64,000 bases of DNA. Origin: Candidatus Hydrogenedens sp. (GTDB taxonomy: Bacteria > Hydrogenedentota > Hydrogenedentia > Hydrogenedentales > Hydrogenedentaceae). How positions within the stretch are numbered: the stretch's first letter is position 1; every line of letters begins with the position of its first letter. The stretch lies in assembly GCA_049968235.1 (NCBI GenBank), contig JBMFRC010000001.1, forward strand, positions 96,001 through 160,000. Reading direction: 5' to 3'. The notes beneath the pieces are model-generated. The model was not told the origin of the DNA and searched no databases. It saw only the letters and a program-made list of their open reading frames with translations. Both the position numbers and the translations under genes were made by a program. This document shows positions 1 to 64,000 of the stretch, piece after piece.

Positions 1-307
1 CTTTACCTGCACACGAACCCGAAGGATACATGCCTTCATCGTAAAGAATTATTTTTATGTCCTTTTCATGTGCAAATTCAATAATAATTTTTAAGAAATA
101 AAGCCAACGCTCTGACATAAAACCAATGCTTTTAGGAAGTCCCATACGGGGATGTGGAATAAGTCCATATACACCATGCTTTATAAAATCATTTAAATAT
201 TCTTGAATTTTTTCCTCTTTTAATTCGTCATTTAAAAACCAGAAAGGCATTAATGAATACTTATGAGGAGGTTCTTTAATCAATTGGAGTAGTGTTTCTT
301 TTTCCAT
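1..307 (-). CDS. Partial gene running off the window edge, encoding a glycoside-hydrolase-like protein. The N-terminal 102 aa begin MEKETLLQLIKEPPHKYSLMPFWFLNDELKEEKIQEYLNDFIKHGVYGLIPHPRMGLP...ILYDEGMYPSGS.
   Basis: Manual translation of the minus strand from the ATG at 305-307 shows an open frame to position 1 and no in-frame stop for 10 codons upstream. The PFWFLNDEL...GxxGLIPHPRxGL...LYDEGxYPSG pattern is typical of the N-termini of secreted glycosidase-like TIM-barrel proteins. The family cannot be assigned from this fragment. The gene is absent from the ORF track because it is truncated. Confidence 0.35.
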   Translation of the reverse strand, partial: MEKETLLQLIKEPPHKYSLMPFWFLNDELKEEKIQEYLNDFIKHGVYGLIPHPRMGLPKSIGFMSERWLYFLKIIIEFAHEKDIKIILYDEGMYPSGSCAGK

Positions 308-369
308 GATGAATGAAACTCGATTTTTAATTGTTATATTCACAATAAAATTTCACATTTGTATATCAT

Positions 370-395
370 TATAATGTAAAATAATATATGGAGGA
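370..395 (+). promoter_or_regulatory. Candidate -10 box TATAAT at 370-375 and Shine-Dalgarno GGAGGA at 390-395, 13 nt upstream of the ATG at 409.
   Basis: Read directly from the sequence: cattataatg...atatggaggagtaaaatgaaaaaATGgca. No convincing -35 box lies at 17 bp spacing. Confidence 0.35.
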
Positions 396-408
396 GTAAA
401 ATGAAAAA

Positions 409-1260
409 ATGGCATTTGACACAGAAATATCGGAAGAAACAGTAGGTCAGGCAAGGTTATTTTCTGCAGATGTATCCCCTGACCTATGTGATGAGTTATT
501 GCGACAGTACGGGATGACTCTTTATGAAATCATTTGGTTCGAAAAAAATATAAACGATACTCAGATATTTAAATTATTGAGGCAAATATTAGACCGTGGT
601 TGTGAGCAAATCAATTCACCATCTATTTTAACTCCTAAAGTATCTCTCTTCTTTACTGCCCACCAGATTCTTAGTGAGACAATAAAAGATATAACAAATA
701 AAATTGAGACGAAAGACGATAATACTATTTTTTCAAATCCGTTAGTTCATGCCATTCGACAACTTCCGTTTGAGAAAAGATTTGTTTATTTATTAAGAAC
801 GAAAGAGAATTTTACATACAGGGATTTAGAAACGGTATCCATTCGACATCGTGATGAAATAGGTTTATTTCTTACGGAAACAAGGGAATTTTTAAGAATC
901 CAATTATGTAAAGAGTCGTTATTACCCTTTTCTAATAGTTCTGACTTATGTTCGGAAACTTATAAATATCTATCTCCGTATTTAGATAACGAACTCAATG
1001 CTCTGAATATTATGGAAATAGAGAAACACCTTTATAAGTGTGAAAAATGTCTTCAAATTCTTGCAAACCATCAATATATTCATAAACAGGTTAATAATTT
1101 ACATCTGATATCTGATAGAGAACTGTTATCTCACTTTTGGGCAGAAACGAATATAAACAAAAAACAAAAAGAATCGGCCTCCCCCGAAAATAATCAGAGA
1201 AAAACACCTCATAAAAAACATTCTCGCCTTTTCTCCTGGATACGAAACTTGTTTGGGTAG
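409..1260 (+). CDS. Regulatory protein with an ECF-sigma-like region 4 followed by a C-terminal zinc-finger anti-sigma (ZAS/zf-HC2-like) motif.
   Basis: LPFEKRFVYLLRTKENFTYRDLETVSIRHRDEIGLFLTETREFLR matches the sigma-70 region 4 pattern LPxxxRxVxLLxxxEGxSYxEIAxxLGxxxGTVKSRLHRAR. The C-terminal LSPYLDNELNALNIMEIEKHLYKCEKCLQIL matches the anti-sigma zinc-finger signature (YLDGEL...HLxxCxxC). This is the only plus-strand gene in the window, and its Shine-Dalgarno lies 13 nt upstream. Confidence 0.5.
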   Translation: MAFDTEISEETVGQARLFSADVSPDLCDELLRQYGMTLYEIIWFEKNINDTQIFKLLRQILDRGCEQINSPSILTPKVSLFFTAHQILSETIKDITNKIETKDDNTIFSNPLVHAIRQLPFEKRFVYLLRTKENFTYRDLETVSIRHRDEIGLFLTETREFLRIQLCKESLLPFSNSSDLCSETYKYLSPYLDNELNALNIMEIEKHLYKCEKCLQILANHQYIHKQVNNLHLISDRELLSHFWAETNINKKQKESASPENNQRKTPHKKHSRLFSWIRNLFG

Positions 1261-1302
1261 AAAAGGTAATGATTCTGTCTTTCAATTTATAAACGAAAGG
1301 GG

Positions 1303-2244
1303 TTATTCTTTTTGTCTTTTTTCGTTATTCTTTTGAGGAATAGCAGGCAAGTAATTGTAAACCCATTCTAAAAATTCGGGGGTATCTTTTATAATTTCAA
1401 GATCGGGGTCATTTTTGGCATCATATCGAAAATCTGGGTTTTTGTCGAGTGCTTTTTTCAAATATTCTAATGCAGATTTTTTATCTCCCTGTAAGGCTTT
1501 AACACATGCAAGGTTATAATAGGGTTTCCCATGTTCAGGATAAATAGAAATGGCTTTTTTATAGTTCTCTTCGGCTTTTGTATATTCCCCTATTTCCACT
1601 AAAAAGTTTGCATAATTGTTGTAAGCATTCAAATCTTCGGGGTCTAATTTTAATGCCACCTCAAAATTTTCTTCAGCTAACTGACGGTATTGGTTATCCT
1701 TTGTATTTATATATTGGTGGCGATAGACCGTGGCTAAGAAAGAGTGATAACGGGCTTTTTGAGGATTACATTCTACTGCCCTTCTTAAATATTCTATTGA
1801 TTTTTCAATAGAGATGATATTGTATTTAAAACCAATATATCCCAGATAACAATAGGCTTCACACCAATTGGGATTTTTAGAAATAATTTCATAAAGTTGG
1901 TCAAAGGATTTAGCAAATTCCTGTTCGCGAATAAGTTGAACGGAAGAAATAAATAACGCTTCTAAAGAGGTATCCTGTTTTTTATCGATAGCAACACAGG
2001 CTTCCCGAACAATTTTTTTGGTTTGTTCATAGTATACAAGAGGGTCGTCATCCAGAGCCAATAGAGCCTTTTTTAATAAAGTGGAATAATCTTCCTGTTT
2101 CAACATATACACTGGTCGATAGATATGAAAAATATTCTGGAATTGCCTTGTTATTATTGAGAAAGGATTAAAATGTAATATAAGTGAAAGAGATAAAAAA
2201 CACAATATGAAAATAACTATGATATTTCTTACCCCTTTACTCAT
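1303..2244 (-). CDS. TPR-repeat protein with an N-terminal transmembrane anchor.
   Basis: The N-terminal hydrophobic segment is IIVIFILCFLSLSLILHF. At least five TPR-like units follow, for example AYCYLGYIGFKYNIISIEKSIEYLRRAVECNP, AEENFEVALKLDPEDLNAYNNYANFL and AEENYKKAISIYPEHGKPYYNLACVKALQGDKKSALEYLKKALDKNPDF. Confidence 0.6.
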   Translation of the reverse strand: MSKGVRNIIVIFILCFLSLSLILHFNPFSIITRQFQNIFHIYRPVYMLKQEDYSTLLKKALLALDDDPLVYYEQTKKIVREACVAIDKKQDTSLEALFISSVQLIREQEFAKSFDQLYEIISKNPNWCEAYCYLGYIGFKYNIISIEKSIEYLRRAVECNPQKARYHSFLATVYRHQYINTKDNQYRQLAEENFEVALKLDPEDLNAYNNYANFLVEIGEYTKAEENYKKAISIYPEHGKPYYNLACVKALQGDKKSALEYLKKALDKNPDFRYDAKNDPDLEIIKDTPEFLEWVYNYLPAIPQKNNEKRQKE

Positions 2245-2334
2245 ATTTTTTCTCCTTTTTTATGAATCCATTTTTTTACTACTACATTGGAAGGATATAC
2301 TATCATAATAATAAGTAAGATTCAAATAATGGGA

Positions 2335-2802
2335 TTAATATTTTTCGGCATATCCCAATTTTTTAAGAATTTCAATTACAAAAAAGAGAGGTCCAATTAA
2401 TAGTTGTATAAGATTATCTGTAAAAGCAGGCTTTCTTTTCTCAAAAACAGTATGTCCGATGAATTGGAGTATCCATCCTCCGATAAAGAGCGTCAAAAAA
2501 AGAAGTATATTAATTTTCCAGGATAAAAGACTAACCCAAAATGCAAGTATTAGCAGAGGAGTAATAACAATTGCCATAACAATCGCAATAGTTTTGTCGA
2601 GTAATAAATAGTAGATAAAAACCGCTATTGCAAAGACTAAAGAAGCATTAATCCACCATGGTAAAGAAGGATAACGAAACCATGAAAAGAAAAGAAGTAT
2701 GGAAAATATAATTACGGGAATTCCGAAATAATGGGTTAATCTGTTATATGGATTTTTATGATAACTGGCATATATATTCACTTGTTCTTTTAAGGTTTTC
2801 AC
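2335..2802 (-). CDS. DUF962/Mpo1-like small integral membrane protein.
   Basis: The N-terminus YHKNPYNRLTHYFGIPVIIFSILLF resembles the conserved Hx(N/Q)PxNxxxHxxGxPxIxxS start of the DUF962 family. Four predicted TM helices follow. The assignment is made from memory of the family signature. Confidence 0.4.
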   Translation of the reverse strand: MKTLKEQVNIYASYHKNPYNRLTHYFGIPVIIFSILLFFSWFRYPSLPWWINASLVFAIAVFIYYLLLDKTIAIVMAIVITPLLILAFWVSLLSWKINILLFLTLFIGGWILQFIGHTVFEKRKPAFTDNLIQLLIGPLFFVIEILKKLGYAEKY

Positions 2803-2859
2803 CGTAAATCCCTTCTTTTATTATTAGAACAAGTAACTTCGTAATTTTTATTTCATTTT

Positions 2860-4176
2860 TTAAGGCAGGTTAAGGATAGCATTTGCTTTTTTCTCAAGAT
2901 TGTGACAAACAATTTCCGGGGTATTCATTAGCGTTAACACTTCCAATTCTGCACTTTCTACCATATCACGCACCTGTTGCCAGCCCGATAGATTGGGTTC
3001 AGGTCTCGCAAATTTAAGGCAGTCAAAGGGAACTCGGGCATAAGGTTTTTCCTGCCAGAATTTTTGTAGTGTGGGGTTCTCTGCGGAAGAGTAACGAATA
3101 GGAACATATCCTGTTTCAATAGCCCAGTTAACTGTATTTTCTTTTGATGTCATGAAACGAACAAACAACCAGGCTCTTTTTTGTTGCTCTGGAGTCGTTT
3201 TGAATATTGTGATGTTAGGACCAAATAGAACTGTAACAGGGGAAAGACCTGTAGTATGGGGTAAGGGGGCTATTCCCCAATGAAAAGCCTTTTCTTTTTC
3301 CAGTAATTCTAATGCAATACGGAGAGAACTGGAACGAATCATATAAGCAATTTCACCACGGGCAAATGCAATTTGGTCATCAAATGTACCGGGGGTAATT
3401 ACATAAGCAAGGTCTTCTTTTATCAGTTGCTGTAAGAAAGAAAAAACACGAATAGTTTCTGAAGAATTAAATAAAGTTTGATGTCCATTCATAATTTCTC
3501 CGCCAAAACTATAAATCATAGCACTAACTGTGGAACAATCTACAGAAATTGCATATCCTTTCTTTCCTGTTTTATTTTTTATTATTTGCAGGTGTTTATA
3601 AAACTCGTCCCATGTTTCAGGTGCATGTGGAATTTCTGATTCGTTTAAGACATTCTGGTTATAATACAGAACAAGCACACTTTTGGCTAAGGGGAACGAA
3701 TATAATTTGTTATCAAAATCTGAATACCGATTAGCGGAAATAACCGCTGGGAAAAAATCTTCCAATTCATCTTTTGACAAACCTATTTCAGGGTCGTTTA
3801 AATACTCATCAATAGGGACTACTGCACCTGTAGGGATATATTCACTGGTCATACTTTCGTATGAAACTGCAAGGGCGGGTAATTTGCGTGCCTGAATGCT
3901 TGCGGATACCTTACGGAATATTTCTGCATAACCACCTGCTTTCTCTACTTTAATAGGTAGACCGGGGTACCGTTCATTGAATTCATTGGCTTTGGTTTTG
4001 ATAAATACGGCACTTTCCGCTGTTTGTCTGTCCCAGAACACAATTTGTGATGAATTTAATGGCATAAACTCTGCTATAGATGGGGAAAAGCAACCATTTC
4101 CAGAGATTAATATCAATATTAAAAGTATGTAATAAATTAAAACTCTTTTCTTTTTTTTAGGGGAATACATTATCAT
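2860..4176 (-). CDS. Extracellular solute-binding protein of a carbohydrate-type ABC importer (family 1 SBP).
   Basis: It has an N-terminal signal or lipoprotein-like segment, LILISGNGC. It is about 440 aa long and lies immediately upstream of two MalF/MalG-type permeases, with a 4-nt overlap to the next gene. Confidence 0.6.
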   Translation of the reverse strand: MIMYSPKKKKRVLIYYILLILILISGNGCFSPSIAEFMPLNSSQIVFWDRQTAESAVFIKTKANEFNERYPGLPIKVEKAGGYAEIFRKVSASIQARKLPALAVSYESMTSEYIPTGAVVPIDEYLNDPEIGLSKDELEDFFPAVISANRYSDFDNKLYSFPLAKSVLVLYYNQNVLNESEIPHAPETWDEFYKHLQIIKNKTGKKGYAISVDCSTVSAMIYSFGGEIMNGHQTLFNSSETIRVFSFLQQLIKEDLAYVITPGTFDDQIAFARGEIAYMIRSSSLRIALELLEKEKAFHWGIAPLPHTTGLSPVTVLFGPNITIFKTTPEQQKRAWLFVRFMTSKENTVNWAIETGYVPIRYSSAENPTLQKFWQEKPYARVPFDCLKFARPEPNLSGWQQVRDMVESAELEVLTLMNTPEIVCHNLEKKANAILNLP

Positions 4177-5054
4177 CCTTTTAACCCAACACGTATGGAT
4201 TCCTGGAAGAAGTATTTCTGTGCAACTAAATAAATAATAATTGTTGGTAATGCCACAATAGTAGATGCTGTCATCAGGAGGTTCACACGAATTCCTGCAT
4301 CACCCGAGAACACCGTTAAACCCACCTGCACAACTCGCTTTGCCTCGTCTGCGGTAATTATTAAAGGCCAGAGTAATGAGTTGTAACTGTTCAGAAATGT
4401 AAATAAAGCCACTGTAATCAGTGCTGGTTTAACAAAAGGAACGGATAAATATAATAGGAATGAAAAATGTCCACATCCGTCAATTTGTGCAGATTCATAA
4501 TAATCTTCTGGAAGAATCATAAATGCTTGTCGAAGTAAAAGAATTGAAAAGGCATTAGCACACCATGGGGCAATCAGTCCCGGGTAAGTATTATACCAAC
4601 CTAATTTGCTGATTAGAATAAAATTAGGGATTAATACAGATTCAAATGGTACCATCATTGTGGCCATGATAATTGCAAAAAGTATTGATTTTCCCGGGAA
4701 TTTTAATCGTGCGAAAACATATCCTGCCAATATTGAATTTACACAAACGGTAATCGTAACAATACCTGCAACAAGAAAAGAATTAAAAAAATATTTCCCG
4801 AAAGGAGCAAATTGAAAAACGCGAATCCAATTTTCCCATTGCCACTGTGATGGAAAAATCCATAACGAAGGAGTTGTTGCTTCTTCTAATGTTTTAAACG
4901 AAGCAGTAAACATCCACAAAAAGGGGAAACTCACGATTAGCCCCAGTAAGAGTAGAATAATATATATAATCCATTTATAGAAATAGCGCTGCAATAGGGG
5001 ATTAAAAAACAAATGATGTGATTTTGTATTTTGTGTATTATTGATAGAAGACAT
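4173..5054 (-). CDS. ABC transporter permease of the MalG/UgpE type.
   Basis: It has six TM segments and the EAA-loop signature YESAQIDGCGHFSFLLYLSVPFVKPALITVALFTFLNSYNSLLWPLIIT. Confidence 0.8.
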   Translation of the reverse strand: MSSINNTQNTKSHHLFFNPLLQRYFYKWIIYIILLLLGLIVSFPFLWMFTASFKTLEEATTPSLWIFPSQWQWENWIRVFQFAPFGKYFFNSFLVAGIVTITVCVNSILAGYVFARLKFPGKSILFAIIMATMMVPFESVLIPNFILISKLGWYNTYPGLIAPWCANAFSILLLRQAFMILPEDYYESAQIDGCGHFSFLLYLSVPFVKPALITVALFTFLNSYNSLLWPLIITADEAKRVVQVGLTVFSGDAGIRVNLLMTASTIVALPTIIIYLVAQKYFFQESIRVGLKG

Positions 5055-5988
5055 ATCGCCGGGTCCACTGCCATTGAATAAAAGTTAAGGTCATAATCAT
5101 AATACTTAAAAAGATAGCAACCGCCGAGCCATATCCCCAATAACCGTATTCATAGAATTGTGAATAGATATGGAGCATTAGATTCTCCGTTGTACCCATT
5201 GTTCTTCCGCCTGCGGGACTTAGGGCATAAAAACTACTGAAAGACTGTAAAGAACGAATTAATTGCACGGTGATGAGGAAAAGCCATGTAGGGGTTAATA
5301 AAGGTAATTCGATATGAAAAAGAATATGTAGAGGACGGGCTCCGTCTATTTGGGCAGACTCATAATATTCTTTGGGTATTGTACTCATACCTGCGAGGAA
5401 AACAACTACCGCAAAACCAAAGGTGTGCCAGGCATCAAATAAGGAGATGCAAACTAATGCGAGACTGGGTCCGTATTGTGGGGCAATTATCCCTCCTGTA
5501 AGTATATGTAGTATTCCACGTGGTTCTAAAAGCCACCTTTGCATGGGAAATCCTAAATAATCCAGGATAAAATTAAAAAGCCCTGCTTGAGGGTTATAAA
5601 ATATCCGCCAAACCATAGCAACGGCGACTGTTGATGTTACATAAGGGACAAAGAACAGGATTCTTAAAAATCCTCTTCCGCGTGTGATTTTTGTAAGTAA
5701 ATAGGCAATAATAAAGCCCGATATTAAAGTAGCGGGAACCGTCATCATGGCATAGTAAATAGTTACTTTTAAACTTTGCCAGAATAATGGATTCTGAAAG
5801 GCAATCTGATAATTCTTTAGACCTACAAATTCTCCTATATTTCTTTTTCCACCCCATAGACTTAACTGGAAAGCATAAAACAATGGGAAAATAAAGAAAG
5901 GAATAAGAATTACAAAGGAAGGTGTAAGCATAATAATAGCGGGAATTAAATGAGATGGTCCTTTATTTTTTTTATTAGAAAATAGCAC
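5038..5988 (-). CDS. ABC transporter permease of the MalF/UgpA type.
   Basis: It carries the EAA loop YESAQIDGARPLHILFHIELPLLTPTWLFLITVQLIRSLQSF and multiple TM helices. It overlaps the downstream permease gene. Confidence 0.8.
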   Translation of the reverse strand: MLFSNKKNKGPSHLIPAIIMLTPSFVILIPFFIFPLFYAFQLSLWGGKRNIGEFVGLKNYQIAFQNPLFWQSLKVTIYYAMMTVPATLISGFIIAYLLTKITRGRGFLRILFFVPYVTSTVAVAMVWRIFYNPQAGLFNFILDYLGFPMQRWLLEPRGILHILTGGIIAPQYGPSLALVCISLFDAWHTFGFAVVVFLAGMSTIPKEYYESAQIDGARPLHILFHIELPLLTPTWLFLITVQLIRSLQSFSSFYALSPAGGRTMGTTENLMLHIYSQFYEYGYWGYGSAVAIFLSIMIMTLTFIQWQWTRRYVFYQ

Positions 5989-6067
5989 TTATTCGTTCCT
6001 TTATTCTCAATTATTATGCTATTTTCATATAAAATGCCTTGAAAATAAAAATTGCAATAACGTTATT

Positions 6068-7330
6068 TTATTTTGAGATACACCTGGCTAAAAAATTAAT
6101 GGTTTTTAATACAGCCCCTTGATTCTGCAAAATAATCTTTCGTGCTCGTGTCCCATAGTTTATCGATTCGTAAGGAGAAGCAAATAATCTTTCCAATATC
6201 GAGGAAAGTTCGTTATAATCACTTAATTGAATAGCTCCATTATCTTTTAATAACCTATCCGCAGGCTCCTGAAAATTTCTCATGTAGGGACCGAAAATAG
6301 GCACAACACCCAATCCTGCAGGTTCAAGCGGATTATGTCCATCAACGCCAGGGAACCAAGTTCCACCGATTATTGCCACAGTAGCAATAGAATAAAATTG
6401 AATTAACTCACCTAAAGTATCCACAATAATTATTCGTTCTCCCTGATTCTTCTTACCCTTTAAGTTTTCACTTCGCAAGAGGACATCCTTAGAATCAAAG
6501 TGATTTAGAATAATATCTTTTTTATCAGGATGTCGTGGAGCAAGGATAAACCATAGGTCTGAATATTTTTCTTTGAGTTCATCCCAGATTTTTTTTGCGA
6601 CTTTTTCATCTCCATCTCGAAGACTACCAAAAACAATTATTTTCCCATCAGATGGAATATCCAGGGAAGTTCGGAGCCGATTTCTTTTCCGGAAATCTAC
6701 TTCTGTTGTAACCGCATCATATTTAATATTTCCGACAATATATACTTTTTCTGCATCGGCACCTAATTCGATAAATCGTTTTGCATATTCTTCAGTCTGG
6801 ACTAAAATGAGAGAAAAACATTGCAAGAGTTTTTGATAAATTTTCCTCCAGCGTCGATATGTATGAAGGAATTTGTCGCTGATTCGTCCATTGATGATTG
6901 CTATCGGGATATTGAATTTTTTCGTCTTTAGTATTAAGTTAGGCCAGAGTTCTGTCTCAACTAAAACCAGGATATGGGGAGATACCTGTTTTAAAAATAA
7001 TTCTACCGATTTCGGATGGTCAAAAGGGCACCACGTAATATAAACAGGCATGTCTTTATATTTTTTTTCTGCCTGTTGGTAACCACTAATAGTATTTACT
7101 GTCAACAGAAGTGGGATTTCCCGAAATTGTCGTATCCATTGTTCAATGATAGGAGATACCTGGTTTACTTCTCCAAGACTACAAGCATGTATCCATAAAG
7201 GGTTTTTAATATTTGGAATAGGCGGTGTAAATCTGTTTTTGAGAAGAGAATTTTTTTTACTGAATTGAAGATAAATTTTTGCTAAAGGGGTTAGAACTCG
7301 CCATAGGAAATTATATAAAAATAACCACAT
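6068..7330 (-). CDS. waaA: 3-deoxy-D-manno-octulosonic acid (Kdo) transferase.
   Basis: The N-terminal motif PLWIHACSLGEVNQVSPII corresponds to the WxHAASVGE signature of KdtA/WaaA. The size is about 420 aa and the C-terminal part has a GT-B-like pattern. Confidence 0.8.
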   Translation of the reverse strand: MWLFLYNFLWRVLTPLAKIYLQFSKKNSLLKNRFTPPIPNIKNPLWIHACSLGEVNQVSPIIEQWIRQFREIPLLLTVNTISGYQQAEKKYKDMPVYITWCPFDHPKSVELFLKQVSPHILVLVETELWPNLILKTKKFNIPIAIINGRISDKFLHTYRRWRKIYQKLLQCFSLILVQTEEYAKRFIELGADAEKVYIVGNIKYDAVTTEVDFRKRNRLRTSLDIPSDGKIIVFGSLRDGDEKVAKKIWDELKEKYSDLWFILAPRHPDKKDIILNHFDSKDVLLRSENLKGKKNQGERIIIVDTLGELIQFYSIATVAIIGGTWFPGVDGHNPLEPAGLGVVPIFGPYMRNFQEPADRLLKDNGAIQLSDYNELSSILERLFASPYESINYGTRARKIILQNQGAVLKTINFLARCISK

Positions 7331-7419
7331 ATGAAATTGAATAATATCCTTTTAACCCCTTTTCATAATTTATAAATTCAATTTCAATAATTTAGCAAAA
7401 ATAGGGTAAAACTATTTAA

Positions 7420-10400
7420 TTAAGAAGATTCTTTTCCAACATTGAAGAATCTGGCACCTGTAGTATCAATAATATCAGGAGTCACGAAGATTAACAAGCT
7501 GGATTGTTGAACCTCTTTTGATTTTCCACGGAAGAAAAATCCGATTAAAGGAATATCCGCAAGATATGGCATTTTTTGATTGTTATGGATGGTTTTATCT
7601 TGAACTAGACCGCCCAATACCAGAGTATCACCATCATGGACAATAACATTGGTCCATGCTGCCTGCCATGAAGTAGTTGGAAGAATAATTTCTGTTTTTG
7701 TTTCTGTTGTCCCAACAACATTTTTCTGTTCAAATTTCTTTTCTCCAATTCGTGCGCGTACTTCAGGGTTTAACCATAGACGCACCTGGTCATTATCACG
7801 AATTTGTGGAGTTACAGAAAGAGCAATACCGAAGTTGAATGGACTGAATTGGGGTTGTGTAATTACGGATTGTGTTTGAGAACCTCCAAAACCTCCTTCG
7901 GTTACATATACTTCATTATATACTTGCGTGAGATAATATTCTGTCTGGAAATCAGCCACTACTGCTGGTTTTCGGTTCATCGTTGTAACACGTGGAGCGC
8001 TTAACAATTCGGACTCTCTCAAACTATTTAGGTAATCAAATGCTACACTTAACTGGTCACCATCAGCATTATCAATTATTTTGGTTATTAAACTTAAAGT
8101 TGATGCGGCCGCAGCAGGAGCAGGTGGGTTAACTAACCCTGAAATGGTTCCTTGCGTTACTGAATTACGAACTACATTACTACCATCGGGTCGAACATAG
8201 AAAGGAACTTCTTCATCAACACCATCACCATTTATATCGTAACTGTAAGTTTGTTGAGATAGATAATCATTCTGACGAACTCTATTATTTAAATCACTTA
8301 GATTTCCCGTCCAGTTGAAACCTATTTTCTTCAAATCCTCAATACGCACCGTTAAAAATTTTGCTTCAATACTTACCTGTTTGGGGGTAACATCAATCTG
8401 TCCTAAAATCTGTTCAAATTTGTCCAGGTTTGTAGGAGTATTTGTTACGATTAACATATTTGTGGCTTCATTATAAGCAATTTTAGACAACACCTCACCT
8501 GTATAGGGTTCTTTCACAGGAGGGATGGCATCGGCAAGAATCTGTAATCCGGATAATTCCGTTTCTTCAAAACCAGCACCAGCACCTAACTGTGCTGTTC
8601 CCTGGGCACCACCATAACCTGTGGCTGTGGTTCCCGTTGCTAATGTTCCTCTACCCCCCAAACCACCTATGCCGGCACCTGTACCAACTTGAGTAATACC
8701 GATAGGACCTAATTCACCAACTATTTGGTCACTAATGGTAGAAAACATATCCGAAATATTGCTTAATGTTGTAACATCTCTTCCATAACCGCCGCCATAT
8801 CCACCCATTCCACCACCATACATTCCGCCACCATATCCGCCATATCCACCCATTCCACCACCATACATTCCGCCACCATATCCGCCATATCCGCCCATTC
8901 CACCACGATATCCGCCCATTCCACCACCATACATCCCTCCGCCATATCCACCGCCATACATTCCACCGCCATATCCACCACCATACATTCCACCGCCATA
9001 TCCACCACCATATCCGCCACCGCCATACATCCCACCGCCATATCCACCGCCATACATTCCACCGCCATATCCGCCACCATATCCGCCACCGCCATACATC
9101 CCACCGCCATATCCGCCCATTCTACCTCCATAACTTACGCCATATCCGCCACCATAACCTCCACCTACCCCGCCAACACCACCGAATGGATTTCTTAATA
9201 CTAATTTAAATAGACGGTCAGAACCGACATTTCTCATTTCATAAAATCGTGTTTCTAATGCTTCGAAAGTTTCCTGACGGATAATTTCAGGTTTACTAAT
9301 CCATACAAATCCTGGTTGAACAGAGAAATCCAAACCTAAGGGACGGAGTAAAGCTTTTAATGCTTCTCTCAAAGTAACATCTTTAAGACTGATATAAGGA
9401 ACAATACCATTGGATTTTGTTCCATAATATACATCTGGAGATACTGCATAACCTTGTTGTCCGGGAGCACCCAGAGGAGCACCCAAGCCACCACCTTGAA
9501 GGCCACCCGGCGGGGCTCCGCCAGGACCTCCTCTTAAACCAATACCTCCAGGAGCGACACCGGGCCCTGCCATGGGGGGACGTACTCCTCCGGGAGCACC
9601 GAAGGGCTGTCCTGGAGCACCGGGCATACCCATCGCACCGGGTTGGGCTGGCTGGCCTGGTGTTTGTTGAGGTTGCTGTTTAGAAGGAGGTTCTACGGCA
9701 CGATTATCAATAACTATGTTTACACCGTAACTATCAGAAATAAATGTTGTAATTTCACTGATATGAATATCTTCGAACTCGATACTAACGATGGAATCTA
9801 AGGACTTCTCTATTTCACTTACTTTGGTTACGGGAGCGGTTTCTTCTTCTATTTCAGGTACTGTAAATTTATAAGGTTTTATTCCTCGTGCATCGGCACC
9901 TTCAGGAATTTGTTTCGATTTTTCTATAAATTCCCTCACTCGGGCACGGTCTTCTGAAACTTTTCTCTCTGATTCTTTTACAGATTCCTGGTGAAGTTTT
10001 ATTGTTGCTTGATGCAATCCTTCACGAGCTGTATCATTTTTAGGGTCAATCAGTAAAATATTGTTATAAATCTCTACTGCAATATCAAATTTTTGTGCTT
10101 CCATATACCGCTGGGCATCGGAAAGTAATTTTTGAACTCTTTCTTTCTTTAATTCTTCTGCATTTTTTTCGGGCATCTCACCGGGTTGCGCTGGTTGAAA
10201 GGTTTCAAAAGCGGGGAGTGGAGTCATTTCTTTCTTTTCGCCAATAGATAATTGTAGTTGAGCATTACATTTTTGTTGATAAACCTGTGCCTCTTTATGA
10301 TTTGGGTCCAATGCGAGAGCACGATTAAATTCTGTAAGGGCTTCACGATAAAGTTCTTTCTTGTATAGTCCGACACCTCTACGGAAATATGTTTCTGCGT

Positions 10401-10677
10401 TTTCTTCTGTTGCTGTATTTTCCGTAGAAGCATCGGAAAGAACTGCTTCCTGAACAGTCACCGGTGAGACAGGTGGAGATTTCTCTGCTTCCGTTTGTGC
10501 GCGAGCACCATGTGTTGTCATAAGGAATATGACAGTTATCATTGATACGAACATCATAAACCCAAAATAGAATTTTTTCGTGGTACGCATTCGTAATTTT
10601 TCCTCCCGTGGTCTTTTAACCGTTTGGAAGTTGTTATTATATCTATAATTATCTACTAAATGACATTCCTTTTTCAT
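7420..10677 (-). CDS. pilQ: PilQ-like secretin (1,085 aa) with an N-terminal signal peptide, a TPR region, a coiled coil, a Pro/Gly-rich segment, a Gly-Tyr tandem-repeat low-complexity domain and a C-terminal secretin domain.
   Basis: Secretin signatures are QVSIEAKFLTVRIEDLKKIGFNWTG, LSVAFDYLNSLRESELLSAPRVTTMNRKPAVV and DGDTLVLGGLVQDKTIHNNQKMPYLADIPLIGFFFRGKSKEVQQSSLLIFVTPDII. N0/STN-like modules are SLDSIVSIEFEDIHISEITTFISDSYGVNIVIDN and SLKDVTLREALKALLRPLGLDFSV. The gene is the last in a pilM-N-O-P-Q order. The probable true start is the internal MRTTKKFYFGFMMFVSMITVIFLMTTHGARAQ. Confidence 0.8.
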   Translation of the reverse strand: MKKECHLVDNYRYNNNFQTVKRPREEKLRMRTTKKFYFGFMMFVSMITVIFLMTTHGARAQTEAEKSPPVSPVTVQEAVLSDASTENTATEENAETYFRRGVGLYKKELYREALTEFNRALALDPNHKEAQVYQQKCNAQLQLSIGEKKEMTPLPAFETFQPAQPGEMPEKNAEELKKERVQKLLSDAQRYMEAQKFDIAVEIYNNILLIDPKNDTAREGLHQATIKLHQESVKESERKVSEDRARVREFIEKSKQIPEGADARGIKPYKFTVPEIEEETAPVTKVSEIEKSLDSIVSIEFEDIHISEITTFISDSYGVNIVIDNRAVEPPSKQQPQQTPGQPAQPGAMGMPGAPGQPFGAPGGVRPPMAGPGVAPGGIGLRGGPGGAPPGGLQGGGLGAPLGAPGQQGYAVSPDVYYGTKSNGIVPYISLKDVTLREALKALLRPLGLDFSVQPGFVWISKPEIIRQETFEALETRFYEMRNVGSDRLFKLVLRNPFGGVGGVGGGYGGGYGVSYGGRMGGYGGGMYGGGGYGGGYGGGMYGGGYGGGMYGGGGYGGGYGGGMYGGGYGGGMYGGGYGGGMYGGGMGGYRGGMGGYGGYGGGMYGGGMGGYGGYGGGMYGGGMGGYGGGYGRDVTTLSNISDMFSTISDQIVGELGPIGITQVGTGAGIGGLGGRGTLATGTTATGYGGAQGTAQLGAGAGFEETELSGLQILADAIPPVKEPYTGEVLSKIAYNEATNMLIVTNTPTNLDKFEQILGQIDVTPKQVSIEAKFLTVRIEDLKKIGFNWTGNLSDLNNRVRQNDYLSQQTYSYDINGDGVDEEVPFYVRPDGSNVVRNSVTQGTISGLVNPPAPAAAASTLSLITKIIDNADGDQLSVAFDYLNSLRESELLSAPRVTTMNRKPAVVADFQTEYYLTQVYNEVYVTEGGFGGSQTQSVITQPQFSPFNFGIALSVTPQIRDNDQVRLWLNPEVRARIGEKKFEQKNVVGTTETKTEIILPTTSWQAAWTNVIVHDGDTLVLGGLVQDKTIHNNQKMPYLADIPLIGFFFRGKSKEVQQSSLLIFVTPDIIDTTGARFFNVGKESS
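8760..9180. repeat. Tandem DNA repeat with a period of about 21-45 nt. It encodes the Gly-Tyr-Met repeat (GGYGGGMYGGGGYGGGYGGGMYGGG...) of the secretin.
   Basis: Units such as ccaccaccatacattccgccaccatatccgccatatccaccc recur many times between about 8810 and 9130. The alternate-frame ORF 8763..9131 (MAV..DMAV.. repeats) is an artefact of the same periodicity. Confidence 0.8.
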
Positions 10678-10689
10678 TTTTTTCCTACC

Positions 10690-11202
10690 TTATTTTTGCA
10701 TTTCTAATGTGAATCTTCTTCCATATTGTTCCGAATATATAACAACTGTTTTATCTTCAGGATTAACCTGTTCAAGAATAAACTGTTCAAATTCTTCACC
10801 TTCATCATACCATTTTGTTGTAGACCGGGTACGAAGTTGTGCTCGCCTCCGTTCTCCCACCTGGCGAATATTAAGTAAAGTAATTCCAAGGTCTTTGGCT
10901 GTAATTTCTTTTGAACCCGTAGAACCTGTAGATTCACCGGCAAAATACCAGAAGGGATTTTCTCTCCATAGAGAGGCATAAGTCCCGGGTATTGATGAGA
11001 GAGGAGGTGAAGGTGGCACAGGTGGTTTAAGTTCATCGGGGACCTCCTTCCGAGGAGGAGAATAAACTTCTTCTTTTTCCGGTGGAGGTGGATATGCAAT
11101 TACATATACCCGGTATCCTAAAATTCCTACCAGAATAAGTAAAACAAATCTTTCTTTGTTCCACCAGAACCATATTCCTATTTTTTGTATTTTGTCTATC
11201 AT
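10690..11202 (-). CDS. pilP: PilP-like pilus assembly protein with an N-terminal TM helix, a proline-rich linker and a C-terminal beta domain.
   Basis: It sits between the pilO-like and pilQ genes. The TM helix is FVLLILVGILGYRVYVIAY and the proline-rich segment is PPPPEKEEVYSPPRKEVPDELKPPVPPSPP. The C-terminus LLNIRQVGERRRAQLRTRSTTKWYDEGEEFEQFILEQVNPEDKTVVIY resembles the PilP/GspC-HR fold pattern, in which an R-rich strand is followed by a 'G...F..V...D.VV.' motif. Confidence 0.45.
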   Translation of the reverse strand: MIDKIQKIGIWFWWNKERFVLLILVGILGYRVYVIAYPPPPEKEEVYSPPRKEVPDELKPPVPPSPPLSSIPGTYASLWRENPFWYFAGESTGSTGSKEITAKDLGITLLNIRQVGERRRAQLRTRSTTKWYDEGEEFEQFILEQVNPEDKTVVIYSEQYGRRFTLEMQK

Positions 11203-11211
11203 AGTATATAT

Positions 11212-12183
11212 TTAATTTGTATATAAAATATATCGTTTAAACCATTTCCATGCTTTTGCAAAAAAACCTGCTTGTTCAGCAGAAGTATCTTTATTTACGG
11301 ATTGTCGTCTTTGTCCACCTGCTCCCATTTGTGTCTGATATTGAAGTTGAATATCAATACTCACCTCCTGAGGAGGTTTGTAATTTGCTTGTGAAATAAC
11401 CATTTCTATCTGGAGCAAAGGCTCTACATTATAAGCGATATAGGGATACTGAATTCTAAGGGCATTGATATGAAAATAACGGTCCGCTAATCGTAATTTC
11501 TGCTCTACAAAATTTACGAAATCTTTCATTGTCATATTACAGCGGACTCCAAACACAAAAAACGATAATAATTTCTCAAAATCGGGATGCTGTGAAATAG
11601 GAGGCCAGAAAACAATATCATCTATACTTACCATTTTGGAATCCAAAAGGTATTCACACATCTTGATACCAAAGGCGAGTTTTGCCAACTGTCTATTTAC
11701 TAATTCTTCCGTAACATCTGTTCTTGATATTTCATCAAGACTAAGTACTCCTAAAGATTTTCGTATATCCTGAGGGAACAGGTCATACCGACCCATCTTT
11801 TCTCCTACTTTTTCATACAGTTGTTTTACCATTTTTTGTGCTTGTTCTTCATACCAGAATTTTAATATAACACCTTCTTTAGGGGGAACTTCATGGTCTG
11901 TCCAGTTACTCAGATTAAAGAAGGAAGACCTTTTCTTTAAGGCATCTTCCCAGGGTATTACTTGGGCTCGCCATTCACGAATTAATACTTCGGGGTCTGT
12001 TCGTGAAAAGGTCTGTTCTAAGTCTTTCAGTGCATTTTCATATGCTTTTTTTAAATCTTCATCTTTCTTATAGGCTGTGAGTTGTTTCTGTAAGAAGAAA
12101 TAGTAAACACCTGTAAAAAGGAGGAATGAAAGGAGTAGAACGGTAATATAGATAAGGGTGCCTCTTGAAATAGTTATATTCAT
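11212..12183 (-). CDS. pilO: PilO-like bitopic inner-membrane protein, assigned by position and topology.
   Basis: It has an N-terminal TM helix (LIYITVLLLSFLLFTGVYYFFL) and then a coiled-coil region. It lies between pilMN and the pilP-like gene and overlaps pilMN by 4 nt. No family-specific motif was recognised, and at 323 aa it is longer than a typical PilO. Confidence 0.35.
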   Translation of the reverse strand: MNITISRGTLIYITVLLLSFLLFTGVYYFFLQKQLTAYKKDEDLKKAYENALKDLEQTFSRTDPEVLIREWRAQVIPWEDALKKRSSFFNLSNWTDHEVPPKEGVILKFWYEEQAQKMVKQLYEKVGEKMGRYDLFPQDIRKSLGVLSLDEISRTDVTEELVNRQLAKLAFGIKMCEYLLDSKMVSIDDIVFWPPISQHPDFEKLLSFFVFGVRCNMTMKDFVNFVEQKLRLADRYFHINALRIQYPYIAYNVEPLLQIEMVISQANYKPPQEVSIDIQLQYQTQMGAGGQRRQSVNKDTSAEQAGFFAKAWKWFKRYILYTN

Positions 12184-14270
12184 GACCCTGCTCCTCCTCC
12201 GGTGGGTGCTAAATCTTTTGCAGACACCCGTTCAAACTGCACTGTGATTATAAAGGTAAACAAATTTTGGCCGGTTGCTGAAAATGCTGCTGTCTGTCCT
12301 GTCTGCTGGGATAATGCCCCCAATCGTTGTTGACCCCCAAAACTTCCTGTTCCTGGAGCAGAACTACCTTGAAACGCAGACTGTGCATTATATAAAGAAC
12401 TCCAGGGAGTTACCTGTACGCTGGCTTCAGAAAAGTAAACTTCTTTAATTCTTAAAACACCTTCCGAAAGATTTAACGAGGCTTTCTTCAAATTATCCAC
12501 AAAACTTTTAATGATAGTATCCGAAGTCGCTAACCCTGTTATACGAAATCCATTTGAACGAGGTAGAGGTGGTGCCTGTTGTGTTCCCGGTGATTGCTGT
12601 GTTGTTGGGGGGGGAGGAACGTTATCTCTTCTAAAAAGCCCTCCACCACCTGTTCCGCCCATTCCTACCATAGGTCCATGTGAACCTATTCCGGGGAAGC
12701 CTGAAATATTAACTGGAGTTTGTTGTTGCGTTGGTATACCCATAGCCGGGATATTCCTGCCTGCTGGCATAGGTTGCCCTGCTTGCGGTTGCTGGATAAA
12801 AACCGTTTCGATGGAACTAAACCATATTCCGTCTTTATCGGTTCGGGGAGGTCTTGCGGATAGAACCAGAGACATTTCATCCAACCAATATCTTCTATTA
12901 TAAACCGCTTTATCCAGTGCCTTTACTTTGTTTTCTAAGATTTTAATTTCTGCCTGTGCCTTACTCAATTCCTGTTTTAGAGGAGACACAATCGTTGGAT
13001 TCTGGGCTACTTCGGGGTCGTACATTCGCACATATCGGCGGAGTTCTTCTATTCTAGCCTTGACAAACTTATTCTGTGATGCATGTACAGGAATCACAGA
13101 TGCCATTATCAAGGCAAGGGTAATCATGGACAATGCCCAGTAAATGGCTTGTTCTTTTCTCCTTCGTATTTCTATGATACGCGGGGGAATAAGATTAATT
13201 TCTAATGCGGTTGTTTCCCAATTACGGAGTGCTAATCCCAAAACGACGCAACTTCTTTCAGGATGTTGAGCAATGGATTGTGCATCAGGACCGATTGTAA
13301 TACCACTGAGAGGCTGGGCAATTCGCACATCTATCCCTAAGGCACGCTGGAGGAATGGCACAATATTCCGAAGAGCACATCCTCCTCCACATAAATAAAC
13401 TCGTGTTACCTGTCCTCCACCGGGAAGTGAACGGAAATAGGAAAAAGAACGTTGAATTTCGTTTACAAGACGGTTCAATACGCGTCCAATGGCTTCTCCT
13501 CCTTTACCGTCAATTTGAGGATTCCCTGTAGGTGCGAAGCCTTTTTCACATTTAATTTTCTCCGCTTCCTCAAAAGGAATATTGAAAGTATCTGCAATAG
13601 CCTGAGTAATATCATTTCCACCGATATTTAATGTTCTTGTATTACGGAAAATGCCGTCGCGTTCTACAACAATATTTGTGGTGGAAGCACCAAGGTCAAT
13701 TACTGCGACGCATTCACTATGTGCATGAAGTTCCCCGTTATATTTGAGCCAACTATACGAAGCGAAAGGAATAACATCCACAATGTCAGGACTTAATTTT
13801 AACCCTTCCACAATAGATAAGTATTTATCAACCACATCTGTTTTGATGGCAACCATCAGAACTTCATAACCCCCTCCTTCTGGATGGTCTAATATCTGAT
13901 AATCAATGGCTATCTGTTTCAAATCAAATGGAATTTGTTGTTGAATTTCATATCTAACAATCTGGTCTACTTTCCTCTCCGCTACGGGAGGAAGCGAACG
14001 AACACGAACAAATACGGATTGACCCGGAACGGCTAACATTAATTTTCTGGTTTTTACTTTTGCCTGTTTTAATAGTTCTGCAACTGCTTTCTTTCGTAAA
14101 TCTTTTCGTTCCTCTTCATCCATCCGAAAATCATTCGTTACAGGTTTCTCAAAATATTTTATCAACTGCAGTCCACTTTTTGTTTTCTTAAATTCGCAAA
14201 GACGAACCGCAGAAGTTCCTATCTCAATGATTACTCTCTTTTTTCCTTTTCTTGTCGTATATACTGACAT
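12180..14270 (-). CDS. pilMN: Fusion of PilM (actin-like ATPase fold) and PilN, with a C-terminal Gly/Pro/Gln/Thr-rich low-complexity tail of about 250 aa.
   Basis: PilM hallmarks are RVIIEIGTSAVRLCEF, VAVIDLGASTTNIVVERDG and VYLCGGGCALRNIVPFLQRALGIDVRIAQPL. The PilN hallmark EINLIPPRIIEIRRRKEQAIYWALSMITLALIMASVIPV is followed by a coiled coil. The tail begins QPMPAGRNIPAMGIPTQQQTPV and ends ...GSFGGQQRLGALSQQTGQTAAFSATGQN. Confidence 0.75.
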   Translation of the reverse strand: MSVYTTRKGKKRVIIEIGTSAVRLCEFKKTKSGLQLIKYFEKPVTNDFRMDEEERKDLRKKAVAELLKQAKVKTRKLMLAVPGQSVFVRVRSLPPVAERKVDQIVRYEIQQQIPFDLKQIAIDYQILDHPEGGGYEVLMVAIKTDVVDKYLSIVEGLKLSPDIVDVIPFASYSWLKYNGELHAHSECVAVIDLGASTTNIVVERDGIFRNTRTLNIGGNDITQAIADTFNIPFEEAEKIKCEKGFAPTGNPQIDGKGGEAIGRVLNRLVNEIQRSFSYFRSLPGGGQVTRVYLCGGGCALRNIVPFLQRALGIDVRIAQPLSGITIGPDAQSIAQHPERSCVVLGLALRNWETTALEINLIPPRIIEIRRRKEQAIYWALSMITLALIMASVIPVHASQNKFVKARIEELRRYVRMYDPEVAQNPTIVSPLKQELSKAQAEIKILENKVKALDKAVYNRRYWLDEMSLVLSARPPRTDKDGIWFSSIETVFIQQPQAGQPMPAGRNIPAMGIPTQQQTPVNISGFPGIGSHGPMVGMGGTGGGGLFRRDNVPPPPTTQQSPGTQQAPPLPRSNGFRITGLATSDTIIKSFVDNLKKASLNLSEGVLRIKEVYFSEASVQVTPWSSLYNAQSAFQGSSAPGTGSFGGQQRLGALSQQTGQTAAFSATGQNLFTFIITVQFERVSAKDLAPTGGGAGS

Positions 14271-14304
14271 ATCTTGTTTTTATCTATTCCTTGTATGTAA
14301 TCAT

Positions 14305-14332
14305 ATTATTTTACTATATCTTTCAATTTCAA
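14305..14332 (-). promoter_or_regulatory. Candidate sigma70-like promoter for the pilMN-O-P-Q operon on the minus strand, with -35 TTGAAA and -10 AATAAT.
   Basis: The reverse complement of 14327-14332 (tttcaa) is TTGAAA. After a spacer of about 16 nt, the reverse complement of 14305-14310 (attatt) is AATAAT. The boxes lie in the 254-nt AT-rich intergenic region upstream of the pilMN start at 14270. The call is weak because AT-rich DNA yields many such matches. Confidence 0.25.
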
Positions 14333-14524
14333 GTAAATTCTTTTCAACATTTCATTTTTTACACTTCTAATATCCTATGTTAATAATTGTATTACAAATA
14401 ATCTTTAAAGTCAAGAAAATTATTGACAAAAATAATTTATTTTTTTACCTATCCAATTTTTCTTGACATATTATTTTAATACATTTTTAATGTATATTAC
14501 ATCAAATATATTGCTGGATGGAAA

Positions 14525-15922
14525 TTACTTCTTCTGTGCAGATAAATTTTGGGATAAGTCTTTTACACATCGGAAGCCATAATCTGAACGATTTGAATCC
14601 ATTCTGTCAAAATGACGACGGGCACATCTTGCGTCAAATTTTTCTGTCATAAAGGAACCTCCCCTTAACACACGATAAATTTGCCCATACTCTTTTCGGA
14701 TATACTGATTTCCTTCATATCGCTGATACCAGTCTGAAACCCATTCATATGCATTCCCTGCCATATCAAAACAGCCATAAGGTGAAACGCCTCCAATATA
14801 ACTACCAATAGGGACAGGCATGTCAAGATTTTTTTCTTTTGTGTTACATAAATCTAATGAGAATTCGTTTCCCCATGGGTATTCTCTACCATCTTCACCA
14901 CGAGCGGCTTTCTCCCATTCAATTTCGGTGGGTAATCTTTTCCCCACTCTTGTCGCATATGACACAGCCTGGTCCCATGAAACACCCGTTACAGGGTAGC
15001 GCTCTTGTCCTTTGGGGAAAGTATACTCTGGAAAAACTTTTTTAAATTCTTCATTTGTTACTTCGTATTTATCAATATAAAATGCAGGAACAAAAACTTT
15101 TTTTCTTGGTGCTTCATCGGGAGAACGTTCATTTTCACCAAAAATAAATTCACCTGCTGGGACCAATACCATTCCTGGGGGGGTTTCTCCTTCTTTTAAT
15201 ACAAGTGTAATAGTTTGCTCTTTGTTTGGTTGAATAACAACTTTTGAATGTTCTTCAATAAAACCATCTGCAGAAATTGTGATTAAATATTCACCCGGCG
15301 CAAGTTGCAATTGTAAGGGTGTCTTTTGTGATTGAGGGACATTATTAATCCGAACAGTTCCACCTGTGGGACGAGATAGAATATTTATCGTTCCTTCCAT
15401 AGGTTTCAAGATATATTTTATTGGGTAGTGAAAATCTTCACGGACTTCTAAATCACCCTCAACAGGATAGTAATCTGCCAGTTGCAATTTATATGTTTTA
15501 TGTCCAATTTCTACAGGATATCGGAAAATGGGGGTATTTCCTATCTTCACCCCATCCAGATAAACTTCGGCTCCTGAGGGTTCGGTTTCAAAATTAATAT
15601 ATCCCTGTAACGGCTTTAATTGTAATAGATATTGAGAATGTTCTCCGGGACGAAGAAGCAATGTTTCCACTGTTCGTTGATAATGTTCCTTTTTTAATAT
15701 TACTTCGAGAGAACCGGGAGGGAGATCTGTCAATGTCAGAGGAGTAACTCCTTTTTCCTCTCCAAATACAATAACCGTTGCTCCCTGTTCTGGTGCAGTG
15801 TCTATTGTAACACTGCTTAATTGTTGTCTTTTCTTTTCAGAGGAACACGATAAAACAAGAGATACAACGACAATCCAACCTATACCCCATACTACAGCCT
15901 GCTTCATATTACTGTTAACCAT
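14525..15922 (-). CDS. Lipoprotein with PEGA-like beta domains and a C-terminal formylglycine-generating-enzyme (FGE-sulfatase/SUMF1, DUF323) domain.
   Basis: The lipobox-like sequence is SLVLSCSS. The FGE signature is GEFIFGENERSPDEAPRKKVFVPAFYIDKYEVTNEEFKKVF...YPVTGVSWDQAVSYATRVGKRLPTEIEWEKAARGEDGREYPWGNEF...LRGGSF. The N-terminal half has repeated PEGA-type modules (GATVIVFGEEKGVTP..., AEVYLDGVKIGNTP..., GTVRINNVPQSQKTP). Confidence 0.7.
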   Translation of the reverse strand: MVNSNMKQAVVWGIGWIVVVSLVLSCSSEKKRQQLSSVTIDTAPEQGATVIVFGEEKGVTPLTLTDLPPGSLEVILKKEHYQRTVETLLLRPGEHSQYLLQLKPLQGYINFETEPSGAEVYLDGVKIGNTPIFRYPVEIGHKTYKLQLADYYPVEGDLEVREDFHYPIKYILKPMEGTINILSRPTGGTVRINNVPQSQKTPLQLQLAPGEYLITISADGFIEEHSKVVIQPNKEQTITLVLKEGETPPGMVLVPAGEFIFGENERSPDEAPRKKVFVPAFYIDKYEVTNEEFKKVFPEYTFPKGQERYPVTGVSWDQAVSYATRVGKRLPTEIEWEKAARGEDGREYPWGNEFSLDLCNTKEKNLDMPVPIGSYIGGVSPYGCFDMAGNAYEWVSDWYQRYEGNQYIRKEYGQIYRVLRGGSFMTEKFDARCARRHFDRMDSNRSDYGFRCVKDLSQNLSAQKK

Positions 15923-15948
15923 TCATTATGAGCCTATAATTTATGAAT

Positions 15949-15971
15949 ACAATAATAATAATAATAATAAT
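15949..15971. repeat. (AAT)n / (ATA)n trinucleotide microsatellite of about 7-8 units in the 75-nt intergenic region upstream of the FGE-domain gene.
   Basis: The sequence reads acaataataataataataataatatac. It lies 27-50 nt upstream of the start codon of the FGE-domain gene on the minus strand. Confidence 0.8.
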
Positions 15972-15997
15972 ATACTAATAAATTGTGTATCTTATTT

Positions 15998-18900
15998 TCA
16001 TTCTCGCTGGAACATTTTTATTCTTTGCTCTTCTTTGGGTTGAGAAGGTGCAGTAATAGATCTTTCACTACTTCCTGCAGGAGGATATATTGTTACTGTA
16101 ACTTTTGCAGGAGTAGTATCCGCTACTAACGCTCCTGTTGTCGTATCCTGAACAAAGGCACGAACTACAAAATCATATTTCACTTCTCGTTTTCTAAATC
16201 CACCTTCAGGAGAGCCTTCATCTCCCAATCGGTCATTAAATACACCTGAACCACACTGAGTCGGTGGTAAATTTAAAAATTCAGGAGTTGATGTATACCA
16301 ATTTAAGTTGAATCGAGTACTTGCCTCATTGGGAGATAAGAAATCGGATGGGATACAAATCTCTGCAGTAGTATCTCCATATAACATCGATGCTGTTCCG
16401 CCTGCTACTAAATTAGAATCCTCAAATATTTGTATATCAAACCCTATTCTTCCAGAAACAAATCCTTCTGAAGGCAGGATACAAGACATATTTAATTTTA
16501 CTTCAATACGATAATCACAGGCATTTTCTAATGCAGGCAAAGGAACTCTTCGTGAGGAGCCAAATTCTCTTTCTCCAAAGTTATAATTTATAAATCTCCA
16601 TGTAGTTGGGTCAGCGGTAGAACGGTTCCACCAGGAGTTTATATCTAATTTAGTATCAATATCGAATTCACAGGGGTTACGCCAGATACAGAATGGGACA
16701 TTGTTCCCCGTTATTGTGCCTAATGAGTTAAATCTATTTCCGAACAAAATATTTGGGATTGGTTGGACATTTCCAGCTTCATCTGCACCAATAATTGTTG
16801 CCATTAAGAGGGCGCCACAATACCGTTTATCACTCAGAATATCATTAAGTGTTGTGATTGAGCCATCAGCGAACACTATTGGGGTATTCTTATCCATACT
16901 TTCACGATTAATAATCCAACCCCATCGACCTACAAATCTATCTACAGCCTCCCAGATAGAAGTTTCATAATTGAATGGGTCTATCGCAGACCATATACGA
17001 ATACCAAAAATAGGAAGGCAGGGGTCAGAATTTACAGGTTTATCCGATACACTTCTTGTCAACTTCCATTGTATATGTGGGTCCTTGTCCCACGCACCTA
17101 TCCGTGGAGCGGAGATAATTTCTATGACAGGGTCTCTCATCCACCATAATTCGAGAGCATCCTGTTGAGCAGGATTTTCTACCACTAAATTGCCCGACAA
17201 ATCTTTAACTAAAAACTTCATACGAATATGCCAATCCAAACCGAAACCAAGATTGAACCATCTCCATTTAACTAACGCAGACTGCCATGGTTGTGTATAT
17301 TCTGTTTGAGATGGGTCTGTTGTAGCAAAATATTCAACACCTGGATTCGATGTGTATGAAAGAACCCGACCTATATCGTTTAATGGAGCAATAAACGCAC
17401 ATCCCAGTCCTCTAAAAGGTTCAAGTCCTGTATATACAGGTCCATTTGTGAGTAAATCTATTATTGGCGTAACAGTAGTTGTAGATACATTGGACCTATT
17501 TGTAATAAATCCAGCAACTTCGACAATCCTCGGCGAGCCATTATATTCTGGATATGGGTCAGAGTAACCTGCTTGCAATATATATTCAAGAGGTGATTGA
17601 GGTAGATTATTGAAAAACATTTGTGCTGTCGGTGAAGTTTGATTACTTATTGTCCCATAAGAATATGCCAGAGGATTAAGAACTGCAGGACCCCAATTGG
17701 GTGGATAACTAAATTGAGATGGTGGAGAGATAACATCATTATTTTGTATAACGAATCCTACTGCAGTAGCATCATACAAATCATTTCTTAAACGCGGTGG
17801 GACCGTATCAATTACGAATTCTGTATCTTCTAAATAAAAGTTTATTCTATATTCTTGATTGGTTCCAATACCCATCAAAGTTTGATTTACTCGTAAATAA
17901 ATTCTCGCTCTACCATTTGTTGTGGATAGCACTCCATCTGTATCTGTTACAAATAATGAATCCATTGTGAACACACTTCTTCCTCTTTGACGAGTAGTAT
18001 CTATCGGGACAACCACTTGTTTTAATTCTGTTGGAAGTTTATTTAATTGTGATAACGGATTAGGATTATTTTTAACCAGAGGGACATATTCTTCGGGTAC
18101 GAGGTATAAGGTAGCATCATCAAGAGTTTCTCCCTGAATTCCTACTTCTACGGTAAATTCATTTCCGATACCTATATCTCTTTCCCTACCAGTAGCGCTA
18201 CGAGGAACTGTAGGACTTACATTACAATAACTCCACAAAAGTTCTGCACCTCCAATAATTACTTCATCGGCACTTACTTGAATGTTACGGATATCCCGAA
18301 CTTCATTTTCAAAGTCCGTATAAGGGGAGGGACTGGCACAACTTGTGAGACTTAAATAGGGTATAAATATATTTGGGACATAATTCAGAACTGCTTCGAG
18401 AGAGACCCGTGACGGGATAGGAGTTATCAATTTTCCTATCCATGGGCTATCATAGAAATGAACGGAAAGAGGGTCTATCGTTATAGGCGTTCCTACTTCT
18501 GTAACGCCCGTAATGATTGGAGGATACACAAGATTCCACCCACTTATTAGACTGGCTCCTGGCTCACATACCAATCCACCACCGGTGTTGTTCCAGACTA
18601 AGGTTGCCATAACATAGGTGCTTCCCGTTCCTTTGCTTTCAACACCTATACCTCCATTAGAATAAATTGTGCTTTGTACTATTGCAGTGGTTCCATTATT
18701 CAATACACCATCGTTCAAACTCCCATAGATAACCGTTTGTAAAATGGAAGCCTTTCCATCTGGCATAACCACAACGCCATCATCAAGTTTAGGACCTATA
18801 AAAGAACGACTCACTTTACTCATTCCTTGTATATTTAGGATACCAGCACTACCCTGGGTAAGGGAAAGGTTCTCAATGCATAAATTACCATTGAGGTGAA

Positions 18901-21900
18901 CTTCTATCAATGGGAATTTATCTCTTGCAATTGCAATATCATCGACCATAAATATAGATTGGTCAAGAAACCTACAATTTTCGTAAACGAAATACAGAGT
19001 ATGGGGATTCGGTAATACTAATAACAATGGGATTTCCTGCAGAGACCAATCTCCTTCTTCAATACTTCCGGCATCCTTAACCCATACAGGTGTTCCCGTT
19101 GTGTCATCCCAGTAAACTTTTAACTTCGTTTGCTCGGGCGAAGTTCCTTTTTCAACACGGACATAAAATTGGAGTTTTGTTGCACTGGGAGGAATGTTTA
19201 TCCCTGTTTGCCATAGCATACGTTTATCGAGTTTTGGACTCTTTAATTGAGCATACCACACACCGGTGTGAGCATCAATAAAACCTGTTGGACCGCCCTG
19301 AATTATCTGGCTTTTATCGGGAGTAGCATCCCATGGTGTTGCTAATCCGGATTCAAATCCGGGGTCTAACAGTATGTTATCCAAACACACTATTGGAATA
19401 GCAGGCATAAGTATTTCATAACCTAAACATACATCATCAATAAGAAAACGCACAGGAGTTTTATCACACTCTGTCATTGCCACTCGAATTGTAAGACTAT
19501 GCGGTTGCATATCCAAGTAGGGTAATAATTCATTATCTACCATTACCAATGTATAGTTATTCCAGTAGAAAGTATCATTGGCTCTTATTTTCTTTATGAC
19601 ATGGTCATCCACTAAAATTTCTAATTCTGTGTTTGATGTACTGGTTGCATCAAGGATTTTTAACCAAAAACTCAATACAGGTAATGGATTAACAGCACCA
19701 AATCGTAAGGCTCGTGTTCCTGTTATAGGGGGTTCTGGCAGAATGCAATCAACAGGATATGCTTTGTCATAACAATGAATAGGTCCCATAAGTAAAGCGG
19801 TAGCATTTTTGTTCCATGCGGAATCGGGATTCGTTTCAAATGAAGGATTCTGCACTGCATTATCAGGACATACCCCAAATGGGTCTATCAGGACTCCTAA
19901 TTCACCATAAGGGCTTACGCAGAAATCATCAAATAGAATAGATGAGCCTGGATTTAATGAAAAGATTCTTGCTTTTATATGAATTGAAAAACTACTAATA
20001 CTCTCTTCCAGTAACGGAGGAACTAACCATCTCTCTATTTTTGTCCAGACTCCATCTACTGGCATCCCTGAAACCCGAGAGTCATAAACAATTTTCGTTA
20101 CTATGTTCTCATCATCATCTAACCATACCTTAAAGAAATCTTGACTTCCGTCTACATTTACAGGTTTAACTTGAAAGGAAATCTTTGCTGGAGGAACTCC
20201 TCCCAATTCTGCACAGAAAGGAGCCTTATTTCCGCCTGTGGGTTTAATTATAGTTGCGATAGTTCTTTCGGGTATAGGAGGGTTGGTAACTAATACCCAG
20301 GACTCATCATTTCCTGCTTCAAAATTTCCATTGGGAACACTAATGCCATTCTCAGGCAACCTTAAATTCATTAAAGGACCCACAAGAAAACGGACATCAT
20401 CTATATCAAAAGTGGTCGTATTAAAATCAACACTATCGGGTGTAAGAGCACAGGGAGAAACGGTGCTTTCAATATGAAAAGTATGTTTCGCATTATCATT
20501 TGTTAAAGGTGATGGTATTTTAACTAAAATACGGGTGTATTCTCCGGCGTTTGGAATTAAATCGGGTCTATATTCAGGGATAGGTATCCAGTTACCAGGG
20601 CTAATCTCCGCAAATATCTCTGAAGCCATTAACATACTATCAAAATAAAACCTTAATATATCTGTTGTTTTTCCACTGAATATTTTTATTTTTATGAACA
20701 TCTCTACCCAGACTTCCCTCGGGGATATAGGAGAAGGACCTAAAATAAGGCATCTATCAGGAGGGAGACCCAACGGGTCATTTCCAATAGACCAATTCCC
20801 TTCGCCTGACCAGCCGATACATCCAACATCATCAAAGCTACCACAGACAATTGGAATTTCGGCAGTACTCATTCCCATATCTAAAAATATACGGAAATCA
20901 TCCAGATAAACAGTATTTTCACCTATACCCAATTTTGAAATCCGAAGCACAACGATAGGTACATCTAATGGATTATACTGTTGAATTAATGAAGTAACAT
21001 CGATATTCCATGTTATCCAATTCATTGGATTGGGTATTGCGGACAAAGGAATGGTATAAGTAGTAGATTCGTTCAACATTTCAATATATATTTCGACTTT
21101 ATCTCCGGAATCCACAGGGTCCGCACTACGCATAATTTCAAATTTCAGTTGTGCGGAAACAAGGTTCGGAAGGTCAATAGGCAATTGAGCAGAAAGAGAA
21201 AGGGTATTCTCCATATAGGAGATACCTGTTGGTTCTGTGCCTTTAGGGAAATCTATAGGTTGTGTCTGAAGTATATCTATAGCAGAGAGAACCTTAGGAA
21301 AAGTAATATCTTGCCAGACTTCCGGATAACCTGCTATGAGATAGGGGTCTCCTGATAAAGGGTCTTCTGTGAACTGGAAATTTTGATATATCTGGTCAGG
21401 TTCAAAGGGTTCATTTATTCCCTTAAACGAGGCTAAATGTGTGGGACTTAAAGCAAGAGTATTTTCCTCAATAATAGAGTAGGCCGGGTCATCCGGGTCT
21501 GGTGGGTCTACAAGTATATTCCAATCTGTCGAAGGAGATAGTTCAAAATTACTATTTTTTATAACTCCTTTGAATATATTATTTCCCATGATAATGACAT
21601 CCGTAGGTAAGATAGCAGAAGAAGGAGTTGTAGGGTTAGGAACACCTTTAAGCGTAATATCGCGATTGATGATAATCGGTTGTTTAATTTCATAAATGGT
21701 AGGAGTAGTAGTATCTGCCTCAATATGAAAAGTAGTTTCTAATGGGTTATTTAAAATAATATCAATGATATTATCTCCGGGATGTATAATAGTCTCTGCT
21801 TTTATACTTGAATGTAATGTTATGAATAGCAGTAGGAAAAATAAAGGGATATTTTTTGATAACTTCTCATTTACAGAATCCGTTTTATAACCCCTTTTTC

Positions 21901-21919
21901 GTCTTATTTGTTTTTTCAT
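15998..21919 (-). CDS. Giant secreted protein (1,973 aa) at the pilY1 position of the minor-pilin operon. It is a candidate pilus-associated adhesin.
   Basis: It has a Sec-type signal peptide (NIPLFFLLLFITLHSSIKAETI) and a long uninterrupted ORF immediately downstream of the PilX_N-type giant gene, separated by a 3-nt gap. No catalytic motifs were recognised. The PilY1-like role is inferred from synteny only. Confidence 0.5.
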   Translation of the reverse strand: MKKQIRRKRGYKTDSVNEKLSKNIPLFFLLLFITLHSSIKAETIIHPGDNIIDIILNNPLETTFHIEADTTTPTIYEIKQPIIINRDITLKGVPNPTTPSSAILPTDVIIMGNNIFKGVIKNSNFELSPSTDWNILVDPPDPDDPAYSIIEENTLALSPTHLASFKGINEPFEPDQIYQNFQFTEDPLSGDPYLIAGYPEVWQDITFPKVLSAIDILQTQPIDFPKGTEPTGISYMENTLSLSAQLPIDLPNLVSAQLKFEIMRSADPVDSGDKVEIYIEMLNESTTYTIPLSAIPNPMNWITWNIDVTSLIQQYNPLDVPIVVLRISKLGIGENTVYLDDFRIFLDMGMSTAEIPIVCGSFDDVGCIGWSGEGNWSIGNDPLGLPPDRCLILGPSPISPREVWVEMFIKIKIFSGKTTDILRFYFDSMLMASEIFAEISPGNWIPIPEYRPDLIPNAGEYTRILVKIPSPLTNDNAKHTFHIESTVSPCALTPDSVDFNTTTFDIDDVRFLVGPLMNLRLPENGISVPNGNFEAGNDESWVLVTNPPIPERTIATIIKPTGGNKAPFCAELGGVPPAKISFQVKPVNVDGSQDFFKVWLDDDENIVTKIVYDSRVSGMPVDGVWTKIERWLVPPLLEESISSFSIHIKARIFSLNPGSSILFDDFCVSPYGELGVLIDPFGVCPDNAVQNPSFETNPDSAWNKNATALLMGPIHCYDKAYPVDCILPEPPITGTRALRFGAVNPLPVLSFWLKILDATSTSNTELEILVDDHVIKKIRANDTFYWNNYTLVMVDNELLPYLDMQPHSLTIRVAMTECDKTPVRFLIDDVCLGYEILMPAIPIVCLDNILLDPGFESGLATPWDATPDKSQIIQGGPTGFIDAHTGVWYAQLKSPKLDKRMLWQTGINIPPSATKLQFYVRVEKGTSPEQTKLKVYWDDTTGTPVWVKDAGSIEEGDWSLQEIPLLLVLPNPHTLYFVYENCRFLDQSIFMVDDIAIARDKFPLIEVHLNGNLCIENLSLTQGSAGILNIQGMSKVSRSFIGPKLDDGVVVMPDGKASILQTVIYGSLNDGVLNNGTTAIVQSTIYSNGGIGVESKGTGSTYVMATLVWNNTGGGLVCEPGASLISGWNLVYPPIITGVTEVGTPITIDPLSVHFYDSPWIGKLITPIPSRVSLEAVLNYVPNIFIPYLSLTSCASPSPYTDFENEVRDIRNIQVSADEVIIGGAELLWSYCNVSPTVPRSATGRERDIGIGNEFTVEVGIQGETLDDATLYLVPEEYVPLVKNNPNPLSQLNKLPTELKQVVVPIDTTRQRGRSVFTMDSLFVTDTDGVLSTTNGRARIYLRVNQTLMGIGTNQEYRINFYLEDTEFVIDTVPPRLRNDLYDATAVGFVIQNNDVISPPSQFSYPPNWGPAVLNPLAYSYGTISNQTSPTAQMFFNNLPQSPLEYILQAGYSDPYPEYNGSPRIVEVAGFITNRSNVSTTTVTPIIDLLTNGPVYTGLEPFRGLGCAFIAPLNDIGRVLSYTSNPGVEYFATTDPSQTEYTQPWQSALVKWRWFNLGFGLDWHIRMKFLVKDLSGNLVVENPAQQDALELWWMRDPVIEIISAPRIGAWDKDPHIQWKLTRSVSDKPVNSDPCLPIFGIRIWSAIDPFNYETSIWEAVDRFVGRWGWIINRESMDKNTPIVFADGSITTLNDILSDKRYCGALLMATIIGADEAGNVQPIPNILFGNRFNSLGTITGNNVPFCIWRNPCEFDIDTKLDINSWWNRSTADPTTWRFINYNFGEREFGSSRRVPLPALENACDYRIEVKLNMSCILPSEGFVSGRIGFDIQIFEDSNLVAGGTASMLYGDTTAEICIPSDFLSPNEASTRFNLNWYTSTPEFLNLPPTQCGSGVFNDRLGDEGSPEGGFRKREVKYDFVVRAFVQDTTTGALVADTTPAKVTVTIYPPAGSSERSITAPSQPKEEQRIKMFQRE

Positions 21920-21922
21920 TTT

Positions 21923-24900
21923 TTAATCCTCCTCATATCGGGCTGTGGGCACGCTCCTTTCATATATAACACTTGCTCTTGCTTCTGATTGAACAACAAA
22001 TTCGTCATTTGTCCGATAGCTATAACAACCGTCATTATTTCCATCTACACCGTAACCTAACTGTACCAGTGCTGTTATTTTGAAGACATCGGACCGTAGA
22101 CTAACATGGTCTGCAACAGATTCATATCTCGGGAGAACATCTGCTATCCTGCCGTTATAGTTTGTATTTACACTTAAAGGTAATAGATATTTAGAATTGA
22201 TTGTATTTGCAAGTTCTATGGGTGACAAATAATAGCGACCATCCGCATATTCCGGACGGTTTGTCATTAATAGATAAGATAATTGGAAAGCAGATAAAAT
22301 TGTGTCACTTACATTGTCAGCATAAACGGCATTGGTTGGTGGAATTGGGTTAACTCCATAAACAGGATTATTCAGGTCTTGATTTTTAGGGAGGATATTT
22401 GACCTATAATAGAAGCCTGGTAGACACATGGAAGATGCGAATATTCTCTTCTGACTTCCATCTGTATAGATATAGGGTCCGATGGTATTTACATTAATTT
22501 TGTGAAGGGAAGATTTCGCAGGGACTAAAGTAATATGTGTAAGAAAACACGGAGTATCACCTATGTTTCTTACTCGCAATGCTACAAATTTTTGTGTAAC
22601 TCGAACCATCTGGGGCTGCCAGCTGGCTGCGGCTTGCTGCCCATATAATATTATACCATCTTCATTCGGAGAAAAGTCAACAACATCTTCGTAATACCCC
22701 CCAACTTCTGTCCGATACCAGTCATCTGGATGTGTCAAACCTGTCTCAATTGTAGAACCTCTGGGCTTTAATCCTCTTGCTTTTGCAGGGTCTGTAATTA
22801 TTTCAAGAGCCAATCGTACCCTTGTTGTGTCATATTCTTTATTAATCCATAATTTGCCAAATTCTTGAGAGAATAATTCGTAAGGTGGATTACCCGAAGC
22901 ATGTAGTTGTTCATCATATTGTTGTAGTCGTCTTAATTGTTTTTCATTTACTACATTAATATAGACATAATAATCTCCATTTTCTAATCCATCATTAACA
23001 TCCCATACGAACAGTGCCTCAGGACGATTTTGTTCGGGATAAACGCTTCTATAACTACTTACATAGGCAAAAATGCGTTTAGGAATTTCCCATCGCTGAG
23101 CAATATCATTAATGTCTATTTGAGGTCTACCAAAGGCACTGTTGTTATTAAATAACCAACTGCCATTAGGTTGTGCATTGAATAAAGTGTTATATGGTGT
23201 AGGAAATGTTCCATTCCATAATGAGCCATCAACAAATCGGGGATAATTATATATTTCGCCTGGAAGCATAAATAGAAATAATGGGACCCATGCCTCAGGA
23301 TAGGTATTGCTGGCTAACTCACAGCGTAGTATATCTGTAAGGTTCGAACCGGAAGGGAAAACATCTGTTTCCGCAGGATTAGGTCTTATCGGAATAAAAT
23401 CTGCGGTTCCGACAGTAAGGATTTTTTCTGCTATTGTTATCATTGAAGAAGCACCCTTCAGAACTCTGCTTAATTCGTCCTTACCTTGAAGTTGACAGGC
23501 AAGGACATTTGCACTTGTCCATACCTGACGCCAGAATGTTTCACCTCCAACAACGGGATACAACGTTAAGTTCTGACGGTTTAAATCAAACAAGTATCTG
23601 TAATCTGGATTTGGGAATACCTGCCTTAATCGGTATAAGGAGTATAAGTATTCTCTCTGGATTGGTATTCCAACCTGGCTTAATGTCCCTGTATAGATTG
23701 TTCCTACATCTCGCCTCTGTTCTATATTCCAGTAAGGATACAATAGAGTGATGCTCCTGCCATTAATTACAGGAGAATCAGGTAAGGAGACGATTGGGAA
23801 TGAAAAATCTTTTCCTGATAGAGCAATTTCTGTATACGATTTGCCTAAGGGTGTCCCTCGATATGTATTGACAACAAAATCAATGTCCCTCTTATCACGA
23901 TAGGGATTATTATTCGTATACTGGAACAACGGGAAATTATTGGGTGCCACATTATCCAACATAACCAGTACGAGTTGTTCCAGATAGTGAGGTGATTCTT
24001 CCCAATCATCATAGAATCCATCTGTTGCCTCCCAACGGTTCGATAATCCAAAACGGTCTCCACTTAATTCTGGACTCTTGCGATTCAGGGAACGATAGAA
24101 ATCCCATAACATACAATCGGGTATCCACCAGGAAGAAAAATCGGCATTTAATTGCATACTACTATTGGGTGCAGGAAGTATGTCATCGATACAGCGGTTT
24201 ATAACATCATATTCATTATAAGAAACTCCATCTACCTGATTACCCTTAGTATCATATAAAGCCACGACGACACAATCGCCGGGATTCCATCGTCTTTCTA
24301 CAAAATATTTCCATTGGGGAGGGTCGTTGTCTGTTCCGAAGTAAGGCTCTATAAGATTGGGATTGCCAATATAATTGAACCCTGTTGTTATATTAATAGG
24401 TTGAACCTGGTCGTAAGGGTCAGTTATAAAGTCAACATCTACATTTCCTCCTATAACAGACATGTCTTTCAAATGGAAAATCGGCATCATACCTTGCTCA
24501 TAAGACCCATATCCATAAACCCTACCGTTAGTATAGGTGGTACCAGGTTCTACTCTACCTTCGTCAACTCCTTCGTTAAAGAAAACATTTAAAGGATTAT
24601 TAAAATCTGTCGGTCTATCGTCAATAACACCGTTTTGATTATTATCCACACCATCTTTTTCCAATGTCCCTAATATATAACTTCCCATACCTGTTAAATA
24701 ACCACCATCTCCATCATTGTCGTATCCATCATGCTCTGGATAATCCGGTAACATGCCTCCTTGCAGGACCAATTTAGCAAGGTCATTTAGCGTGGTTATT
24801 TCTTCTGTTTTTCTGCGTTCTGTATTTTCTCCATCAATAAGCGGAAACTCAACAGCATATAATGGGACAATCCTATCCCATGCTTTTCTGGGTCCAACTA

Positions 24901-27900
24901 TATTAAAATTGTTATCATTAGGAGTACTTCGTATTTCATTATCCGCAGGATTGTCTCCCGGTGTTCCATCTCCATTATAATCTGTAAAATCCTCTTCAAG
25001 ACCATTATTTATATATTCCCTGTGGAATACATTATTTGTTTCGTTCAGGGCCATAAACGGCGTCGTTATACCTACAAGGGGTTCTAACTCTGGAGGTACA
25101 GGAGCGGTAGGAATCACATCACAAAGTCCTATACCATTCCTTTTTATCAGAGATGCAGGGGTTAAATTGGGGTCCCGATAATGGTCAAATTTATCTCCAA
25201 TAAGATCTGAAGAAGAATCAAATGTCAGTAATAATCTCCCTTTGGGAGCAATAATATATCTATTATTTACATCATTTTCATCACCTATTTTAGCTGTTAC
25301 TTTAAAGGGGTCTGTGCGAACCCCTGAGTTATCTCGGGGAATACCAATCTCAATAGTATAGCCCGTTAAATCGATAGGATTATTTGAAATATTAGTAATT
25401 TCGATATACTCATGGTCGGGTTCCTGGCTGAAATCGAGAAAGTTTAATGCAATAGGTTCGTTATTAGGATTCTGTTCTAACCAAAAAGCAATACATACTG
25501 CATAATCGTTGGCTTGTCCATCAGCAGGGGTATATGGAGGAACTGTAATTGTAAAGGTCTTTCCACTAAGAGGTTGATTTTCAGGTAGAATTCCATCCAT
25601 CCAATAATAGTTAGGTGGAATTAATGTTCCTGATTCTAATTGTCCGGGTAAAAATACCATGCCTGTAGTCTCTCCACGAGCATTAACACCTATCCAGGTA
25701 TCCTGAACTCGCTGGAATACTGCATCATTAGTAACAATGGTGGGGTCTGCAAAAACATCGTCGAGAATAGAAGGTTCTATTAAAGTATCATCTGTGGTAT
25801 CCGCAGGATTATTTACATTGATAGGACAATATTTAATTGCGTATTTTATTCGTTTATTACTTCCACGTTGTAATGTTGGCTCTCCTGAAAGGTTTTGGGT
25901 ATTCAACATAAGATAATATCGACCTGCAGGTAAAGAATTTGTAGCACGGATTCGATACTCTACCACATTCGGAACACTAATTGTTTGTGGAGGAACTGTT
26001 GTCCTATCAATATATTGGAAAACAGGTAAGTTTGTTTCATAATAATTCCCTTTTCCCAATACATTATTATTGGCTAAATTCCATGGATTTGCTGGAATAA
26101 TGTCATGATTATTATCATCAGGGAAACGGTTACTCAGAGGTTCAAAATCAGTAAGGAATAAAGGGATTCCAGGTGGATAATTGGACCTATATGAATTATA
26201 AATGCTTTGATAAACAGGCACCTCCGCTTCTACTCTACGAACAGGTCTTACCATCAACTCGGTAATACGAATAGAGTCAACTCCAGCAACAGTATAGCTA
26301 ATAGAACGAAGGTCTTTCATAGGTGTTCCATCTTCACTGTTGGTCCCATTTTGTACTCGTTCTGACCACCAATAATCATTAATTACCCAATCAATATTAA
26401 ATTCTCCCAAAGTATTCTTAGCATATTGTTCTATTTCACGAAGTGAGAAATTCGATGGATGATAGCCTTTTTCATACGGGGACAATGAATTTATATTTTG
26501 GCTGGGAAGATAGACTCGTTTTTCTATTGAAGTCATCGGGTCGGGGACTTTTTCCGTAGTTAATCTTGTCTGTGCGACATCGGTATCACGTATATCTATC
26601 AGATTTACAGCTAACTGCATTGTTTTTAATACTGCATCCACAGGGAATACATAATTCGTTGTTGAATTGATTGCGGATATAGGTTCATTTGTGCCGTCAT
26701 CATAGTAAAAGAGGAAACCTACTTCATTTTTATCAGCACCAAACCATGTGTTCCATTCATGTTCATAACTCCGCAATCCTTGTGCGAAGTAATAAGCATC
26801 TTCTCCCATCGGCATTCTCCACGACATTGTATTGATACTGGGTACAGGTTTTTCTGATAAAAATATCGTTGATGCTAATTGCTGTGGAGTTGTGTAATTT
26901 ACATTCACCGGATTAATTCCTCTTAAAGAGGTGCCAAACTTCCGAATTTGAGTATTTTTTGATAAACCCATTGTGGTTATTACAGGCTTTACCTTTTCAA
27001 ATGCCTTTGTTCCTGGTGTCCCATAATCCGATAACTCACTAATCTGGTCGAGCGTGCTAATAATTCTGTCCCCTAATTCTCCGCTTTCATCTACATTGTT
27101 ATTGGTATTATTATCAACACGGTCTCTCTCTGCTAATTTGTTAACATAAGGCAATGTGTACTGAAATTCACCGGGTTCATCTATACCTTCCAAAATTCCC
27201 AGCAGGTCATTCACGCCATTATCAATAATTCCGTCTCCATCATCATCCAGTCCATTGGTAAATAGAAGAAACGCATTGGCATTGTCATCCACTGCCCCAT
27301 AACCCGGAAAAGCCACATCGTAATATAGGGCATTGGAATTCGTATTAAGAATATAGTCTGATTGCGAACTATCTATCTGCCCTCCGGGAGCACCGGTTAA
27401 TAAATTCCATAGTTTCCGCGCACGAATAACACCCATATCCGGTAAGTATCGAGTGTCCAGACCATAACCTATCAACCACGGAGATGAAATGCCCGGAATA
27501 AAATACGAATGAAACAATCTACTGGCAAGTAATGGATTCGGAGCAGAAAAATTAAAATCTATTGGATAATGCCCACCTGCAATATTTAGATTTACCTTTT
27601 TACTCTCATCCTCAATGTAAACAGCCATTCTTCCAACAAGGTCACAAACAGGTTCTCCAGTGTGTGTTATATGGATATAAGGAATTAGTCTTGTATAGTT
27701 TATAGTTCGAGTAATTCCTGCTATACCATCTCTATAAATCCCACGACCGGGAAAAACCTGCACACCGGGAAGAAATGGATTTCCCCCGGAATCTTTAAAT
27801 TTATTAATTTCTATGTAACTTGCTTCTCGAACAGCAGAAAATTTGGATTTATCTGCAGGGTTCCAATTACCGGGCATTGCAAACTTGGCAAAGCTATAAT

Positions 27901-29533
27901 CATAATTTTGGGTGTCCTCTTGATTCTTTTTGGTACGGTCATACATGGGGACACCCTGGTAAGGACCGCTGGGAACGAACCCTCTCAGCACAAACGGAGG
28001 TCCTGGTAACTGAATCGGTTCTGTATCTACTGATTCTTTAATTGTAAAGAAATCTATTATATTATTGGGACCTATATATGCGTAAGATTCAAAATTATTT
28101 ACTAACAAATCATAATCGTTGTCCAGACAATCTACATCATCCGCAGTTAAGGTATACCGCATTGAACCTGAAGGAGTATATCGAACCACATCTATAGAGG
28201 AAGGCATAATCACTTCCAGATACACTAAGTTTCCATTTTCATCGGGCACCATATCATTACGGTCTATTATCCCATCAGCATTCCAATCAACTTTCATCCG
28301 TAAACCCGGCAAAGGTGCTGTAAAAAAAACCTTTTGTTCGGCACTATCATCTACAATTCCATCACAGTTATTATCTAATCCATCATCACCTCCCCAATAT
28401 ACAAAAGCACCTACTTCAAACATTTCTTCGGGGTCCACTGTTTCATCGGGGGATTTATCTGTTGGGTCTTCTTGTGGTAATGCTTCATTCTGGAGGAAGA
28501 AAGGTCCCATTTCTTCATTAATCCCATTATCCGGTGTTTCGTCAATCAAACCATTTAAATTATTGTCCAAACCATCATTATGGCTCTGATGAATCTCTCC
28601 TGCAGAATCATAGACAACACCACTAAACAATTTATCTCCTGCCATTGGCATCCACACTGCATCTTTATAACCGTCACCATCTAAATCTACATCTGCCCAT
28701 GCATTTACCCATTCGGGAGTATACAAACTACTTGTAGCATAAGAATTTCCATTTCTGTCAAAACCTGTAAAAACAGGAGTACCATCCGGATTACGGACTG
28801 TTCCAAACATTGAGGGGAGAAGAAATGGTGCAGAACTTTTGGGAATGTCTCCTTCGCGAGTAATATCATCAAAAGTTTCTGCATTTACATTAAAACGGTA
28901 ATACAGAAAATTAGAGCCATCTTTTTGTGGAACCGAAACCCAACTGGATGAATTGGGTCCGGGAACAACTAATTCTGCATTTAAATCATAAAGAATAGGA
29001 GCATTGAAATCTTCAAGGCGTGGATAAAATAACCATTCTCGACTACGCGGTCCATTATATAACATTTCTGAGTAACCATCGGCAAAACGGACATACAAGA
29101 AACGATTTTCCGGGGGTAAACTTAACATAAACCCTTGCAAATTGGGGAAATTAATCCATAACCGTGCAATGTCAACATGCGGAATACTTCCCTTCCACTG
29201 CATTGAAGAACGGAGTGCAAAATATCCCCTACCTGCACCGGAATTTCTAAGTGCCCAGGGTTTGCCCGCAACCCAGGCACCGCTAAAAAAAGAACGCCAT
29301 ACATGGTCAGTCGAAGAAGCATAAGGGTGCTGATTTATATCGTTGTTCAATACAGAAATACCGATATTTAGTGCTCCTCTTAAAAGTTGGTCCGCCTGTG
29401 CTTGACGGAGCGATAATTCCGCTGTGTATAATTCACCCCTTGTTACAAAATAAAAAGTAAAACCGATGGCAAGAAGAATGGCAATAATTCCAATAGCAAG
29501 GACTAATGCCGCGCCCGTTTCAGGTTTTCGCAT
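21923..29533 (-). CDS. pilX: Giant protein (2,536 aa) with a PilX_N-type N-terminal domain (type IV pilus minor-pilin PilX-like) and multiple DxDxDG calcium-binding-loop motifs.
   Basis: The N-terminus MRKPETGAALVLAIGIIAILLAIGFTFYFVTRGELYTAELSLRQAQADQLLRGAL matches the PilX_N pattern, in which a hydrophobic helix is followed by 'A...AE.GL'. Repeated loops include DVDLDGDGYKD, DGLDNNCDGIVDD, NGLDDDGDGIIDNG, DGYDNDGDGGY and DGVDNNQNGVIDD. An AAGGAGAG Shine-Dalgarno lies 7 nt upstream of the ATG. The gene sits directly after the PilW-like gene, which is the canonical pilX slot. Confidence 0.6.
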   Translation of the reverse strand: MRKPETGAALVLAIGIIAILLAIGFTFYFVTRGELYTAELSLRQAQADQLLRGALNIGISVLNNDINQHPYASSTDHVWRSFFSGAWVAGKPWALRNSGAGRGYFALRSSMQWKGSIPHVDIARLWINFPNLQGFMLSLPPENRFLYVRFADGYSEMLYNGPRSREWLFYPRLEDFNAPILYDLNAELVVPGPNSSSWVSVPQKDGSNFLYYRFNVNAETFDDITREGDIPKSSAPFLLPSMFGTVRNPDGTPVFTGFDRNGNSYATSSLYTPEWVNAWADVDLDGDGYKDAVWMPMAGDKLFSGVVYDSAGEIHQSHNDGLDNNLNGLIDETPDNGINEEMGPFFLQNEALPQEDPTDKSPDETVDPEEMFEVGAFVYWGGDDGLDNNCDGIVDDSAEQKVFFTAPLPGLRMKVDWNADGIIDRNDMVPDENGNLVYLEVIMPSSIDVVRYTPSGSMRYTLTADDVDCLDNDYDLLVNNFESYAYIGPNNIIDFFTIKESVDTEPIQLPGPPFVLRGFVPSGPYQGVPMYDRTKKNQEDTQNYDYSFAKFAMPGNWNPADKSKFSAVREASYIEINKFKDSGGNPFLPGVQVFPGRGIYRDGIAGITRTINYTRLIPYIHITHTGEPVCDLVGRMAVYIEDESKKVNLNIAGGHYPIDFNFSAPNPLLASRLFHSYFIPGISSPWLIGYGLDTRYLPDMGVIRARKLWNLLTGAPGGQIDSSQSDYILNTNSNALYYDVAFPGYGAVDDNANAFLLFTNGLDDDGDGIIDNGVNDLLGILEGIDEPGEFQYTLPYVNKLAERDRVDNNTNNNVDESGELGDRIISTLDQISELSDYGTPGTKAFEKVKPVITTMGLSKNTQIRKFGTSLRGINPVNVNYTTPQQLASTIFLSEKPVPSINTMSWRMPMGEDAYYFAQGLRSYEHEWNTWFGADKNEVGFLFYYDDGTNEPISAINSTTNYVFPVDAVLKTMQLAVNLIDIRDTDVAQTRLTTEKVPDPMTSIEKRVYLPSQNINSLSPYEKGYHPSNFSLREIEQYAKNTLGEFNIDWVINDYWWSERVQNGTNSEDGTPMKDLRSISYTVAGVDSIRITELMVRPVRRVEAEVPVYQSIYNSYRSNYPPGIPLFLTDFEPLSNRFPDDNNHDIIPANPWNLANNNVLGKGNYYETNLPVFQYIDRTTVPPQTISVPNVVEYRIRATNSLPAGRYYLMLNTQNLSGEPTLQRGSNKRIKYAIKYCPINVNNPADTTDDTLIEPSILDDVFADPTIVTNDAVFQRVQDTWIGVNARGETTGMVFLPGQLESGTLIPPNYYWMDGILPENQPLSGKTFTITVPPYTPADGQANDYAVCIAFWLEQNPNNEPIALNFLDFSQEPDHEYIEITNISNNPIDLTGYTIEIGIPRDNSGVRTDPFKVTAKIGDENDVNNRYIIAPKGRLLLTFDSSSDLIGDKFDHYRDPNLTPASLIKRNGIGLCDVIPTAPVPPELEPLVGITTPFMALNETNNVFHREYINNGLEEDFTDYNGDGTPGDNPADNEIRSTPNDNNFNIVGPRKAWDRIVPLYAVEFPLIDGENTERRKTEEITTLNDLAKLVLQGGMLPDYPEHDGYDNDGDGGYLTGMGSYILGTLEKDGVDNNQNGVIDDRPTDFNNPLNVFFNEGVDEGRVEPGTTYTNGRVYGYGSYEQGMMPIFHLKDMSVIGGNVDVDFITDPYDQVQPINITTGFNYIGNPNLIEPYFGTDNDPPQWKYFVERRWNPGDCVVVALYDTKGNQVDGVSYNEYDVINRCIDDILPAPNSSMQLNADFSSWWIPDCMLWDFYRSLNRKSPELSGDRFGLSNRWEATDGFYDDWEESPHYLEQLVLVMLDNVAPNNFPLFQYTNNNPYRDKRDIDFVVNTYRGTPLGKSYTEIALSGKDFSFPIVSLPDSPVINGRSITLLYPYWNIEQRRDVGTIYTGTLSQVGIPIQREYLYSLYRLRQVFPNPDYRYLFDLNRQNLTLYPVVGGETFWRQVWTSANVLACQLQGKDELSRVLKGASSMITIAEKILTVGTADFIPIRPNPAETDVFPSGSNLTDILRCELASNTYPEAWVPLFLFMLPGEIYNYPRFVDGSLWNGTFPTPYNTLFNAQPNGSWLFNNNSAFGRPQIDINDIAQRWEIPKRIFAYVSSYRSVYPEQNRPEALFVWDVNDGLENGDYYVYINVVNEKQLRRLQQYDEQLHASGNPPYELFSQEFGKLWINKEYDTTRVRLALEIITDPAKARGLKPRGSTIETGLTHPDDWYRTEVGGYYEDVVDFSPNEDGIILYGQQAAASWQPQMVRVTQKFVALRVRNIGDTPCFLTHITLVPAKSSLHKINVNTIGPYIYTDGSQKRIFASSMCLPGFYYRSNILPKNQDLNNPVYGVNPIPPTNAVYADNVSDTILSAFQLSYLLMTNRPEYADGRYYLSPIELANTINSKYLLPLSVNTNYNGRIADVLPRYESVADHVSLRSDVFKITALVQLGYGVDGNNDGCYSYRTNDEFVVQSEARASVIYERSVPTARYEED

Positions 29534-29639
29534 AAGAAAAACTCTCCTTAAAAATTTAATCTCTCTTTGTTCTAAACTTTCTATTCAGAACAAAGTTTAT
29601 TAAATTTTACGATAGATTGAGTTGTTTAATAAAATTTCT

Positions 29640-31427
29640 TTACATTCCTGCGGGCATTCTCCTTGGTTGAGGAGTTCGTAGTCCGCACGGAATATCAATA
29701 GATTGACTAAACCAGCGCCTGAAATCAGAAACACCGGGCTGCGGCTTTTCGGTACAAACCCAGGCACTGACAGTGATTCTAACTGGTAAACGCTCAAAGA
29801 AAACAGTTGCAAAGGGTGATGTCTGACTGGGGTCTGTCCCTTTCATCTCGGTCCAGACCCTGTCTAAAAAGGCTGTTAAACATTCTGCTTGAGGAACCGT
29901 TAAAGATTCTGGTGGCAAAGAGAGGTAATGGGAGAAAAGAGGGATACTTCGTATATCATTAAAATACATTACGGTCTGGTTTTCTTCTGATTGATACGAA
30001 AAAATATTTCCGGGGAAAAGCATATCTGTTGAAGTTATTAAGCCATTGATTTCATCAATCCAGTAGGCATGAGCCCCAAAGCCATCTGCTAACACATAAT
30101 CCAGCGGGTTCTGTCCATTTGTTTCCCAGAAATTGTATAAGACTTCTGTGTTCGGGTATGGATTACCTGTCCCTCCGGTTAGTAGTTGATACAAATACAT
30201 CTGGTCTCGCCGTGCAATAGATAGGTCATAACTCCAGATATAAGGAGACAAATTTAATATACCTCCCTGACCTGTAATTGCGAGAACATTGGTTGGATTT
30301 CTTAATAGATTAAACCACTCGTTACAGAATTGTCGTGAATTATAAACTTGCATTAATAAAAGTCGTAATTCCGCTTTTCGGATGGTTATTAAATCATTTA
30401 CAAAATTTGTATCAATCGTTTGATAATTAGGATTATTTATGTAATTTCTTAAATCTTTAACAACATTCACAGAAGGGGTCTGAGTTTCTACCGGACTGAC
30501 CATACTCACACCGCTTTGTGTACCCGTTCCTTCAATTATAAAAGCATGTAATAGAGCATCAATAGTCGAATAACCTGTATAGGAAAACGGATTTTCAACC
30601 GTAGACAAATCAGGGTCGGGCATTGATTGGATTGCTGTTCCTGAAGAATCTATAAAACCTTTCTTTAATTCTATATCGATAATGTTTGCTTTTGTAGTTT
30701 CTTCGATACGGAATAAAGCCATTGGTTGAACACGAACGCGATATGCCTGTTCTTCTGATGACAATTGACCAATTACATTTGCCTCAGATTGCACTTCTGG
30801 AAATGGGTCTCCTGTGGTGAGCAGACTATCCAGATTGTTTACGATTGTAGTTACATCACAACCCGCGGGCAAACCCGCCTGAATTTTGGGAAGAATATCA
30901 TCAAAGAAATAAACGGCACTTTCATTGGGAATTTTATTGGCTTCTCGCTTCATTCCCTTTTCTTTGGAAATCCTATCCGGCAAATTATCCTTTGGTCCTA
31001 TTGGTAACCATGTTTCAAATACCGGGATGGATGGACTTGGAGCAAAGAAGTATGTTACTCTTCCTACCTGTCCATTATCCAGCATAGTTACAAAAGTTAA
31101 AGCGGTAGGAGTCCCATAAAATTGGACTTTTTCTCCGCGATTAGCAAGTGTACAAGCCCGTTCCAGATCGCGAGATAATATTTCCATAGCAGACCGTGCA
31201 TTCCCATAACTCTCTTTTACCATGTATCCCTGATGGGTAGATTCGATAGCCGAAACAAACATTGTAACCAGCCCTGTCAAAATAATGGATAATATAGCCA
31301 TCGCCACCACAAGTTCGATAAGTGTCATACCTGTTCTATATTTCGTATCACTTGTATATAACAACTCTACTTGTTTTTTATTGTTGTTCTGTAACATAGG
31401 TAACGAACCTTTCTTCTCTCCCATCAT
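29640..31427 (-). CDS. pilW: PilW/GspJ-family minor pilin (type IV prepilin-like N-terminus), enlarged to about 560-595 aa.
   Basis: The prepilin motif is YRTG|MTLIELVVAMAILSIILTGLVTMFVSAIE, with Glu at +5 after the Gly cleavage site. It continues ...ARSAMEILSRDLERA, as in the PilW family. The real start is probably the internal MLQNNNKK..., since the annotated start overlaps the upstream gene by 50 nt. Confidence 0.55.
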   Translation of the reverse strand: MMGEKKGSLPMLQNNNKKQVELLYTSDTKYRTGMTLIELVVAMAILSIILTGLVTMFVSAIESTHQGYMVKESYGNARSAMEILSRDLERACTLANRGEKVQFYGTPTALTFVTMLDNGQVGRVTYFFAPSPSIPVFETWLPIGPKDNLPDRISKEKGMKREANKIPNESAVYFFDDILPKIQAGLPAGCDVTTIVNNLDSLLTTGDPFPEVQSEANVIGQLSSEEQAYRVRVQPMALFRIEETTKANIIDIELKKGFIDSSGTAIQSMPDPDLSTVENPFSYTGYSTIDALLHAFIIEGTGTQSGVSMVSPVETQTPSVNVVKDLRNYINNPNYQTIDTNFVNDLITIRKAELRLLLMQVYNSRQFCNEWFNLLRNPTNVLAITGQGGILNLSPYIWSYDLSIARRDQMYLYQLLTGGTGNPYPNTEVLYNFWETNGQNPLDYVLADGFGAHAYWIDEINGLITSTDMLFPGNIFSYQSEENQTVMYFNDIRSIPLFSHYLSLPPESLTVPQAECLTAFLDRVWTEMKGTDPSQTSPFATVFFERLPVRITVSAWVCTEKPQPGVSDFRRWFSQSIDIPCGLRTPQPRRMPAGM

Positions 31428-31803
31428 TGAGCCTTACCTTAAAGGTTACCCGATACAACCCTTTACCCATAGGAACGCGTGATGCAGAAGCCCCATAATG
31501 TTGATATAGTTCATAAGCACTGGCGGTTGTTTCTATTTGCTGAAAGGCATTATCTTTTAACCATGAATTTAGACCTGTGGATAAAGCCCCGCCTACACGA
31601 ACACGACTCATTTCTGTTCGTGCTAAATTGGATATATTAGCATTTGCAGATGCATCAATTAATAATTTTTGTGCTGAGGGAAACAATGTGAATATTGCCA
31701 CCAATCCACCTGCAATAATAGCAAGGGCAATAACAATCTCTAAAATAGAGAAGCCTAATTCTTTATTTCTATAATTATTTGTATGTATTATATTTTTTTT
31801 CAT
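31378..31803 (-). CDS. pilV: PilV/GspI-like small minor pilin (141 aa).
   Basis: The prepilin N-terminus is ELGFSILEIVIALAIIAGGLVAIFTLF. It has the small size typical of PilV/GspI and sits between the FimU-like and PilW-like genes. Confidence 0.55.
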   Translation of the reverse strand: MKKNIIHTNNYRNKELGFSILEIVIALAIIAGGLVAIFTLFPSAQKLLIDASANANISNLARTEMSRVRVGGALSTGLNSWLKDNAFQQIETTASAYELYQHYGASASRVPMGKGLYRVTFKVRLNDGREERFVTYVTEQQ

Positions 31804-32684
31804 ATTTCTATCTTTATCCTGCCTGTTACCCGAAACAGATTCAACAAACTCATTTTATGCGTTACCCACAAACTATCCCCAGGGATTTGTCCTTGAATGT
31901 TTTCAGGGAGAATCATAGGTTCTGAGTTAGTCGTATCTACTAATGCAAGAATATATCGTTCTTTTATCATCGTATTAGAAGTGGGAAGAAGTTTTCCATC
32001 CGGTCCAAAAATATGGGCATACCATGAAAATTTAGCACCGGAGTTTAAATATGTTATAGGGGCTTGTGCCGTTTGTTCTAAGTCTAAAAATGGAACTTTC
32101 ACTATGGATAATCCGAGCAAACTCATGGAATTTCCCTCGTCAATAGAACGCAAAATAGGAACTGTCACTGTAAGAGAATTGGGGACAATAACATTTTCTC
32201 GAAACTCTACATTACAAAGAATTACACCCTCTTCAAATCGTTTATTCATACCGTATTCTGATTTAGCCTCAATAGGGACATAAATACTATCCCAATCACT
32301 GGGAAATCCCAATCTATCACGAATATCATCAAAACCTTCATTATTCTTCTTACTAATTTCATACATTACCGCCGCAGAGACCAATGCATGTATATGTCTC
32401 TCCCCTGGAATAACTCCTTGATTTGTTTCTACATTCGTTGTAGGAACGGGCACGAATACATCTCCATATACAACGGCGGTATTCACACGATAGGTCGTAG
32501 CATAGATTTTTGCCACCTGCATAATTTGAGCCAGTTCTCTTGCTGTGCGTTTTACCGGGTCTGTTGCGTCTTTATAAAAGCGGAAAATAGAAGGAATGGA
32601 AATGAGAGTTAACATTCCCACAATTCCCATTACAACCAGTAGTTCCGTTAATGTGTAACCTTGTTTTCTTTTTCTGGCAAACAT
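31800..32684 (-). CDS. fimU: FimU/FimT/GspH-family minor pilin (294 aa).
   Basis: The prepilin N-terminus is KQGYTLTELLVVMGIVGMLTLISIPSIFRFYKDATDPVKRTARELAQIMQVAKIYA. The leading helix followed by 'AR..A..........A' is typical of GspH/FimU. It is the first gene of the minor-pilin set. Confidence 0.5.
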   Translation of the reverse strand: MFARKRKQGYTLTELLVVMGIVGMLTLISIPSIFRFYKDATDPVKRTARELAQIMQVAKIYATTYRVNTAVVYGDVFVPVPTTNVETNQGVIPGERHIHALVSAAVMYEISKKNNEGFDDIRDRLGFPSDWDSIYVPIEAKSEYGMNKRFEEGVILCNVEFRENVIVPNSLTVTVPILRSIDEGNSMSLLGLSIVKVPFLDLEQTAQAPITYLNSGAKFSWYAHIFGPDGKLLPTSNTMIKERYILALVDTTNSEPMILPENIQGQIPGDSLWVTHKMSLLNLFRVTGRIKIEI

Positions 32685-32766
32685 TTTATAACAAGTCTTT
32701 CATATTTAGAAGGGCAATGTATGTTCTACCTTCCCATACATTGCCCTTATATTAGTCAAATATTCA

Positions 32767-33639
32767 TTAACTATAGAAACGCATCCAACTCTGACCGGGG
32801 TCCCAATTATTAATATCATCTCCACCCCCTTTATATTCTTCTTCTTGGTCTGCGTAGTTTGCAGAACCTTGATAATTTCCACCGGGGAGTGGATTTGCCA
32901 AATTAGGATCGTAAACAGCCTGACCTGAAATCATATTAGCACCATTAGACCAGATAAAAGCCAATTTCCCTTTATCTGCGGGGAAACCTACTTCTATTGG
33001 TAAATTGGTTTCCGGGTCTGTTGTTGAAAATGTTAAAGTATCACTTCTTCTCCCACCTGACACACCTGGTAAAGTTTTTTCTTTTTCTCCTAACATATAA
33101 ATACGGAAGGGAATGGGTCCATTTCTTGGAGTCCAGGGACCCGGATAAATATTATACAAATTTCCCCATGGGTCAAAAGCAATATCTTCAAGATAACCAA
33201 CACCAAGTCTCATTACAACATCCTTATCTAAAATATCTGCATATATGATATTTAAATCATTGTCCGTTCTGCCATCCAGTACCCTACGACCTTCTCTTAA
33301 TAATGCGTACAGGGTATTTGTATATAATTTAATAACGGATTGAAATTGCTGGGAGGTCATAATATAAGGTGTATTATCTGCAAAATTAAAAATACTTCTG
33401 CGAATATAATCTGCATCAAACAGATAATTTAAGTTCTGCACATTGGCATCGGTAACCATTTTTGTTAGTGCAAGTTCAATACTTTTAATGTCCCCTAAAG
33501 CCCGTGTAGCTCTCCCTCGAGCAATATACCGGGCAACATTGGGAACTATGATAGCAGCAAGAATTGAGATAATTGCCATCACGACCAATAGTTCTACGAG
33601 TGTAAATCCTTTGTTTCTTTTCATACTGTCTTCCTCCAC
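32767..33639 (-). CDS. Type IV pilin (290 aa). It is a candidate major pilin or an additional pseudopilin.
   Basis: It has the classic class III signal-peptide motif MKRNKGFTLVELLVVMAIISILAAIIVPNVARYIARGRATRALGDIKSIELAL. It lies between pilC and the minor-pilin genes. Confidence 0.6.
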   Translation of the reverse strand: MEEDSMKRNKGFTLVELLVVMAIISILAAIIVPNVARYIARGRATRALGDIKSIELALTKMVTDANVQNLNYLFDADYIRRSIFNFADNTPYIMTSQQFQSVIKLYTNTLYALLREGRRVLDGRTDNDLNIIYADILDKDVVMRLGVGYLEDIAFDPWGNLYNIYPGPWTPRNGPIPFRIYMLGEKEKTLPGVSGGRRSDTLTFSTTDPETNLPIEVGFPADKGKLAFIWSNGANMISGQAVYDPNLANPLPGGNYQGSANYADQEEEYKGGGDDINNWDPGQSWMRFYS

Positions 33640-33763
33640 TCAGGTTTGTAGACGAACTTGTTTTTAATCTCGTCCTTTCTGTTATGAGTTCTTGTAAATA
33701 ATTTAACTGTTACTATATTTATACCACAAATACAGCTTTTGTTGCCGTATTTTTGTCTTATTT

Positions 33764-35005
33764 TTATTGTGTACCATTGATGGTATCTCCGAGTGTAAAT
33801 ATCGGTAAGTATAAGGATACTACAATAAAACCGATAATACCACCTAAAACGATAATAATTGCGGGTTCCATTAATGACAACATAGCCTCGACAGCCGCTT
33901 CTACCTCTGCATCGTAGATGTCTGCTACCTTATGGAGCATAGCATCAAGGCTACCCGTTTCTTCACCTACATCAATCATATTAACGACCATTGCTGGAAA
34001 TACTTTGGTCTGGTCCAGCGGTGCAGCAATTGTATCTCCTTCTTTTACACTATCATGGACTTTATCAACGGCGTCCTGAATAATTTCGTTTCCGATGGTT
34101 TCCTTTGTAATTTTTAATGCCTGTAAAATAGGTACACCGGAAGTAATTAGCGTTCCTAATGTTCGGGCAAATCGTGCCACAGCTACTTTAGTAACCAAAT
34201 CCCCAATTAAAGGCAATTTTAGAACAACCCGGTCCCGAAATCGTCGAACTGCATGAAATTTAAAAAGAATTTTTATAAAAATAATCGTCCACGATACAAT
34301 GGCAATAAGCATCCACCAGTTATATATCATAAAGTCCCCGGCTTTCATAAGAAATTGTGTTGGCCAGGGTAATTGTCCTCCGAATTCTTTGAAAATGTCT
34401 GCAAAAACAGGGACGACTTTTATTAACAGAAACATCACAATGGCCGAAGCGATAATAAGAACGGCAATAGGATAAATCATGGCGGATTTTACACGTCGTT
34501 TTAATGCTTCTCTTCGTTCCATAAATTGTGCTATTCGTTGAAGCACAATTTCTAACATACCACCAACTTCACCCGCTTTAACCATATTTACAAAAAGGCG
34601 GTCAAATTGCTTGGGATGTTTTGCCAATGCTTCGGAAAATGTGCTACCTGACTGAATATCCGTTGATATTTCTCGTAAAATATCCTTTAATTTACTGGGT
34701 TTCATTTGCGCAATCAGCACATTCAGGCTTCGTAGTAACGGCAAACCTGCATCAATCAGGGTAGATAATTGGCGTGTCATAACCACAAGTTGTTTGGTCT
34801 TTACGCCACCGAAATAGAGTTCGCTTAATCCTTTCTTCTCACCTCTTGCCCTTCGCTCATCACTCCGACGGGCTTCACGGACGTGTGTGGGAAACAGTCC
34901 TAAACTTCTTACATCATTAATCGCAAGGGCAACACTATCCGCTTGGATAATACCAAAGATTTCTTTTCCTTCACGATTAATTGCTCGATAAGCATATTTA
35001 GGCAT
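33764..35005 (-). CDS. pilC: Type IV pilus inner-membrane platform protein PilC (GspF family).
   Basis: It has two T2SSF repeats (LSTLIDAGLPLLRSLNVLIAQ... and LGTLITSGVPILQALKITKETIGN...) and three TM segments. Its 413-aa size is typical. It follows the PilB gene. Confidence 0.85.
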   Translation of the reverse strand: MPKYAYRAINREGKEIFGIIQADSVALAINDVRSLGLFPTHVREARRSDERRARGEKKGLSELYFGGVKTKQLVVMTRQLSTLIDAGLPLLRSLNVLIAQMKPSKLKDILREISTDIQSGSTFSEALAKHPKQFDRLFVNMVKAGEVGGMLEIVLQRIAQFMERREALKRRVKSAMIYPIAVLIIASAIVMFLLIKVVPVFADIFKEFGGQLPWPTQFLMKAGDFMIYNWWMLIAIVSWTIIFIKILFKFHAVRRFRDRVVLKLPLIGDLVTKVAVARFARTLGTLITSGVPILQALKITKETIGNEIIQDAVDKVHDSVKEGDTIAAPLDQTKVFPAMVVNMIDVGEETGSLDAMLHKVADIYDAEVEAAVEAMLSLMEPAIIIVLGGIIGFIVVSLYLPIFTLGDTINGTQ

Positions 35006-35022
35006 GGTTCCAATTCCTTTTT

Positions 35023-36801
35023 TTAATCTTCATAATAGTCTGTATGGGCTATCACTTCTTTTGCAGAAGTAACACCCTGAACACATTTTATTATACCTTC
35101 CTCGCGTAATGTTCGCATACCTAATTTCTTTCTCGCATATCTACGAATATCATACGCCATTGCACGGTCTAAAATCATTTCACAAACAGTTTCATCTACC
35201 TGTAAAATTTCAAATAAACCTGTTCTGCCCATATAACCAATATAATCACATGCGGGGCATCCTTTGGGTCGGAACAATTGAAGTTTCGGGTCATCCTGCC
35301 AATTTTTCGGTAAGCCTAATTCTTGCATCTCTTCTTTTGATGGACGATACCGTTCTCTGCAATGCCTGCAAAGACAACGCACCAACCGTTGTGCCAATAC
35401 CGCCTCTAAGGAAGCGGTTATCAGGTAGGGTTCAACATCCATATCCAGTAGACGGGTAATTGTTTCAGGAGCACTATTGGTATGCAAGGTACTTAACACA
35501 AGGTGCCCTGTTAATGATGCCTCTACTGCAATTTGTGCCGTTTCAAGGTCACGGATTTCACCGACCATTACAATATCCGGGTCCTGACGCAAGATAGAAC
35601 GCAAACCTGCTGCGAAGGTTAGTCCTACTTCTTCATTTACCTGACATTGCATTACCCTATCTATTTGCAATTCTACGGGGTCTTCCATCGTAATAATTTT
35701 TACTTCTTCGCTATTTAATTTTGCAATACACCCATATAAGGTAGTTGTCTTTCCTGAACCCGTAGGACCTGTAACTAACAAGATACCATTAGGACGGGCT
35801 AAAACATCATCCAACTTTGCTTTTACATTTTCACTTAACCCTAAACGGTCTAAATCGATACGGACCGCAGTTCGGTCCAAAATACGCATTACCACTCCTT
35901 CACCATACAATGTAGGAAGTGTCGCAACACGGATATCTATAATACTATCCCCAACTTTCAATTCAATACGCGAGTCTTGTGGTAATCGTCGTTCACCAAT
36001 ATCCATATTACACATAATTTTTACACGGGATACTAATGCAATTGCTAAAGTCTTGGGAGGATTGACAATTTCATGCAGAACGCCATCTACACGGATACGA
36101 ATACGAAAACGGTCTTCATATACTTCAAAATGAATGTCGGACGCCCTTTTCTTTACCGCTTCTAAAAATACCAGATTAACGATTTTAATAACTTCGGGCA
36201 ATTGTGCCAATTCCACCAAATTTTCAGTATCTTTGACAATTTCCTGTGTTCCCAATTCTTCAAGAGATAAATCTGAAGAACCTACTTTATCCTGCAATTC
36301 GGAAATCATCTCATGGATAGAATCGGTTTCGAAGGAATAATTATTTTTCCATGCGATGGCAATATCCTGCGGATTGCTAATAGCCCCCCGAACAGGCTGA
36401 CCGGTAATATGTCGTAAATCATCTAAAATTTGTAAATTTAAGGGGTCTGCCATTGCCACTACAAGGACACCATCTACCTCTTTGATAGGAATAACATTGT
36501 AAAAGCGAGCCACATCAGACGAAATTTTTCGTATAATATTTTCGGGGATTTTCAGTCGGGTAACATCAATCTTTTCCATCCCCAGTTGTGTTCCCAGCGC
36601 CTCGACAATTGCTTGCTCATCGCAATAGCCCATAGATACCAGCACACGACCTAAGAAATCGCCTGTTAATCGCTGTCGCTGGAGTGCTTCGTCCAATTGA
36701 AGTGGAATAATTATTCCCTGTTCTACCAGAATATCACCTAATCGACGCTGGTTAATTTGTGTGGTCTTTGTTTGACTGTGTTTCGCTAATGCACTTGACA
36801 T
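35023..36801 (-). CDS. pilB: Type IV pilus extension ATPase PilB (GspE family), with an N-terminal T2SSE_N domain.
   Basis: It has the Walker A motif [16 protein letters not shown], Asp and His boxes (DPDIVMVGEIRDLETAQIAVEASLTGHLVLSTLHTNSA), and the tetracysteine motif CRHCRERY...CPACDYIGYMGR. Confidence 0.85.
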   Translation of the reverse strand: MSSALAKHSQTKTTQINQRRLGDILVEQGIIIPLQLDEALQRQRLTGDFLGRVLVSMGYCDEQAIVEALGTQLGMEKIDVTRLKIPENIIRKISSDVARFYNVIPIKEVDGVLVVAMADPLNLQILDDLRHITGQPVRGAISNPQDIAIAWKNNYSFETDSIHEMISELQDKVGSSDLSLEELGTQEIVKDTENLVELAQLPEVIKIVNLVFLEAVKKRASDIHFEVYEDRFRIRIRVDGVLHEIVNPPKTLAIALVSRVKIMCNMDIGERRLPQDSRIELKVGDSIIDIRVATLPTLYGEGVVMRILDRTAVRIDLDRLGLSENVKAKLDDVLARPNGILLVTGPTGSGKTTTLYGCIAKLNSEEVKIITMEDPVELQIDRVMQCQVNEEVGLTFAAGLRSILRQDPDIVMVGEIRDLETAQIAVEASLTGHLVLSTLHTNSAPETITRLLDMDVEPYLITASLEAVLAQRLVRCLCRHCRERYRPSKEEMQELGLPKNWQDDPKLQLFRPKGCPACDYIGYMGRTGLFEILQVDETVCEMILDRAMAYDIRRYARKKLGMRTLREEGIIKCVQGVTSAKEVIAHTDYYED

Positions 36802-36831
36802 ATTACAAACTTTCTTTTATGTCTTCTTAAA

Positions 36832-37941
36832 CTATGCAACTTCTCCTTCTTTCTTGGGAGCAGGTCCACCTTCAATACCCAAAGCACGCGCAGCCGCTTC
36901 AAATTCATCCGGCATCTGTGCTTTGGCAAGGCAGTCTTCATATTTGCAAATACCCTTACGATACAGGGCAAGTAGATGTTCATCCAGCAAATTCATACCA
37001 TACTTATGTCCCGTCTGAATAGCGGATGTAATACGATAGGTTTTATTTTCACGAATTAAGTTTTGAATAGCAGGGGTACAATACATAATTTCATACGCAG
37101 CCACACGACCAAAACCACTTTTCCGGGGGACAAGAGTCTGGGAAATCACTGCTTTTAAGTTACCTGCTAACTGGGTCCGAATTTGTTCCTGCTGGTTTGA
37201 TGGGAAAGCGTCCACGACACGGTCTACCGTTCTCACCGCACCTGTGGTGTGAAGGGTTGCGAATACAAGGTGCCCCGTTTCGGCTGCGGTAATTGCCGCT
37301 TCGATAGTTTCGAGGTCACGCATTTCCCCGACGAGAATTACATCCGGGTCCATACGCAATGCTCTTCTCAAAGCCTCTGCGAAAGTCGGTACATCTACAC
37401 CTACTTCACGCTGGGTAATAATTCCTTTTTTATGGGTGTGATAGTATTCTATTGGGTCTTCAATAGTAATAATATGAGAATCTAAATTAGTATTAATCCA
37501 ATCAAGCATGGTAGCCAATGTTGTTGTTTTTCCGGAACCCGTGGGTCCTGTAATCAGAACCAATCCACGCGGTTGTCGGAGTAAGTTTTCTATATGTCGG
37601 GGCAAACCTAATTCTTCAAAAGTTAGTATTTTGCGAGGGATTAGTCGCAATACGATACCTACATACCCCTTTTGTTTAAAAATAGCCACACGGAAACGTG
37701 CAATATCCTCAAATGCGAAACCGAAGTCAGAACCACCTACTTCTTGCAATTCTTGTTGATTATCTACAGAAGCAATACTTTTCATTAATCGTTCGGTATC
37801 TTCGGGCGTTAATGGGTCTTCACCAAAGAAAACCAATCGACCGTGAACTCTTCCCACAGGAGGATTATCCACCGCAAGATGTAAGTCAGAGCCTTCACGG
37901 TCTATCAACATCCGCAATAAACTTACCATTTCATAAGCCAT
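36832..37941 (-). CDS. pilT: Twitching-motility retraction ATPase PilT.
   Basis: The whole 369-aa protein is close to canonical PilT: [77 protein letters not shown] and AIQNLIRE. The size is typical. Confidence 0.9.
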
Positions 37942-37963
37942 ATATGTATCTCCTTATATTCAA

Positions 37964-39805
37964 TTATACTGCAACAGCAGGTTTGCGAAGAGGTTCATCA
38001 ATTCGTGTCCGTTTATTAACTTCTTCGACTGTAGTAATACCCATAGTCGCTTTACGCCATGCATCTTCACGCATGGTGGACATTCCCGATAAGCGGGCTT
38101 CTCTTCGAATTGCCGTCGCGGACTCTCCTCGCATGACCATTTCACGAATACGGTCTGTCGTTTGTAACAATTCATAAACGCCCAATCGTCCTTGATAACC
38201 CGTCTGATTACAATTGTCACAGCCCGCACCATGATATAACTCAATTGTAGAGAGGTCTACAGGAAAACCCAATCGGCGAATTTCAAATTCCGGAGGAACG
38301 CAGGGTTCTTTACAAACAGTGCAAATTGTTCTCACCAATCGTTGAGCAAGTATTGCGCGAATACCGGATGCCACAAGGAACGGTTTCACGCCGATATCCA
38401 CCAATCGGGTAAATGCGGTAGCGGTATCATTGGTGTGTAATGTTGAGAAAACCAGATGCCCTGTTAATGCGGCTTTAATAGCAATTTCAGCAGTCTCTAA
38501 GTCACGGATTTCACCGACCATTACAATATCGGGGTCCTGGCGGAATATAGCACGCAAAGCCCGGGCAAAATCCCAGCCAATTTCATGGTTGATTTGCACC
38601 TGATTAATCCCTGTAATTTGATACTCCACAGGGTCTTCTAAAGTAATAATTTTTACATCGGGCTGATTTAGATTATGGAGAGAAGCATAAAGGGTGGTGG
38701 TCTTCCCTGAACCTGTAGGTCCCGTAACCAGAACAACACCTGTAGCATGCTGAATTATTCGCTCCCAATTGTTTTGGACCTCTGGACTAAAGCCTAACTG
38801 CCCCAAACCTAACATAAGCCCGCTTTTGTCAAGAATACGCATAACGACACTTTCACCGAACACAGCTGGCAGAGAACTCACACGAAGGTCTATCACTTTA
38901 TTCCCTAATGTCATTTTGATTCGTCCATCCTGTGGAACCCGCCTTTCGGAAATATCCATCCCTGCCATAATTTTAAGTCGGGATATAATAGCTGCCTGTG
39001 CCCGTTTGGGGGGTAACGGCATTAAATGCATTACACCGTCTATACGATACCTTACTTTTACATCGGTTTTTCCAGGTTCGATATGTATATCACTTGCTCG
39101 TAAACGAAATGCTTCTAATATCATCTGATGAACATACTTTACCACAGGATTATCTGCATCCCCTTCTTCCATACCTTCTGTTGTTATGGATGTAGAAGGA
39201 AGATTCGCATCATCCATACTAACACTGCTTAAAGAAATATCGCTGGCACTAAAACTTGATGAAGAAGCCAAGGAACTATCAAACGAACTTACATTGGACA
39301 TCGAAGATAAGGAACTTACACTGCTGGCACTACTCGCAGAACTTAACAAGCTCTCTACTGTGGCTTCATGAACTCCATAATATTTCCCTAAAGCCATCGT
39401 TATTTCCTCAGGAGAAGCAAGAACTGGCTCTATGGGACGGTCAAGAAGTCGGGAAATATTATCCAGATTATTGACATTGGTCGGGTCCGATGTCGCAATA
39501 ATAACTTTATCCCCTCGCACTTCCACAGGCACTACTTTATAAAGTGTCGCTATGCTTCCATCCATAATATTACGAACACGCTCCGGCACATCCCTCTCAC
39601 TTAATTTTATTATAGGAATACCTAATTGTTCCGATAATGTCTCGATAATATGACTTTTGCTGATATACCCTAAACGAACAAGGATTTCTCCTATTTTTCG
39701 ATGCGACATCGTTGTTTGCTGGCGATGTATTGCTTCTCGAAGTTGCTCTTCGGATATTATTTTCTTCTCAACAAGTATCTGACCGAATAACTTATAAGTA
39801 CTCAT
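37964..39805 (-). CDS. pilB: Second PilB/GspE-family ATPase. It carries a serine-rich low-complexity linker between the T2SSE_N domain and the ATPase core.
   Basis: It has the Walker A motif [17 protein letters not shown], the core DPDIVMVGEIRDLETAEIAIKAALTGHLVFSTLHTND, and the Cys motif CTVCKEPC...CDNCNQTGYQGR. The insert reads SLLSSASSASSVSSLSSMSNVSSFDSSLASSSSFSASDISLSSVSMDDANLPSTS. Confidence 0.85.
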   Translation of the reverse strand: MSTYKLFGQILVEKKIISEEQLREAIHRQQTTMSHRKIGEILVRLGYISKSHIIETLSEQLGIPIIKLSERDVPERVRNIMDGSIATLYKVVPVEVRGDKVIIATSDPTNVNNLDNISRLLDRPIEPVLASPEEITMALGKYYGVHEATVESLLSSASSASSVSSLSSMSNVSSFDSSLASSSSFSASDISLSSVSMDDANLPSTSITTEGMEEGDADNPVVKYVHQMILEAFRLRASDIHIEPGKTDVKVRYRIDGVMHLMPLPPKRAQAAIISRLKIMAGMDISERRVPQDGRIKMTLGNKVIDLRVSSLPAVFGESVVMRILDKSGLMLGLGQLGFSPEVQNNWERIIQHATGVVLVTGPTGSGKTTTLYASLHNLNQPDVKIITLEDPVEYQITGINQVQINHEIGWDFARALRAIFRQDPDIVMVGEIRDLETAEIAIKAALTGHLVFSTLHTNDTATAFTRLVDIGVKPFLVASGIRAILAQRLVRTICTVCKEPCVPPEFEIRRLGFPVDLSTIELYHGAGCDNCNQTGYQGRLGVYELLQTTDRIREMVMRGESATAIRREARLSGMSTMREDAWRKATMGITTVEEVNKRTRIDEPLRKPAVAV

Positions 39806-39880
39806 ATTCTATATCCATGTTTTCTCTATATACTTTAACATAATTTTAAACAAAAATCAATGTTAAAAATGCGGATTTAG

Positions 39881-39914
39881 TTATAATTACATAAAAAATA
39901 TATTTTGATGTCAA
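39881..39914 (-). promoter_or_regulatory. Candidate promoter for the pilB-pilT-pilB-pilC-pilin operon on the minus strand. The -35 box is a perfect TTGACA.
   Basis: Reverse-complementing 39880-39914 gives TTGACAtcaaaatatattttttatGTAATTATAAc. TTGACA is followed, after a 17-nt spacer, by TGTAAT, and TATAAC follows after 23 nt. These lie in the 213-nt intergenic gap between the gspM-like stop and the pilB start at 39805. The -10 box is ambiguous. Confidence 0.3.
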
Positions 39915-40018
39915 TAATTTATTACAAATCTTTGTGACCCCTATTTATTTTTATATCTTCTATTATATATTATAAAAGTCAGGCGAACCTTTTTTACAAT
40001 ACGAAAATATGGTTTTTC

Positions 40019-40531
40019 TTATTTTAATGTTACAAGGGTTAATTCGCAATCAATGCCTTTCCCGCTTTGATTGGGTTTTAATTTATCCATTTTATACACA
40101 GCTAATAAATAGGAATCGTCATAAATACGCTTTAAGAATTCGGAAAACCGTTTTAAGGACACCCCTTCTAGTTTAATTTGCACCATCGGTTGGCGGGAAC
40201 TACTTGCTCGTGCACGATAATTATCAAGTTTGGCTCTATCGGTTAATTGAGTTTCTTTGAGTAATTGGTTCACATAGGAAAAGAAGTCAAAATTTGGAGG
40301 TCTCTTTTCTATTATACGAAGTAACATTTCCTGAGTTTTTAAACTTTCTTCTTGTTCTTTCTTTAGTTTCTCTACCATTTGCAATTGATTATATGATTGA
40401 GTTAGTTCATTTCTGGATTGCAAAAATTTTCGATAAGGTCCTCTATGGAGATATATTGCCATGCTTATAACAGCGATAAAACTCACAATCATTGTAATTA
40501 AATAAATTCGATCAAGAAGAGTTTGGTTCAT
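40019..40531 (-). CDS. gspM: GspM-like bitopic inner-membrane protein, assigned by position and topology.
   Basis: It is 170 aa long, with one N-terminal TM helix (IYLITMIVSFIAVISMAIYL) and a periplasmic coiled-coil/alpha-beta region. It is the last gene after the gspL-like gene in an otherwise canonical gspC-M array. No family-specific motif was recognised. Confidence 0.35.
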   Translation of the reverse strand: MNQTLLDRIYLITMIVSFIAVISMAIYLHRGPYRKFLQSRNELTQSYNQLQMVEKLKKEQEESLKTQEMLLRIIEKRPPNFDFFSYVNQLLKETQLTDRAKLDNYRARASSSRQPMVQIKLEGVSLKRFSEFLKRIYDDSYLLAVYKMDKLKPNQSGKGIDCELTLVTLK

Positions 40532-40548
40532 TTTCTCTACCTCATTTG

Positions 40549-42108
40549 TTATTTTTTCTCTGCACTGGTTTGAGGTGAAGCATTATTTTTTTGTGGGAGC
40601 GAAGACTTTTGTACTTTTTGTATTCGTATTGCAAAACTGGTTTGATTTCCTTGAGCACTTAATTCTGGCTCATCCACAATATTAAAATAACTTACCTTCT
40701 TTAATTCAGAAATCGCCTGATTTATAAAAGCGGAATCGCCGGTTGTTCCCTGTATTCGAATCCACCAACTTTGCACATCAGGCGAACTTAATTTAATTTC
40801 TGTAATATTCACTTTATCCGAGGGCAGTTTTTCGGCAATGGTATTTAGTATATCCAGAAGAGGGGGGTCAAAGAAGGGAGATAAATCTATATTCTCATCC
40901 AGCCCTTTCTCCTGATTAACTCGATCTATTTCCTGGGTTAATTCATTTGCCTTTGCTTTATATAGATTACTATAAACAAGATTATTTAGTGTTAATTGTT
41001 GAAGGAAAAAGGCACCGCATACAAGCCCGGTCAGGATAAGACAATTGGTAAATATCAAATGACGGGATAAAGAGGATAAATAGGAATATAAGGATTGGTT
41101 TTCTTTTAGCAAATTAAATGAAAAGTAGGGGTCTAATGTTATTCCTGCTATACCCATGAGAGGATACCAGCGGGAAAGTGATTCCTCGGATTCTGCTTTC
41201 ATAGTATTTGGGAAAAGTAAAGATTGAGATAAAGAAACAGGCTCCACTTCCATCTTTACCAATCGTGAAAAAACACCTATCTCTTCATCGGATAAAGATA
41301 ATCCACTAATTTCTAATTTTTCTATTCCTTCTTTACTTTTCCATCGGGCAAGAAATGCTCTTAGGCTATTTTGTACTTCCCGGGCAAAAATTTCAGGATT
41401 CTCATAATAATTCTGAACACCTAATACCAGATGCCGTATAAAAACGAGTTTTCCTTCGTAAAGAACAGCAAGCGTAGAGAAATCTTTATGAACCACCAAA
41501 GCAGATTTTAATTTTTTTGTTTCTTTGCTTGCCTTTTCCCAGAGATATACTAAACCGAGTGAATTAATAACTGCAGTTTCGGGTTCTACAGAAAATTCCC
41601 GTAGGTATTGGATATAGTTTTGTATATGCTGTTTGCGGACACCCATCGTCAATACTTCTGTCTCTTTTTTTGTTTCATTCACCACAGTAAAATCAAGCAT
41701 TAACTCTTCAATGGGGAAAGGAATATGGGGTTCTAATTCAAAGCGAAGAGCAGACACTACTTTCTTCATTCCCCGAAATGGAACTGTTAATGACCGCACG
41801 ATACTTACAGAACACGGAACGGAAAGGGCAAAACATGTTGGTTTATGTTTTAATTGTTTAAAGGCTTCCTCTAATGCATTCAATACAGGTTCATCTTTAT
41901 TGGGCGTTTCTTCTGCTGAAATTACAGGCACTTCAATATCTTGAAGTAATTCAAGATTTTTACCTTTTTTTCGAACGGTTGCTAATCGAACCACATTTTC
42001 GCAAATCTCAATTGTTGTTACCAAATTTCCCATGTGTCTTTCTTTCGTTTTTATGGCTTTTATGGCTATATATTTTTTATTTTTCCCTATTATTTTATAA
42101 CTTTCCAA
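40549..42108 (-). CDS. gspL: GspL-like protein. It has a cytoplasmic actin-like domain, a single TM helix and a periplasmic domain, and may be a PilM/PilN-type fusion.
   Basis: The topology matches. The N-terminal about 300 aa are soluble (LVTTIEICENVVRLATVRKKGKNLELLQDIEVPV...). The TM helix is LIFTNCLILTGLVCGAFFLQQL and a C-terminal domain of about 170 aa follows. It sits between gspK and the gspM-like gene. The annotated start overlaps gspK by 19 nt, so the alternative start MGNLVTT (about 42033) is plausible. Confidence 0.5.
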   Translation of the reverse strand: MESYKIIGKNKKYIAIKAIKTKERHMGNLVTTIEICENVVRLATVRKKGKNLELLQDIEVPVISAEETPNKDEPVLNALEEAFKQLKHKPTCFALSVPCSVSIVRSLTVPFRGMKKVVSALRFELEPHIPFPIEELMLDFTVVNETKKETEVLTMGVRKQHIQNYIQYLREFSVEPETAVINSLGLVYLWEKASKETKKLKSALVVHKDFSTLAVLYEGKLVFIRHLVLGVQNYYENPEIFAREVQNSLRAFLARWKSKEGIEKLEISGLSLSDEEIGVFSRLVKMEVEPVSLSQSLLFPNTMKAESEESLSRWYPLMGIAGITLDPYFSFNLLKENQSLYSYLSSLSRHLIFTNCLILTGLVCGAFFLQQLTLNNLVYSNLYKAKANELTQEIDRVNQEKGLDENIDLSPFFDPPLLDILNTIAEKLPSDKVNITEIKLSSPDVQSWWIRIQGTTGDSAFINQAISELKKVSYFNIVDEPELSAQGNQTSFAIRIQKVQKSSLPQKNNASPQTSAEKK

Positions 42109-43364
42109 TCCAAAATACGGAATGGCTCTGGAGGTAGCCCTCCTTGATTTTGGACTGTTGTGGAATTATTGTTTGTTCGTTGCATATTTCGAGTTAAATT
42201 TTGTTGATTTGTTTTGTTGGTAGCAGGGTTTATGTTGGGGTTCAGTCCTGAGTTACTGACATCACCTAACTCCATAGGATTACGGAAGACATACGTTTCA
42301 ATTCGCACCATTCTTTTTTGATAAAGCCCATCACCATATATTCGAAAAGCATTGCTCTGGAGAGTAAAAATTTGTCCTGACATAACATAGCGTTGAGTGC
42401 GATTATCCGGTCTTTCGGCAGGTGTAATAACTGGTTTCCCTGCTTGTTGGGGAGTATTTCTTCTCTGTGTTGTCGGTGGTTTGGGTAAAATACCATAGGC
42501 ATCTAGTTGGCTTAAATCTGTAAACGGTTGTGTATGTGCATCATCAAAAATTCGCTGTCCTAAACCTAAATCTGCGGGATTTCCTGTATAACCACTGACA
42601 ATTGCTGCTATTACTTCAGGTTGGGCAGAATTAATGTTTACCCTACCCAGCCAATCTCCATGAACAGTAAAATATTCCGATAGAGGTAACTGATTCTTCT
42701 CCGGGTCACCAAAATATATTTCCGGTGTAATTCCTTTAATCAACAGCAATTCCTCGATTGAATCCATAGGACCATTCTTACATGAGTATGGATTTTCCAA
42801 TCCCATATAATAATCGTTCTCTGCTCCTTGAGGTCTTTCAGAATCGCCCTCATTGTAATCTAACCAGTCGAGAATAGAATCAACAATAATATCCGGACTG
42901 GCACCTTTTCCTGTATCACGTAAGGCAAAAAATTCTTTTAAAGCATTAACTAGAGGTGTCCGTTCTTGAGGTTCTCCTCCAGATTGTGGAACCAGTAAAG
43001 CATTCAAATTTATTTTCCCATATTCATCTGATATTGAAGCATGCATAAGAGCATTATTTAATGGCTCTGTTCCTGCACTCATATTAAAAGAAAGAAGGTC
43101 AAAATCGCTATCTATGGGTGGAGCACCACTCATCATGGTATTTAAATTATCCTCTGCAAGATATGCAATTGCTTTAGCCACTGCAGATTTCGCAGCCAGA
43201 TACGCTTCCAGGTCTCCCTGTTGACTATATGCTAAAGAAGCCTCAACTTCTGCCTCATATAAAAATTCAACTACAATAATGGACAGTAAAGCGATAAATA
43301 CTAATGCAAGAATAATGGCTACTCCTGTCCTTTTGCAAAGTTGAATTTTCGATTTTAATTTCAT
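42090..43364 (-). CDS. gspK: Type II secretion minor pseudopilin GspK.
   Basis: The N-terminus KRTGVAIILALVFIALLSIIVVEF matches the GspK 'RGxALxxVLxxxALL' start, which lacks the +5 Glu. The C-terminal GITPEIYFGD...VNINSAQPEVIAAIV corresponds to the GspK helix-hairpin-helix 'iNiNtA' motif. It lies between the gspJ-like and gspL-like genes. Confidence 0.7.
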   Translation of the reverse strand: MKLKSKIQLCKRTGVAIILALVFIALLSIIVVEFLYEAEVEASLAYSQQGDLEAYLAAKSAVAKAIAYLAEDNLNTMMSGAPPIDSDFDLLSFNMSAGTEPLNNALMHASISDEYGKINLNALLVPQSGGEPQERTPLVNALKEFFALRDTGKGASPDIIVDSILDWLDYNEGDSERPQGAENDYYMGLENPYSCKNGPMDSIEELLLIKGITPEIYFGDPEKNQLPLSEYFTVHGDWLGRVNINSAQPEVIAAIVSGYTGNPADLGLGQRIFDDAHTQPFTDLSQLDAYGILPKPPTTQRRNTPQQAGKPVITPAERPDNRTQRYVMSGQIFTLQSNAFRIYGDGLYQKRMVRIETYVFRNPMELGDVSNSGLNPNINPATNKTNQQNLTRNMQRTNNNSTTVQNQGGLPPEPFRILDWKVIK

Positions 43365-43372
43365 GGTAATTT

Positions 43373-44260
43373 TTACCTTCTATTTCTGAACTTATCGCGT
43401 GCAGTAGTATTCGGAGTTGCACCTTTGGTTTTATTGCTATCCATCTTAAACAGGGAACCGACATCCCGGAAATGATTGGGGTCATCCATAGGTTGGACTG
43501 TTCCTACTGTTGTAGGTAGAACAATCACAAGGTCTATATCTCCTTCCCCATTTGCAGAGGCGTTGTTGACATCTCCATATTCATCAAATAGGTTCGCAAT
43601 AATATGTACCGCCCATGGCATCTGTTGAACTGATAGCGAATCCCATTCTTCTACCCAATCCTGTTTAATGGGGTCATAATAATAGATGTCTAACGAAGCA
43701 AGCGGAACTTTTATTACATTTACAGGCAGAGAATTAATATCGCTCGAAAAGCCACCGGATTCTTCATCCAGAATAAGTGGTGATTCTGTAATAGTCAAAA
43801 ATTGGGGAGCGTTATTTGAAATACCATATATATCTGTGGCAAAGCCCGACAGACCTTCAGGTGGAGATGTATCCTCAAAAGAATAGGTAACTACCCTACG
43901 AATACCCGGTAAGGCAGTGGGTCCTGGCATCGGTAATGAAGTGCAAAAACGGATGGAATCCGCAGGTCCATACTGTCCTGATTCGTTTTTTCCTATAAAT
44001 TGATAACCCGAAGAGGAATAGGAAGAGTCGATATACAGGGCATTAAAAGAATTGAAAAAATGATTTACTAAGAATCGTTGTATCCTCATTTTTTCCGCCG
44101 ATAACCGTGCTAAATCAGTCCCTTTTGATATAGAATCCAACCCTAAATAAACAATGATTACGATAATAGACATTATGGTAAAAGCAATGAGCAACTCCAG
44201 AAGTGTGAAACCATTGGCTTTTTTAGGGTAAGGATATTTATTTTCTTTTTTAATCCACAT
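43373..44260 (-). CDS. gspJ: GspJ-like pseudopilin (295 aa).
   Basis: The prepilin motif is KANGFTLLELLIAFTIMSIIVIIVYLG. It is followed by ...LARLSAEKMRIQRFLVNHF, typical of GspJ/PilW-family minor pseudopilins. It lies between gspI and gspK. Confidence 0.55.
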   Translation of the reverse strand: MWIKKENKYPYPKKANGFTLLELLIAFTIMSIIVIIVYLGLDSISKGTDLARLSAEKMRIQRFLVNHFFNSFNALYIDSSYSSSGYQFIGKNESGQYGPADSIRFCTSLPMPGPTALPGIRRVVTYSFEDTSPPEGLSGFATDIYGISNNAPQFLTITESPLILDEESGGFSSDINSLPVNVIKVPLASLDIYYYDPIKQDWVEEWDSLSVQQMPWAVHIIANLFDEYGDVNNASANGEGDIDLVIVLPTTVGTVQPMDDPNHFRDVGSLFKMDSNKTKGATPNTTARDKFRNRR

Positions 44261-44263
44261 AAA

Positions 44264-44827
44264 TTAATTTCCCAACAGGGAATTCCTTCTTGCAGAGAAG
44301 CCACTGGCAGGGGCTTTCATAGGGTTTGTAGTTCCTCCTCGATTGGTTTTATTGGTATCACCGGTTAAATCATTTGTTTGATTTTCCATAGTCAGGTCAT
44401 AACACAAAAAGGTCAAGTTTTTGCTTTCATTCTCCGGAGTGTATAAGGTTACATTTACAGAATATAAGAGAATAGATGGGTCAGAACCTATTGCAGTGGC
44501 AGAATAACTCCATGAGTAGCCTTCATAACTTGTTCCGAAATCGCCATTTCCTTCCAGTGTCCCCGTCAGCACTCCTATTTCTGCACGGGAGCAAGCCGCA
44601 TAAACCAATTGATTTTCATCTGTCTGATTTATAGTAATCTGGTGAAGTTTCATTGCATTAAAGTAGACATTAAACAGAATAAAAGCGGAACCTCCTAAGA
44701 TGGCTAATGCCGTCAAAATCTCCATCAGCGTGAAACCAACTTTTGTTTTTTTATCTTTTATAGCGAATAAAAATATTTTCATTGGGCTCCTTCCAGCACA
44801 TAAGCACCTGCGGAAACAGGGTCCCAT
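44264..44827 (-). CDS. gspI: GspI-like pseudopilin. The probable true start is MKIFLF... at about 44782, which gives about 172 aa.
   Basis: The prepilin motif is KTKVGFTLMEILTALAILGGSAFILFNVY. With the internal start, the overlap with the upstream gene is 4 nt, indicating translational coupling. It lies between gspH and gspJ. Confidence 0.5.
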   Translation of the reverse strand: MGPCFRRCLCAGRSPMKIFLFAIKDKKTKVGFTLMEILTALAILGGSAFILFNVYFNAMKLHQITINQTDENQLVYAACSRAEIGVLTGTLEGNGDFGTSYEGYSWSYSATAIGSDPSILLYSVNVTLYTPENESKNLTFLCYDLTMENQTNDLTGDTNKTNRGGTTNPMKAPASGFSARRNSLLGN

Positions 44828-45597
44828 ACAACGGTATAATAATCATTATTTGCGTTTCTTACATAAAAACCAATTGATTCTGTTAACCCGAGAGGTGTTA
44901 CAGGTATTTCTACAAGACCTCTGGAAAACTTATTTCCACCGATAAAAACGCTTTCAATCGTTATATTTTCGGACAAACGAACCGGAGATAGACCCGGTTC
45001 ATTGACTTCTTCTATTACTGGCTCTATATTAAATATATCCACATTATTCTTTTTATCAAAAAGAGGTCCTATCTCATCCATTAGGCTATCTTCATGTTTC
45101 ACATTTTTTGCTTGTTCTATTAATTTCCTTTTTGCCAATTTTTCAAATCGGTCATTAATCTGTCGGTTCATGGCTTCTGTATCAAAACCTCCTGGAGCAG
45201 GAGTGTTTCTCGTGTTTTTTGTAGTGCCTGTTCCCGTAGCAGAATTCATAAAAAGTTCTGCCATTTGTTCCGGGGACATGCCCTGCTCTTTCATACTTTC
45301 AAACAGCCCTAATTGGTCTTGTTCTCCCTCATTTGCCTCAGGATAAGTAACTTTTAAACAATAATATTTCTGTTGGTCTAAATCAATTTCTACATAGAAT
45401 TCATCTCCCAATAAAGCGGATGTTGACATTACTGCTCTACCGAAATATGCTAATCGCCTGGCTTCGCTTTCCAACTCCGAAGATAATGCAAGGGGAAGCA
45501 AATAAGGAACAGTAATAGTTGCCATTAAGGCAATAATAAAAATAACAATCCCCAATTCAAGCAATGTAAAGCCATCTTTTCCCCGTAAAGCAACCAT
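44779..45597 (-). CDS. gspH: GspH-like pseudopilin (272 aa).
   Basis: The prepilin motif is GKDGFTLLELGIVIFIIALMATITVPY. It continues ...ESEARRLAYFGRAVMSTSA (GspH/FimT 'AR..A' helix). It lies directly after gspG. Confidence 0.55.
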   Translation of the reverse strand: MVALRGKDGFTLLELGIVIFIIALMATITVPYLLPLALSSELESEARRLAYFGRAVMSTSALLGDEFYVEIDLDQQKYYCLKVTYPEANEGEQDQLGLFESMKEQGMSPEQMAELFMNSATGTGTTKNTRNTPAPGGFDTEAMNRQINDRFEKLAKRKLIEQAKNVKHEDSLMDEIGPLFDKKNNVDIFNIEPVIEEVNEPGLSPVRLSENITIESVFIGGNKFSRGLVEIPVTPLGLTESIGFYVRNANNDYYTVVWDPVSAGAYVLEGAQ

Positions 45598-45642
45598 AAT
45601 TTTAATATTTATACCTCATGCAAAAAATAATATCCTGCGGAA

Positions 45643-46038
45643 TTAATCTTCGCTGGAAATGTCCGCATTGACTCCACTCCCCCCGGGACTTCCATCTCCA
45701 CCATAGGACATAATCTTATAAGAAGAGTTTCCTTCTTTTTGATAGACATATGCGTTACCCCACGGATCTAACGGAACTTTGGGTGGGTCAAGAAATGGAG
45801 CAATTTCTTCTAAAGTGTTCGGCAAACGTTTGTTTTTTATCCGATACATCTGGATGGCAGTCTTCATATTACTGATTTCTGCTTTTGCTTTTGCCTGGTC
45901 CGCATCATCCAACGCACCAAATACATAAATACCGACGGTCGTGGCAAGAATTGCAATAATGGCTATAACTACCATTAGTTCTACCAGTGTAAAGCCCAAT
46001 AAATTCTTTATTTTTTTCTTCGTTTTTTCTTGTGTCAT
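45643..46038 (-). CDS. gspG: Type II secretion major pseudopilin GspG.
   Basis: It is near-canonical: LLGFTLVELMVVIAIIAILATTVGIYVFGALDDADQAKAKAEISNMKTAIQMYRIKNKRLPNTLEEI...DPWGNAYVY. The DPWGNxYxY calcium-loop motif is present and the 131-aa size is typical. Confidence 0.9.
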   Translation of the reverse strand: MTQEKTKKKIKNLLGFTLVELMVVIAIIAILATTVGIYVFGALDDADQAKAKAEISNMKTAIQMYRIKNKRLPNTLEEIAPFLDPPKVPLDPWGNAYVYQKEGNSSYKIMSYGGDGSPGGSGVNADISSED

Positions 46039-46041
46039 GTT

Positions 46042-47280
46042 TCATCCTCCAACATGTGTACTCATTTTTAGTATAGGCAATAAAATCGCCAGAACCAGAA
46101 ATCCGACGAAAATACCCATTACTACTATTATAACGGGTTCTATCAGTCCAACGATAGCATCAACGGTCAAACGAACATCTTCATCATAGGTATCTGCTAT
46201 CTGAATTAACATATTTTCCAGTTCACCACTTCGTTGCCCTAATTCAACCATATGAATCATCATAGATGGAAATATTCCGGAATCTTTCATAGGCTGAGCC
46301 AGGTCTCTACCTCTACGGACACCTGCTTTTATATCATCCAGATGCATTTGAATGAACCGATTATCCATAATACTATAAACAACATCCAGAGCAGGAAGCA
46401 TGGTTAAACCGCTTTGAAGCATTGTCCCCAATGTCCGTGAGAATCTTGCACAAAGTAATTTTTGAAGTAAAGTACCATAGAGCGGAATTTTAAATTTCCA
46501 TCGGTCCCATTTTTTTTTGCCTTCTTCGCGACTAACCCATATCCGCCATATTATTATCAGAAAAAATAAAAAGCCTATGAAGAATATGCCGTATTTCCCT
46601 AAAAAGGAGCTTACCCCTATAAGCACATCGGTAATGAAAGGTAGTTCTGATTGTTGTTTCTTAAAAATAGTCGTGATTCGAGGGACAATAACAGTCATCA
46701 TAAAAGTAATAACCGTAATAGCAAAAACGGTCATAAAAGCAGGGTAGGCAATGGATGATAGTATCTGTGCTTTTATCTTTGCCTGTCGGTCTAAAACATC
46801 TGCCAGACGATTTAATACCTGCTCTAATGTTCCACTGGCTTCTCCAGCACGAACCATATTTACATAAAGAGAACTAAAAATACGGGGATGCTCTGCCAGT
46901 GCGTCTGCGAGATTTTTCCCGGCATTTACTTTATCACGGACATCCAGTATTGCGGTTTTTAATCGTTGACGGGATGTTTGATTTATTAATGCATTCAGGG
47001 CTTCTACCAGAGGCATACCGGCACGGAGTAGCACTGCAAACTGTCGTGTCATTAAGGCTACGTCTCTTGTTGAAACACCGCCACCAAACAGGAAAAACTG
47101 CGATTTTCCTTTCCCTCCTTCTTTTAAACTAACACCATCTGTAACTTCTTTTAGTTCGGTGGGATAAAGGTCTAACTCCCGTAATTTCATTCGTGCTAAT
47201 GCAGGTGAATCCGCGTCAATTACGCCACGCGTTGTTTTTCCACTATCTTTTATTAGTGCTTTATATTGATAAACAGGCAT
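46042..47280 (-). CDS. gspF: Type II secretion platform protein GspF.
   Basis: It has two T2SSF repeats (FAVLLRAGMPLVEALNALINQT... and LGTMLQSGLTMLPALDVVYSIMDN...) and three TM segments. It is 412 aa long and follows gspE. Confidence 0.85.
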   Translation of the reverse strand: MPVYQYKALIKDSGKTTRGVIDADSPALARMKLRELDLYPTELKEVTDGVSLKEGGKGKSQFFLFGGGVSTRDVALMTRQFAVLLRAGMPLVEALNALINQTSRQRLKTAILDVRDKVNAGKNLADALAEHPRIFSSLYVNMVRAGEASGTLEQVLNRLADVLDRQAKIKAQILSSIAYPAFMTVFAITVITFMMTVIVPRITTIFKKQQSELPFITDVLIGVSSFLGKYGIFFIGFLFFLIIIWRIWVSREEGKKKWDRWKFKIPLYGTLLQKLLCARFSRTLGTMLQSGLTMLPALDVVYSIMDNRFIQMHLDDIKAGVRRGRDLAQPMKDSGIFPSMMIHMVELGQRSGELENMLIQIADTYDEDVRLTVDAIVGLIEPVIIVVMGIFVGFLVLAILLPILKMSTHVGG

Positions 47281-47327
47281 ATTTTCTCAAAATATTATAA
47301 AGGGGTGTTTTTTTTCTTGCTTTCTTT

Positions 47328-49067
47328 TTAATAGGTTTCTTCAAATACATCGTCTCTGGTTACCCGAAGGACTTCTTCCAATGTTGTTAATCCTTTCAAC
47401 ATTTTTTCTGCTCCGTCTTCACGGAGGGTACGCATTCCTTCTTTATGTGCTTCTCGTTTAATTACATTTGAGTCCGCTCCTTCAAGAACTAATTCTTGTA
47501 TCCTCGGACTCATCATTAATAGTTCAAATATTCCCGTTCTGCCATAATAACCCCGTTCCATACACTTTTGACATCCTTTACCTCGCCATAAAGTTTCTGC
47601 TCGTGGGTCGGGCTTTTTTATACCTAATTCTTCTAATGGATTTCGGTCAGGTTTATATGGTTCCTTACATTGGGTACAAATTTTACGCACCAATCGCTGG
47701 GCTTGAATTGCAATACAGGAAGAGGTAACAAGAAAAGGTTCAATTCCCATATTCGTAAGTCGGGTGATAGCACCTGCACTATCATTTGTATGTAATGTTG
47801 CAAAAACGAGATGTCCTGTTAAAGATGCTTGAACTGCCATTTCGGCTGTTTCTAAATCACGAATTTCACCTACAAGAATAATATCCGGGTCCTGTCTCAA
47901 AATACTTCTTAAACCTGCTGCAAAGGTCAATCCTATTTTGGGACGAACCTGTATCTGTCCAATCCCCGCAATTAAATATTCTATAGGGTCTTCTAAGGTA
48001 ATAATATTTTTGTCGGGAGAATTAACCCTCTGCAAGGAAGCATATAAAGTTGTAGATTTTCCAGAACCAGTAGGTCCTGTAACTAAAATAATTCCGTGGG
48101 AGACTGTAATAATGCGGTCAAACATCTTGTGGTCGCGTTCATCCATTCCCAAATCTTCCAGGCTGAACAGGAAATTCCCTTTTTCAAGGATACGTAAAAC
48201 CACGCGTTCACCAAAAGCGGTTGGGAGTATGGACACACGAATATCAATTTCTTTGCCACTTAACTTAATTTTTATACGTCCATCCTGTGGTAAACGATGC
48301 TCTGCAATATTGAGATTGGACATGATTTTAATACGCGAAATCACCGCTGCCTGCTGAGATTTGGGTATTGTAAATTTCTCATACAGAACGCCGTCAATAC
48401 GATAGCGGACACGGACTTCGCGTTCAAATGGCTCAATATGAATATCCGACGCCCTTTCTTTAACCGCTCCTGTAATAAGTAAGTTGATAAGTTTAATAAT
48501 CGGTGCTTCATTAGCAAGGTCCAGCAGGTCCTTTTCGGTCTCTGTTCCATCTAAGGTATGGATGGTTGTCGCACCGTCTTCTTCTGCCATTGCTATTGTA
48601 TCTATCATCTCAGCGGTATTTTGCGTTTGACTGTCAAAATAAGAATCTACAATTTTTTGTATATCTGATTTACGGCATAAAACGGGCTGAACTGAACCAC
48701 CGAGAAGTACCCGTAGGTCATCCAGAGGCAGGAGATTTATAGGGTCATTTAAGGCAACCAGATAACCGTTCCCGTTTTGTTTAAACGGAACCATAAAATA
48801 TTCGCGAATAAAATTTATTGGAACTTTCGTAATCAGGTTCATATCCACCTGTTGTGAAAGATTTAATTCCATTGGGATTCCAAACTGTTCGCTTAATGCT
48901 TCCAGAACATGTTCTTCTTCTACAAAACCGAGGTCCAGCAAAATCTCTCCTAACCGGCGCGGTTTAATCTTCTGGAGTTCTAAAGCCTCCGTTATTTGCT
49001 CCGGATGAACATATCCTTTTTGGAGTAAAATTTCTCCAAACTGCATTTCAGCGAGTAACTTATCCAT
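47328..49067 (-). CDS. gspE: Type II secretion ATPase GspE.
   Basis: The N-terminal T2SSE_N motif is GEILLQKGYVHPEQITEALELQ. It has Walker [19 protein letters not shown], the core [39 protein letters not shown], and the tetracysteine CTQCKEPY...CQKCMERGYYGR. It overlaps the gspD stop by 1 nt. Confidence 0.85.
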   Translation of the reverse strand: MDKLLAEMQFGEILLQKGYVHPEQITEALELQKIKPRRLGEILLDLGFVEEEHVLEALSEQFGIPMELNLSQQVDMNLITKVPINFIREYFMVPFKQNGNGYLVALNDPINLLPLDDLRVLLGGSVQPVLCRKSDIQKIVDSYFDSQTQNTAEMIDTIAMAEEDGATTIHTLDGTETEKDLLDLANEAPIIKLINLLITGAVKERASDIHIEPFEREVRVRYRIDGVLYEKFTIPKSQQAAVISRIKIMSNLNIAEHRLPQDGRIKIKLSGKEIDIRVSILPTAFGERVVLRILEKGNFLFSLEDLGMDERDHKMFDRIITVSHGIILVTGPTGSGKSTTLYASLQRVNSPDKNIITLEDPIEYLIAGIGQIQVRPKIGLTFAAGLRSILRQDPDIILVGEIRDLETAEMAVQASLTGHLVFATLHTNDSAGAITRLTNMGIEPFLVTSSCIAIQAQRLVRKICTQCKEPYKPDRNPLEELGIKKPDPRAETLWRGKGCQKCMERGYYGRTGIFELLMMSPRIQELVLEGADSNVIKREAHKEGMRTLREDGAEKMLKGLTTLEEVLRVTRDDVFEETY

Positions 49068-51724
49068 TATTTTCTATAAATTGTCCCACGGTTAAATTCT
49101 TCTTGTTCTACCTGTCCGGTTAACGCTTCTGTCCTATCTAAAGTAGGACGATAATTTTTTCGCATATCTGCCTTTGCCTTAACTTTTTTGAAAAACCCGC
49201 CCTTGAATAACTCTTGTATATTTACATCTTGATATTCTGTAACCTTATACTGTGTAACCCGCTCCATATCACTGGATTCTTTTACAATATGTGGTGTAAC
49301 CAGAACTACCATATTACGTTTTTCTCGCGATACGGATTTATTACGAAATAGGAAACCTAATAAAGGAATATCTCCCATAATTGGAACTTGTGTCCTATTC
49401 CGGTCTGCGGTATCTCTTATTAAACCGGCTAAAACTGCTGTTGAACCATCTTTTACAAGCACTTGATTTTTAAATAGAGATTTATTTGTTGTCGGACCTA
49501 AAATATTTACATCCCCTACAGATTGAGTACCTCCAGCCACTGCAGATACTTCTATCTCAATTTTCATCAAAACATTATCGCCCTCACTGATTTGAGGGGT
49601 TACCGTGAGTTTGATACCTACCTCATGTCGTTCTACACGAGTATAACCGCCCCATGTGCTTCCTATAACCTCTCCCGTCGTTGTGCGTTGAGGACTTGCT
49701 GTGCTTGTAATGAATGGGACTTCCTGACCTACGACTATGGATGCCTCTTCATTATCTACCGTAACCAAACTGGGTTGAGAAAGCACTTCTAAATCGGAAA
49801 CAGTCTCTATTGCTTGTAACAGGAGTGGGACAAAAGGAACCCGTAACCGCTGGGTCTTGCTGATTGGAATAACAATGTCGTCATATATCCCTGTTGTGAG
49901 ACCTCCTCCGGAACCTAAACTTAACGCTCCTAACATACGATTCAGTCGGCTCGGGCTGGTAATTTTATTCGCCGCATCTGCTGCAGGTTTTAAGGAATCT
50001 ACAATTTTTTGTATATTTTGTGTTCCTGTAACAGCAAATCCGGAATTTCCACTAATACTTGCGGAATCTACTTTGACCCCATAATCATTGTTCAATCGCA
50101 CGTCCATGACTACTGCATCAACAAGCACCTGTCTTTGGGGTACATCCAGACGGGCAATAAATGCTTCTAACACTTTATAATCCTGTGGGGAAGCAACAAC
50201 AAGCAGTGAATTGGTCTGGTCATATCTTGTAATTTGAACTCGCTGTTCAAACGGTTGCACATCTCCCGGAGCAGAAGACATGGTTGAAGGGGCTATTGTT
50301 CCACCAGCACCTGGCACCGCACCCCCTGGAGTTGTTCCGGCACCTGTAGGTCGTCTTGTTGAACCAGAACCACCAATGAGTGGTTGTAATGCCTGCTCTA
50401 CTTTCTCTGCATCGGCATTTAGTAGTTCATAAATATGCAAATTATTGGCTTCATAAGGAGTAGGACAGTCTAACCGTTTTATCAGGTCACGAACTTTTTC
50501 CATCATACCTTCAGTTGCAACAACGATTAACGCATTCAATCTCGTATCGGGAACCATACGAAGGACTTCCTGTCGCGAACCAATAATTTGCATGGACGGC
50601 GCACCTGGTACAGAACGTGTCGGAGGTCTTACCACAGGTTGTGGGGTCATAGGAGTTCCCGGAACTCTACCACCCGCAGTTGTGGTTTTCGTTTCGGATA
50701 AAACTTGTTCAATCTGTTGGGCTAAGGCTTCTGCACGGGTATATTCGAGCATAAATATTTCCATTTCCGTTTCATTTCCGGAAACATCTATTTCTTGTAG
50801 AAATGAAAATATGCGTTTTAGCCCATCTGCAGTGTCTGTAATAATCAATGTATTTGTAGGTGCGTAGGCAGAAATACGACATGATTTGGAACCCAATACC
50901 TGTAAAGCGGTAGATACTTCGGAGGCATCTGCATACTTTAAGGTAATAATATGAGTAGCAAATTTGTCATACCCTTCTGGAAGTTTTTCGGTTCCTCTGA
51001 TTAAGGGTGTTTTTTCAGAGGCAACAGCGTCGGGAGTTGCAATTATCTTGATTAATTTTCCATCTAGCGTCTCAACCATAGAGAAGCCTCGAGATGCCAG
51101 TATAGATTCAAGAACCTGATATGCCATTTCAGGGGGAATTTTATCATGAGTTATAACAGTAACAGTTGTCGCTCCAATGTTCGGGTCAACATCAAAGTTT
51201 CTGCCCGTTAAACGAGCAATTGCTGCTATAACATCATATAAAGGGGCATCGTGAAAATCGAAGGAAATCGGTTCGGAAGGAGTTTCACCTGTTTTGGGTC
51301 CTGTTTCTGCGGCAATACCGATAGGGGTCTTTCCCGATGTATCACCTCCCGGAGGAGTTTTCCTTGGTCCAGGAGGGAGGGGGGGGTGATTTCCTCTTCT
51401 CATTGTGGGGAAAGAAGGTATAGGTGGTCTTGAGGAACCTGGAGGGGAGACAGGTTCCGGCATTGTAATAGGAGGGCGAACTGCTTCTGGTGCGGTTTGA
51501 GGAGGCATTTCTGGAGGATTTTCTGGAACCGAAGGTGCATCCACAATCTGCGGTATTTCGATATTTGTCGGAGGAGCATCCTGCGGAACCTGCTCTACAT
51601 CCTGACCATAGCCAGAATATACAAACATATTAACAAACAGTAATAAAAAAATAATTATTCTTTTCCCAGAGAAAAAGAAACAGCGATTCTTATAGTTTGA
51701 TATAAACTCAATTGGATTTCGCAA
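49067..51724 (-). CDS. gspD: Type II secretion secretin GspD with a proline-rich N-terminal extension of about 120 aa.
   Basis: The N0 domain is FDFHDAPLYDVIAAIARLTGRNFDVDP. The secretin domain includes QRVQITRYDQTNSLLVVASPQDYKVLEAFIARLD...VLVDAVVMDV and AVLAGLIRDTADRNRTQVPIMGDIPLLGFLFRNKSVSREKRNMVVLVTPHIV. The proline-rich stretch begins PQDAPPTNIEIPQIVDAPSVPENPPEMPPQTAPEAVRPPITMPEPVSPPGSSRPPIPSFP. Confidence 0.85.
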   Translation of the reverse strand: MRNPIEFISNYKNRCFFFSGKRIIIFLLLFVNMFVYSGYGQDVEQVPQDAPPTNIEIPQIVDAPSVPENPPEMPPQTAPEAVRPPITMPEPVSPPGSSRPPIPSFPTMRRGNHPPLPPGPRKTPPGGDTSGKTPIGIAAETGPKTGETPSEPISFDFHDAPLYDVIAAIARLTGRNFDVDPNIGATTVTVITHDKIPPEMAYQVLESILASRGFSMVETLDGKLIKIIATPDAVASEKTPLIRGTEKLPEGYDKFATHIITLKYADASEVSTALQVLGSKSCRISAYAPTNTLIITDTADGLKRIFSFLQEIDVSGNETEMEIFMLEYTRAEALAQQIEQVLSETKTTTAGGRVPGTPMTPQPVVRPPTRSVPGAPSMQIIGSRQEVLRMVPDTRLNALIVVATEGMMEKVRDLIKRLDCPTPYEANNLHIYELLNADAEKVEQALQPLIGGSGSTRRPTGAGTTPGGAVPGAGGTIAPSTMSSAPGDVQPFEQRVQITRYDQTNSLLVVASPQDYKVLEAFIARLDVPQRQVLVDAVVMDVRLNNDYGVKVDSASISGNSGFAVTGTQNIQKIVDSLKPAADAANKITSPSRLNRMLGALSLGSGGGLTTGIYDDIVIPISKTQRLRVPFVPLLLQAIETVSDLEVLSQPSLVTVDNEEASIVVGQEVPFITSTASPQRTTTGEVIGSTWGGYTRVERHEVGIKLTVTPQISEGDNVLMKIEIEVSAVAGGTQSVGDVNILGPTTNKSLFKNQVLVKDGSTAVLAGLIRDTADRNRTQVPIMGDIPLLGFLFRNKSVSREKRNMVVLVTPHIVKESSDMERVTQYKVTEYQDVNIQELFKGGFFKKVKAKADMRKNYRPTLDRTEALTGQVEQEEFNRGTIYRK

Positions 51725-51768
51725 GTTTCAACTCCTAATATATAAATATTTGTTGTTCATATCTATAA

Positions 51769-52731
51769 CTAATCTTGTATTCTATAGATTATTTCCATCG
51801 GGTTTCCATTTCTAAGGATGGATACTTTAACAGAGGGAAGTGTAACATCACTGTATTTTTTTATCAAGTCTATTACCTTTTCATCACTATCAATAATATC
51901 GTCGTTTACTGCGGTAAGGACATCTCCTTCCTTAAACCCTAATTTTACTGCAATCGGAATTTCACTAATATTTTTTGCAGTAATGCCGAGTACTTTGCCT
52001 TCCGCATCTTTATACAATTCCGGCTTAACACGCGTAACCAAATCTGCATAACTTGCAAAAAAGTCCTGTACGATTTCATCTCGATTTAAATCTACTTGCT
52101 TTTTCTCAGGCTCATTCGTTTTTGCAGGTTTCGAATCAGTTTTACTGGGTGGTTTTTCCTCTTTTGCTTTTAATAATTCTAAAGATTTATCTTCTAATTT
52201 CAATCGTTCTCTTTTAGGGGGATGGGTTTTTTTATTTAACAATATCACTTCTTTAGGATATACCTCTTCTAAAACTACCTGCTCAACGACTTCCTGTCCA
52301 ATAGCAAAAGCAGCGGTAATTCTTTTGTCGGAATTTTCAATGAAAGCGGATGCAAATCGGTCTTTAGGAGACAGGGCAATGGTCCCTATTAATTTTAAGT
52401 TTAATTGAGTATCTTCAAGAGTATCCTGAGGAGACAGTTGTTCTGTTTTTTCTTCTTTTTTAGGAACTGTATCCTCTGTCCATCTACCTGCATTTCCAAA
52501 TAAACCTGATTGTGTTATTTTGTTGAAAAGACTTTTAGCATCAATATTTATTAACTCATTCTGCACAGTTCCTTCTTCCTCACCGGCTATACCTGTTTTT
52601 TTGGCTATTTTCTGGGCAGGATTGTAGGTATAAATAATAAAAAAGAAAACTCCAAGTGCAATAAGTATTGAAAAAATCAGTATGATATGAATAAGAAAAA
52701 ATAGTCTTTTAATTTCTAACGAATGAACCAT
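51769..52731 (-). CDS. gspC: GspC-like protein with an N-terminal TM helix, an HR (secretin-interacting) domain and a C-terminal PDZ-like domain.
   Basis: The TM helix is FFLIHIILIFSILIALGVFFFII. The HR-like segment is LNLKLIGTIALSPKDRFASAFIENSDKRITAAFAIGQEVVEQVVLEEVYPKEVILLN. The PDZ-like C-terminus is ITAKNISEIPIAVKLGFKEGDVLTAVNDDIIDSDEKVIDLIKKY. It is the first gene of the gspC-M array. Confidence 0.6.
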   Translation of the reverse strand: MVHSLEIKRLFFLIHIILIFSILIALGVFFFIIYTYNPAQKIAKKTGIAGEEEGTVQNELINIDAKSLFNKITQSGLFGNAGRWTEDTVPKKEEKTEQLSPQDTLEDTQLNLKLIGTIALSPKDRFASAFIENSDKRITAAFAIGQEVVEQVVLEEVYPKEVILLNKKTHPPKRERLKLEDKSLELLKAKEEKPPSKTDSKPAKTNEPEKKQVDLNRDEIVQDFFASYADLVTRVKPELYKDAEGKVLGITAKNISEIPIAVKLGFKEGDVLTAVNDDIIDSDEKVIDLIKKYSDVTLPSVKVSILRNGNPMEIIYRIQD

Positions 52732-52914
52732 ACTGCCCTTTCATAGGAAAAATAACTCCTTGCAGTAAATCATGAATTGAACGGAATTTAGCCATTATTA
52801 GTTGACTAAATTCTCATGATAAGTTTAAACGAAATATCCTCCCTTTCGCAAAGTCTATTTACTATTGTAAGAAGTTTTTATAGTAATGGCTAACAGGTTA
52901 ATAAATTGAGAATC

Positions 52915-55332
52915 TTATTGTTTCTTTCTCACAAGGCTTTTGAGATATAACAAATAGTCTTCAAGCGATATATTCGTATTGGTTTCATCCATTTTCTGAA
53001 CAGAAGACATGGATTGAATTGCCTTTTTATCTGTATTATAGAAAATGCTGTCATACTCACTATAGGGTTTTACAAATTGTTTGCCCGTTTGAGGATTTTC
53101 TGTAACTACAGTTACACTTCTTGTTCCTGCATATAAAGTCCATTTACTGCTTTTAGGCAAATAACGCAAATAAATAATGGCTTTGTCTCCGACTTTAAAT
53201 TCGGGCATCTCCGAGCAAACCATAGCATAGCCATTCACTCTACCCCCGGGGATGGTAAAGATTACAGAACTATTCTCGTTAACAGGTCCTTTTATTGTTT
53301 CTATCACTTTAACTTCAACATCTGTGTATATTCTCATATTTTCTGTCATATAACTGTTTAGCGAAAGGACTTCTGCATTGACTACTGCATCGGATTGGTT
53401 CGTAAGTTCGTCTGTATTAAGAAAGGCGATTCTCGCAGAAGCATTAGAAAGAAATCCAAAAATAGACACTGCAATAATAATGAAAAGTATTGTGGTTTTT
53501 GCTTTTGTTTTAACAGATTGCATTTTCTTTATCTTCCTCCATATAACAAGCAGAATCATAATTGCTATGAGGGAACTCCAGATATTATTTTTAACTAACC
53601 ATGCAAGACTATATACGGTGCCGGCAAATATATATCGCATCATTTCTGATCTTAATATTACCTTAGAAATCATCGGAGCCATTGTATAATATATATCAAC
53701 AAAGGCAATTCCCATACCTGAATTCATCAAATAATTATCTCTAAAAATTCTCAAATCGTTAGACAAAGAAATCGAACCTAATGTGCCAGTAGTCGTTGTC
53801 GTTGTAGTAGTTCCTGTTGGGACTTCAATAATATTCATAGGACAGACATCATTGGGGTCTCCAAACATAGGTTTTCGATTTGTCCTCATTTGAGGGAGTG
53901 TTTTACCTGTAGTACTACTTACAACCACATTTTTTGTAAAACTCCATACCAATCCGGTACCTGCATCTTTACTGCTTACATCCAGTACATTTTCAACTTC
54001 GTGAAACACCTCTGACATAAAGTTCGTTTGATAATCTGTATCAGCACGAGTTGTTACAGAATAACTATTGGGTCCCTGAATACTATCTACATCAGAGGGG
54101 GGTATTCCTTCTGGAGCCTGACGGTCTAATCCCGTTCCGTTCAAAGCATTTAAGGTTAATGTGTAGGAAGGGGTAAACAATTCGCCATCTTTACCGGGAA
54201 CTTCCATGGTTTTCCATAAACCGATGAGATTAAATTTACCTTGAAGTTGCTTATTAATGAGTGGCTCGTATAAACCTACCATTGTACTGAATAAAGGCAC
54301 ACGCGAGGTATTGGGATTATTATCTACATCTGCCCAGGCGACAACATGTCCACCGGGGAGTGGAATAGAAGGAATTCCAGACCCTCTTCGTGTTCTGCTT
54401 CTTGCTTCATGTTTTATATCAAAGAAATTTTCCTGAGCACCCCTTGGATAAAGCCATGAAATACCTGAAATATCATCCGGAGCAAGGTCTTTCCCGCCAT
54501 CTTCTCGTTGACCATTCGGTAGTTCTACTTCAAAATAAATAGGGAACATAGTCGGTGTTGCTCCGATATACTGATGCAGACCATCGGGCATTGTCCTCCA
54601 CACGACAGGATTTTCTATAAGGTAAGAAGGTAATTCATCCCCTTCATTTAAATAAATAGCTCTTAAATTGTTCAAGGGGGTATGGTCTAATCCTAAAAAA
54701 TGCCCCAATTCATGAACAAGTGTTCCTTTTAAATCTGCTAATGGTTCATCACCGGATTCTGAATTATATCGGTGTGCCGTTGCAGATATAACAATATCAC
54801 GGTCAACAACTGTCCCCGCAGAAATAGGGTATATCTGCCCGTTATGTTCGTATACTGTATCGGTAACTGTAAAAAGTGTGAGTGTTACTCCCAATATTCC
54901 TCCACCCACATCCACTGTTTCCGGGTCCGGTTCAACATTCTCACCGGTATCATCTGCTTCGGTAACATACATGGATATCGTGGGCAGGGAATCGGGCACT
55001 GTCAGGGAAATAGGGTCTTCGTAATAACCTATAATCCGAAAGCAGGCGTAGGAAGTTGTAACTTCCTCCCAGACCTTTAATGCTTCTTTAACTTTTTCTA
55101 TTTCATCATCGGTAAAGCCTCTTTTCCCTCTTTCTATATAAATACCGATACCTTCTCCTGTGGTTATTTTACCATCGTTGTTCGTATCAAATTCGTAGAA
55201 GGGCCATCGTGCCAATCGTAATACATTAAATGCATCAAATCCACCGGAGGGGAAAAATGCATAACTATTCCATTGGCAAATAGAAATAATTAATAATGTT
55301 AATGAATATACAAATAATAGTTGTTTTTTCAC
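52915..55332 (-). CDS. Secreted metzincin-type zinc metalloprotease (805 aa; probable GTG start). A C-terminal region contains two hydrophobic segments and a domain of about 180 aa.
   Basis: It has the signal peptide MKKQLLFVYSLTLLIISICQWNSYA and the zinc motif LVHELGHFLGLDHTP (HExxHxxGxxH, M10/serralysin-like). A Thr-rich linker (TTTTTTTTGT) follows. The C-terminal hydrophobic segments are ...IWSSLIAIMILLVIWRKIKK followed by MQSVKTKAKTTILFIIIAVSIFGFLSNASA|RIA. An AAAGGAGT Shine-Dalgarno lies 7 nt upstream of the GTG. Confidence 0.65.
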   Translation of the reverse strand: MKKQLLFVYSLTLLIISICQWNSYAFFPSGGFDAFNVLRLARWPFYEFDTNNDGKITTGEGIGIYIERGKRGFTDDEIEKVKEALKVWEEVTTSYACFRIIGYYEDPISLTVPDSLPTISMYVTEADDTGENVEPDPETVDVGGGILGVTLTLFTVTDTVYEHNGQIYPISAGTVVDRDIVISATAHRYNSESGDEPLADLKGTLVHELGHFLGLDHTPLNNLRAIYLNEGDELPSYLIENPVVWRTMPDGLHQYIGATPTMFPIYFEVELPNGQREDGGKDLAPDDISGISWLYPRGAQENFFDIKHEARSRTRRGSGIPSIPLPGGHVVAWADVDNNPNTSRVPLFSTMVGLYEPLINKQLQGKFNLIGLWKTMEVPGKDGELFTPSYTLTLNALNGTGLDRQAPEGIPPSDVDSIQGPNSYSVTTRADTDYQTNFMSEVFHEVENVLDVSSKDAGTGLVWSFTKNVVVSSTTGKTLPQMRTNRKPMFGDPNDVCPMNIIEVPTGTTTTTTTTGTLGSISLSNDLRIFRDNYLMNSGMGIAFVDIYYTMAPMISKVILRSEMMRYIFAGTVYSLAWLVKNNIWSSLIAIMILLVIWRKIKKMQSVKTKAKTTILFIIIAVSIFGFLSNASARIAFLNTDELTNQSDAVVNAEVLSLNSYMTENMRIYTDVEVKVIETIKGPVNENSSVIFTIPGGRVNGYAMVCSEMPEFKVGDKAIIYLRYLPKSSKWTLYAGTRSVTVVTENPQTGKQFVKPYSEYDSIFYNTDKKAIQSMSSVQKMDETNTNISLEDYLLYLKSLVRKKQ

Positions 55333-55398
55333 GGTCCGAACTCCTTTCTTTCGTCCGGAATTATCAATCTTTGTTTTTTCATTTATAATTTCATCTCC

Positions 55399-58300
55399 TT
55401 ATGTTGTCTGTTTTTTCTTTGCAGACAGGAGAAACAGCAAAACTGCAATTACCAGACCTATATCAAAGGCATAAGCACTGAAACTTGATTGTTGAGTATC
55501 TTGTCTTTCAGCACAACCAAACATATAAAAACGTTTTTTAGGTGTCTGGGCATCATTTGCATATTCGAAACCTCCTACGAGCGTTTTTTCTGTCCCCTGG
55601 TCTATATTTTTCACAGTAACATCCAGAGATCCTACTGTTGGAATACCGCCCAATGGGAAAGTTATCAGGATGGATGTCCCGTCTGCTGATACAGATTGGA
55701 CAGGCATTAATGTATTTCCGAAATATACCTGTATATTTTCAATCGTTGAGAAATTGGATCCTTGTATGGTTACCGGAAATTCTTTTGATGTACCTTTGTT
55801 CGGATTTATGGAATTGATAATAGGTATCCGTCCCACAGGCTTCGATGTAAGTGTAAATAAATCGGTCCGTGAGGCTTCATCTCCGTTAGAAGTGTTCCGT
55901 ACCAATAAAACTATAGGCTCCATAGGAACAACTCCGGGCATTGTACTAACGGCTATAGTTATGCTGGTATCCGTTGCCTGAATAACACGAACTTGATAAC
56001 CGGATAAACGCACTACAGGGTTGTTTCCAAAATTCCTTCCATATATAACCAATGTAATTTCCTGCCCTTCAAGGGTCTGTATGGGTAATTCAGAGATAGA
56101 TGTGGATTCTATTACCAGTGAAGATGGGGCTATGATTCTATTTATAGAATTAATTACACCGGTTCTCCGTTTCTTGGTGCAATGGGAACGAACCCAGTTT
56201 ACACCCGAATTATCGGCTTTTGCTCCTGCTTTTTTCCCATCCATATAATATCGAACAGGAGGCTCTTTGAAATAGGTAATGAATCCCAGTCCTCTAACGC
56301 CCCATGGAAATTCTCTAAATTTACGGAAATCATTTCTTTGCTCACCTGACAGACGAGCCCAGGTATCGGGGTCAGGTTCTGTTGGTGTATTAGGTCCCCA
56401 GTTAACCACTCCAATTCTGAAATTCACACCGGTTCTCATTTTATCTGAGGCACGTAATATAACAAAGAAATCGGGACCATAAAAAGGATTCTTGTTATTT
56501 GAACCAAACGATGTAGGTATCCATTGACGATTACGAGATTGTTGCACACGAGGAATAGGCACATCATCTGTACCCGGACTGGAAAACACAAATTTAACCT
56601 GGGTGGCTTCACCTGTTTGACCGATATAATAAGGTGTTGCATCTAAGGGTATTGGAATATCTATGTCTGCATCAAAGATGCCATTCCTGTTTCTTGGGTC
56701 AGCGTCATTATCTCGATATAAAGCAATACCACTAATCTGTGGGTCAATATGAAGAGGTAACAAATCATTCAATGGATTAAAGTTCGCATTTGTACCTTCA
56801 TCATAAAATTCCAATGTAACTTCTTCTAAGAAACTGGGATTGCGTTCAATCCGCCAGGAACCATTGCGTGGAGTCCCGCTCAGTAAATACACCTGATTCG
56901 TTGTATTCCCCACAATTTCATAAGATTCAAAAGCAGAATCTATCAAGAAATCTCCAATAAGTGAGTTCGGTTCAAAAGTCACACCGGATACTGTAAATGT
57001 TTTTTCAGAACCTACACCATTTGTTCCTTGATAAAGACTATCTTCGGGTCTGTTCGTTGAAATATCAAATCCCATTACACAAAAGGAGGGACCTCCGGGA
57101 ACAATTGCTTGTTGTTGACTTGTAAAGTCATATATTTGCACGGGTATATTTGTCTCAAGCATATCGTTCCCGTAGAAGTCCTGGACAGGGTCTTCTTCCG
57201 GACTTGATTTAATATATGCAGTGGAACTAGTATTAACCTGTGGGAAGAATTGAATACCTGCTTTTTTCTCCGAATCGCTTCTTCCGGGTAGTGTTGCTGG
57301 TATTACCGCTCTGAAGGATTGGAATCGTTTCCCTTTATCATTCAGTCGAACAGTAATGAAGAGGTCATCTCCGGGATTATTTCCGGTTTCATTCGTTATT
57401 TGTTTCTCTAAGGATTGATTTGTGGTATTTGTCTCTTCGCTCGATTTCTCTTTTATATTCTTTTCAAATATGACATCGCTGAAATCTATATTTCCACATT
57501 CTATTGGAACAGTACCAAAAAGGAAATTCATAAAATCATCCGTAGGTAATCGCCACTTTTCTTTTGGATACATGGTAAGAACCCATGCATAATCTCGCTG
57601 GTCGATTAGACCATTACCATCCATATCATCCGGAGAACCATCTCCATCAATATCAATAGGTTCAGGCCAAGAACTCCATTGTAAATTATTCAATGGGACA
57701 GGCTTATCTCCTATATTTGGCATTGGCAAATCCCAGTAGGTTGCCAATAGTTTGGGTTCAAAGAAAATTCCATTCTGGTCGGTATCTTCCCAAAGCAAGA
57801 CACCCGAGTCGTAACTCTTACCATCCGGGTCCAGTGGCATAAGTAAATCCGGAGAGAAATCAGGTCCCCAGAACGCAACAACAATTTTTGCTACAGATGG
57901 GGCTTCCTGCCCTTCATTGTTTACGACATAATCACCCGAACCTACCAAATTAATACCTAACATAGCGGTATGTTCCGAGTTAATATCTGTTTTTTGTGTA
58001 AGTAATCTTGCTCGATTAAACTCCGAAGCCCACTGACTTGCCCGCGGATATTCATTAGGACCTATATTGCGAGACCATGTAGTATAATCCGGTAAGGCAG
58101 GTTGGTCTAAGGGATTTACATACGCAGAGGAACGCGTGTCCGGACCCAAAATATTCACATGGTCAAACGGAACTGTCTCATAAGCATATTGCCCTCTACT
58201 ATGAGTATAGTCAAAACTAACGGTAAATGTGTTATTATCTGTAATAGAATAAGTAAATCCACCAAATTCACGCCATCTTGTTACACCTACCGAATGTAAA

Positions 58301-61300
58301 TTCAAGAATTGTGTCCTTATCTTTCCTTCGGGGTCCATCCACTTATCAAAATCTTTTGGATAATCGTATAATCCGACGGAATAGCCAAGACAATTTCCTA
58401 AATTAATAGAACCGGAACCATAGAATATATCTGATTCAAATTTATAAGGGGAATCGGATGTATAAGTTAACACTAAGTCATGGACATCCAACCCTACTTT
58501 CATAGGTTTTGTAGATTTTTCATTTACTGTTCGTTGATTCCACCACGGTTCTTGTTGTCCCCATCTCAAATCTGATTGCCAGGGAGGACCTCCCCCATCC
58601 AAAAGTCCGCCTAATGGAGGAATCTGGGAATCTACATAAATACCTCCTGTAGGTTTACCATTATTATCAACCCGTCTTGGCTCTATAAAGACGCGGAAAT
58701 CTGCACCCATCATAACACCATTACCATCAGGTACGGTCTGAGAAACATCCTTAAATCCACTGTCTGTTCTTATTACAACGAAGTAATCACTCGCATATTC
58801 ACTTCCTGTAGCCACACCAACATAATTATCCGGTATCGGCTCAACAAAACCGGAGACATCGTTATCACTGGGAGTAACATATCTCCTTCGTCCATAGAAG
58901 AAACGAAGATTTATCTTCCACCATGGGTCTCCTCCTCCCGGTGGGAATGGTATGTATTCCCAATTGAGTAGTTGACCTGTAGGCAAAATAAAACCTTCAG
59001 ACAGATTAATTCCGATTACCGTCTCGGGTAATAATGGATAGTCACCGTTTAACTGGACTCCTTGTCCATCAGGAAGTGGTGTCGGTGGGTCAAATTTACC
59101 GTTATTATTTGTATCATGCCACACCCAAACACCATTAAAAACAATATCCTGGAATAACACCTTGTCACTATTTATCAAAAGTCCATTTATTTGAGTAGAA
59201 ACTTTATCCAAAGATTCACGAGGGTCAAAACCTCCATTGCCGGGAGGACCGTATGGGTCTGCTCCAATATCTGTAAAAATAACATTTACCTCTCGAAGTT
59301 GTGACCATATCCTCTTCTCTGCGGTATAACGCGGTCCTACTAACGTGTCATATCCATCTGCATGCACAGATTTTGTAGAATGGACATTTATTCCTATCAC
59401 AGGTTTCCATGTATCCATAGCAACCAGGCGACGGAACGACAATAGTTCTCCGGCATACATATATAACAGTTGGTTAAACTTTGACCACTTGGGGCGTGTA
59501 TGTTCTGCAAGAGGTGTATATAACCGCGTCGGATAATTCCATGCATCAAAACCACTATACTCCCATTGCTCAGGATTGATAATACCGTTCAAATCCCAAA
59601 CAGTAAAACTGGCAGAATAGCCTGTGTCGGATATCATTTTTTCTGGTTTTTTCGCATCATAGAAGTTTGGGTCATACTCATCTATTGCATCTCCATCTGT
59701 ATTTCTTGGAAAGATACCATTAAGTTTTATCATCTCCGCACGAAGAACATCACAAGCCATAGTAATCTGGCTTCGCCATGTGGCAGATGTTCGAACGGCG
59801 ACAATATAGGAATTTCCATCAAATCCTTCATCTTGATTGGGAGCCGTTACAACAGGATAATCCGGTTTATCTGGTGTTCCACTCCCAATAAAGTTCAGCC
59901 TATAAGTAATACCCTCCGGAGAATATGGATTTTGCGTCAGAATTTGTGCTAATGGCGTTCCATCCGAATTCCACTTAAATAACAATTCATCATAATAGGG
60001 GTCTAATTGATTATTATATTCTTCTTTCTTTGAATAGTTTTCCCTGAATAAGGCAAATTCTAATAAATCAGAAATATTGGGACCTCCCTGATTCCCATAA
60101 TTTAACTCACCTTGACTTCTTTTATCCGCTCGAATTCGATATACTAACGATTTCAAAACTCGTGGAGCCGGATTTTCCGGGTCATAGCCCATTGTAAAAT
60201 TAAATAATGGAACCCAGTCTGTCAAGGGCAAAAGTGCTTCTTTATCTTTGATTATAGATTGGACAGAGAATTTGGCACTTGGCTCCTCTTGATTTTCACC
60301 TTCTGTTGTTCCTTCTGTTTGCCCTTCTCCTTCTGTCGTTGATGGACAACCAATACATGGACCTACAGTTATATAATTAGGTATCAGATAACATAGTTTC
60401 ATGGTCTCATTAGTATTTACATTTTTAAATGTTACTTCAAGAGTGACAGAATAGAATCCTTCTTTAGTGTATCTATGTATCGGGTTCTGTTGTGTGGATT
60501 CTATAGCAGGGACATTATCTCCAAAACTCCAGGACCATGCAGTAACTTTCCAGATATCTGTTCCGACGGACATATCCCTAAACTGCACATCCAGGCCCGG
60601 TTCTTTTTCACCCATAGCATCCGGCGTTATGTATCCTGAATTGGGTTGGGCAGTGAAGCTAACATAGGGAGCACTTAATATTTCTATATAATCTCTTTTA
60701 ATTTTAGATGCACTTAATCCATTCTTATCTTTTATAACGACGCTGACGGTATATGTTCCTGCCTGGGAATATGTATGTGTTGGATTTCTATCTGTGGATT
60801 GTGTACCATCTCCGAAATCCCACTGAACGGAAGCCAGCGTTATTCCACTACCCGGAACTAATGTAAATTTAATTTGTCCTCCGGGTATCTGTCTCTGTCT
60901 ATCCGCCGTAAAATCAACGGTTGGTACCTGCAAAGCCACTATTGTCTTGGTACGACCGGAAGCAACCGGATTTGTGCGAATCCAGTTTAATCCCAATCTG
61001 TCCGATTGAGCCTGGCTCATGTCCACTTCCGCTCGTGCTGTCCATTTGCGGAGTCTATCATTATATGCCCAATAACGATAAATAAGTGGGTCCTTAAAGA
61101 AACTAATAAACCCTAATGCACGATTTCCCCATGGGAATTCGGAATATAGGTAGAACAATCCATCGTTAATATCACCGGCACCCGGATATATACGAACAAA
61201 ATTATCCGGGTCGGGTTCCGTAGGGGTATCTCCACCAAACGAGACTATTGCTGCCTGGAATGCATCTCCTGCACTTATTGCAGATGATGTTCGGATTACC

Positions 61301-64000
61301 ACAAAGAAGTCGGGACCGTATCCATTTTCACTGGGACAATCTCCAAAGCATACCGGAATAGGTTGCCGGAGCCGAGGCTGAGAAATATACGGTGTTCCTC
61401 CTTGTGTTGGGTCTCGTCCAACACTATTATCGGTACCGGGTGAAGAGAACACAAAGCGAACCTGATAACGTGGGTCTCCCGGACGGGAATACCACACTGG
61501 TGAATTATCCAATCGTAATGGCAAATCAATATAATCAACAGTTCCATCATTATTAATAATCGGTGGGTCAAATACTCCATTTGTATTTCTCGGGTCCCAA
61601 TCATTGTCCCGCCAGATTGAAACACCACTTTCTTTCCCATTTGCAGGGTCTTCTTCATTTAACGGTAATAAATCGTTATATGGGTCAAATCCACGAACTG
61701 TTGTTTGCGTATTCGCATTATAAAATTCAACAATTACCTGCTCTAAGAAGGTAGGGTCTTTAACCACATACCAGGGACTACCATTCTTCGGAGTTCCTGC
61801 TCTTAGCCGTAAAGTCCTTCCCTGAGCACCTGTAATTTCAAAGGCTTCCACCCGTTTATTTACTTCCTGGTCCGCCTGACCATAAGCGATCAGCCACATA
61901 CCCACTATATTCTGTGTCCATGCACCATTAGAATAGAAATCTTTAAGGCTCGTTTCAGGAATAATAATATCTCGAGCATCAGGACTGAATGCCTTATCTC
62001 CAGCAGATGCACCGGTACCATTTCCGTAAGCAATTAAATTTTCAACACGGTTCATTGATGCGTCAATACCTAAAATAGCAATAGGCTGTCCACCGGGAAT
62101 TATAACCGGTGTTGTAATACCACTGGTTGAAGGAGGAAGTAATGCATCCGTCATATCTACAATTCGTGACGGTACACTCACCTGCAACATATCATGTCCA
62201 TAGAAATCCTGCAAACCACCTTCTTCCGGATTTGTCTTAACAACAGCTCCTCGCGATGTTAAACCACCCTGAGAAAACACAACCCCTGCGAATTGTGCTG
62301 TTGTAGGAGTTCTATCCGGTAACCGTGCAGGAACTAAACAACGAAACTCCTCAAAAGCACTTACTGTATCGGATGTTCGGATTACCACAAATAAATCATC
62401 TCCCCTATGTCCTCCTGCTGTAAGTGCCTTTGCATCCTTTTCCATCGGGACAACATTTGCAACACCTTCATCATCATATTCTGGAGATACTATATCCAAA
62501 AGCAAAGATTTCTTTGCCGAAGATGTTATCTTTTCTGTATCTTTAACATCTTTTATTATTTCCGGAGATAACGGAAGTGATAAATTGCTATTTGCTTCTA
62601 AACTCTTTGCAGTTATAGGTGGATTGGCTCCTCCGGAGCGTATATCGGATTGAGGCACTGTCCATGGCTGTGCAGGTGTTAATTTTAATACCCATGCAAG
62701 GTCTTTTAATCCATCCCATGCTTTCTTCTGGGCAGAAGTAAGTTGCGGTCTTTCCAGGTCAGATAAATCAACATTTCCATCTGTTACAATACCGTCACCA
62801 CTCAAATCATCTGGAATATTATCTCCATCTAAATCTACAGGTTCCGGTTTAATACCCCATTCTAAGGAGCCCGGAACCAGAGGGACGATTCTATCCGTAA
62901 AGACAGGAACAGATACAGTATCTAAAAACACAGGACCTGTAAACACCCCATCCGCATTTGTATCCTCATAAAGCAAGACACCTGAAGATGGGAGTGTTCC
63001 ACCTGTGCTATCCAATGGAGTTAAGTCAGATGGGTCAAATTCCGGTCCCCAGAACGCAACATATATGCTATTTAAAGCTACGGGACCTGAACGATTTACT
63101 ACGGGGTCATCTGCACCGGATAAGTTAAATCCTAACACTGCTACGGGTTGCGATTTATATTCTACCTTCTGTCTCAAAATTCGAGCGGAACGGGACTCAC
63201 CATTGGGTCCTGAACTTACTGTGTTATTGCCCCATCCTGCTGGCCAATCTGCCATTTGCGGATAACGATTGCGAACCATTGTGTTTTGTGTAACTAACCA
63301 GGGACCCCGTTCTACCGCATTGGCTCGTCCTCCTCTAACACCATAAGGATACTGAGAGACCGATAATTTGTTCCCATTCATCATATAAGGAGATATATAG
63401 GCTGAATGTCCATTCTCAAGTTCTAATATATTCCCACTGTTACTCTTTATATAGTATCTACCTCCATTATTATCTATAAACCACCAGCCCGATAAATCTA
63501 CTCCTGCGAAATTACCATCTAATAATTCTGCATAATAGACATCATCCTTGTATCCTGCCCAGACACCTTGCCATGTTTCTATAACATTAGGGTCTTCGCT
63601 TGGGTCGAAATGATAGTATTCAAGGTTATCCCCAAGTGTCCCTTCATCTGCATATACAATACAACGCGAACCAAAGTTTACAAGACCTAATCTCATGGGC
63701 CATGTATAATAATCCGGTAAAGTTGGTTGAATAAATGGTTTAGGATATGCTGTACTTCGTGGAGTTAAAGAACGAGGTAATAATGGGTCATCAAAGGTAG
63801 GTTCAAAAGGTACGGTTTCAAAAGCATACTGAAACGATGTTAACTCATCTAAATTAGGAACAGGCTGACCTGTCCAGAAAATCGCCTCTGAATAGTCCGG
63901 TAAGATACCCGGATTATATAAATATCCTAGCGCAGAACTGGAATTTAATAAAGGATTCGTATTGGGGTCAAGAATCAGGTCAGAAGGAGGTGCTAATCCC
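55399..64000 (-). CDS. Giant surface protein, 5'-truncated at the window edge and longer than 2,860 aa. It contains PKD domains, IPT/TIG domains, internal super-repeats and a C-terminal TM helix plus Lys-rich tail.
   Basis: Manual translation shows the reading frame stays open from the annotated Met (63696) to the window end at 64000, where the protein reads ...NPGILPDYSEAIFWTGQPVPNLDELTSFQYAFETVPFEPTFDDPLLPRSLTPRSTAYPKPFIQPTLPDYYTWPMRLGLVNF.... The PKD domains are WDFGDGTQSTDRNPTHTYSQAGTYTVSVVIKDKNG and WSFGDNVPAIESTQQNPIHRYTKEGFYSVTLEVTF. IPT-like modules lie near the C-terminus. The C-terminal tail is FGCAERQDTQQSSFSAYAFDIGLVIAVLLFLLSAKKKQTT*. Confidence 0.75.
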   Translation of the reverse strand, partial: GLAPPSDLILDPNTNPLLNSSSALGYLYNPGILPDYSEAIFWTGQPVPNLDELTSFQYAFETVPFEPTFDDPLLPRSLTPRSTAYPKPFIQPTLPDYYTWPMRLGLVNFGSRCIVYADEGTLGDNLEYYHFDPSEDPNVIETWQGVWAGYKDDVYYAELLDGNFAGVDLSGWWFIDNNGGRYYIKSNSGNILELENGHSAYISPYMMNGNKLSVSQYPYGVRGGRANAVERGPWLVTQNTMVRNRYPQMADWPAGWGNNTVSSGPNGESRSARILRQKVEYKSQPVAVLGFNLSGADDPVVNRSGPVALNSIYVAFWGPEFDPSDLTPLDSTGGTLPSSGVLLYEDTNADGVFTGPVFLDTVSVPVFTDRIVPLVPGSLEWGIKPEPVDLDGDNIPDDLSGDGIVTDGNVDLSDLERPQLTSAQKKAWDGLKDLAWVLKLTPAQPWTVPQSDIRSGGANPPITAKSLEANSNLSLPLSPEIIKDVKDTEKITSSAKKSLLLDIVSPEYDDEGVANVVPMEKDAKALTAGGHRGDDLFVVIRTSDTVSAFEEFRCLVPARLPDRTPTTAQFAGVVFSQGGLTSRGAVVKTNPEEGGLQDFYGHDMLQVSVPSRIVDMTDALLPPSTSGITTPVIIPGGQPIAILGIDASMNRVENLIAYGNGTGASAGDKAFSPDARDIIIPETSLKDFYSNGAWTQNIVGMWLIAYGQADQEVNKRVEAFEITGAQGRTLRLRAGTPKNGSPWYVVKDPTFLEQVIVEFYNANTQTTVRGFDPYNDLLPLNEEDPANGKESGVSIWRDNDWDPRNTNGVFDPPIINNDGTVDYIDLPLRLDNSPVWYSRPGDPRYQVRFVFSSPGTDNSVGRDPTQGGTPYISQPRLRQPIPVCFGDCPSENGYGPDFFVVIRTSSAISAGDAFQAAIVSFGGDTPTEPDPDNFVRIYPGAGDINDGLFYLYSEFPWGNRALGFISFFKDPLIYRYWAYNDRLRKWTARAEVDMSQAQSDRLGLNWIRTNPVASGRTKTIVALQVPTVDFTADRQRQIPGGQIKFTLVPGSGITLASVQWDFGDGTQSTDRNPTHTYSQAGTYTVSVVIKDKNGLSASKIKRDYIEILSAPYVSFTAQPNSGYITPDAMGEKEPGLDVQFRDMSVGTDIWKVTAWSWSFGDNVPAIESTQQNPIHRYTKEGFYSVTLEVTFKNVNTNETMKLCYLIPNYITVGPCIGCPSTTEGEGQTEGTTEGENQEEPSAKFSVQSIIKDKEALLPLTDWVPLFNFTMGYDPENPAPRVLKSLVYRIRADKRSQGELNYGNQGGPNISDLLEFALFRENYSKKEEYNNQLDPYYDELLFKWNSDGTPLAQILTQNPYSPEGITYRLNFIGSGTPDKPDYPVVTAPNQDEGFDGNSYIVAVRTSATWRSQITMACDVLRAEMIKLNGIFPRNTDGDAIDEYDPNFYDAKKPEKMISDTGYSASFTVWDLNGIINPEQWEYSGFDAWNYPTRLYTPLAEHTRPKWSKFNQLLYMYAGELLSFRRLVAMDTWKPVIGINVHSTKSVHADGYDTLVGPRYTAEKRIWSQLREVNVIFTDIGADPYGPPGNGGFDPRESLDKVSTQINGLLINSDKVLFQDIVFNGVWVWHDTNNNGKFDPPTPLPDGQGVQLNGDYPLLPETVIGINLSEGFILPTGQLLNWEYIPFPPGGGDPWWKINLRFFYGRRRYVTPSDNDVSGFVEPIPDNYVGVATGSEYASDYFVVIRTDSGFKDVSQTVPDGNGVMMGADFRVFIEPRRVDNNGKPTGGIYVDSQIPPLGGLLDGGGPPWQSDLRWGQQEPWWNQRTVNEKSTKPMKVGLDVHDLVLTYTSDSPYKFESDIFYGSGSINLGNCLGYSVGLYDYPKDFDKWMDPEGKIRTQFLNLHSVGVTRWREFGGFTYSITDNNTFTVSFDYTHSRGQYAYETVPFDHVNILGPDTRSSAYVNPLDQPALPDYTTWSRNIGPNEYPRASQWASEFNRARLLTQKTDINSEHTAMLGINLVGSGDYVVNNEGQEAPSVAKIVVAFWGPDFSPDLLMPLDPDGKSYDSGVLLWEDTDQNGIFFEPKLLATYWDLPMPNIGDKPVPLNNLQWSSWPEPIDIDGDGSPDDMDGNGLIDQRDYAWVLTMYPKEKWRLPTDDFMNFLFGTVPIECGNIDFSDVIFEKNIKEKSSEETNTTNQSLEKQITNETGNNPGDDLFITVRLNDKGKRFQSFRAVIPATLPGRSDSEKKAGIQFFPQVNTSSTAYIKSSPEEDPVQDFYGNDMLETNIPVQIYDFTSQQQAIVPGGPSFCVMGFDISTNRPEDSLYQGTNGVGSEKTFTVSGVTFEPNSLIGDFLIDSAFESYEIVGNTTNQVYLLSGTPRNGSWRIERNPSFLEEVTLEFYDEGTNANFNPLNDLLPLHIDPQISGIALYRDNDADPRNRNGIFDADIDIPIPLDATPYYIGQTGEATQVKFVFSSPGTDDVPIPRVQQSRNRQWIPTSFGSNNKNPFYGPDFFVILRASDKMRTGVNFRIGVVNWGPNTPTEPDPDTWARLSGEQRNDFRKFREFPWGVRGLGFITYFKEPPVRYYMDGKKAGAKADNSGVNWVRSHCTKKRRTGVINSINRIIAPSSLVIESTSISELPIQTLEGQEITLVIYGRNFGNNPVVRLSGYQVRVIQATDTSITIAVSTMPGVVPMEPIVLLVRNTSNGDEASRTDLFTLTSKPVGRIPIINSINPNKGTSKEFPVTIQGSNFSTIENIQVYFGNTLMPVQSVSADGTSILITFPLGGIPTVGSLDVTVKNIDQGTEKTLVGGFEYANDAQTPKKRFYMFGCAERQDTQQSSFSAYAFDIGLVIAVLLFLLSAKKKQTT

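What the first reader, a model, noticed from the sequence alone, without database searches (positions are those of the whole stretch)
12180..14270. PilM-PilN fusion with a C-terminal Gly/Pro/Gln/Thr-rich tail of about 250 aa
The cytoplasmic actin-like PilM and the bitopic PilN are normally separate proteins, and PilM binds the short cytoplasmic N-terminus of PilN. Here they are a single 696-aa polypeptide. A PilN-like TM helix (AIYWALSMITLALIMASVIPV) and coiled coil follow the PilM domain. A long low-complexity periplasmic tail then follows (…GIPTQQQTPVNISGFPGIGSHGPMVGMGGTGGGGL…PPPPTTQQSPGTQQAPPLP…GSFGGQQRLGALSQQTGQTAAF). Fusion hard-wires the PilM-PilN interaction. The tail could reach toward the secretin or peptidoglycan.
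Basis: partly seen in the sequence, partly recalled or inferred. Interest (0 to 1): 0.55.

Follow-up and report, generated by a model that had tools for sequence, protein, structure and literature searches.

The report
Natural PilM-PilN fusion, looped PilN domain
This gene encodes a type IV pilus assembly protein in which the cytoplasmic PilM and the membrane-spanning PilN are one chain, an arrangement found across the whole phylum Hydrogenedentota and already known from other bacteria, and its supposed long floppy tail is really two flexible loops inside a folded PilN domain.

Summary
The 696-aa ORF (12180-14270, minus strand) is real. It is not a frameshift artefact: 72 of 73 complete orthologues from species-level genomes, nearly all titled Hydrogenedentota, are single ORFs of 634-824 aa.

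- **PilM part.** Residues 15-350 are a full PilM domain that scores above the curated cut-offs.
- **PilN part.** Residues 358-363 (INLIPP) are the PilN N-terminal signature. A basic patch, one TM helix and a helical hairpin follow.
- **Pfam.** PilN (PF05137) does not hit, even at E<=10.
- **The "tail".** It is not a tail. It is two Gly/Pro/Gln-rich loops (494-573 and 633-668) inserted in the PilN ferredoxin-like core. The last strand of that core is at 669-683, and only about 9 residues are a free tail.

The gene heads a pilMN-(PilO slot)-(PilP slot)-secretin operon.

Natural PilM-PilN fusions are already described in C. difficile and in Campylobacterota, and the NCBIfam Amuc_1101 family model spans the same layout. 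GspL is the type II secretion equivalent. I rate it a new member of a known kind, of modest interest.

The parts
12180..14270 (-). pilMN: single 696-aa ORF including the stop codon
   Evidence: The identical protein is in NCBI as 'type IV pilus assembly protein PilM [Candidatus Hydrogenedens sp.]'.
13221..14228 (-). PilM actin-like ATPase domain, residues 15-350
   Evidence: PF11104 E 5e-47 over profile positions 2-339 of 340. TIGR01175 174 bits against cut-off 133. M. xanthus PilM 3jc8 E 5.5e-38. Foldseek to 5eou, 2ych and 3jc8 gives TM 0.82-0.85.
13200..13220 (-). 7-residue linker WETTALE, residues 351-357
   Evidence: It aligns with the linker of the engineered chimera 5eou with one 1-residue gap. 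pLDDT is 86-88 in the full-length model.
13182..13199 (-). INLIPP, the PilN N-terminal signature that binds PilM in known systems, residues 358-363
   Evidence: It aligns with RINLLPWR of 5eou and with INLLP of canonical PilN. L360, P362 and P363 are invariant in 65 sequences. The motif is present in 78 of 80 species loci. It is the only such motif followed by a TM helix in the window.
13149..13181 (-). Basic juxtamembrane segment RIIEIRRRKEQ, residues 364-374 (positive-inside)
   Evidence: Direct reading. R370 and E373 are nearly invariant. It aligns with the RKKE of PilN.
13086..13148 (-). Single transmembrane helix, residues 375-395
   Evidence: 21 hydrophobic residues. It is part of a continuous helix in both models. 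Y377, W378, S381 and P394 are conserved.
12900..13085 (-). Periplasmic helical hairpin / coiled-coil region, residues 396-457
   Evidence: AlphaFold2 helices 363-417, 419-423 and 430-457. It aligns with the PilN coiled-coil segment.
12792..12899 (-). PilN core, first half (helix 463-471, strands 482-493), residues 458-493
   Evidence: pLDDT about 90. hhalign matches WLDEM and IWFSSIET to PilN LLD.M and RMWFT.
12552..12791 (-). Loop 1: 80-aa Pro/Gly/Gln-rich insertion, residues 494-573
   Evidence: pLDDT <50 for most of it. Composition P 20%, G 19%, Q 12%. Length is 43-151 aa (median 84) in 73 orthologues. It sits between PilN profile positions 121 and 125.
12690..12701 (-). Conserved GFPG motif inside loop 1, residues 524-527
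   Evidence: F525 and G527 are at least 90% conserved in 65 sequences. GFPG occurs in 41 of 73 orthologues, and about 60 of 73 have GF.G. A short strand is predicted at 521-524, with pLDDT about 69.
12375..12551 (-). PilN core, second half (strand-helix-strand-strand), residues 574-632
   Evidence: pLDDT 88-95. A weak match in the same order to PilN positions 125-151. Part of the domain matched by the GspL, PilO and PilN structures.
12267..12374 (-). Loop 2: 36-aa Gly/Gln/Ser-rich insertion, residues 633-668
   Evidence: pLDDT <50 for 636-660. Composition. Length is 8-69 aa (median 32) in orthologues.
12210..12266 (-). Last strand of the PilN core plus a short helix, residues 669-687
   Evidence: AlphaFold2 strand 669-683, pLDDT about 94. 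F673 is nearly invariant.
12183..12209 (-). True C-terminal tail, 9 residues (APTGGGAGS)
   Evidence: pLDDT <50 for 689-696. Sequence.
11212..12183 (-). Downstream 323-aa bitopic protein in the PilO position; its ATG overlaps the pilMN stop codon (ATGA)
   Evidence: The family was found only in Hydrogenedentota (34 homologues) and has no Pfam hit. Weak T2SSM hits in 3 of 31 members. The same position is kept in L001. Canonical operons have PilO there. PilO homology is not shown.
10690..11202 (-). 170-aa protein (TM helix, Pro-rich linker, small C-terminal domain) in the PilP position
   Evidence: Orthologues lie beside pilMN in 62 fetched related ORFs. hhalign against PilP is not significant, E 0.19. 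The assignment is positional only.
7420..10677 (-). 1085-aa secretin (PilQ position) with an N-terminal TPR and Gly-rich inserts
   Evidence: PF00263 E 1.8e-35, TPR_2. TIGR02515 PilQ E 8e-42, below its cut-off.

Best explanation
This is the inner-membrane assembly/alignment subunit of a type IVa pilus machine in a Candidatus Hydrogenedens genome. PilM and PilN are encoded as one polypeptide (PilMN).

The parts, in order:
- The cytoplasmic PilM actin-like domain (15-350).
- A 7-residue linker.
- The PilN signature INLIPP (358-363). In split systems this is the peptide that sits in the PilM groove.
- A positive-inside patch and one TM helix (375-395), which put the rest of the protein in the periplasm.
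- A helical hairpin (396-457).
- A PilN/GspL-type ferredoxin-like core (458-687).

The core is interrupted by two disordered Gly/Pro/Gln-rich loops, at 494-573 (with a conserved GFPG motif) and at 633-668.

Inferred mechanism:
- The fusion fixes a 1:1 PilM:PilN ratio. INLIPP probably docks on its own PilM domain (in cis).
- The PilM ring engages the PilB and PilT ATPases and PilC, which are encoded in the same strand-wise cluster.
- The periplasmic core pairs with the translationally coupled 323-aa protein in the PilO position. Through the 170-aa protein in the PilP position it connects to the secretin.
- The loops are lineage-specific flexible insertions at a site that also tolerates insertions in some stand-alone PilN proteins. 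Their role is unknown. It may be spacing or partner contact through GFPG.

Shown here: domain identities, topology elements, homology to PilN, fold, conservation and synteny.

Inferred, not shown: cis docking, the PilO and PilP partners, and any function of the loops.
For: - **PilM.**
- **INLIPP equals the PilN N-terminus.**
- **PilN homology.** hhalign 96.6%, E 6.9e-10, with the second and third segments matching in the same order.
- **Profile search of 1.84 billion representatives.** The C-terminal-half profile finds fused relatives and one stand-alone PilN (P0214) that pass PF05137.
- **Loops are internal.**
- **Hints of cis docking.** Residues 351-370 have pLDDT 86-88 in the full-length model, against 47-64 when the PilM domain is absent. 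The model resembles PilN-bound PilM (5eou TM 0.82, 2ych 0.85) more than PilN-free PilM (0.69-0.71).
- **Conserved single ORF.**
- **Operon and T4aP context.** PilT TIGR01420 scores 461 bits against cut-off 319. Two PilB-like ATPases, PilC and pilins are also present. Synteny is kept in L001. Gene order matches canonical pilMNOPQ operons.
Against: - PF05137 does not match this protein at any reported E-value.
- A HMMER profile of the C-terminal half finds no PilN, PilO or GspL chain in the PDB.
- The downstream 323-aa and 170-aa proteins show no significant profile similarity to PilO or PilP. The partner assignments therefore rest on position and topology only.
- No model coordinates were available, so INLIPP-groove contacts were not measured.
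- There are no experimental data for this phylum.
Confidence: 0.85

Rival explanations
1. It is a GspL-type protein. On this reading it is the assembly-platform subunit of a type II secretion or other non-pilus type IV filament system, not a pilus PilMN.
For: - GspL has the same layout: an actin-like cytoplasmic domain, a TM helix and a ferredoxin-like periplasmic domain (PMC4471445).
- There is a weak T2SSL hit of 18.1 bits.
- Giant secreted-looking ORFs lie between the pilin genes and this gene.
Against: - T2SSL is below its cut-off (18.1 bits against 25.5), while PilM_2 and TIGR01175 match full-length and above cut-off.
- The INLIPP signature is that of PilN.
- The window has a separate complete T2SS with its own GspL-like gene at 40549-42108. 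That protein shares only 25% identity over 167 residues with this one.
- A PilT-family retraction ATPase is in the same cluster.
Confidence: 0.08
2. The C-terminal half is not PilN. It is a lineage-specific periplasmic module with a long disordered tail, which is the anatomy the first reader described.
For: - No PF05137 hit.
- No PDB hit by HMMER profile.
- The module is narrow: only 63 representative clusters at E<=1e-3 among 1.84 billion.
- 116 of the last 203 residues are low complexity.
Against: - hhalign to canonical PilN gives 96.6% probability.
- The fold matches the GspL, PilO and PilN domains over nearly their whole length at about 2.3 A.
- Confident strands at 574-632 and 669-683 flank the low-complexity stretches.
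- The last strand is conserved (F673).
Confidence: 0.04
3. The single ORF is an assembly or sequencing artefact, such as a lost stop codon or a frameshift, that joins separate pilM and pilN genes.
For: None was found. One of 73 complete orthologues is short (453 aa, L077), which is more likely an error in that genome.
Against: - 72 of 73 complete orthologous ORFs from different species genomes are 634-824 aa and carry the motif at about residue 356.
- All 120 listed database homologues except two truncated ones (485 and 615 aa) are 645-800 aa.
- The identical sequence occurs in several independent assemblies.
Confidence: 0.01

Closest known systems
Natural PilM-PilN fusions of type IVa pilus clusters: C. 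difficile PilMN (PMC6916266, citing Melville and Craig 2013) and most Campylobacterota pilMNOPQ clusters (bioRxiv 10.1101/2025.02.19.638559)
   Same: One gene encodes PilM followed by PilN, at the head of a pilMNOPQ-type operon. The fusion is taken as support for the PilM-PilN interaction.
   Different: This one is in a different phylum (Hydrogenedentota). Its PilN core is too diverged and too interrupted to pass PF05137. It carries two Gly/Pro-rich loops of 43-151 and 8-69 aa, and the downstream proteins in the PilO and PilP positions are unrecognisable by profile. I did not align it to the Campylobacterota or Clostridioides proteins.
NCBIfam NF045709, Amuc_1101 family PilM-like pilus complex protein (Akkermansia/Verrucomicrobiota)
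   Same: It is the best NCBIfam hit (E 4.4e-82). The match runs from the PilM domain through the TM helix and coiled coil into the first half of the periplasmic core (residues 11-498 against model positions 6-482 of 608). The model also aligns over positions 8-577 with an Omnitrophota fused PilM-PilN that passes PF05137, so the family model appears to have the same fused layout. Both lie upstream of a secretin: the Amuc_1098 family model hits the secretin here (E 1e-41).
   Different: The score of 276.8 bits is far below the 650-bit equivalog cut-off, so this protein is not a member. The last 126 model positions are unmatched. The 323-aa neighbour has no detectable similarity to Amuc_1100.
GspL (XcpY, EpsL, PulL) of type II secretion
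   Different: The cytoplasmic domain here is a complete PilM with the INLIPP peptide, not the reduced GspL domain. T2SSL is below its cut-off. A separate GspL-like gene serves the T2SS in the same window.
Canonical split PilM + PilN (P. aeruginosa, T. thermophilus, M. xanthus; PDB 5eou, 2ych, 3jc8, 4bhq)
   Same: PilM fold, INLLP-type peptide, TM helix, coiled coil and ferredoxin-like core, in the same order. The natural linker has the same topology as the engineered PilM:PilN(1-12) chimera 5eou and nearly the same length.
   Different: This protein is one chain instead of two, and the core is split by long loops. Some stand-alone PilN proteins (P0214, P0220, P0221, P0229) do carry 40-60-aa inserts at the same strand junction, but theirs are Lys-rich.

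Membership tests
PilM (PF11104 / TIGR01175) | Full-length match to the family model above the curated cut-off | tested here: met
   PF11104 160.9 bits against cut-off 27, profile positions 2-339 of 340. TIGR01175 174.2 bits against cut-off 133.
PilM (PF11104 / TIGR01175) | Actin-like fold resembling solved PilM structures | tested here: met
   Foldseek: 5eou_B E 3.7e-28, TM 0.82; 2ych TM 0.85; 3jc8_M TM 0.83.
PilM (PF11104 / TIGR01175) | Binds the N-terminal INLLP peptide of PilN in its groove | not testable with these tools
   Only indirect hints. The pLDDT of residues 351-370 rises from 47-64 to 86-88 when the PilM domain is present. The model is closer to PilN-bound PilM than to PilN-free PilM. 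No model coordinates were available.
PilN (PF05137) | Pfam PF05137 match above the gathering score (22.8 bits) | tested here: not met
   No hit at E<=1 on the whole protein or at E<=10 on the C-terminal half. Only 2 of 16 family members reach E 0.023.
PilN (PF05137) | Conserved N-terminal INLLP motif followed by basic residues and one TM helix (N-in) | tested here: met
   INLIPP-RIIEIRRRKEQ-TM at residues 358-395. It aligns to INLLP of 5eou and of 40 canonical PilN. It is conserved in 78 of 80 species loci.
PilN (PF05137) | Detectable homology to canonical PilN sequences | tested here: met
   hhalign of A3 against A5: 96.6% probability, E 6.9e-10, 113 columns, PilN positions 2-121. The remaining segments match weakly in the same order. 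The HMMER profile reaches proteins that pass PF05137: P0209, P0213 and P0214.
PilN (PF05137) | Periplasmic coiled coil plus ferredoxin-like core | tested here: met
PilN (PF05137) | Heterodimerises with PilO | not testable with these tools
   The 323-aa neighbour occupies the PilO position and is translationally coupled. It shows no significant similarity to PilO.
GspL (PF05134 / TIGR01709) | Match to the T2SSL/GspL model above cut-off | tested here: not met
   PF05134 18.1 bits against cut-off 25.5. TIGR01709 13.9 bits against cut-off 65.
GspL (PF05134 / TIGR01709) | Encoded within a gspC-M type II secretion cluster | tested here: not met
   The T2SS cluster (40019-52731) has its own GspL-like gene. 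This gene sits with the secretin, PilT, PilB and PilC set.
Amuc_1101 family (NF045709) | Equivalog model score of at least 650 bits | tested here: not met
   276.8 bits, E 4.4e-82, model positions 6-482 of 608.
Natural PilMN fusion proteins | PilM and PilN parts in one uninterrupted reading frame, conserved in relatives | tested here: met

The most novel reading that the evidence does not exclude
The Gly-rich loops of PilMN, with their conserved GF(P)G motif, and the Gly/Tyr/Met-rich repeat inserts of the cognate secretin would each be multiplied about 12-fold in the assembled rings. Together they could form a disordered, cohesive periplasmic collar or gasket around the pilus. That would be a low-complexity meshwork with a sealing, spacing or peptidoglycan-spanning role specific to the Hydrogenedentota envelope, and not just tolerated insertions.
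Probability: 0.06. Interest if true: 0.6.

Novelty: new member of a known kind. Interest (0 to 1): 0.25.

Why it matters
The result gives uncultured Hydrogenedentota a correctly read pilus alignment protein. Databases call it only PilM, and no PilN is annotated, so automated reconstructions would score the T4aP system as incomplete.

It adds another independent, phylum-wide natural fusion that supports the 1:1 PilM-PilN contact.

It also shows that the strand junction after the MWFT strand of PilN tolerates very long disordered insertions. That explains why PF05137 fails here, and it is useful for anyone building PilN detection models.

It does not change how type IV pili are understood.

Tried and rejected
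- **Pfam and NCBIfam on the C-terminal half alone.** No PilN hit.
- **HMMER profile of the C-terminal half against PDB sequences.** Only chance hits: diaphanous and InvG.
- **Amuc_1100 or PilO identity for the 323-aa neighbour.** phmmer and a profile against the PDB found nothing. hhalign against the PilMN C-terminal half matched only the TM region. hhalign against three canonical PilO proteins matched only the TM region, 11.6% probability. Only 3 of 31 members give weak T2SSM hits.
- **PilP identity for the 170-aa protein.** hhalign E 0.19, which is not significant, although the aligned region is the expected C-terminal domain.
- **Search for a split arrangement.** One 336-aa hit (P0163) begins at the INLIPP region with a Val start. 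It may be a truncated gene call and was not resolved. The only clear stand-alone relative is the canonical PilN P0214.
- **Fold search against afdb50.** The library was unavailable.
- **Frameshift artefact.** Rejected by the genome survey.
- **GspL identity.** Rejected on model scores and on the separate T2SS cluster.
- **Promoter scan.** It shows sigma-70-like sites in the 254-bp gap upstream (14414-14386 and 14332-14305). Across the whole scanned region the count is only modestly above shuffles (34 against 24.9), so I do not rely on it.
Full report
**Observation.** The minus-strand ORF 12180..14270 encodes 696 aa. The window is low in G+C (about 0.32-0.45). The identical protein exists in NCBI as 'type IV pilus assembly protein PilM [Candidatus Hydrogenedens sp.]'. 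The closest species genome is Candidatus Hydrogenedens terephthalaticus, at 95% identity (L003). So the window comes from a Hydrogenedentota genome, and the protein is already annotated, but only as PilM.

**N-terminal half.**
- Residues 15-350 match Pfam PilM_2 end to end (E 5e-47) and TIGR01175 above its cut-off.
- They match M. xanthus PilM at E 5.5e-38.
- The full-length AlphaFold2 model (mean pLDDT 79.7) superposes on solved PilM structures with TM 0.82-0.85.

**The junction.**
- After PilM's last helix comes WETTALE, then INLIPP (358-363), RIIEIRRRKEQ and the 21-residue hydrophobic helix 375-395.
- phmmer aligns LALRNWETTALEINLIPPR with LALRSFDSSGMARINLLPWR of PDB 5eou. That entry is the engineered P. 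aeruginosa PilM:PilN(1-12) chimera. The natural protein therefore has the same topology as the construct crystallographers made to tether the PilN peptide to PilM, and a linker of nearly the same length.
- L360, P362 and P363 are invariant in 65 aligned homologues.
- No other ORF in the window has such a motif in front of a TM helix.

**Is the C-terminal half PilN?**
PF05137 does not hit the protein or its C-terminal half at E<=10. It hits only 2 of 16 family members, at E 0.023.
- A HMMER profile of the half finds no PilN, PilO or GspL chain in the PDB.
- More sensitive tests are positive.
- The same profile, searched against 1.84 billion representatives, returns only 63 proteins. Among them are P0209 (616 aa) and P0213 (574 aa, Omnitrophota). 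Both carry PilM_2 plus PF05137 above threshold (27.1 and 38.7 bits).
- It also returns P0214, a 255-aa stand-alone PilN (23.4 bits) whose own relatives are ordinary 190-235-aa PilN proteins.
- hhalign of the C-terminal-half alignment (A3) against 40 canonical PilN (A5) gives 96.6% probability, E 6.9e-10. It covers PilN positions 2-121: INLLP, the basic patch, the TM helix, the coiled coil, the LLD.M helix and the MWFT strand.
- The next two sub-optimal alignments follow in the same order: A3 229-255 against PilN 125-151, and the last strand against 171-174.
- The AlphaFold2 model of residues 352-696 has mean pLDDT 75, with the core at 90-97.
- The other hits in that range are coiled coils with very large rmsd.
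- I conclude that the half is a diverged PilN.

**The 'tail'.**
- Both models place confident secondary structure at 463-493, 574-632 and 669-687. They place low-confidence coil at 494-573 and 633-668.
- The low-complexity sequence is therefore two loops inserted in the PilN core, not a 250-aa tail. Only about 9 residues follow the last structured element.
- Loop 1 lies exactly where hhalign breaks, between PilN positions 121 and 125.
- In 73 orthologues loop 1 is 43-151 aa (median 84) and loop 2 is 8-69 aa (median 32). Both are Gly-rich (25-28%) but otherwise variable.
- A GFPG motif in loop 1 is kept in 41 of 73 orthologues, and about 60 of 73 keep GF.G.
- Canonical PilN proteins have a median of 8 residues at this junction. 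A few stand-alone PilN proteins carry 40-60-aa Lys-rich inserts there, so the site tolerates insertions in general.

**Artefact?** No.
- All 120 listed homologues except two truncated ones (485 and 615 aa) are 645-800 aa.
- The genome survey returned 80 species-level loci, most of them titled Hydrogenedentota.
- 72 of 73 complete ORFs in the survey are 634-824 aa, and 78 of 80 carry the motif near residue 356.

**Context.**
- The gene heads a tight operon. Its stop codon overlaps the ATG of a 323-aa bitopic protein (ATGA). A 170-aa TM/Pro-rich/small-domain protein follows, and then a 1085-aa secretin.
- This is the gene order of canonical pilM-pilN-pilO-pilP-pilQ operons. The order is kept in a relative whose PilMN is 49% identical (L001).
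- Upstream on the same strand lie pilins, PilC, two PilB-like ATPases and a PilT-family ATPase that scores above its cut-off.
- Further upstream is a complete type II secretion cluster with its own GspL-like protein at 40549-42108. That protein is only 25% identical to PilMN over 167 residues. This argues against reading PilMN as a GspL.
- I could not show that the 323-aa and 170-aa proteins are PilO and PilP. The profile comparisons were not significant.

**Mechanism.**
- Shown: the domain identities, the motif, the fold, the conservation and the synteny.
- Inferred from established knowledge of T4aP machines (PMC4471445, PMC6916266): the PilM ring contacts the ATPases and PilC. The PilN part pairs with the PilO-position protein. 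The fusion fixes the stoichiometry and the PilM-PilN contact.
- Hints that docking is in cis: residues 351-370 have pLDDT 86-88 in the full-length model, against 47-64 in the fragment model. The modelled PilM domain also resembles PilN-bound PilM more than PilN-free PilM.
- The function of the loops is unknown.

**Comparison and novelty.**
- Natural PilM-PilN fusions are on record for C. difficile (PMC6916266) and for most Campylobacterota T4P clusters (bioRxiv 10.1101/2025.02.19.638559).
- The PilM-PilN complex is regarded as the GspL orthologue (PMC4471445).
- NCBIfam's Amuc_1101 family model spans the same fused layout. It hits this protein at E 4e-82 but far below its cut-off.
- A literature search for Hydrogenedentota pili found nothing specific.
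- This is a new member of a known kind, with a lineage-specific looped PilN core.
- Interest is modest. The practical value is in annotation, because PilN is 'missing' from these genomes only because it is fused and because PF05137 cannot see it.

Noticed in passing
window 40019-52731 (-), especially 40549-42108: A complete type II secretion cluster: GspC, GspD, GspE, GspF, pseudopilins, GspK, a 519-aa GspL-like protein (PilM_2, PilN at 22.0 bits just under the 22.8 cut-off, and T2SSL), and a 170-aa protein in the GspM position. The window therefore holds two different PilM/PilN-type fused proteins.
   Followed up: partly
window 7420-10677 (-); DNA repeats at 8792-9114: The secretin has an N-terminal TPR and two long Gly-rich inserts. 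One insert is encoded by DNA tandem repeats (periods 21-69 bp) that give (GGYGGGMY)n-type Gly/Tyr/Met repeats.
   Followed up: partly
window 14525-15922 (-); L001 6374-7747; L002 989-2383: A PEGA plus FGE-sulfatase-domain protein (GldK/PorK-like, E 1e-26) sits immediately upstream of pilMN. It holds the same position in two distant relatives. Its link to the pilus operon is unexplained.
   Followed up: partly
window 35023-36801 and 37964-39805 (-), flanking 36832-37941: Two PilB-like extension ATPases each carry an MshE-type cyclic-di-GMP-binding N-terminal domain (NF053729, above its cut-off). They flank a PilT-family ATPase.
   Followed up: no
window 15998-21919, 21923-29533 and 55399-63696 (-): Giant ORFs of 1973, 2536 and 2765 aa. 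The first two lie between the pilin genes and pilMN, and the third lies upstream of the T2SS cluster. The 1973-aa one has no Pfam hit. Comparable giants precede pilMN in L001.
   Followed up: no
window 11212-12183 (-): The 323-aa protein in the PilO position belongs to a family of 34 homologues; all those that carry a source name are from Hydrogenedentota. It has a conserved C-terminal KAWKWFKR..LY.N motif (W312 invariant; K313, F315, K316 and L320 nearly invariant) and no recognisable domain.
   Followed up: partly
loci L006, L037, L040, L081: Genome records titled Nitrospirales, Bathyarchaeia archaeon, FCB group or Rhodothermaeota carry the same Hydrogenedentota-type pilMN locus. The bins are probably mislabelled or contaminated.
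   Followed up: no
proteins P0214, P0220, P0221, P0229: Stand-alone PilN proteins carry 40-60-aa Lys-rich low-complexity inserts at the same strand junction as loop 1. This points to a general insertion hot spot in PilN.
   Followed up: partly
protein P0163 (336 aa, JGI): A hit that begins at the INLIPP region with a Val start and covers the whole PilN-like half. It is either a truncated gene call or a rare split version of this family.
   Followed up: no

What the first reader, a model, noticed from the sequence alone, without database searches (positions are those of the whole stretch)
15998..21919. A 1,973-aa Sec-secreted protein in the pilY1 position
This ORF follows the PilX_N giant after a 3-nt gap. 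It has a classical Sec signal peptide, as PilY1 proteins do, rather than a prepilin leader. It occupies the operon position of PilY1, the tip adhesin and mechanosensor. No known catalytic or adhesin motif was recognisable by eye. The protein is Asn/Thr/Pro/Gly-rich and predicted beta-rich. It may be a diverged, roughly doubled PilY1. Alternatively it may be a separate adhesin or cargo co-opted into the pilus operon.
Basis: inference. Interest (0 to 1): 0.6.

Follow-up and report, generated by a model that had tools for sequence, protein, structure and literature searches.

The report
Non-PilY1 candidate pilus tip adhesin
This real, conserved gene encodes a huge secreted protein that sits where the pilus tip adhesin PilY1 would be but shows no detectable PilY1 domain; it belongs to an undescribed family whose near-invariant last ten residues suggest it plugs into the neighbouring giant tip pilin.

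Summary
The ORF (15998-21919, minus strand, 1,973 aa) is real. It starts 3 nt after a 2,536-aa GspK-type pseudopilin that lacks Glu5, and it has a Sec-type leader. The organism is Candidatus Hydrogenedens.

PilY1 homology is not supported. There is no PF05567 match in the target or in 35 relatives, no conserved Ca motif, and no propeller hit. The C-terminal fold stays unresolved because the models were poor.

The protein belongs to an unannotated family of 85 clusters at 50% identity. The core is about 1,000 aa: signal peptide, a right-handed beta-helix and an ~830-aa C-terminal region. The target's extra ~880 aa are five jelly-roll (CBM-like) modules inserted into the beta-helix.

Sixty-eight of 69 representatives whose C-terminal 40 residues carry the motif core end in [DE]-E-Q-P-[VI]-[KR]-x-[FY]-x-[RK]-E-COOH. 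The giant pseudopilin lies immediately upstream in every locus of the main clade.

My best reading (about 0.55) is a functional analogue of PilY1/MshQ. It would be a modular, probably glycan-binding tip adhesin, docked by adding its C-terminal beta-strand to the giant pilin. Docking is inferred, not shown. Three members of one subfamily are orphan genes.

The parts
15998..21919 (-). Target ORF, 1,973 aa. Member of an unannotated family (85 clusters at 50% identity).
21797..21919 (-). Sec-type signal peptide, aa 1-41 (basic n-region, IPLFFLLLFITL core, IKA|ET site).
   Evidence: read from the sequence, no predictor run
21569..21796 (-). N-terminal start of the right-handed beta-helix, aa 42-117 (IIHPGDNIxDII...ITLxG). 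Conserved at the N-terminus of many family members.
   Evidence: (pLDDT 73-84)
18920..21568 (-). Insertion of five diverged jelly-roll (CBM/galactose-binding-like) modules: aa ~116-348, 352-516, 522-672, 680-836, 842-1000. Most (M1, M3-M5) start N-[GPS]-x-F-E...W (M2 has the degenerate GSFDD) and all end D-D-[FVI]. Absent from the ~1,000-aa core members.
18485..18919 (-). Right-handed parallel beta-helix body, aa 1001-1145.
17303..18484 (-). C-terminal region, first part, aa 1146-1539. Conserved in most family members. Fold unresolved (beta-rich islands of moderate confidence at aa 1255-1345 and 1470-1590).
16070..17302 (-). Most conserved family domain, aa 1540-1950. Motifs: DLAGN, P.F.W.L.R, GADEAGNVQ, LDT...FWHNR, FG.STRIPLP, DRLGD[DE]G, RRR.V.Y, TPA..FTV.
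16001..16033 (-). Extreme C-terminal peptide EEQRIKMFQRE-COOH. Family consensus [DE]-E-Q-P-[VI]-[KR]-x-[FY]-x-[RK]-E. Candidate donor beta-strand.
21923..29533 (-). Giant K-type (Glu5-less) pseudopilin, 2,536 aa; proposed docking partner. Conserved C-terminal INVNT ... RSDVF.I..VQ.GY ... EF...AE...YER, then a short variable polar tail.
29640..33639 (-). Four Glu5 prepilin-type genes in G-H-I-J order (290, 294, 141 and 595 aa).
33764..39805 (-). PilB-like ATPase, PilT-family retraction ATPase, second PilB-like ATPase, and PilC/GspF platform protein.
7420..15922 (-). Downstream operon genes: PEGA + FGE-sulfatase-fold protein (14525-15922), PilM-N fusion (12180-14270), two unannotated genes (11212-12183 and 10690-11202), and a TPR-secretin (7420-10677).

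Best explanation
The protein is a non-PilY1 tip-associated adhesin of a retractile type IV pilus-like filament of Hydrogenedentota. It would be exported to the periplasm by Sec. Its extreme C-terminal peptide (EEQRIKMFQRE) would then add as a beta-strand, in trans, to the small pilin beta-sheet of the adjacent giant Glu5-less K-type pseudopilin. That pseudopilin appears to lack the terminal strand that T2SS GspK supplies in cis. This step would mount the protein on the I-J-K initiation complex, so that it is carried out through the secretin at the filament tip. The beta-helix and the lineage-variable array of jelly-roll (CBM-like) modules would then bind a surface ligand, most likely a glycan.

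Shown here: gene reality, Sec-type leader, domain layout, family breadth, synteny, and the invariant C-terminal peptide.

Inferred: tip location, strand donation, and the ligand class.
For: 1. Tight, conserved linkage to the K-type giant. There is a 3-nt gap with the SD inside the upstream gene. The giant lies immediately upstream in the window and in L001-L013, L015, L017-L019 and L021, including orthologues at only 25-30% identity. In L019 the J-like, giant and family-member genes are followed by unrelated genes, not machinery genes. This links the protein to the minor pilins rather than to PilMNOPQ.

2. C-terminal peptide. Of 69 representatives at 50% identity whose C-terminal 40 residues contain the motif core, 68 end in [DE]EQP[VI][KR]x[FY]x[RK]E. 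In 66 of 69 the chain stops 4-7 residues after the K/R, although overall identity is 25-37%. The preceding linker is variable.

3. Precedent. The last ~10 residues of PilC/PilY1 donate a strand to PilK/PilX. The same is predicted for MshQ, a non-PilY1 protein encoded just downstream of mshDOP. T2SS GspK supplies the strand in cis (PMC13533445).

4. The giant lacks Glu5 (G|AALVL), like the window's own GspK. Its conserved C-terminal strands end at ...VIYER, followed by a short, variable, polar tail. The canonical GspK next door ends in a hydrophobic PFRILDWKVIK-COOH after a long linker.

5. Adhesin-like evolution. The target and the giant retain 25-36% identity where PilMN, PEGA-FGE and the secretin retain 48-64%. 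The number of jelly-roll modules varies from 0 to 7 or more between orthologues.

6. A PilT-family ATPase is in the operon (461 bits against a cutoff of 319). A complete separate T2SS lies next door.

7. Fold evidence. The module array matches tandem jelly-roll and carbohydrate-binding proteins (reelin repeats, BcsB, CBM22; E 1e-9 to 1e-4). The beta-helix matches adhesins, tailspikes and lyases.
Against: No structural or experimental evidence exists for docking or for a tip location; multimer modelling was not available. The fold of the conserved C-terminal ~830 aa is unresolved (pLDDT below 50 over most of it).

The 'missing strand' in the giant is read from motifs, not from a structure. The giant's similarity to GspK is statistically weak (NCBIfam E 0.008; hhalign E 0.04).

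Three members of one subfamily (tail DEAP[VI]REFSR) are orphan genes with no pilus genes nearby.

A beta-helix plus CBM architecture is also typical of secreted polysaccharide lyases and hydrolases.

In the target's own clade the otherwise invariant Pro of the motif is Arg or Lys.
Confidence: 0.55

Rival explanations
1. It is a secreted cargo: an exoenzyme or glycan-binding exoprotein released by this T2SS-like machine. The gene would be kept in the operon for co-expression, and the C-terminal peptide would act as a recognition or loading signal rather than a permanent anchor.
For: Beta-helix plus CBM-like arrays are typical of polysaccharide lyases and hydrolases; the top fold matches include PL3 pectate lyase, alginate lyases and epimerases, and phage depolymerases. 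The G-H-I-J-K pseudopilin order and the GspF-level score of the platform protein are T2SS-like. Orphan family members exist away from pilus genes.
Against: Residues conserved family-wide in the beta-helix are mainly Gly, Asn, Ser and Thr, with no conserved acidic or basic cluster. T2SS substrates are not known to carry a conserved linear C-terminal signal (own knowledge). The operon has a PilT-family retraction ATPase, and a complete canonical T2SS with its own candidate substrates lies next door. Strict adjacency to the K-type gene, including in a machinery-less cassette, fits a tip partner better.
Confidence: 0.2
2. It is a true but extremely diverged PilY1/PilC homologue, whose C-terminal beta-propeller is beyond the reach of sequence methods.
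For: It has the same operon position, a Sec leader, a variable N-terminus with a conserved C-terminus, and a conserved extreme C-terminal peptide. The C-terminal fold was not resolved.
Confidence: 0.1
3. It is a periplasmic or outer-membrane accessory of the machine (for example a secretin- or ring-associated scaffold acting with the PEGA/FGE-sulfatase-fold protein) and is not exposed at the filament tip.
For: It is flanked downstream by a GldK/PorK-like FGE-fold protein (E 1e-26, below the cutoff) that is conserved in most loci. The C-terminal region is conserved.
Against: Its divergence is far faster than that of the machinery proteins, and the number of modules varies. The PEGA-FGE gene is missing in L013, L015 and L019 while the giant-plus-member pair persists. 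Members occur in a cassette without machinery genes.
Confidence: 0.1

Closest known systems
PilY1 / PilC tip adhesins of type IVa pili (Pfam PF05567; PDB 3HX6)
   Same: Large Sec-exported protein encoded directly after the Glu5-less K/X-type minor pilin. It has a variable N-terminal part, a conserved C-terminal part, and a highly conserved extreme C-terminal peptide. The operon carries a PilT-family ATPase.
   Different: No PF05567 match in the target or in 35 relatives, no conserved Ca-binding motif, and no propeller detected. The N-terminus is a beta-helix with inserted jelly rolls rather than vWFA or DUF4114. The partner pilin is 2,100-3,160 aa long.
MshQ of the Vibrio MSHA pilus (predicted functional homologue of PilY1; PMC13533445)
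   Same: A non-PilY1 large protein encoded immediately downstream of the I-J-K-type minor pilin genes, and predicted to dock through its extreme C-terminus.
   Different: No Pfam or NCBIfam model, MshQ models included, matched the target, although no MshQ sequence was compared directly. The domain composition and the phylum also differ.
Tapirins of Caldicellulosiruptor (beta-helix cellulose adhesins encoded by the type IV pilus locus; PDB 6n2b)
   Different: The match is no better than to generic beta-helices. The host is Gram-positive, and no C-terminal docking peptide or K-pilin linkage is known for tapirins (own knowledge).
GspK, and CpaL/TadG or ComZ-type apical pilins with large insertions
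   Same: These are apical Glu5-less subunits carrying a large functional domain. In them the terminal strand completes the pilin sheet.
   Different: Here the large functional load is split over two genes: a giant pilin and a separate Sec-exported protein. The strand is proposed to come in trans.

Membership tests
PilY1/PilC | Sequence match to the C-terminal PilY1 beta-propeller domain (PF05567), which defines the family (PMC13190605). | tested here: not met
   No hit at E<=10 in aa 1131-1973. None in 35 family members at E<=0.01. PDB profile searches found no PilY1.
PilY1/PilC | Seven-bladed beta-propeller fold of the C-terminal domain. | tested here: inconclusive
PilY1/PilC | EF-hand-like Ca-binding motifs 1-3 (common in the family, not universal). 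| tested here: not met
   None in the target. Across 75 members, motif 1 occurs in 2, motif 2 in 1 and motif 3 in 4, at non-homologous positions.
PilY1/PilC | Sec signal peptide rather than a prepilin leader. | tested here: met
   Read from the sequence, with the same pattern in relatives. No predictor was run.
PilY1/PilC | Gene directly downstream of the Glu5-less PilX/PilK-type minor pilin gene. | tested here: met
   3-nt gap after the giant. The giant lacks Glu5 and is fifth after four Glu5 prepilins. The arrangement is conserved in all main-clade loci.
PilY1/PilC | Extreme C-terminal ~10 residues dock by beta-strand addition to PilK/PilX. | tested here: inconclusive
   A near-invariant C-terminal peptide is present. 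Docking could not be modelled or measured.
MshQ | Sequence membership in MshQ-type models. | tested here: not met
   No Pfam family other than a weak Beta_helix hit, and no NCBIfam family at all, matched the target at the thresholds used. No MshQ sequence or model was compared directly.
Right-handed parallel beta-helix (PbH1 / pectate-lyase-like) superfamily | Beta-helix repeats seen by HMM and by fold. | tested here: met
CBM / galactose-binding-like jelly roll | Beta-sandwich jelly-roll fold of the inserted modules. | tested here: inconclusive
   Foldseek matches reelin repeats, BcsB and CBM22 tandems (E 1e-9 to 1e-4) but TM-scores are low and pLDDT is 57. There is no Pfam match. M4 and M5 are homologous to each other (hhalign 92%).
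GspK/PilX family (upstream giant) | Pilin-like N-terminus without Glu5, plus T2SSK or PilX_N domain models. | tested here: inconclusive
   The Glu5-less N-terminus is met. NCBIfam GspK gives E 0.008, far below the cutoff. Pfam T2SSK and PilX_N are not detected. hhalign to the window's GspK gives E 0.04.

The most novel reading that the evidence does not exclude
Hydrogenedentota build a two-gene 'mega-tip' of about 4,500 residues. It would pair a 2,100-3,160-aa K-type pilin with an unrelated, Sec-exported beta-helix/jelly-roll protein. That protein would be locked on by a new class of trans-donated C-terminal strand (...EQP[VI]Kx[FY]xRE-COOH). This would be an independent invention of the PilY1 solution, with swappable paralogues (cassette and orphan copies) serving as interchangeable tips.
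Probability: 0.4. Interest if true: 0.7.

Novelty: new variant of a known kind. Interest (0 to 1): 0.55.

Why it matters
If correct, this adds a third, sequence-unrelated protein family to PilC/PilY1 and MshQ as users of C-terminal strand addition to the apical K-type pilin. That would support the recent proposal that this licensing mechanism is general across type IV filaments. The family offers a simple sequence signature: a secreted protein next to a Glu5-less pilin that ends in a conserved short peptide. Such a signature could be used to find tip adhesins in uncultured phyla. The work also gives a first functional handle on the pilus system of Hydrogenedentota, for which the paper search found no study. 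Finally, it defines an unannotated domain family of about 400-830 aa that current Pfam and NCBIfam libraries miss.

Tried and rejected
- AF2 on aa 1001-1973 and on aa 40-1140 used only 11-12 close homologues. Mean pLDDT was 49 and 57, so only the beta-helix and the jelly-roll cores were usable.
- PDB sequence-profile searches gave nothing significant; the best was an FN3 domain at E 0.57.
- The search for homologous proteins with the diverse alignment A5 returned a single fragment, which looks like a failure of the word index. With P0035 it gave six unnamed relatives, so taxonomy beyond the record titles could not be established.
It worked with A6 through the pattern ADEAGNVQ, which biases the result towards members carrying that exact motif.
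- BLASTP and hhalign of the giant's C-terminus against the window's GspK were not significant.
- hhalign among the five modules was convincing only for M4-M5.
- Sorting-signal readings of the C-terminus (PEP-CTERM, LPXTG, T9SS CTD) were rejected. There is no C-terminal hydrophobic segment and no NCBIfam hit.
- The (AAT)10 tract after the stop codon was considered as a phase-variation site and rejected, because it is not conserved in relatives.
Full report
**1. The observation.** The ORF is on the minus strand at 15998..21919, starts with ATG and encodes 1,973 aa. The preceding ORF (21923..29533, 2,536 aa) ends with TAA. Three bases later comes the ATG of the target, and GAGGAGGA sits inside the last codons of the upstream gene at Shine-Dalgarno distance.

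The N-terminus (MKKQIRRKRGYKTDSVNEKLSKN / IPLFFLLLFITL / HSSIKA|ET) reads as a Sec signal peptide. There is no prepilin motif and no other hydrophobic segment. Composition is enriched in Pro, Thr and Asn but not in Gly.

Twelve full-length homologues at 53-100% identity come from Candidatus Hydrogenedens MAGs and lie in identical gene order. The gene is therefore real and under selection.

**2. Surroundings.** The minus strand carries two systems back to back.

- Upstream is a complete canonical T2SS (GspC, D, E, F, G ... K, L/M; 40019-52731). It is preceded by a 2,765-aa PKD/TIG protein and an 805-aa matrixin-like protein.
- The target lies in a second system. This has a PilB-like ATPase, a PilT-family ATPase (461 bits against a cutoff of 319), a second PilB-like ATPase and PilC/GspF. 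Four prepilins with Glu5 follow in G-H-I-J order, then the giant and the target. Downstream come a PEGA + FGE-sulfatase-fold protein, a PilM-N fusion, two unannotated genes and a TPR-secretin.
- Pfam does not call PilX_N or T2SSK in the giant. However, its N-terminus after the Gly is AALVL, with no Glu5, like the window's own GspK (VAIIL). NCBIfam GspK matches residues 6-69 weakly (E 0.008).
- The giant's C-terminal ~330 aa are the conserved part across distant orthologues. They carry INVNT, R.EH.DGRYY, RSDVF.I..VQ.GY and EF...AE...YER. These resemble the NINS, FRIYGDG and VRIETYVFR segments of the canonical GspK, but without statistical support.

I treat the giant as the apical K-type subunit. 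This is an inference from position and from the missing Glu5.

**3. What the protein is made of.** Pfam gives only a sub-threshold Beta_helix match at aa 1005-1118, and NCBIfam gives nothing.

An exhaustive profile search with aa 1146-1973 found 85 clusters at 50% identity (63 at E<=1e-10). These proteins are 950-2,500 aa long and always carry the homologous region at their C-terminus.

Mapping a full-length profile onto them shows a core architecture of about 1,000-1,070 aa: signal peptide, a short N-terminal beta-helix start, the beta-helix body and the C-terminal region. This core aligns to target aa 1003-1946 starting at about residue 100 of the short members.

Target aa ~118-1000 is therefore an insertion. 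It consists of five modules; four begin N-[GPS]-x-F-E...W (M2 has GSFDD) and all end D-D-[FVI].

- M4 and M5 are clearly homologous (hhalign 92%, E 7.5e-7). The other pairs are only weakly similar.
- The AF2 model of aa 40-1140 (pLDDT 57) matches tandem jelly-roll and carbohydrate-binding proteins: reelin repeats, BcsB and CBM22 pairs, at E 1e-9 to 1e-4.
- Other family members carry from 0 to at least 7 such modules.

**4. The PilY1 question.** PilY1/PilC proteins are defined by the C-terminal PF05567 propeller (PMC13190605).

- No PF05567 hit appears at E<=10 in the C-terminal 843 aa, nor in 35 diverse members.
- Family profiles find no PilY1 in PDB sequences.
- Ca motifs 1-3 are absent from the target and are not conserved in the family.
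- The conserved C-terminal ~400 aa show two D-x-A-G-N motifs (DLAGN, GADEAGNVQ) and a weak FN3 match. I read these as beta-sandwich signatures; the D-x-A-G-N reading rests on my own knowledge of bacterial Ig-like domains, not on a test.

The AF2 model is unreliable beyond aa 1145, so the fold is not settled. Homology to PilY1 is unsupported but not excluded at fold level.

**5. The C-terminal peptide.** Among the representatives whose C-terminal 40 residues carry the motif core, 68 of 69 end in [DE]-E-Q-P-[VI]-[KR]-x-[FY]-x-[RK]-E. In 66 of 69 the chain ends 4-7 residues after the K/R. The linker before the motif varies in sequence and length. In the target clade the motif is EEQRIKMFQRE, and it is invariant in nine homologues.

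Ellison et al. (PNAS 2026, PMC13533445) showed that the last ~10 residues of PilC/PilY1 complete the beta-sheet of PilK/PilX in trans. They also showed that T2SS GspK supplies that strand in cis, and they predicted that MshQ, a non-PilY1 protein downstream of mshDOP, does the same as PilY1.

In this window the canonical GspK ends, after a long low-complexity linker, in the hydrophobic PFRILDWKVIK-COOH. The giant and all its orthologues stop 9-14 polar, variable residues after ...YER. This is consistent with a missing terminal strand that the target could supply. It is a sequence-level inference only.

**6. Co-occurrence.** In orthologous loci down to 25% identity the order is giant, family member, (PEGA-FGE), PilMN, two small genes, secretin, KdtA.

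The target and the giant are the fast-evolving pair (25-36% identity). PilMN, PEGA-FGE and the secretin keep 48-64%.

In L019 the J-like, giant and member genes are followed by unrelated genes, so the trio can exist as a cassette.

Against a strict linkage, three members of the subfamily ending DEAP[VI]REFSR are orphans.

Record titles place the loci in Hydrogenedentota. Three are labelled 'uncultured Nitrospirales', but one of these (L008) has the same operon at 57% identity.

**7. Mechanism and rivals.**

- Best reading (0.55): a PilY1/MshQ-like tip adhesin of a retractile filament. It would be mounted by trans strand addition to the giant K pilin and would present a beta-helix and CBM-like modules to a glycan or surface ligand.
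- Secreted cargo or enzyme of the machine (0.2).
- A truly homologous but unrecognisably diverged PilY1 (0.1).
- A non-tip machine accessory acting with the FGE-fold protein (0.1).

The residues conserved family-wide in the beta-helix are mostly Gly, Asn, Ser and Thr, which gives no sign of a conserved active site.

**8. Novelty.** No Pfam or NCBIfam model covers the C-terminal region, and sources annotate the protein only as 'hypothetical' or 'right-handed parallel beta-helix repeat-containing'. Full-text searches found no study of pili in this phylum.

I rate it a new variant of a known kind: the same job and probably the same docking principle as PilY1 or MshQ, done by an unrelated protein family paired with an exceptionally large K pilin. 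Interest is 0.55, because the mechanism is inferred and the decisive modelling could not be run.

Noticed in passing
window 40019-52731 (-), 52915-55332 (-), 55399-63696 (-): A complete canonical T2SS (GspC, D, E, F, G ... K, L/M) lies directly upstream of the pilus-like system. It is preceded by an 805-aa matrixin-like protein and a 2,765-aa PKD/TIG protein. The latter ends in a hydrophobic helix plus a KKKQTT tail, which looks like a C-terminal membrane-anchor or sorting signal.
   Followed up: partly
window 14525-15922 (-): A PEGA x3 + FGE-sulfatase-fold protein with an N-terminal hydrophobic segment. It resembles the T9SS ring lipoprotein GldK/PorK (E 1e-26, far below the cutoff). It is conserved between the target and PilM in most orthologous loci, but is absent in L013, L015 and L019.
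   Followed up: partly
window 21923-29533 (-); L017 1707-9809; L018 1681-9942; L021 484-9972: The K-type pseudopilin is gigantic (2,100-3,160 aa) across the phylum, with a weak Lamin-tail-domain match. Only its N-terminal helix and its last ~330 aa are well conserved, which suggests a pilin fold split by a huge variable insertion.
   Followed up: partly
window 35023-36801, 37964-39805, 47328-49067 (-): Both PilB-like ATPases of the pilus system and the GspE of the T2SS carry an MshE-type c-di-GMP-binding N-terminal domain (61-64 bits against a cutoff of 38).
   Followed up: no
window 12180-14270 and 7420-10677 (-); 29640-33639 (-): The PilM-N fusion and the secretin best resemble the Akkermansia Amuc_1101 and Amuc_1098 families. 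The pseudopilins weakly hit the Verru_Chthon cassette proteins A-D. This hints at kinship with PVC-type pilus clusters.
   Followed up: no
L020 5581-12366; L022 1258-8166; L023 1925-5854: A subfamily of the target's family, with tail DEAP[VI]REFSR-COOH, occurs as orphan genes with no pilus genes within the available flanks.
   Followed up: partly
L008 5425-9063 and 8978-11326: In one genome the orthologue is split into two overlapping ORFs (1,212 and 782 aa). This is either a frameshift (pseudogene) or an assembly error. The record is labelled 'uncultured Nitrospirales' although the operon is Hydrogenedens-like.
   Followed up: no
window 15951-15981: An (AAT)~10 microsatellite lies in the 75-nt spacer between the target's stop codon and the next gene. 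It is not conserved in six related loci, so it is probably just AT-rich spacer.
   Followed up: yes

What the first reader, a model, noticed from the sequence alone, without database searches (positions are those of the whole stretch)
21923..29533. A 2,536-aa protein with a PilX-type N-terminus occupying the pilX slot, a candidate giant pilus-tip adhesin studded with Ca-binding-like loops
The N-terminus (GAALVLAIGIIAILLAIGFTFYFVTRGELYTAELSLRQAQADQLLRGAL) has the architecture of the PilX_N domain. That domain is a non-cleaved pilin-like helix followed by the A..AE.GL motif. The gene lies exactly where pilX sits in fimU-pilV-pilW-pilX-pilY1 operons, yet PilX proteins are normally about 170-200 aa. 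The remaining roughly 2,450 aa contain at least six aspartate-rich loops of DxDxDGxxD/N type: DVDLDGDGYKD, DNNLNGLIDE, DDGLDNNCDGIVDD, DDDGDGIIDNG, DNDGDGGY and DNNQNGVIDD. These resemble EF-hand, thrombospondin-type-3 or dockerin-like Ca2+ sites. Established work on Pseudomonas PilY1 shows that a Ca2+ site of this type governs pilus extension and retraction. A pilin-like helix fused to a multi-kilodalton Ca-binding beta-rich body would be a pilus-tip-integrated giant adhesin. It would also show that the T4P machinery can display proteins more than 250 kDa in size.
Basis: partly seen in the sequence, partly recalled or inferred. Interest (0 to 1): 0.8.

Follow-up and report, generated by a model that had tools for sequence, protein, structure and literature searches.

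The report
Giant GspK/PilX-class pilus-tip pilin
This 2,536-residue gene encodes a hugely expanded version of the small cap subunit (GspK/PilX class) that sits at the tip of type IV pili, conserved across the uncultured phylum Hydrogenedentota, and is among the largest pilin-like proteins seen so far, though the design principle is already known from smaller examples.

Summary
The ORF (21923-29533, minus strand, 2,536 aa, 286 kDa, pI 4.5) is real and intact. About 150 relatives exist at the 50%-identity level. Full-length ones are 1,985-3,431 aa and almost all come from Candidatus Hydrogenedentota. It lies fifth in a pilin row (290-294-141-595-2,536 aa) inside a conserved operon with PilB, PilT, a second PilB-like ATPase, PilC, PilM and a secretin. 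This is the GspK/PilX slot.

Pfam PilX_N does not hit this protein, but other evidence places it in the GspK/PilX class:
- NCBIfam GspK matches all 17 family members tested.
- PilX_N matches 2 of the 17.
- A family profile with the insertions removed aligns to canonical GspK at 97% probability (E 8e-11).

It is not a helix fused to a body. The GspK core is split. Helix α1 and the DExxKxNLN strand are separated by about 510 aa. The closing helix and β-hairpin are the last 70 residues. About 1,800 aa, including a lamin-tail domain (LTD), occupy the position of GspK's α-domain.

The aspartate loops are real: 11 occur against 0.7 expected. They are strongly conserved, but belong to no known Ca-binding family. 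Calcium binding and tip adhesion remain inferences. Structure models were mediocre and matched no known fold.

Verdict: a new, extreme variant of a known kind.

The parts
21923..29533 (-). Giant GspK/PilX-class minor pilin gene (2,536 aa, 285.8 kDa, pI 4.5)
   Evidence: ORF list and translation. RBS. Mass and pI. Homologues of 1,985-3,431 aa.
29330..29533 (-). Residues 1-68: short basic leader, invariant Gly7 (-1), AALVL (no Glu5), 23-residue hydrophobic stretch continuing as a long helix α1
   Evidence: AF2 helix 7-68. hhalign 3-65 <-> window GspK 10-72, E 7e-6. NCBIfam GspK residues 6-69. The +5 residue is I/L/V/M in 31/31 sequences.
29255..29314 (-). Residues 74-93: conserved 'TSxDHxWRSxFxGAWxAGKPW' segment that follows α1
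   Evidence: Invariant S74, D76, G85, G90, K91, W93. Lies inside the 97%-probability alignment to GspK 9-122.
27698..29236 (-). Residues ~100-612: insertion 1, a β-rich module absent from canonical GspK. It carries five conserved Asp/Asn loops at 281-291, 320-331, 383-396, 416-424 and 468-475.
   Evidence: Removing it gives one continuous alignment to GspK 9-122. In the 1,038-aa relative P0297 this region is only ~20 residues. AF2 pLDDT is 76-91 for 120-220 and 370-640. Loop conservation.
27575..27676 (-). Residues 620-653: two β-strands plus the 'GEPVCxLVGRxAxYIxDESKKVNLNxAG' motif. This is the GspK-type DExxKxNLN segment.
   Evidence: Invariant G626, E627, P628, G634, R635, A637, D642, N650. 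Matches GspK 111-122. TIGR02600 matches residues 631-653. AF2 strands 620-624 and 630-639.
22529..27574 (-). Residues 654-2335: insertion 2, ~1,680 aa at the position of GspK's α-domain. It holds further conserved Asp loops (749-771, 1602-1609, 1627-1638), a lamin-tail domain that appears split, and several confidently folded β modules. There are no internal repeats.
   Evidence: Conservation. Pfam LTD 1370-1439, found in 15/17 members. Foldseek lamin Ig-fold, probability 0.96. No self-similarity. AF2.
25217..25429 (-). Residues 1369-1439: core of the lamin-tail domain ('SQEPDHEYIEITNIS...DLTGYTIE'). Likely further LTD pieces lie at residues 1088-1104 (nt 26222-26272) and 1752-1844 (nt 24002-24280).
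   Evidence: Pfam PF00932, 28.9 bits, model positions 22-70 only. The flanking pieces were assigned by eye from conserved motifs and from colinear matches to P0297. That assignment is an inference.
22199..22504 (-). Residues 2344-2445: 'KINVNT' motif plus a 'LPG ... DGRYYxSxxEL' helix-hairpin-helix-like segment. It corresponds to the second half of GspK's α-domain.
   Evidence: Invariant N2347, N2349, T2350, G2373, D2431, R2433. hhalign 2344-2357 <-> GspK 240-253, E 0.03. Family profile 2216-2382 <-> GspK 241-343. Relative P0297 carries Pfam HHH_3 here. The match is weak on its own.
21956..22159 (-). Residues 2459-2526: terminal helix and β-hairpin ('RSDVFKITALVQLGY...EFVVQSEARASVIYER') that closes the pilin β-sheet in cis. 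A DGNNDG loop sits in the hairpin turn.
   Evidence: hhalign 2463-2487 <-> GspK 319-343, E 7e-5, probability 62%. AF2 helix 2459-2474 and strands 2483-2495 and 2512-2525. Invariant S2481, G2493, D2497, D2501, G2502, R2507, F2512, Y2524.
29640..33639 (-). Four upstream prepilin-type genes: 290 aa (pilin, GspG-like N-terminus), 294 aa (H/FimU slot), 141 aa (I/PilV-like) and 595 aa (J/PilW-like). All have Glu5.
   Evidence: N_methyl and TIGR02532 hits, with weak PilV/XpsI/GspJ/HpsC hits. Conserved in 26-31 of 32 long loci.
33764..39805 (-). Motor and platform genes: PilB-like ATPase (37964-39805), PilT (36832-37941), second PilB-like ATPase (35023-36801) and PilC/GspF (33764-35005).
   Evidence: TIGR01420 pilT_fam, 461 bits against a cutoff of 319. 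PilB/GspE and GspF/PilC hits.
15998..21919 (-). Downstream 1,973-aa protein with a Sec-type signal peptide. It starts 3 nt after the giant's stop codon. The C-terminal half is conserved and the N-terminal half is variable, so it is a candidate PilY1 analogue.
   Evidence: Translation. Conservation profile. No Pfam PilY1 hit and no PDB hit. Present in 24/32 long loci.
7420..15922 (-). Rest of the operon: PEGA/FGE-sulfatase-domain protein (14525-15922), PilM-like Amuc_1101-family protein (12180-14270), two unknowns (11212-12183 and 10690-11202), and a TPR-secretin of 1,085 aa (7420-10677).
   Evidence: Synteny.

Best explanation
The gene encodes the apical (GspK/PilX/PilK-class) minor pilin of a Hydrogenedentota-specific type IVa-pilus-like machine. 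Two massive insertions have expanded it about six- to eight-fold.

**Shown**
- It has a class-III-type N-terminus with an invariant Gly at -1 and no Glu5.
- It has a ~60-residue helix α1.
- It carries the GspK 'DExxKxNLN' strand and loop, and a GspK-like C-terminal helix plus β-hairpin at the extreme end.
- It sits after H-, I- and J-slot pilins in an operon with PilB, PilT, PilC, PilM and a secretin.
- About 510 aa are inserted after α1. About 1,700 aa are inserted where GspK carries its α-domain.
- The inserts are non-repetitive, contain a lamin-tail domain, and carry at least nine conserved DxDxDG-type acidic loops.

**Inferred**
- A prepilin peptidase cleaves the protein after Gly7.
- The α1 helix and the reconstituted β-sheet dock onto the I-J pair (141 and 595 aa) and the H-slot pilin. 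Together they form the priming complex that caps the filament.
- The ~250 kDa acidic, probably Ca2+-stabilised head is thereby carried at the pilus tip as a ligand-binding or adhesive module.
- The co-transcribed 1,973-aa secreted protein may join it, in the manner of PilY1.
- The last β-strands follow ~2,400 residues of body. The pilin fold can therefore close only after the whole protein has been exported and folded. This would license filament assembly in cis, as proposed for GspK, ComZ and CpaL.
- PilT would allow retraction against whatever the head binds.
For: **Class assignment**
- NCBIfam GspK matches residues 6-69. It matches 17/17 family members, best 3.9e-9.
- Pfam PilX_N matches 2/17 members, best 1.4e-6.
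- hhalign of family segments against the window's own GspK gives four colinear matches.
- The insertion-deleted family profile against a 54-sequence GspK alignment gives 97% probability and E 8e-11 over α1 through DExxKxNLN. The C-terminal strand scores E 7e-5.
- The family profile matches a 1,038-aa LTD/HHH_3 relative in 10 colinear segments, E 2e-31. It matches a 935-aa relative in 3 segments.
- The +5 residue is never Glu in 31/31 aligned sequences, nor in the 72 of 85 full-length members where the N-terminal motif could be located.
- AF2 predicts helix 7-68 and the terminal hairpin.

**Context**
- Pilin order and Glu5 in the neighbours.
- PilT above its curated cutoff.
- Synteny in 31-32 of 32 long loci, down to 27% identity.

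**Loops**
- 11 observed against 0.74 expected.
- Invariant aspartates.
- Four loops lie in model regions with pLDDT 76-91.

**Literature**
- GspK and XcpX bind 2-3 Ca2+ (PMC6211770).
- GspK-class pilins lack Glu5 and cap the tip. The C-terminal β-strand licenses assembly in cis or in trans (PMC13533445).
- Large inserted modules are known in ComZ (PMC6561018) and in cyanobacterial PilX/HpsA (10.64898/2026.02.12.705559).
Against: - Pfam PilX_N and the T2SSK models do not hit this protein.
- NCBIfam scores are far below the family cutoffs: 15.8 against 130 bits for GspK, and 11.6 against 332 for Verru_Chthon_A.
- The middle of GspK (its α-domain) has no significant counterpart. The INVNTA match is only E 0.03.
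- AF2 models are mediocre (mean pLDDT 61 and 59).
- No prepilin peptidase gene lies in the window.
- A 286 kDa head, plus a 1,973-aa partner, must pass a secretin. No data show that it does.
- The organism is uncultured, so nothing shows piliation, Ca2+ binding or adhesion.
Confidence: 0.62

Rival explanations
1. It caps a short periplasmic pseudopilus and never leaves the cell. The machine would be a T2SS-like secretion or surface-display system. The giant K subunit stays under or inside the secretin as a plug, gate-opener or cargo adaptor, for example for the co-transcribed 1,973-aa secreted protein.
For: - The core resembles GspK more than PilX: NCBIfam GspK matches 17/17 members and PilX_N only 2/17.
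- The first pilin has a GspG-like N-terminus.
- PilC scores as GspF just above its cutoff.
- A very large folded head is hard to pass through a secretin.
- A large Sec-dependent protein is translationally coupled downstream.
Against: - A complete canonical T2SS with its own 424-aa GspK lies next door at 40019-52731.
- This operon has a bona fide PilT (461 bits) and a PilM-type protein, which are hallmarks of retractile type IVa pili.
- Conserving a 250 kDa acidic multi-domain head across a phylum is easier to explain if the head faces the environment.
Confidence: 0.17
2. It is a membrane-anchored envelope protein and not a filament subunit. The N-terminal helix would be an uncleaved signal anchor. 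The body would be a periplasmic or cell-surface scaffold that merely co-evolved with the pilus operon.
For: - No experimental evidence of processing exists, and no peptidase gene lies in the window.
- The Pfam pilin models are silent on this protein.
- The size is unprecedented for a polymerised pilin.
Against: - Gly at -1 is invariant within the conserved R/T-G-A-A-L motif.
- The GspK motifs are retained in order, including the closing C-terminal strands.
- The position directly after the I and J pilins is strict in 31/32 loci.
Confidence: 0.1
3. It is an ordinary Sec-secreted giant adhesin. Its N-terminal similarity to pilins would be a chance effect of hydrophobic composition.
For: - The body is acidic, rich in Asn, Asp and Gly, and contains an LTD, as many surface proteins do.
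- Another giant PKD/TIG surface protein lies in the same window.
Against: - The hydrophobic segment is 23 residues long and continues as a 60-residue helix, with no AxA cleavage site.
- Similarity to GspK extends to non-hydrophobic motifs at residues 640-651 and 2463-2487.
- There are no tandem repeats.
- Synteny with the pilins is fixed.
Confidence: 0.03

Closest known systems
GspK / XcpX, the T2SS minor pseudopilin at the pseudopilus tip (PDB 3CI0, XcpVWX structure; PMC6211770)
   Same: - The N-terminus lacks Glu5 and α1 is long.
- The DExxKxNLN strand and loop are present.
- The large insertion sits in the middle of the pilin β-sheet.
- The closing C-terminal β-strand is supplied in cis.
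- GspK has documented Ca2+ sites.
- The gene follows H, I and J.
   Different: - It is 6-8 times larger.
- A second insertion of ~510 aa follows α1.
- The α-domain position holds ~1,700 aa, including an LTD.
- Scores are far below the equivalog cutoff (15.8 against 130 bits).
- It sits in a PilT-containing pilus-type operon, while a normal GspK serves the neighbouring T2SS.
Verru_Chthon cassette protein A (NCBIfam TIGR02600, ~1,300 aa, uncharacterised, encoded with three prepilin-type proteins)
   Same: - It is a large protein encoded with prepilin-type cassette proteins.
- It shares the GRxAxxIxDExxKxNxN motif.
- 13/17 family members hit the model, best 1.7e-9.
- A 935-aa protein (P0298), which I take to be of this type although it was never scanned against the model, matches the family profile in three colinear segments.
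   Different: - This protein scores 11.6 bits against a cutoff of 332.
- It is about twice the size.
- It comes from a different phylum.
- No function is known for either family, and no paper mentions the cassette.
Cyanobacterial PilX, including HpsA-like PilX_EPS (>1,280 aa), and Thermus ComZ (PMC6561018; 10.64898/2026.02.12.705559)
   Same: These are apical PilX/GspK-class pilins whose fold is interrupted by a bulky module. They are proposed to act as a tip plug, adhesin or receptor, and to make PilY1 dispensable.
   Different: - In those proteins the insert is a β-solenoid between the penultimate and last β-strands. Here the insertions lie after α1 and at the GspK α-domain position.
- No solenoid or other known fold was detected here.
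- NCBIfam HpsA did not hit.
PilY1 / PilC tip adhesins
   Same: - The proposed role is the same: a large tip-associated, Ca2+-dependent adhesin.
- The variable-N / conserved-C pattern is seen in the downstream 1,973-aa protein.
   Different: - PilY1 is not a pilin and has a C-terminal β-propeller (PF05567).
- Neither the giant nor its neighbour hits that family.
Modular pilins sensu Raynaud et al. 2021 (S. sanguinis PilB/PilC, CofB; PMC8179133)
   Same: A pilin module carries extra functional modules for display by the filament.
   Different: - In those proteins the modules are appended after a complete pilin fold. Here they are nested inside it.
- The most extreme case in that survey was 860 aa.

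Membership tests
GspK/PilX/PilK class of apical minor pilins | Class-III-type N-terminus with Gly at -1 and no Glu at +5 | tested here: met
   The site is G7|AALVL. Gly is invariant and +5 is I/L/V/M in 31/31 sequences. No Glu occurs at +5 in the 72 of 85 full-length members where the N-terminal motif could be located. The four neighbouring pilins all have Glu5.
GspK/PilX/PilK class of apical minor pilins | Profile similarity of the N-terminal helix to GspK / PilX_N models | tested here: inconclusive
   Pfam PilX_N gives no hit on this protein, although it hits 2/17 orthologues at up to 1.4e-6. NCBIfam GspK gives E 0.008 here and matches 17/17 members, best 3.9e-9, always far below the 130-bit cutoff. 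hhalign against the window's GspK gives E 7e-6.
GspK/PilX/PilK class of apical minor pilins | Pilin β-sheet that includes the DExxKxNLN segment and a closing C-terminal β-strand | tested here: met
   hhalign of the insertion-deleted profile gives 97% probability and E 8e-11 through the motif, and E 7e-5 for the C-terminal strand. AF2 predicts strands at 620-639, 2483-2495 and 2512-2525. Packing into one sheet could not be modelled.
GspK/PilX/PilK class of apical minor pilins | Encoded after the H-, I- and J-type minor pilins of a type IV filament machine | tested here: met
   The gene order is 290-294-141-595-2,536 aa, with PilB, PilT, PilC, PilM and a secretin. The order is conserved in 31/32 long loci.
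GspK/PilX/PilK class of apical minor pilins | Forms a tip complex with the I and J subunits and is cleaved by a prepilin peptidase | not testable with these tools
T2SS GspK proper (Pfam T2SSK / T2SSK_1st; NCBIfam NF037980 equivalog) | SAM-like/HhH α-domain recognised by PF21687 / PF03934, and a score above the equivalog cutoff | tested here: not met
   There is no T2SSK or T2SSK_1st hit, and the score is 15.8 against 130 bits. The window's 424-aa GspK does hit PF21687 at 7.6e-16.
Verru_Chthon cassette protein A (TIGR02600) | Score above the 332-bit cutoff across the ~1,300-position model | tested here: not met
   The score is 11.6 bits over residues 631-653 only. 13/17 relatives hit weakly.
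PilY1/PilC adhesins (PF05567) | C-terminal β-propeller domain | tested here: not met
   Neither the giant, its 16 homologues, nor the downstream 1,973-aa protein gives a hit. Fold searches gave no propeller.
EF-hand / thrombospondin type 3 / dockerin / MopE metal-binding motifs | Significant match to the family profile | tested here: not met
   Scanning the loop-bearing segments at E<=10 gave only EF-hand_1 at E 1.8 and Cu-binding_MopE at E 3.4. The loops fit the generic DxDxDG pattern only.
Lamin-tail-domain (LTD, PF00932) proteins | LTD profile match | tested here: inconclusive
   The score is 28.9 bits, below the 34.3 gathering cutoff, and covers model positions 22-70 only. 15/17 homologues match, best 4.8e-8. 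Foldseek gives lamin Ig-fold probability 0.96 at E 0.085.

The most novel reading that the evidence does not exclude
These may be the largest pilin-class proteins known (2,000-3,400 aa). If so, they are a built-in assembly checkpoint as well as a tip device. The strands that close the pilin fold follow ~2,400 residues of nested, Ca2+-stabilised domains. Pilus priming would then be licensed only once a ~250 kDa head is fully exported and folded. That head, plus a ~220 kDa partner, would have to be carried through, or assembled beyond, a TPR-bearing secretin. This would imply a much larger export capacity, or a different route, than is currently accepted for type IV filament machines.
Probability: 0.25. 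Interest if true: 0.7.

Novelty: new variant of a known kind. Interest (0 to 1): 0.48.

Why it matters
Tip subunits decide what a type IV pilus binds and whether it assembles at all. Recent work shows that GspK/PilX-class caps can carry inserted modules, and that their last β-strand licenses assembly.

This family pushes that design to 2,000-3,400 residues, with two insertion sites and a phylum-wide conserved operon. It marks an upper bound on what a pilin scaffold tolerates. It also raises the question of what a secretin must let through.

The family gives a natural size series for studying how such caps grow by nested insertion:
- 424-aa GspK
- ~935-1,040-aa relatives
- 2,536-aa giant

It also points to a probably important surface organelle in Hydrogenedentota, a widespread phylum whose members in these collections are known only from metagenome assemblies. 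The practical limit is that nothing can yet be tested in culture.

Tried and rejected
1. **Pfam on the whole protein and on residues 1-150 at E<=10.** There was no PilX_N, T2SSK, N_methyl or PilY1 hit. Only a sub-threshold LTD appeared.
2. **PDB sequence search with the family profile.** Nothing was found.
3. **Structure prediction of an insertion-deleted 'mini-core' (1-110 + 612-860 + 2290-2536).** This was intended to test the split pilin fold.
4. **AF2 of residues 1-1080 and 1337-2536 with 30-31-sequence alignments.** Mean pLDDT was 61 and 59. These models were useful for secondary structure only.
6. **Internal repeats and similarity to neighbouring giants.** I compared the protein with itself, with the downstream 1,973-aa protein and with the 2,765-aa protein. 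Nothing scored at E<=1. The 'repetitive adhesin' idea is rejected.
7. **Loop segments against EF-hand, TSP3, dockerin and MopE profiles.** No membership was found.
8. **PADLOC defence models.** None hit.
9. **phmmer of the C-terminal 257 aa against 1.84 billion representatives.** It found only this family (151 hits) and no ordinary-sized GspK. The link to GspK needs profile methods.
10. **Literature.** No paper covers Hydrogenedentes pili or the Verru_Chthon cassette.
11. **One mistyped coordinate call**.
Full report
**1.

The minus-strand ORF 21923-29533 encodes 2,536 residues. An AGGAG ribosome-binding site lies 9-10 nt upstream. The protein is 285.8 kDa with pI 4.5 and is rich in Asn, Asp and Gly.

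The aspartate loops are not a composition effect:
- There are 11 [DN]x[DN]x[DN]G motifs, against a mean of 0.74 and a maximum of 4 in 500 shuffles.
- Three copies of the longer DGxDN[DN]x[DN]GxxD pattern occur, against none in the shuffles.
- The loop aspartates are invariant or nearly so in alignments of 17-31 homologues that share only 27-40% identity overall.

**2. It is a real, conserved gene family**

A protein search found 30 homologues, all 2,100-3,300 aa. Where named, they come from Candidatus Hydrogenedens or Hydrogenedentes. A scan of one genome per species found 121 relatives in 73 loci. Most are labelled Hydrogenedentota; many others carry uninformative or different labels (uncultured bacterium, Nitrospirales, one Bathyarchaeia), which I take to be labelling problems. 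The closest is Ca. Hydrogenedens terephthalaticus at 88% identity.

An exhaustive phmmer search with the last 257 residues found 151 representatives at the 50% clustering level. Full-length ones span 1,985-3,431 aa, with a median of about 2,640.

**3. Context**

All genes below lie on the minus strand. The window holds two machines.

A complete canonical T2SS occupies 40019-52731: GspC, D, E, F, G, H, I, J, K, L/M. It has an ordinary 424-aa GspK that hits Pfam T2SSK_1st at 7.6e-16.

A second operon follows directly downstream:

| Gene | Coordinates or size | Note |
|---|---|---|
| PilB-like ATPase | 37964-39805 | |
| PilT | 36832-37941 | TIGR01420, 461 bits against cutoff 319 |
| second PilB-like ATPase | 35023-36801 | |
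| PilC/GspF | 33764-35005 | |
| prepilin-type proteins | 290, 294, 141, 595 aa | all carry Glu5 |
| the giant | 2,536 aa | |
| secreted protein | 1,973 aa | Sec signal; starts 3 nt after the giant's stop |
| PEGA/FGE-sulfatase protein | 14525-15922 | |
| PilM-like protein | 12180-14270 | Amuc_1101 family |
| two unknowns | 11212-12183, 10690-11202 | |
| TPR-secretin | 1,085 aa | |

This order is kept in loci whose giant is only 27-36% identical. It is kept in 31-32 of 32 long related loci on the upstream side. The giant therefore sits in the K/X slot of a PilT-containing, type IVa-pilus-like operon.

**4. What the protein is**

Pfam PilX_N does not hit, even on the isolated N-terminus at E<=10. 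The class assignment is nevertheless supported by several independent results:

- NCBIfam GspK matches residues 6-69 (E 0.008). It matches all 17 aligned family members, best 3.9e-9.
- Pfam PilX_N hits 2 of the 17, best 1.4e-6.
- Gly7 is invariant, and the +5 residue is never Glu. Glu5 absence is the hallmark of the apical PilK/GspK/PilX subunit (PMC13533445).
- AF2 predicts an uninterrupted helix from 7 to 68.
- Family sub-alignments compared with the window's own GspK give four colinear matches:
  - α1, E 7e-6
  - 'IEDESKKVNLN' 640-651 <-> 'ISDEYGKINLN' 111-122, E 0.007
  - 'KINVNT' 2344-2357 <-> 240-253, E 0.03
  - 2459-2487 <-> 315-343, E 0.02
- I cut out the poorly conserved or inserted regions and compared the resulting 606-column profile with a 54-sequence GspK alignment. 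One continuous alignment covered α1 through the DExxKxNLN motif (GspK 9-122) at 97% probability, E 8e-11. The C-terminal helix-to-strand segment scored E 7e-5.
- A last database search with that mini-core profile found smaller relatives. One is P0297, a 1,038-aa protein with LTD and HHH_3 signatures, encoded next to PilMN and a TPR-secretin. Another is P0298, 935 aa.
- The full family profile matches P0297 in ten colinear segments (E 2e-31). It matches P0298 in three. It matches the 424-aa GspK at both ends.

**5. Architecture**

The protein is a GspK core pulled apart:
- Residues 1-93 are α1 plus a conserved Trp-containing segment.
- An insertion of about 510 residues separates them from the strand pair and DExxKxNLN loop at 620-653. 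That region is only about 20 residues in P0297.
- About 1,700 residues then occupy the place of GspK's α-domain.
- After that come the INVNT/HhH-like remnant (2344-2445) and the closing helix plus β-hairpin (2459-2526).

The inserted material has no internal repeats. It shows no similarity to the neighbouring giant proteins. It contains a lamin-tail domain, found in 15/17 members, with Foldseek lamin Ig-fold probability 0.96. From motif positions the LTD itself seems split by further insertions, but that is an inference.

**6. The acidic loops**

The loops fit the generic DxDxDG calcium-binding pattern. Four of them (323, 387, 416 and 468) lie in model regions with pLDDT 76-91. Others fall in low-confidence stretches. 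None of the loop segments belongs to the EF-hand, thrombospondin-3, dockerin or MopE families.

Strong conservation argues against disordered linkers. Canonical GspK and XcpX bind two to three Ca2+ ions (PMC6211770), so calcium stabilisation is a reasonable inference. It is still untested.

**7. Mechanism**

The best-supported reading runs as follows:
- Prepilin-peptidase cleavage occurs after Gly7.
- The α1 helix and β-sheet core assemble with the I-slot (141 aa), J-slot (595 aa) and H-slot (294 aa) pilins into the priming or tip complex.
- The acidic head of about 250 kDa is displayed at the filament tip, and PilT allows retraction.

The closing strands come last. The fold can therefore be completed only after the whole body is exported and folded. 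This matches the 'β-strand addition in cis' licensing model proposed for GspK, ComZ and CpaL (PMC13533445).

The downstream 1,973-aa protein has a Sec signal. Its C-terminal half is conserved and its N-terminal half is variable. PilC/PilY1 proteins show the same pattern, although no PilY1 domain is detectable. It may be a tip partner.

Three rivals cannot be excluded computationally and are scored accordingly: a non-emerging pseudopilus cap, a membrane-anchored scaffold, and a chance resemblance.

**8. Comparison with the known**

The concept is established:
- GspK carries an α-domain inside the pilin sheet.
- ComZ and all cyanobacterial PilX proteins carry a β-solenoid between the last two strands. 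HpsA-like members exceed 1,280 aa (PMC6561018; 10.64898/2026.02.12.705559).
- The uncharacterised 'Verru_Chthon cassette protein A' (~1,300 aa) shares the motif.
- Modular pilins up to 860 aa were surveyed in PMC8179133.
- PilC/PilY1 proteins up to 3,500 aa have been noted (PMC13533445).

What is new here:
- the scale, 2,000-3,400 aa
- the two insertion sites and the nested LTD
- the battery of conserved acidic loops
- the lack of any recognisable fold for most of the body
- the phylum-wide conserved operon, which also contains an unusual PEGA/FGE-sulfatase-domain protein

I found no literature on it. I rate it a new variant of a known kind, of moderate interest.

Noticed in passing
window 15998-21919 (-): A 1,973-aa protein with a Sec-type signal peptide starts 3 nt after the giant's stop codon. 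Across related loci its C-terminal ~400-900 residues are conserved and its N-terminal half is variable. PilC/PilY1 shows the same pattern, but no PilY1 domain or PDB relative is detectable.
   Followed up: partly
window 14525-15922 (-): A 465-aa protein with three PEGA domains and an FGE-sulfatase (formylglycine-generating-enzyme-like) domain. It shows weak similarity to the T9SS ring lipoprotein PorK/GldK (E 1e-26, far below cutoff). It sits between the large proteins and PilM and was found in 22 of 32 long related loci, which is unusual for a pilus operon.
   Followed up: partly
window 40019-52731 (-): A complete canonical T2SS operon (GspC-D-E-F-G-H-I-J-K-L/M) lies immediately upstream of the pilus-like operon. 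It has an ordinary 424-aa GspK. The organism therefore keeps a normal and a giant K-class subunit side by side.
   Followed up: yes
window 55399-63696 (-) and 52915-55332 (-): A further giant protein (2,765 aa, PKD and TIG domains) and an 805-aa protein with weak zinc-metalloprotease and EF-hand matches lie upstream of the T2SS. They are possible secreted or surface cargo. The 2,765-aa protein has no sequence similarity to the giant pilin; the 805-aa protein was not compared.
   Followed up: partly
window 35023-36801 and 37964-39805 (-): Two PilB-type assembly ATPases flank PilT in one operon. Both carry N-terminal MshEN-type c-di-GMP-binding motifs (NF053729, E 1e-17). This suggests c-di-GMP control and perhaps two assembly modes.
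   Followed up: no
window 7420-10677 (-) and 12180-14270 (-): The secretin is 1,085 aa and has N-terminal TPR repeats. The PilM-like protein (696 aa) matches the Akkermansia Amuc_1101 family model (277 bits, below its 650-bit cutoff), and the secretin weakly matches the Amuc_1098 family. This hints at a relationship with the Akkermansia Amuc_1098-1102 pilus-like locus.
   Followed up: no
L077 5302-8418 (protein P0297, 1,038 aa): This is a much smaller relative of the giant, from an unnamed metagenome. It has the same colinear motifs: GspK N-terminus, a single DVDNDGD loop, DELSFLNIN, LTD, KINVNTA/HHH_3 and the C-terminal 'HSDIYRIIVTAQ' strand. It is encoded next to an Ig-like protein, PilMN and a TPR-secretin. 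It serves as an evolutionary intermediate showing where the giant's insertions went in.
   Followed up: partly
window 31378-31427: The 141-aa (I-slot) and 595-aa (J-slot) pilin ORFs overlap by 50 nt as called from the first ATG. The J-slot protein probably starts at a later Met, closer to its G|MTLIE cleavage site.
   Followed up: no
window 32767-33639 (-): The first pilin of the operon, presumably the major subunit, is 290 aa. That is about twice the usual size of a type IVa major pilin. It is better conserved (43-49% in distant loci) than the minor pilins.
   Followed up: no
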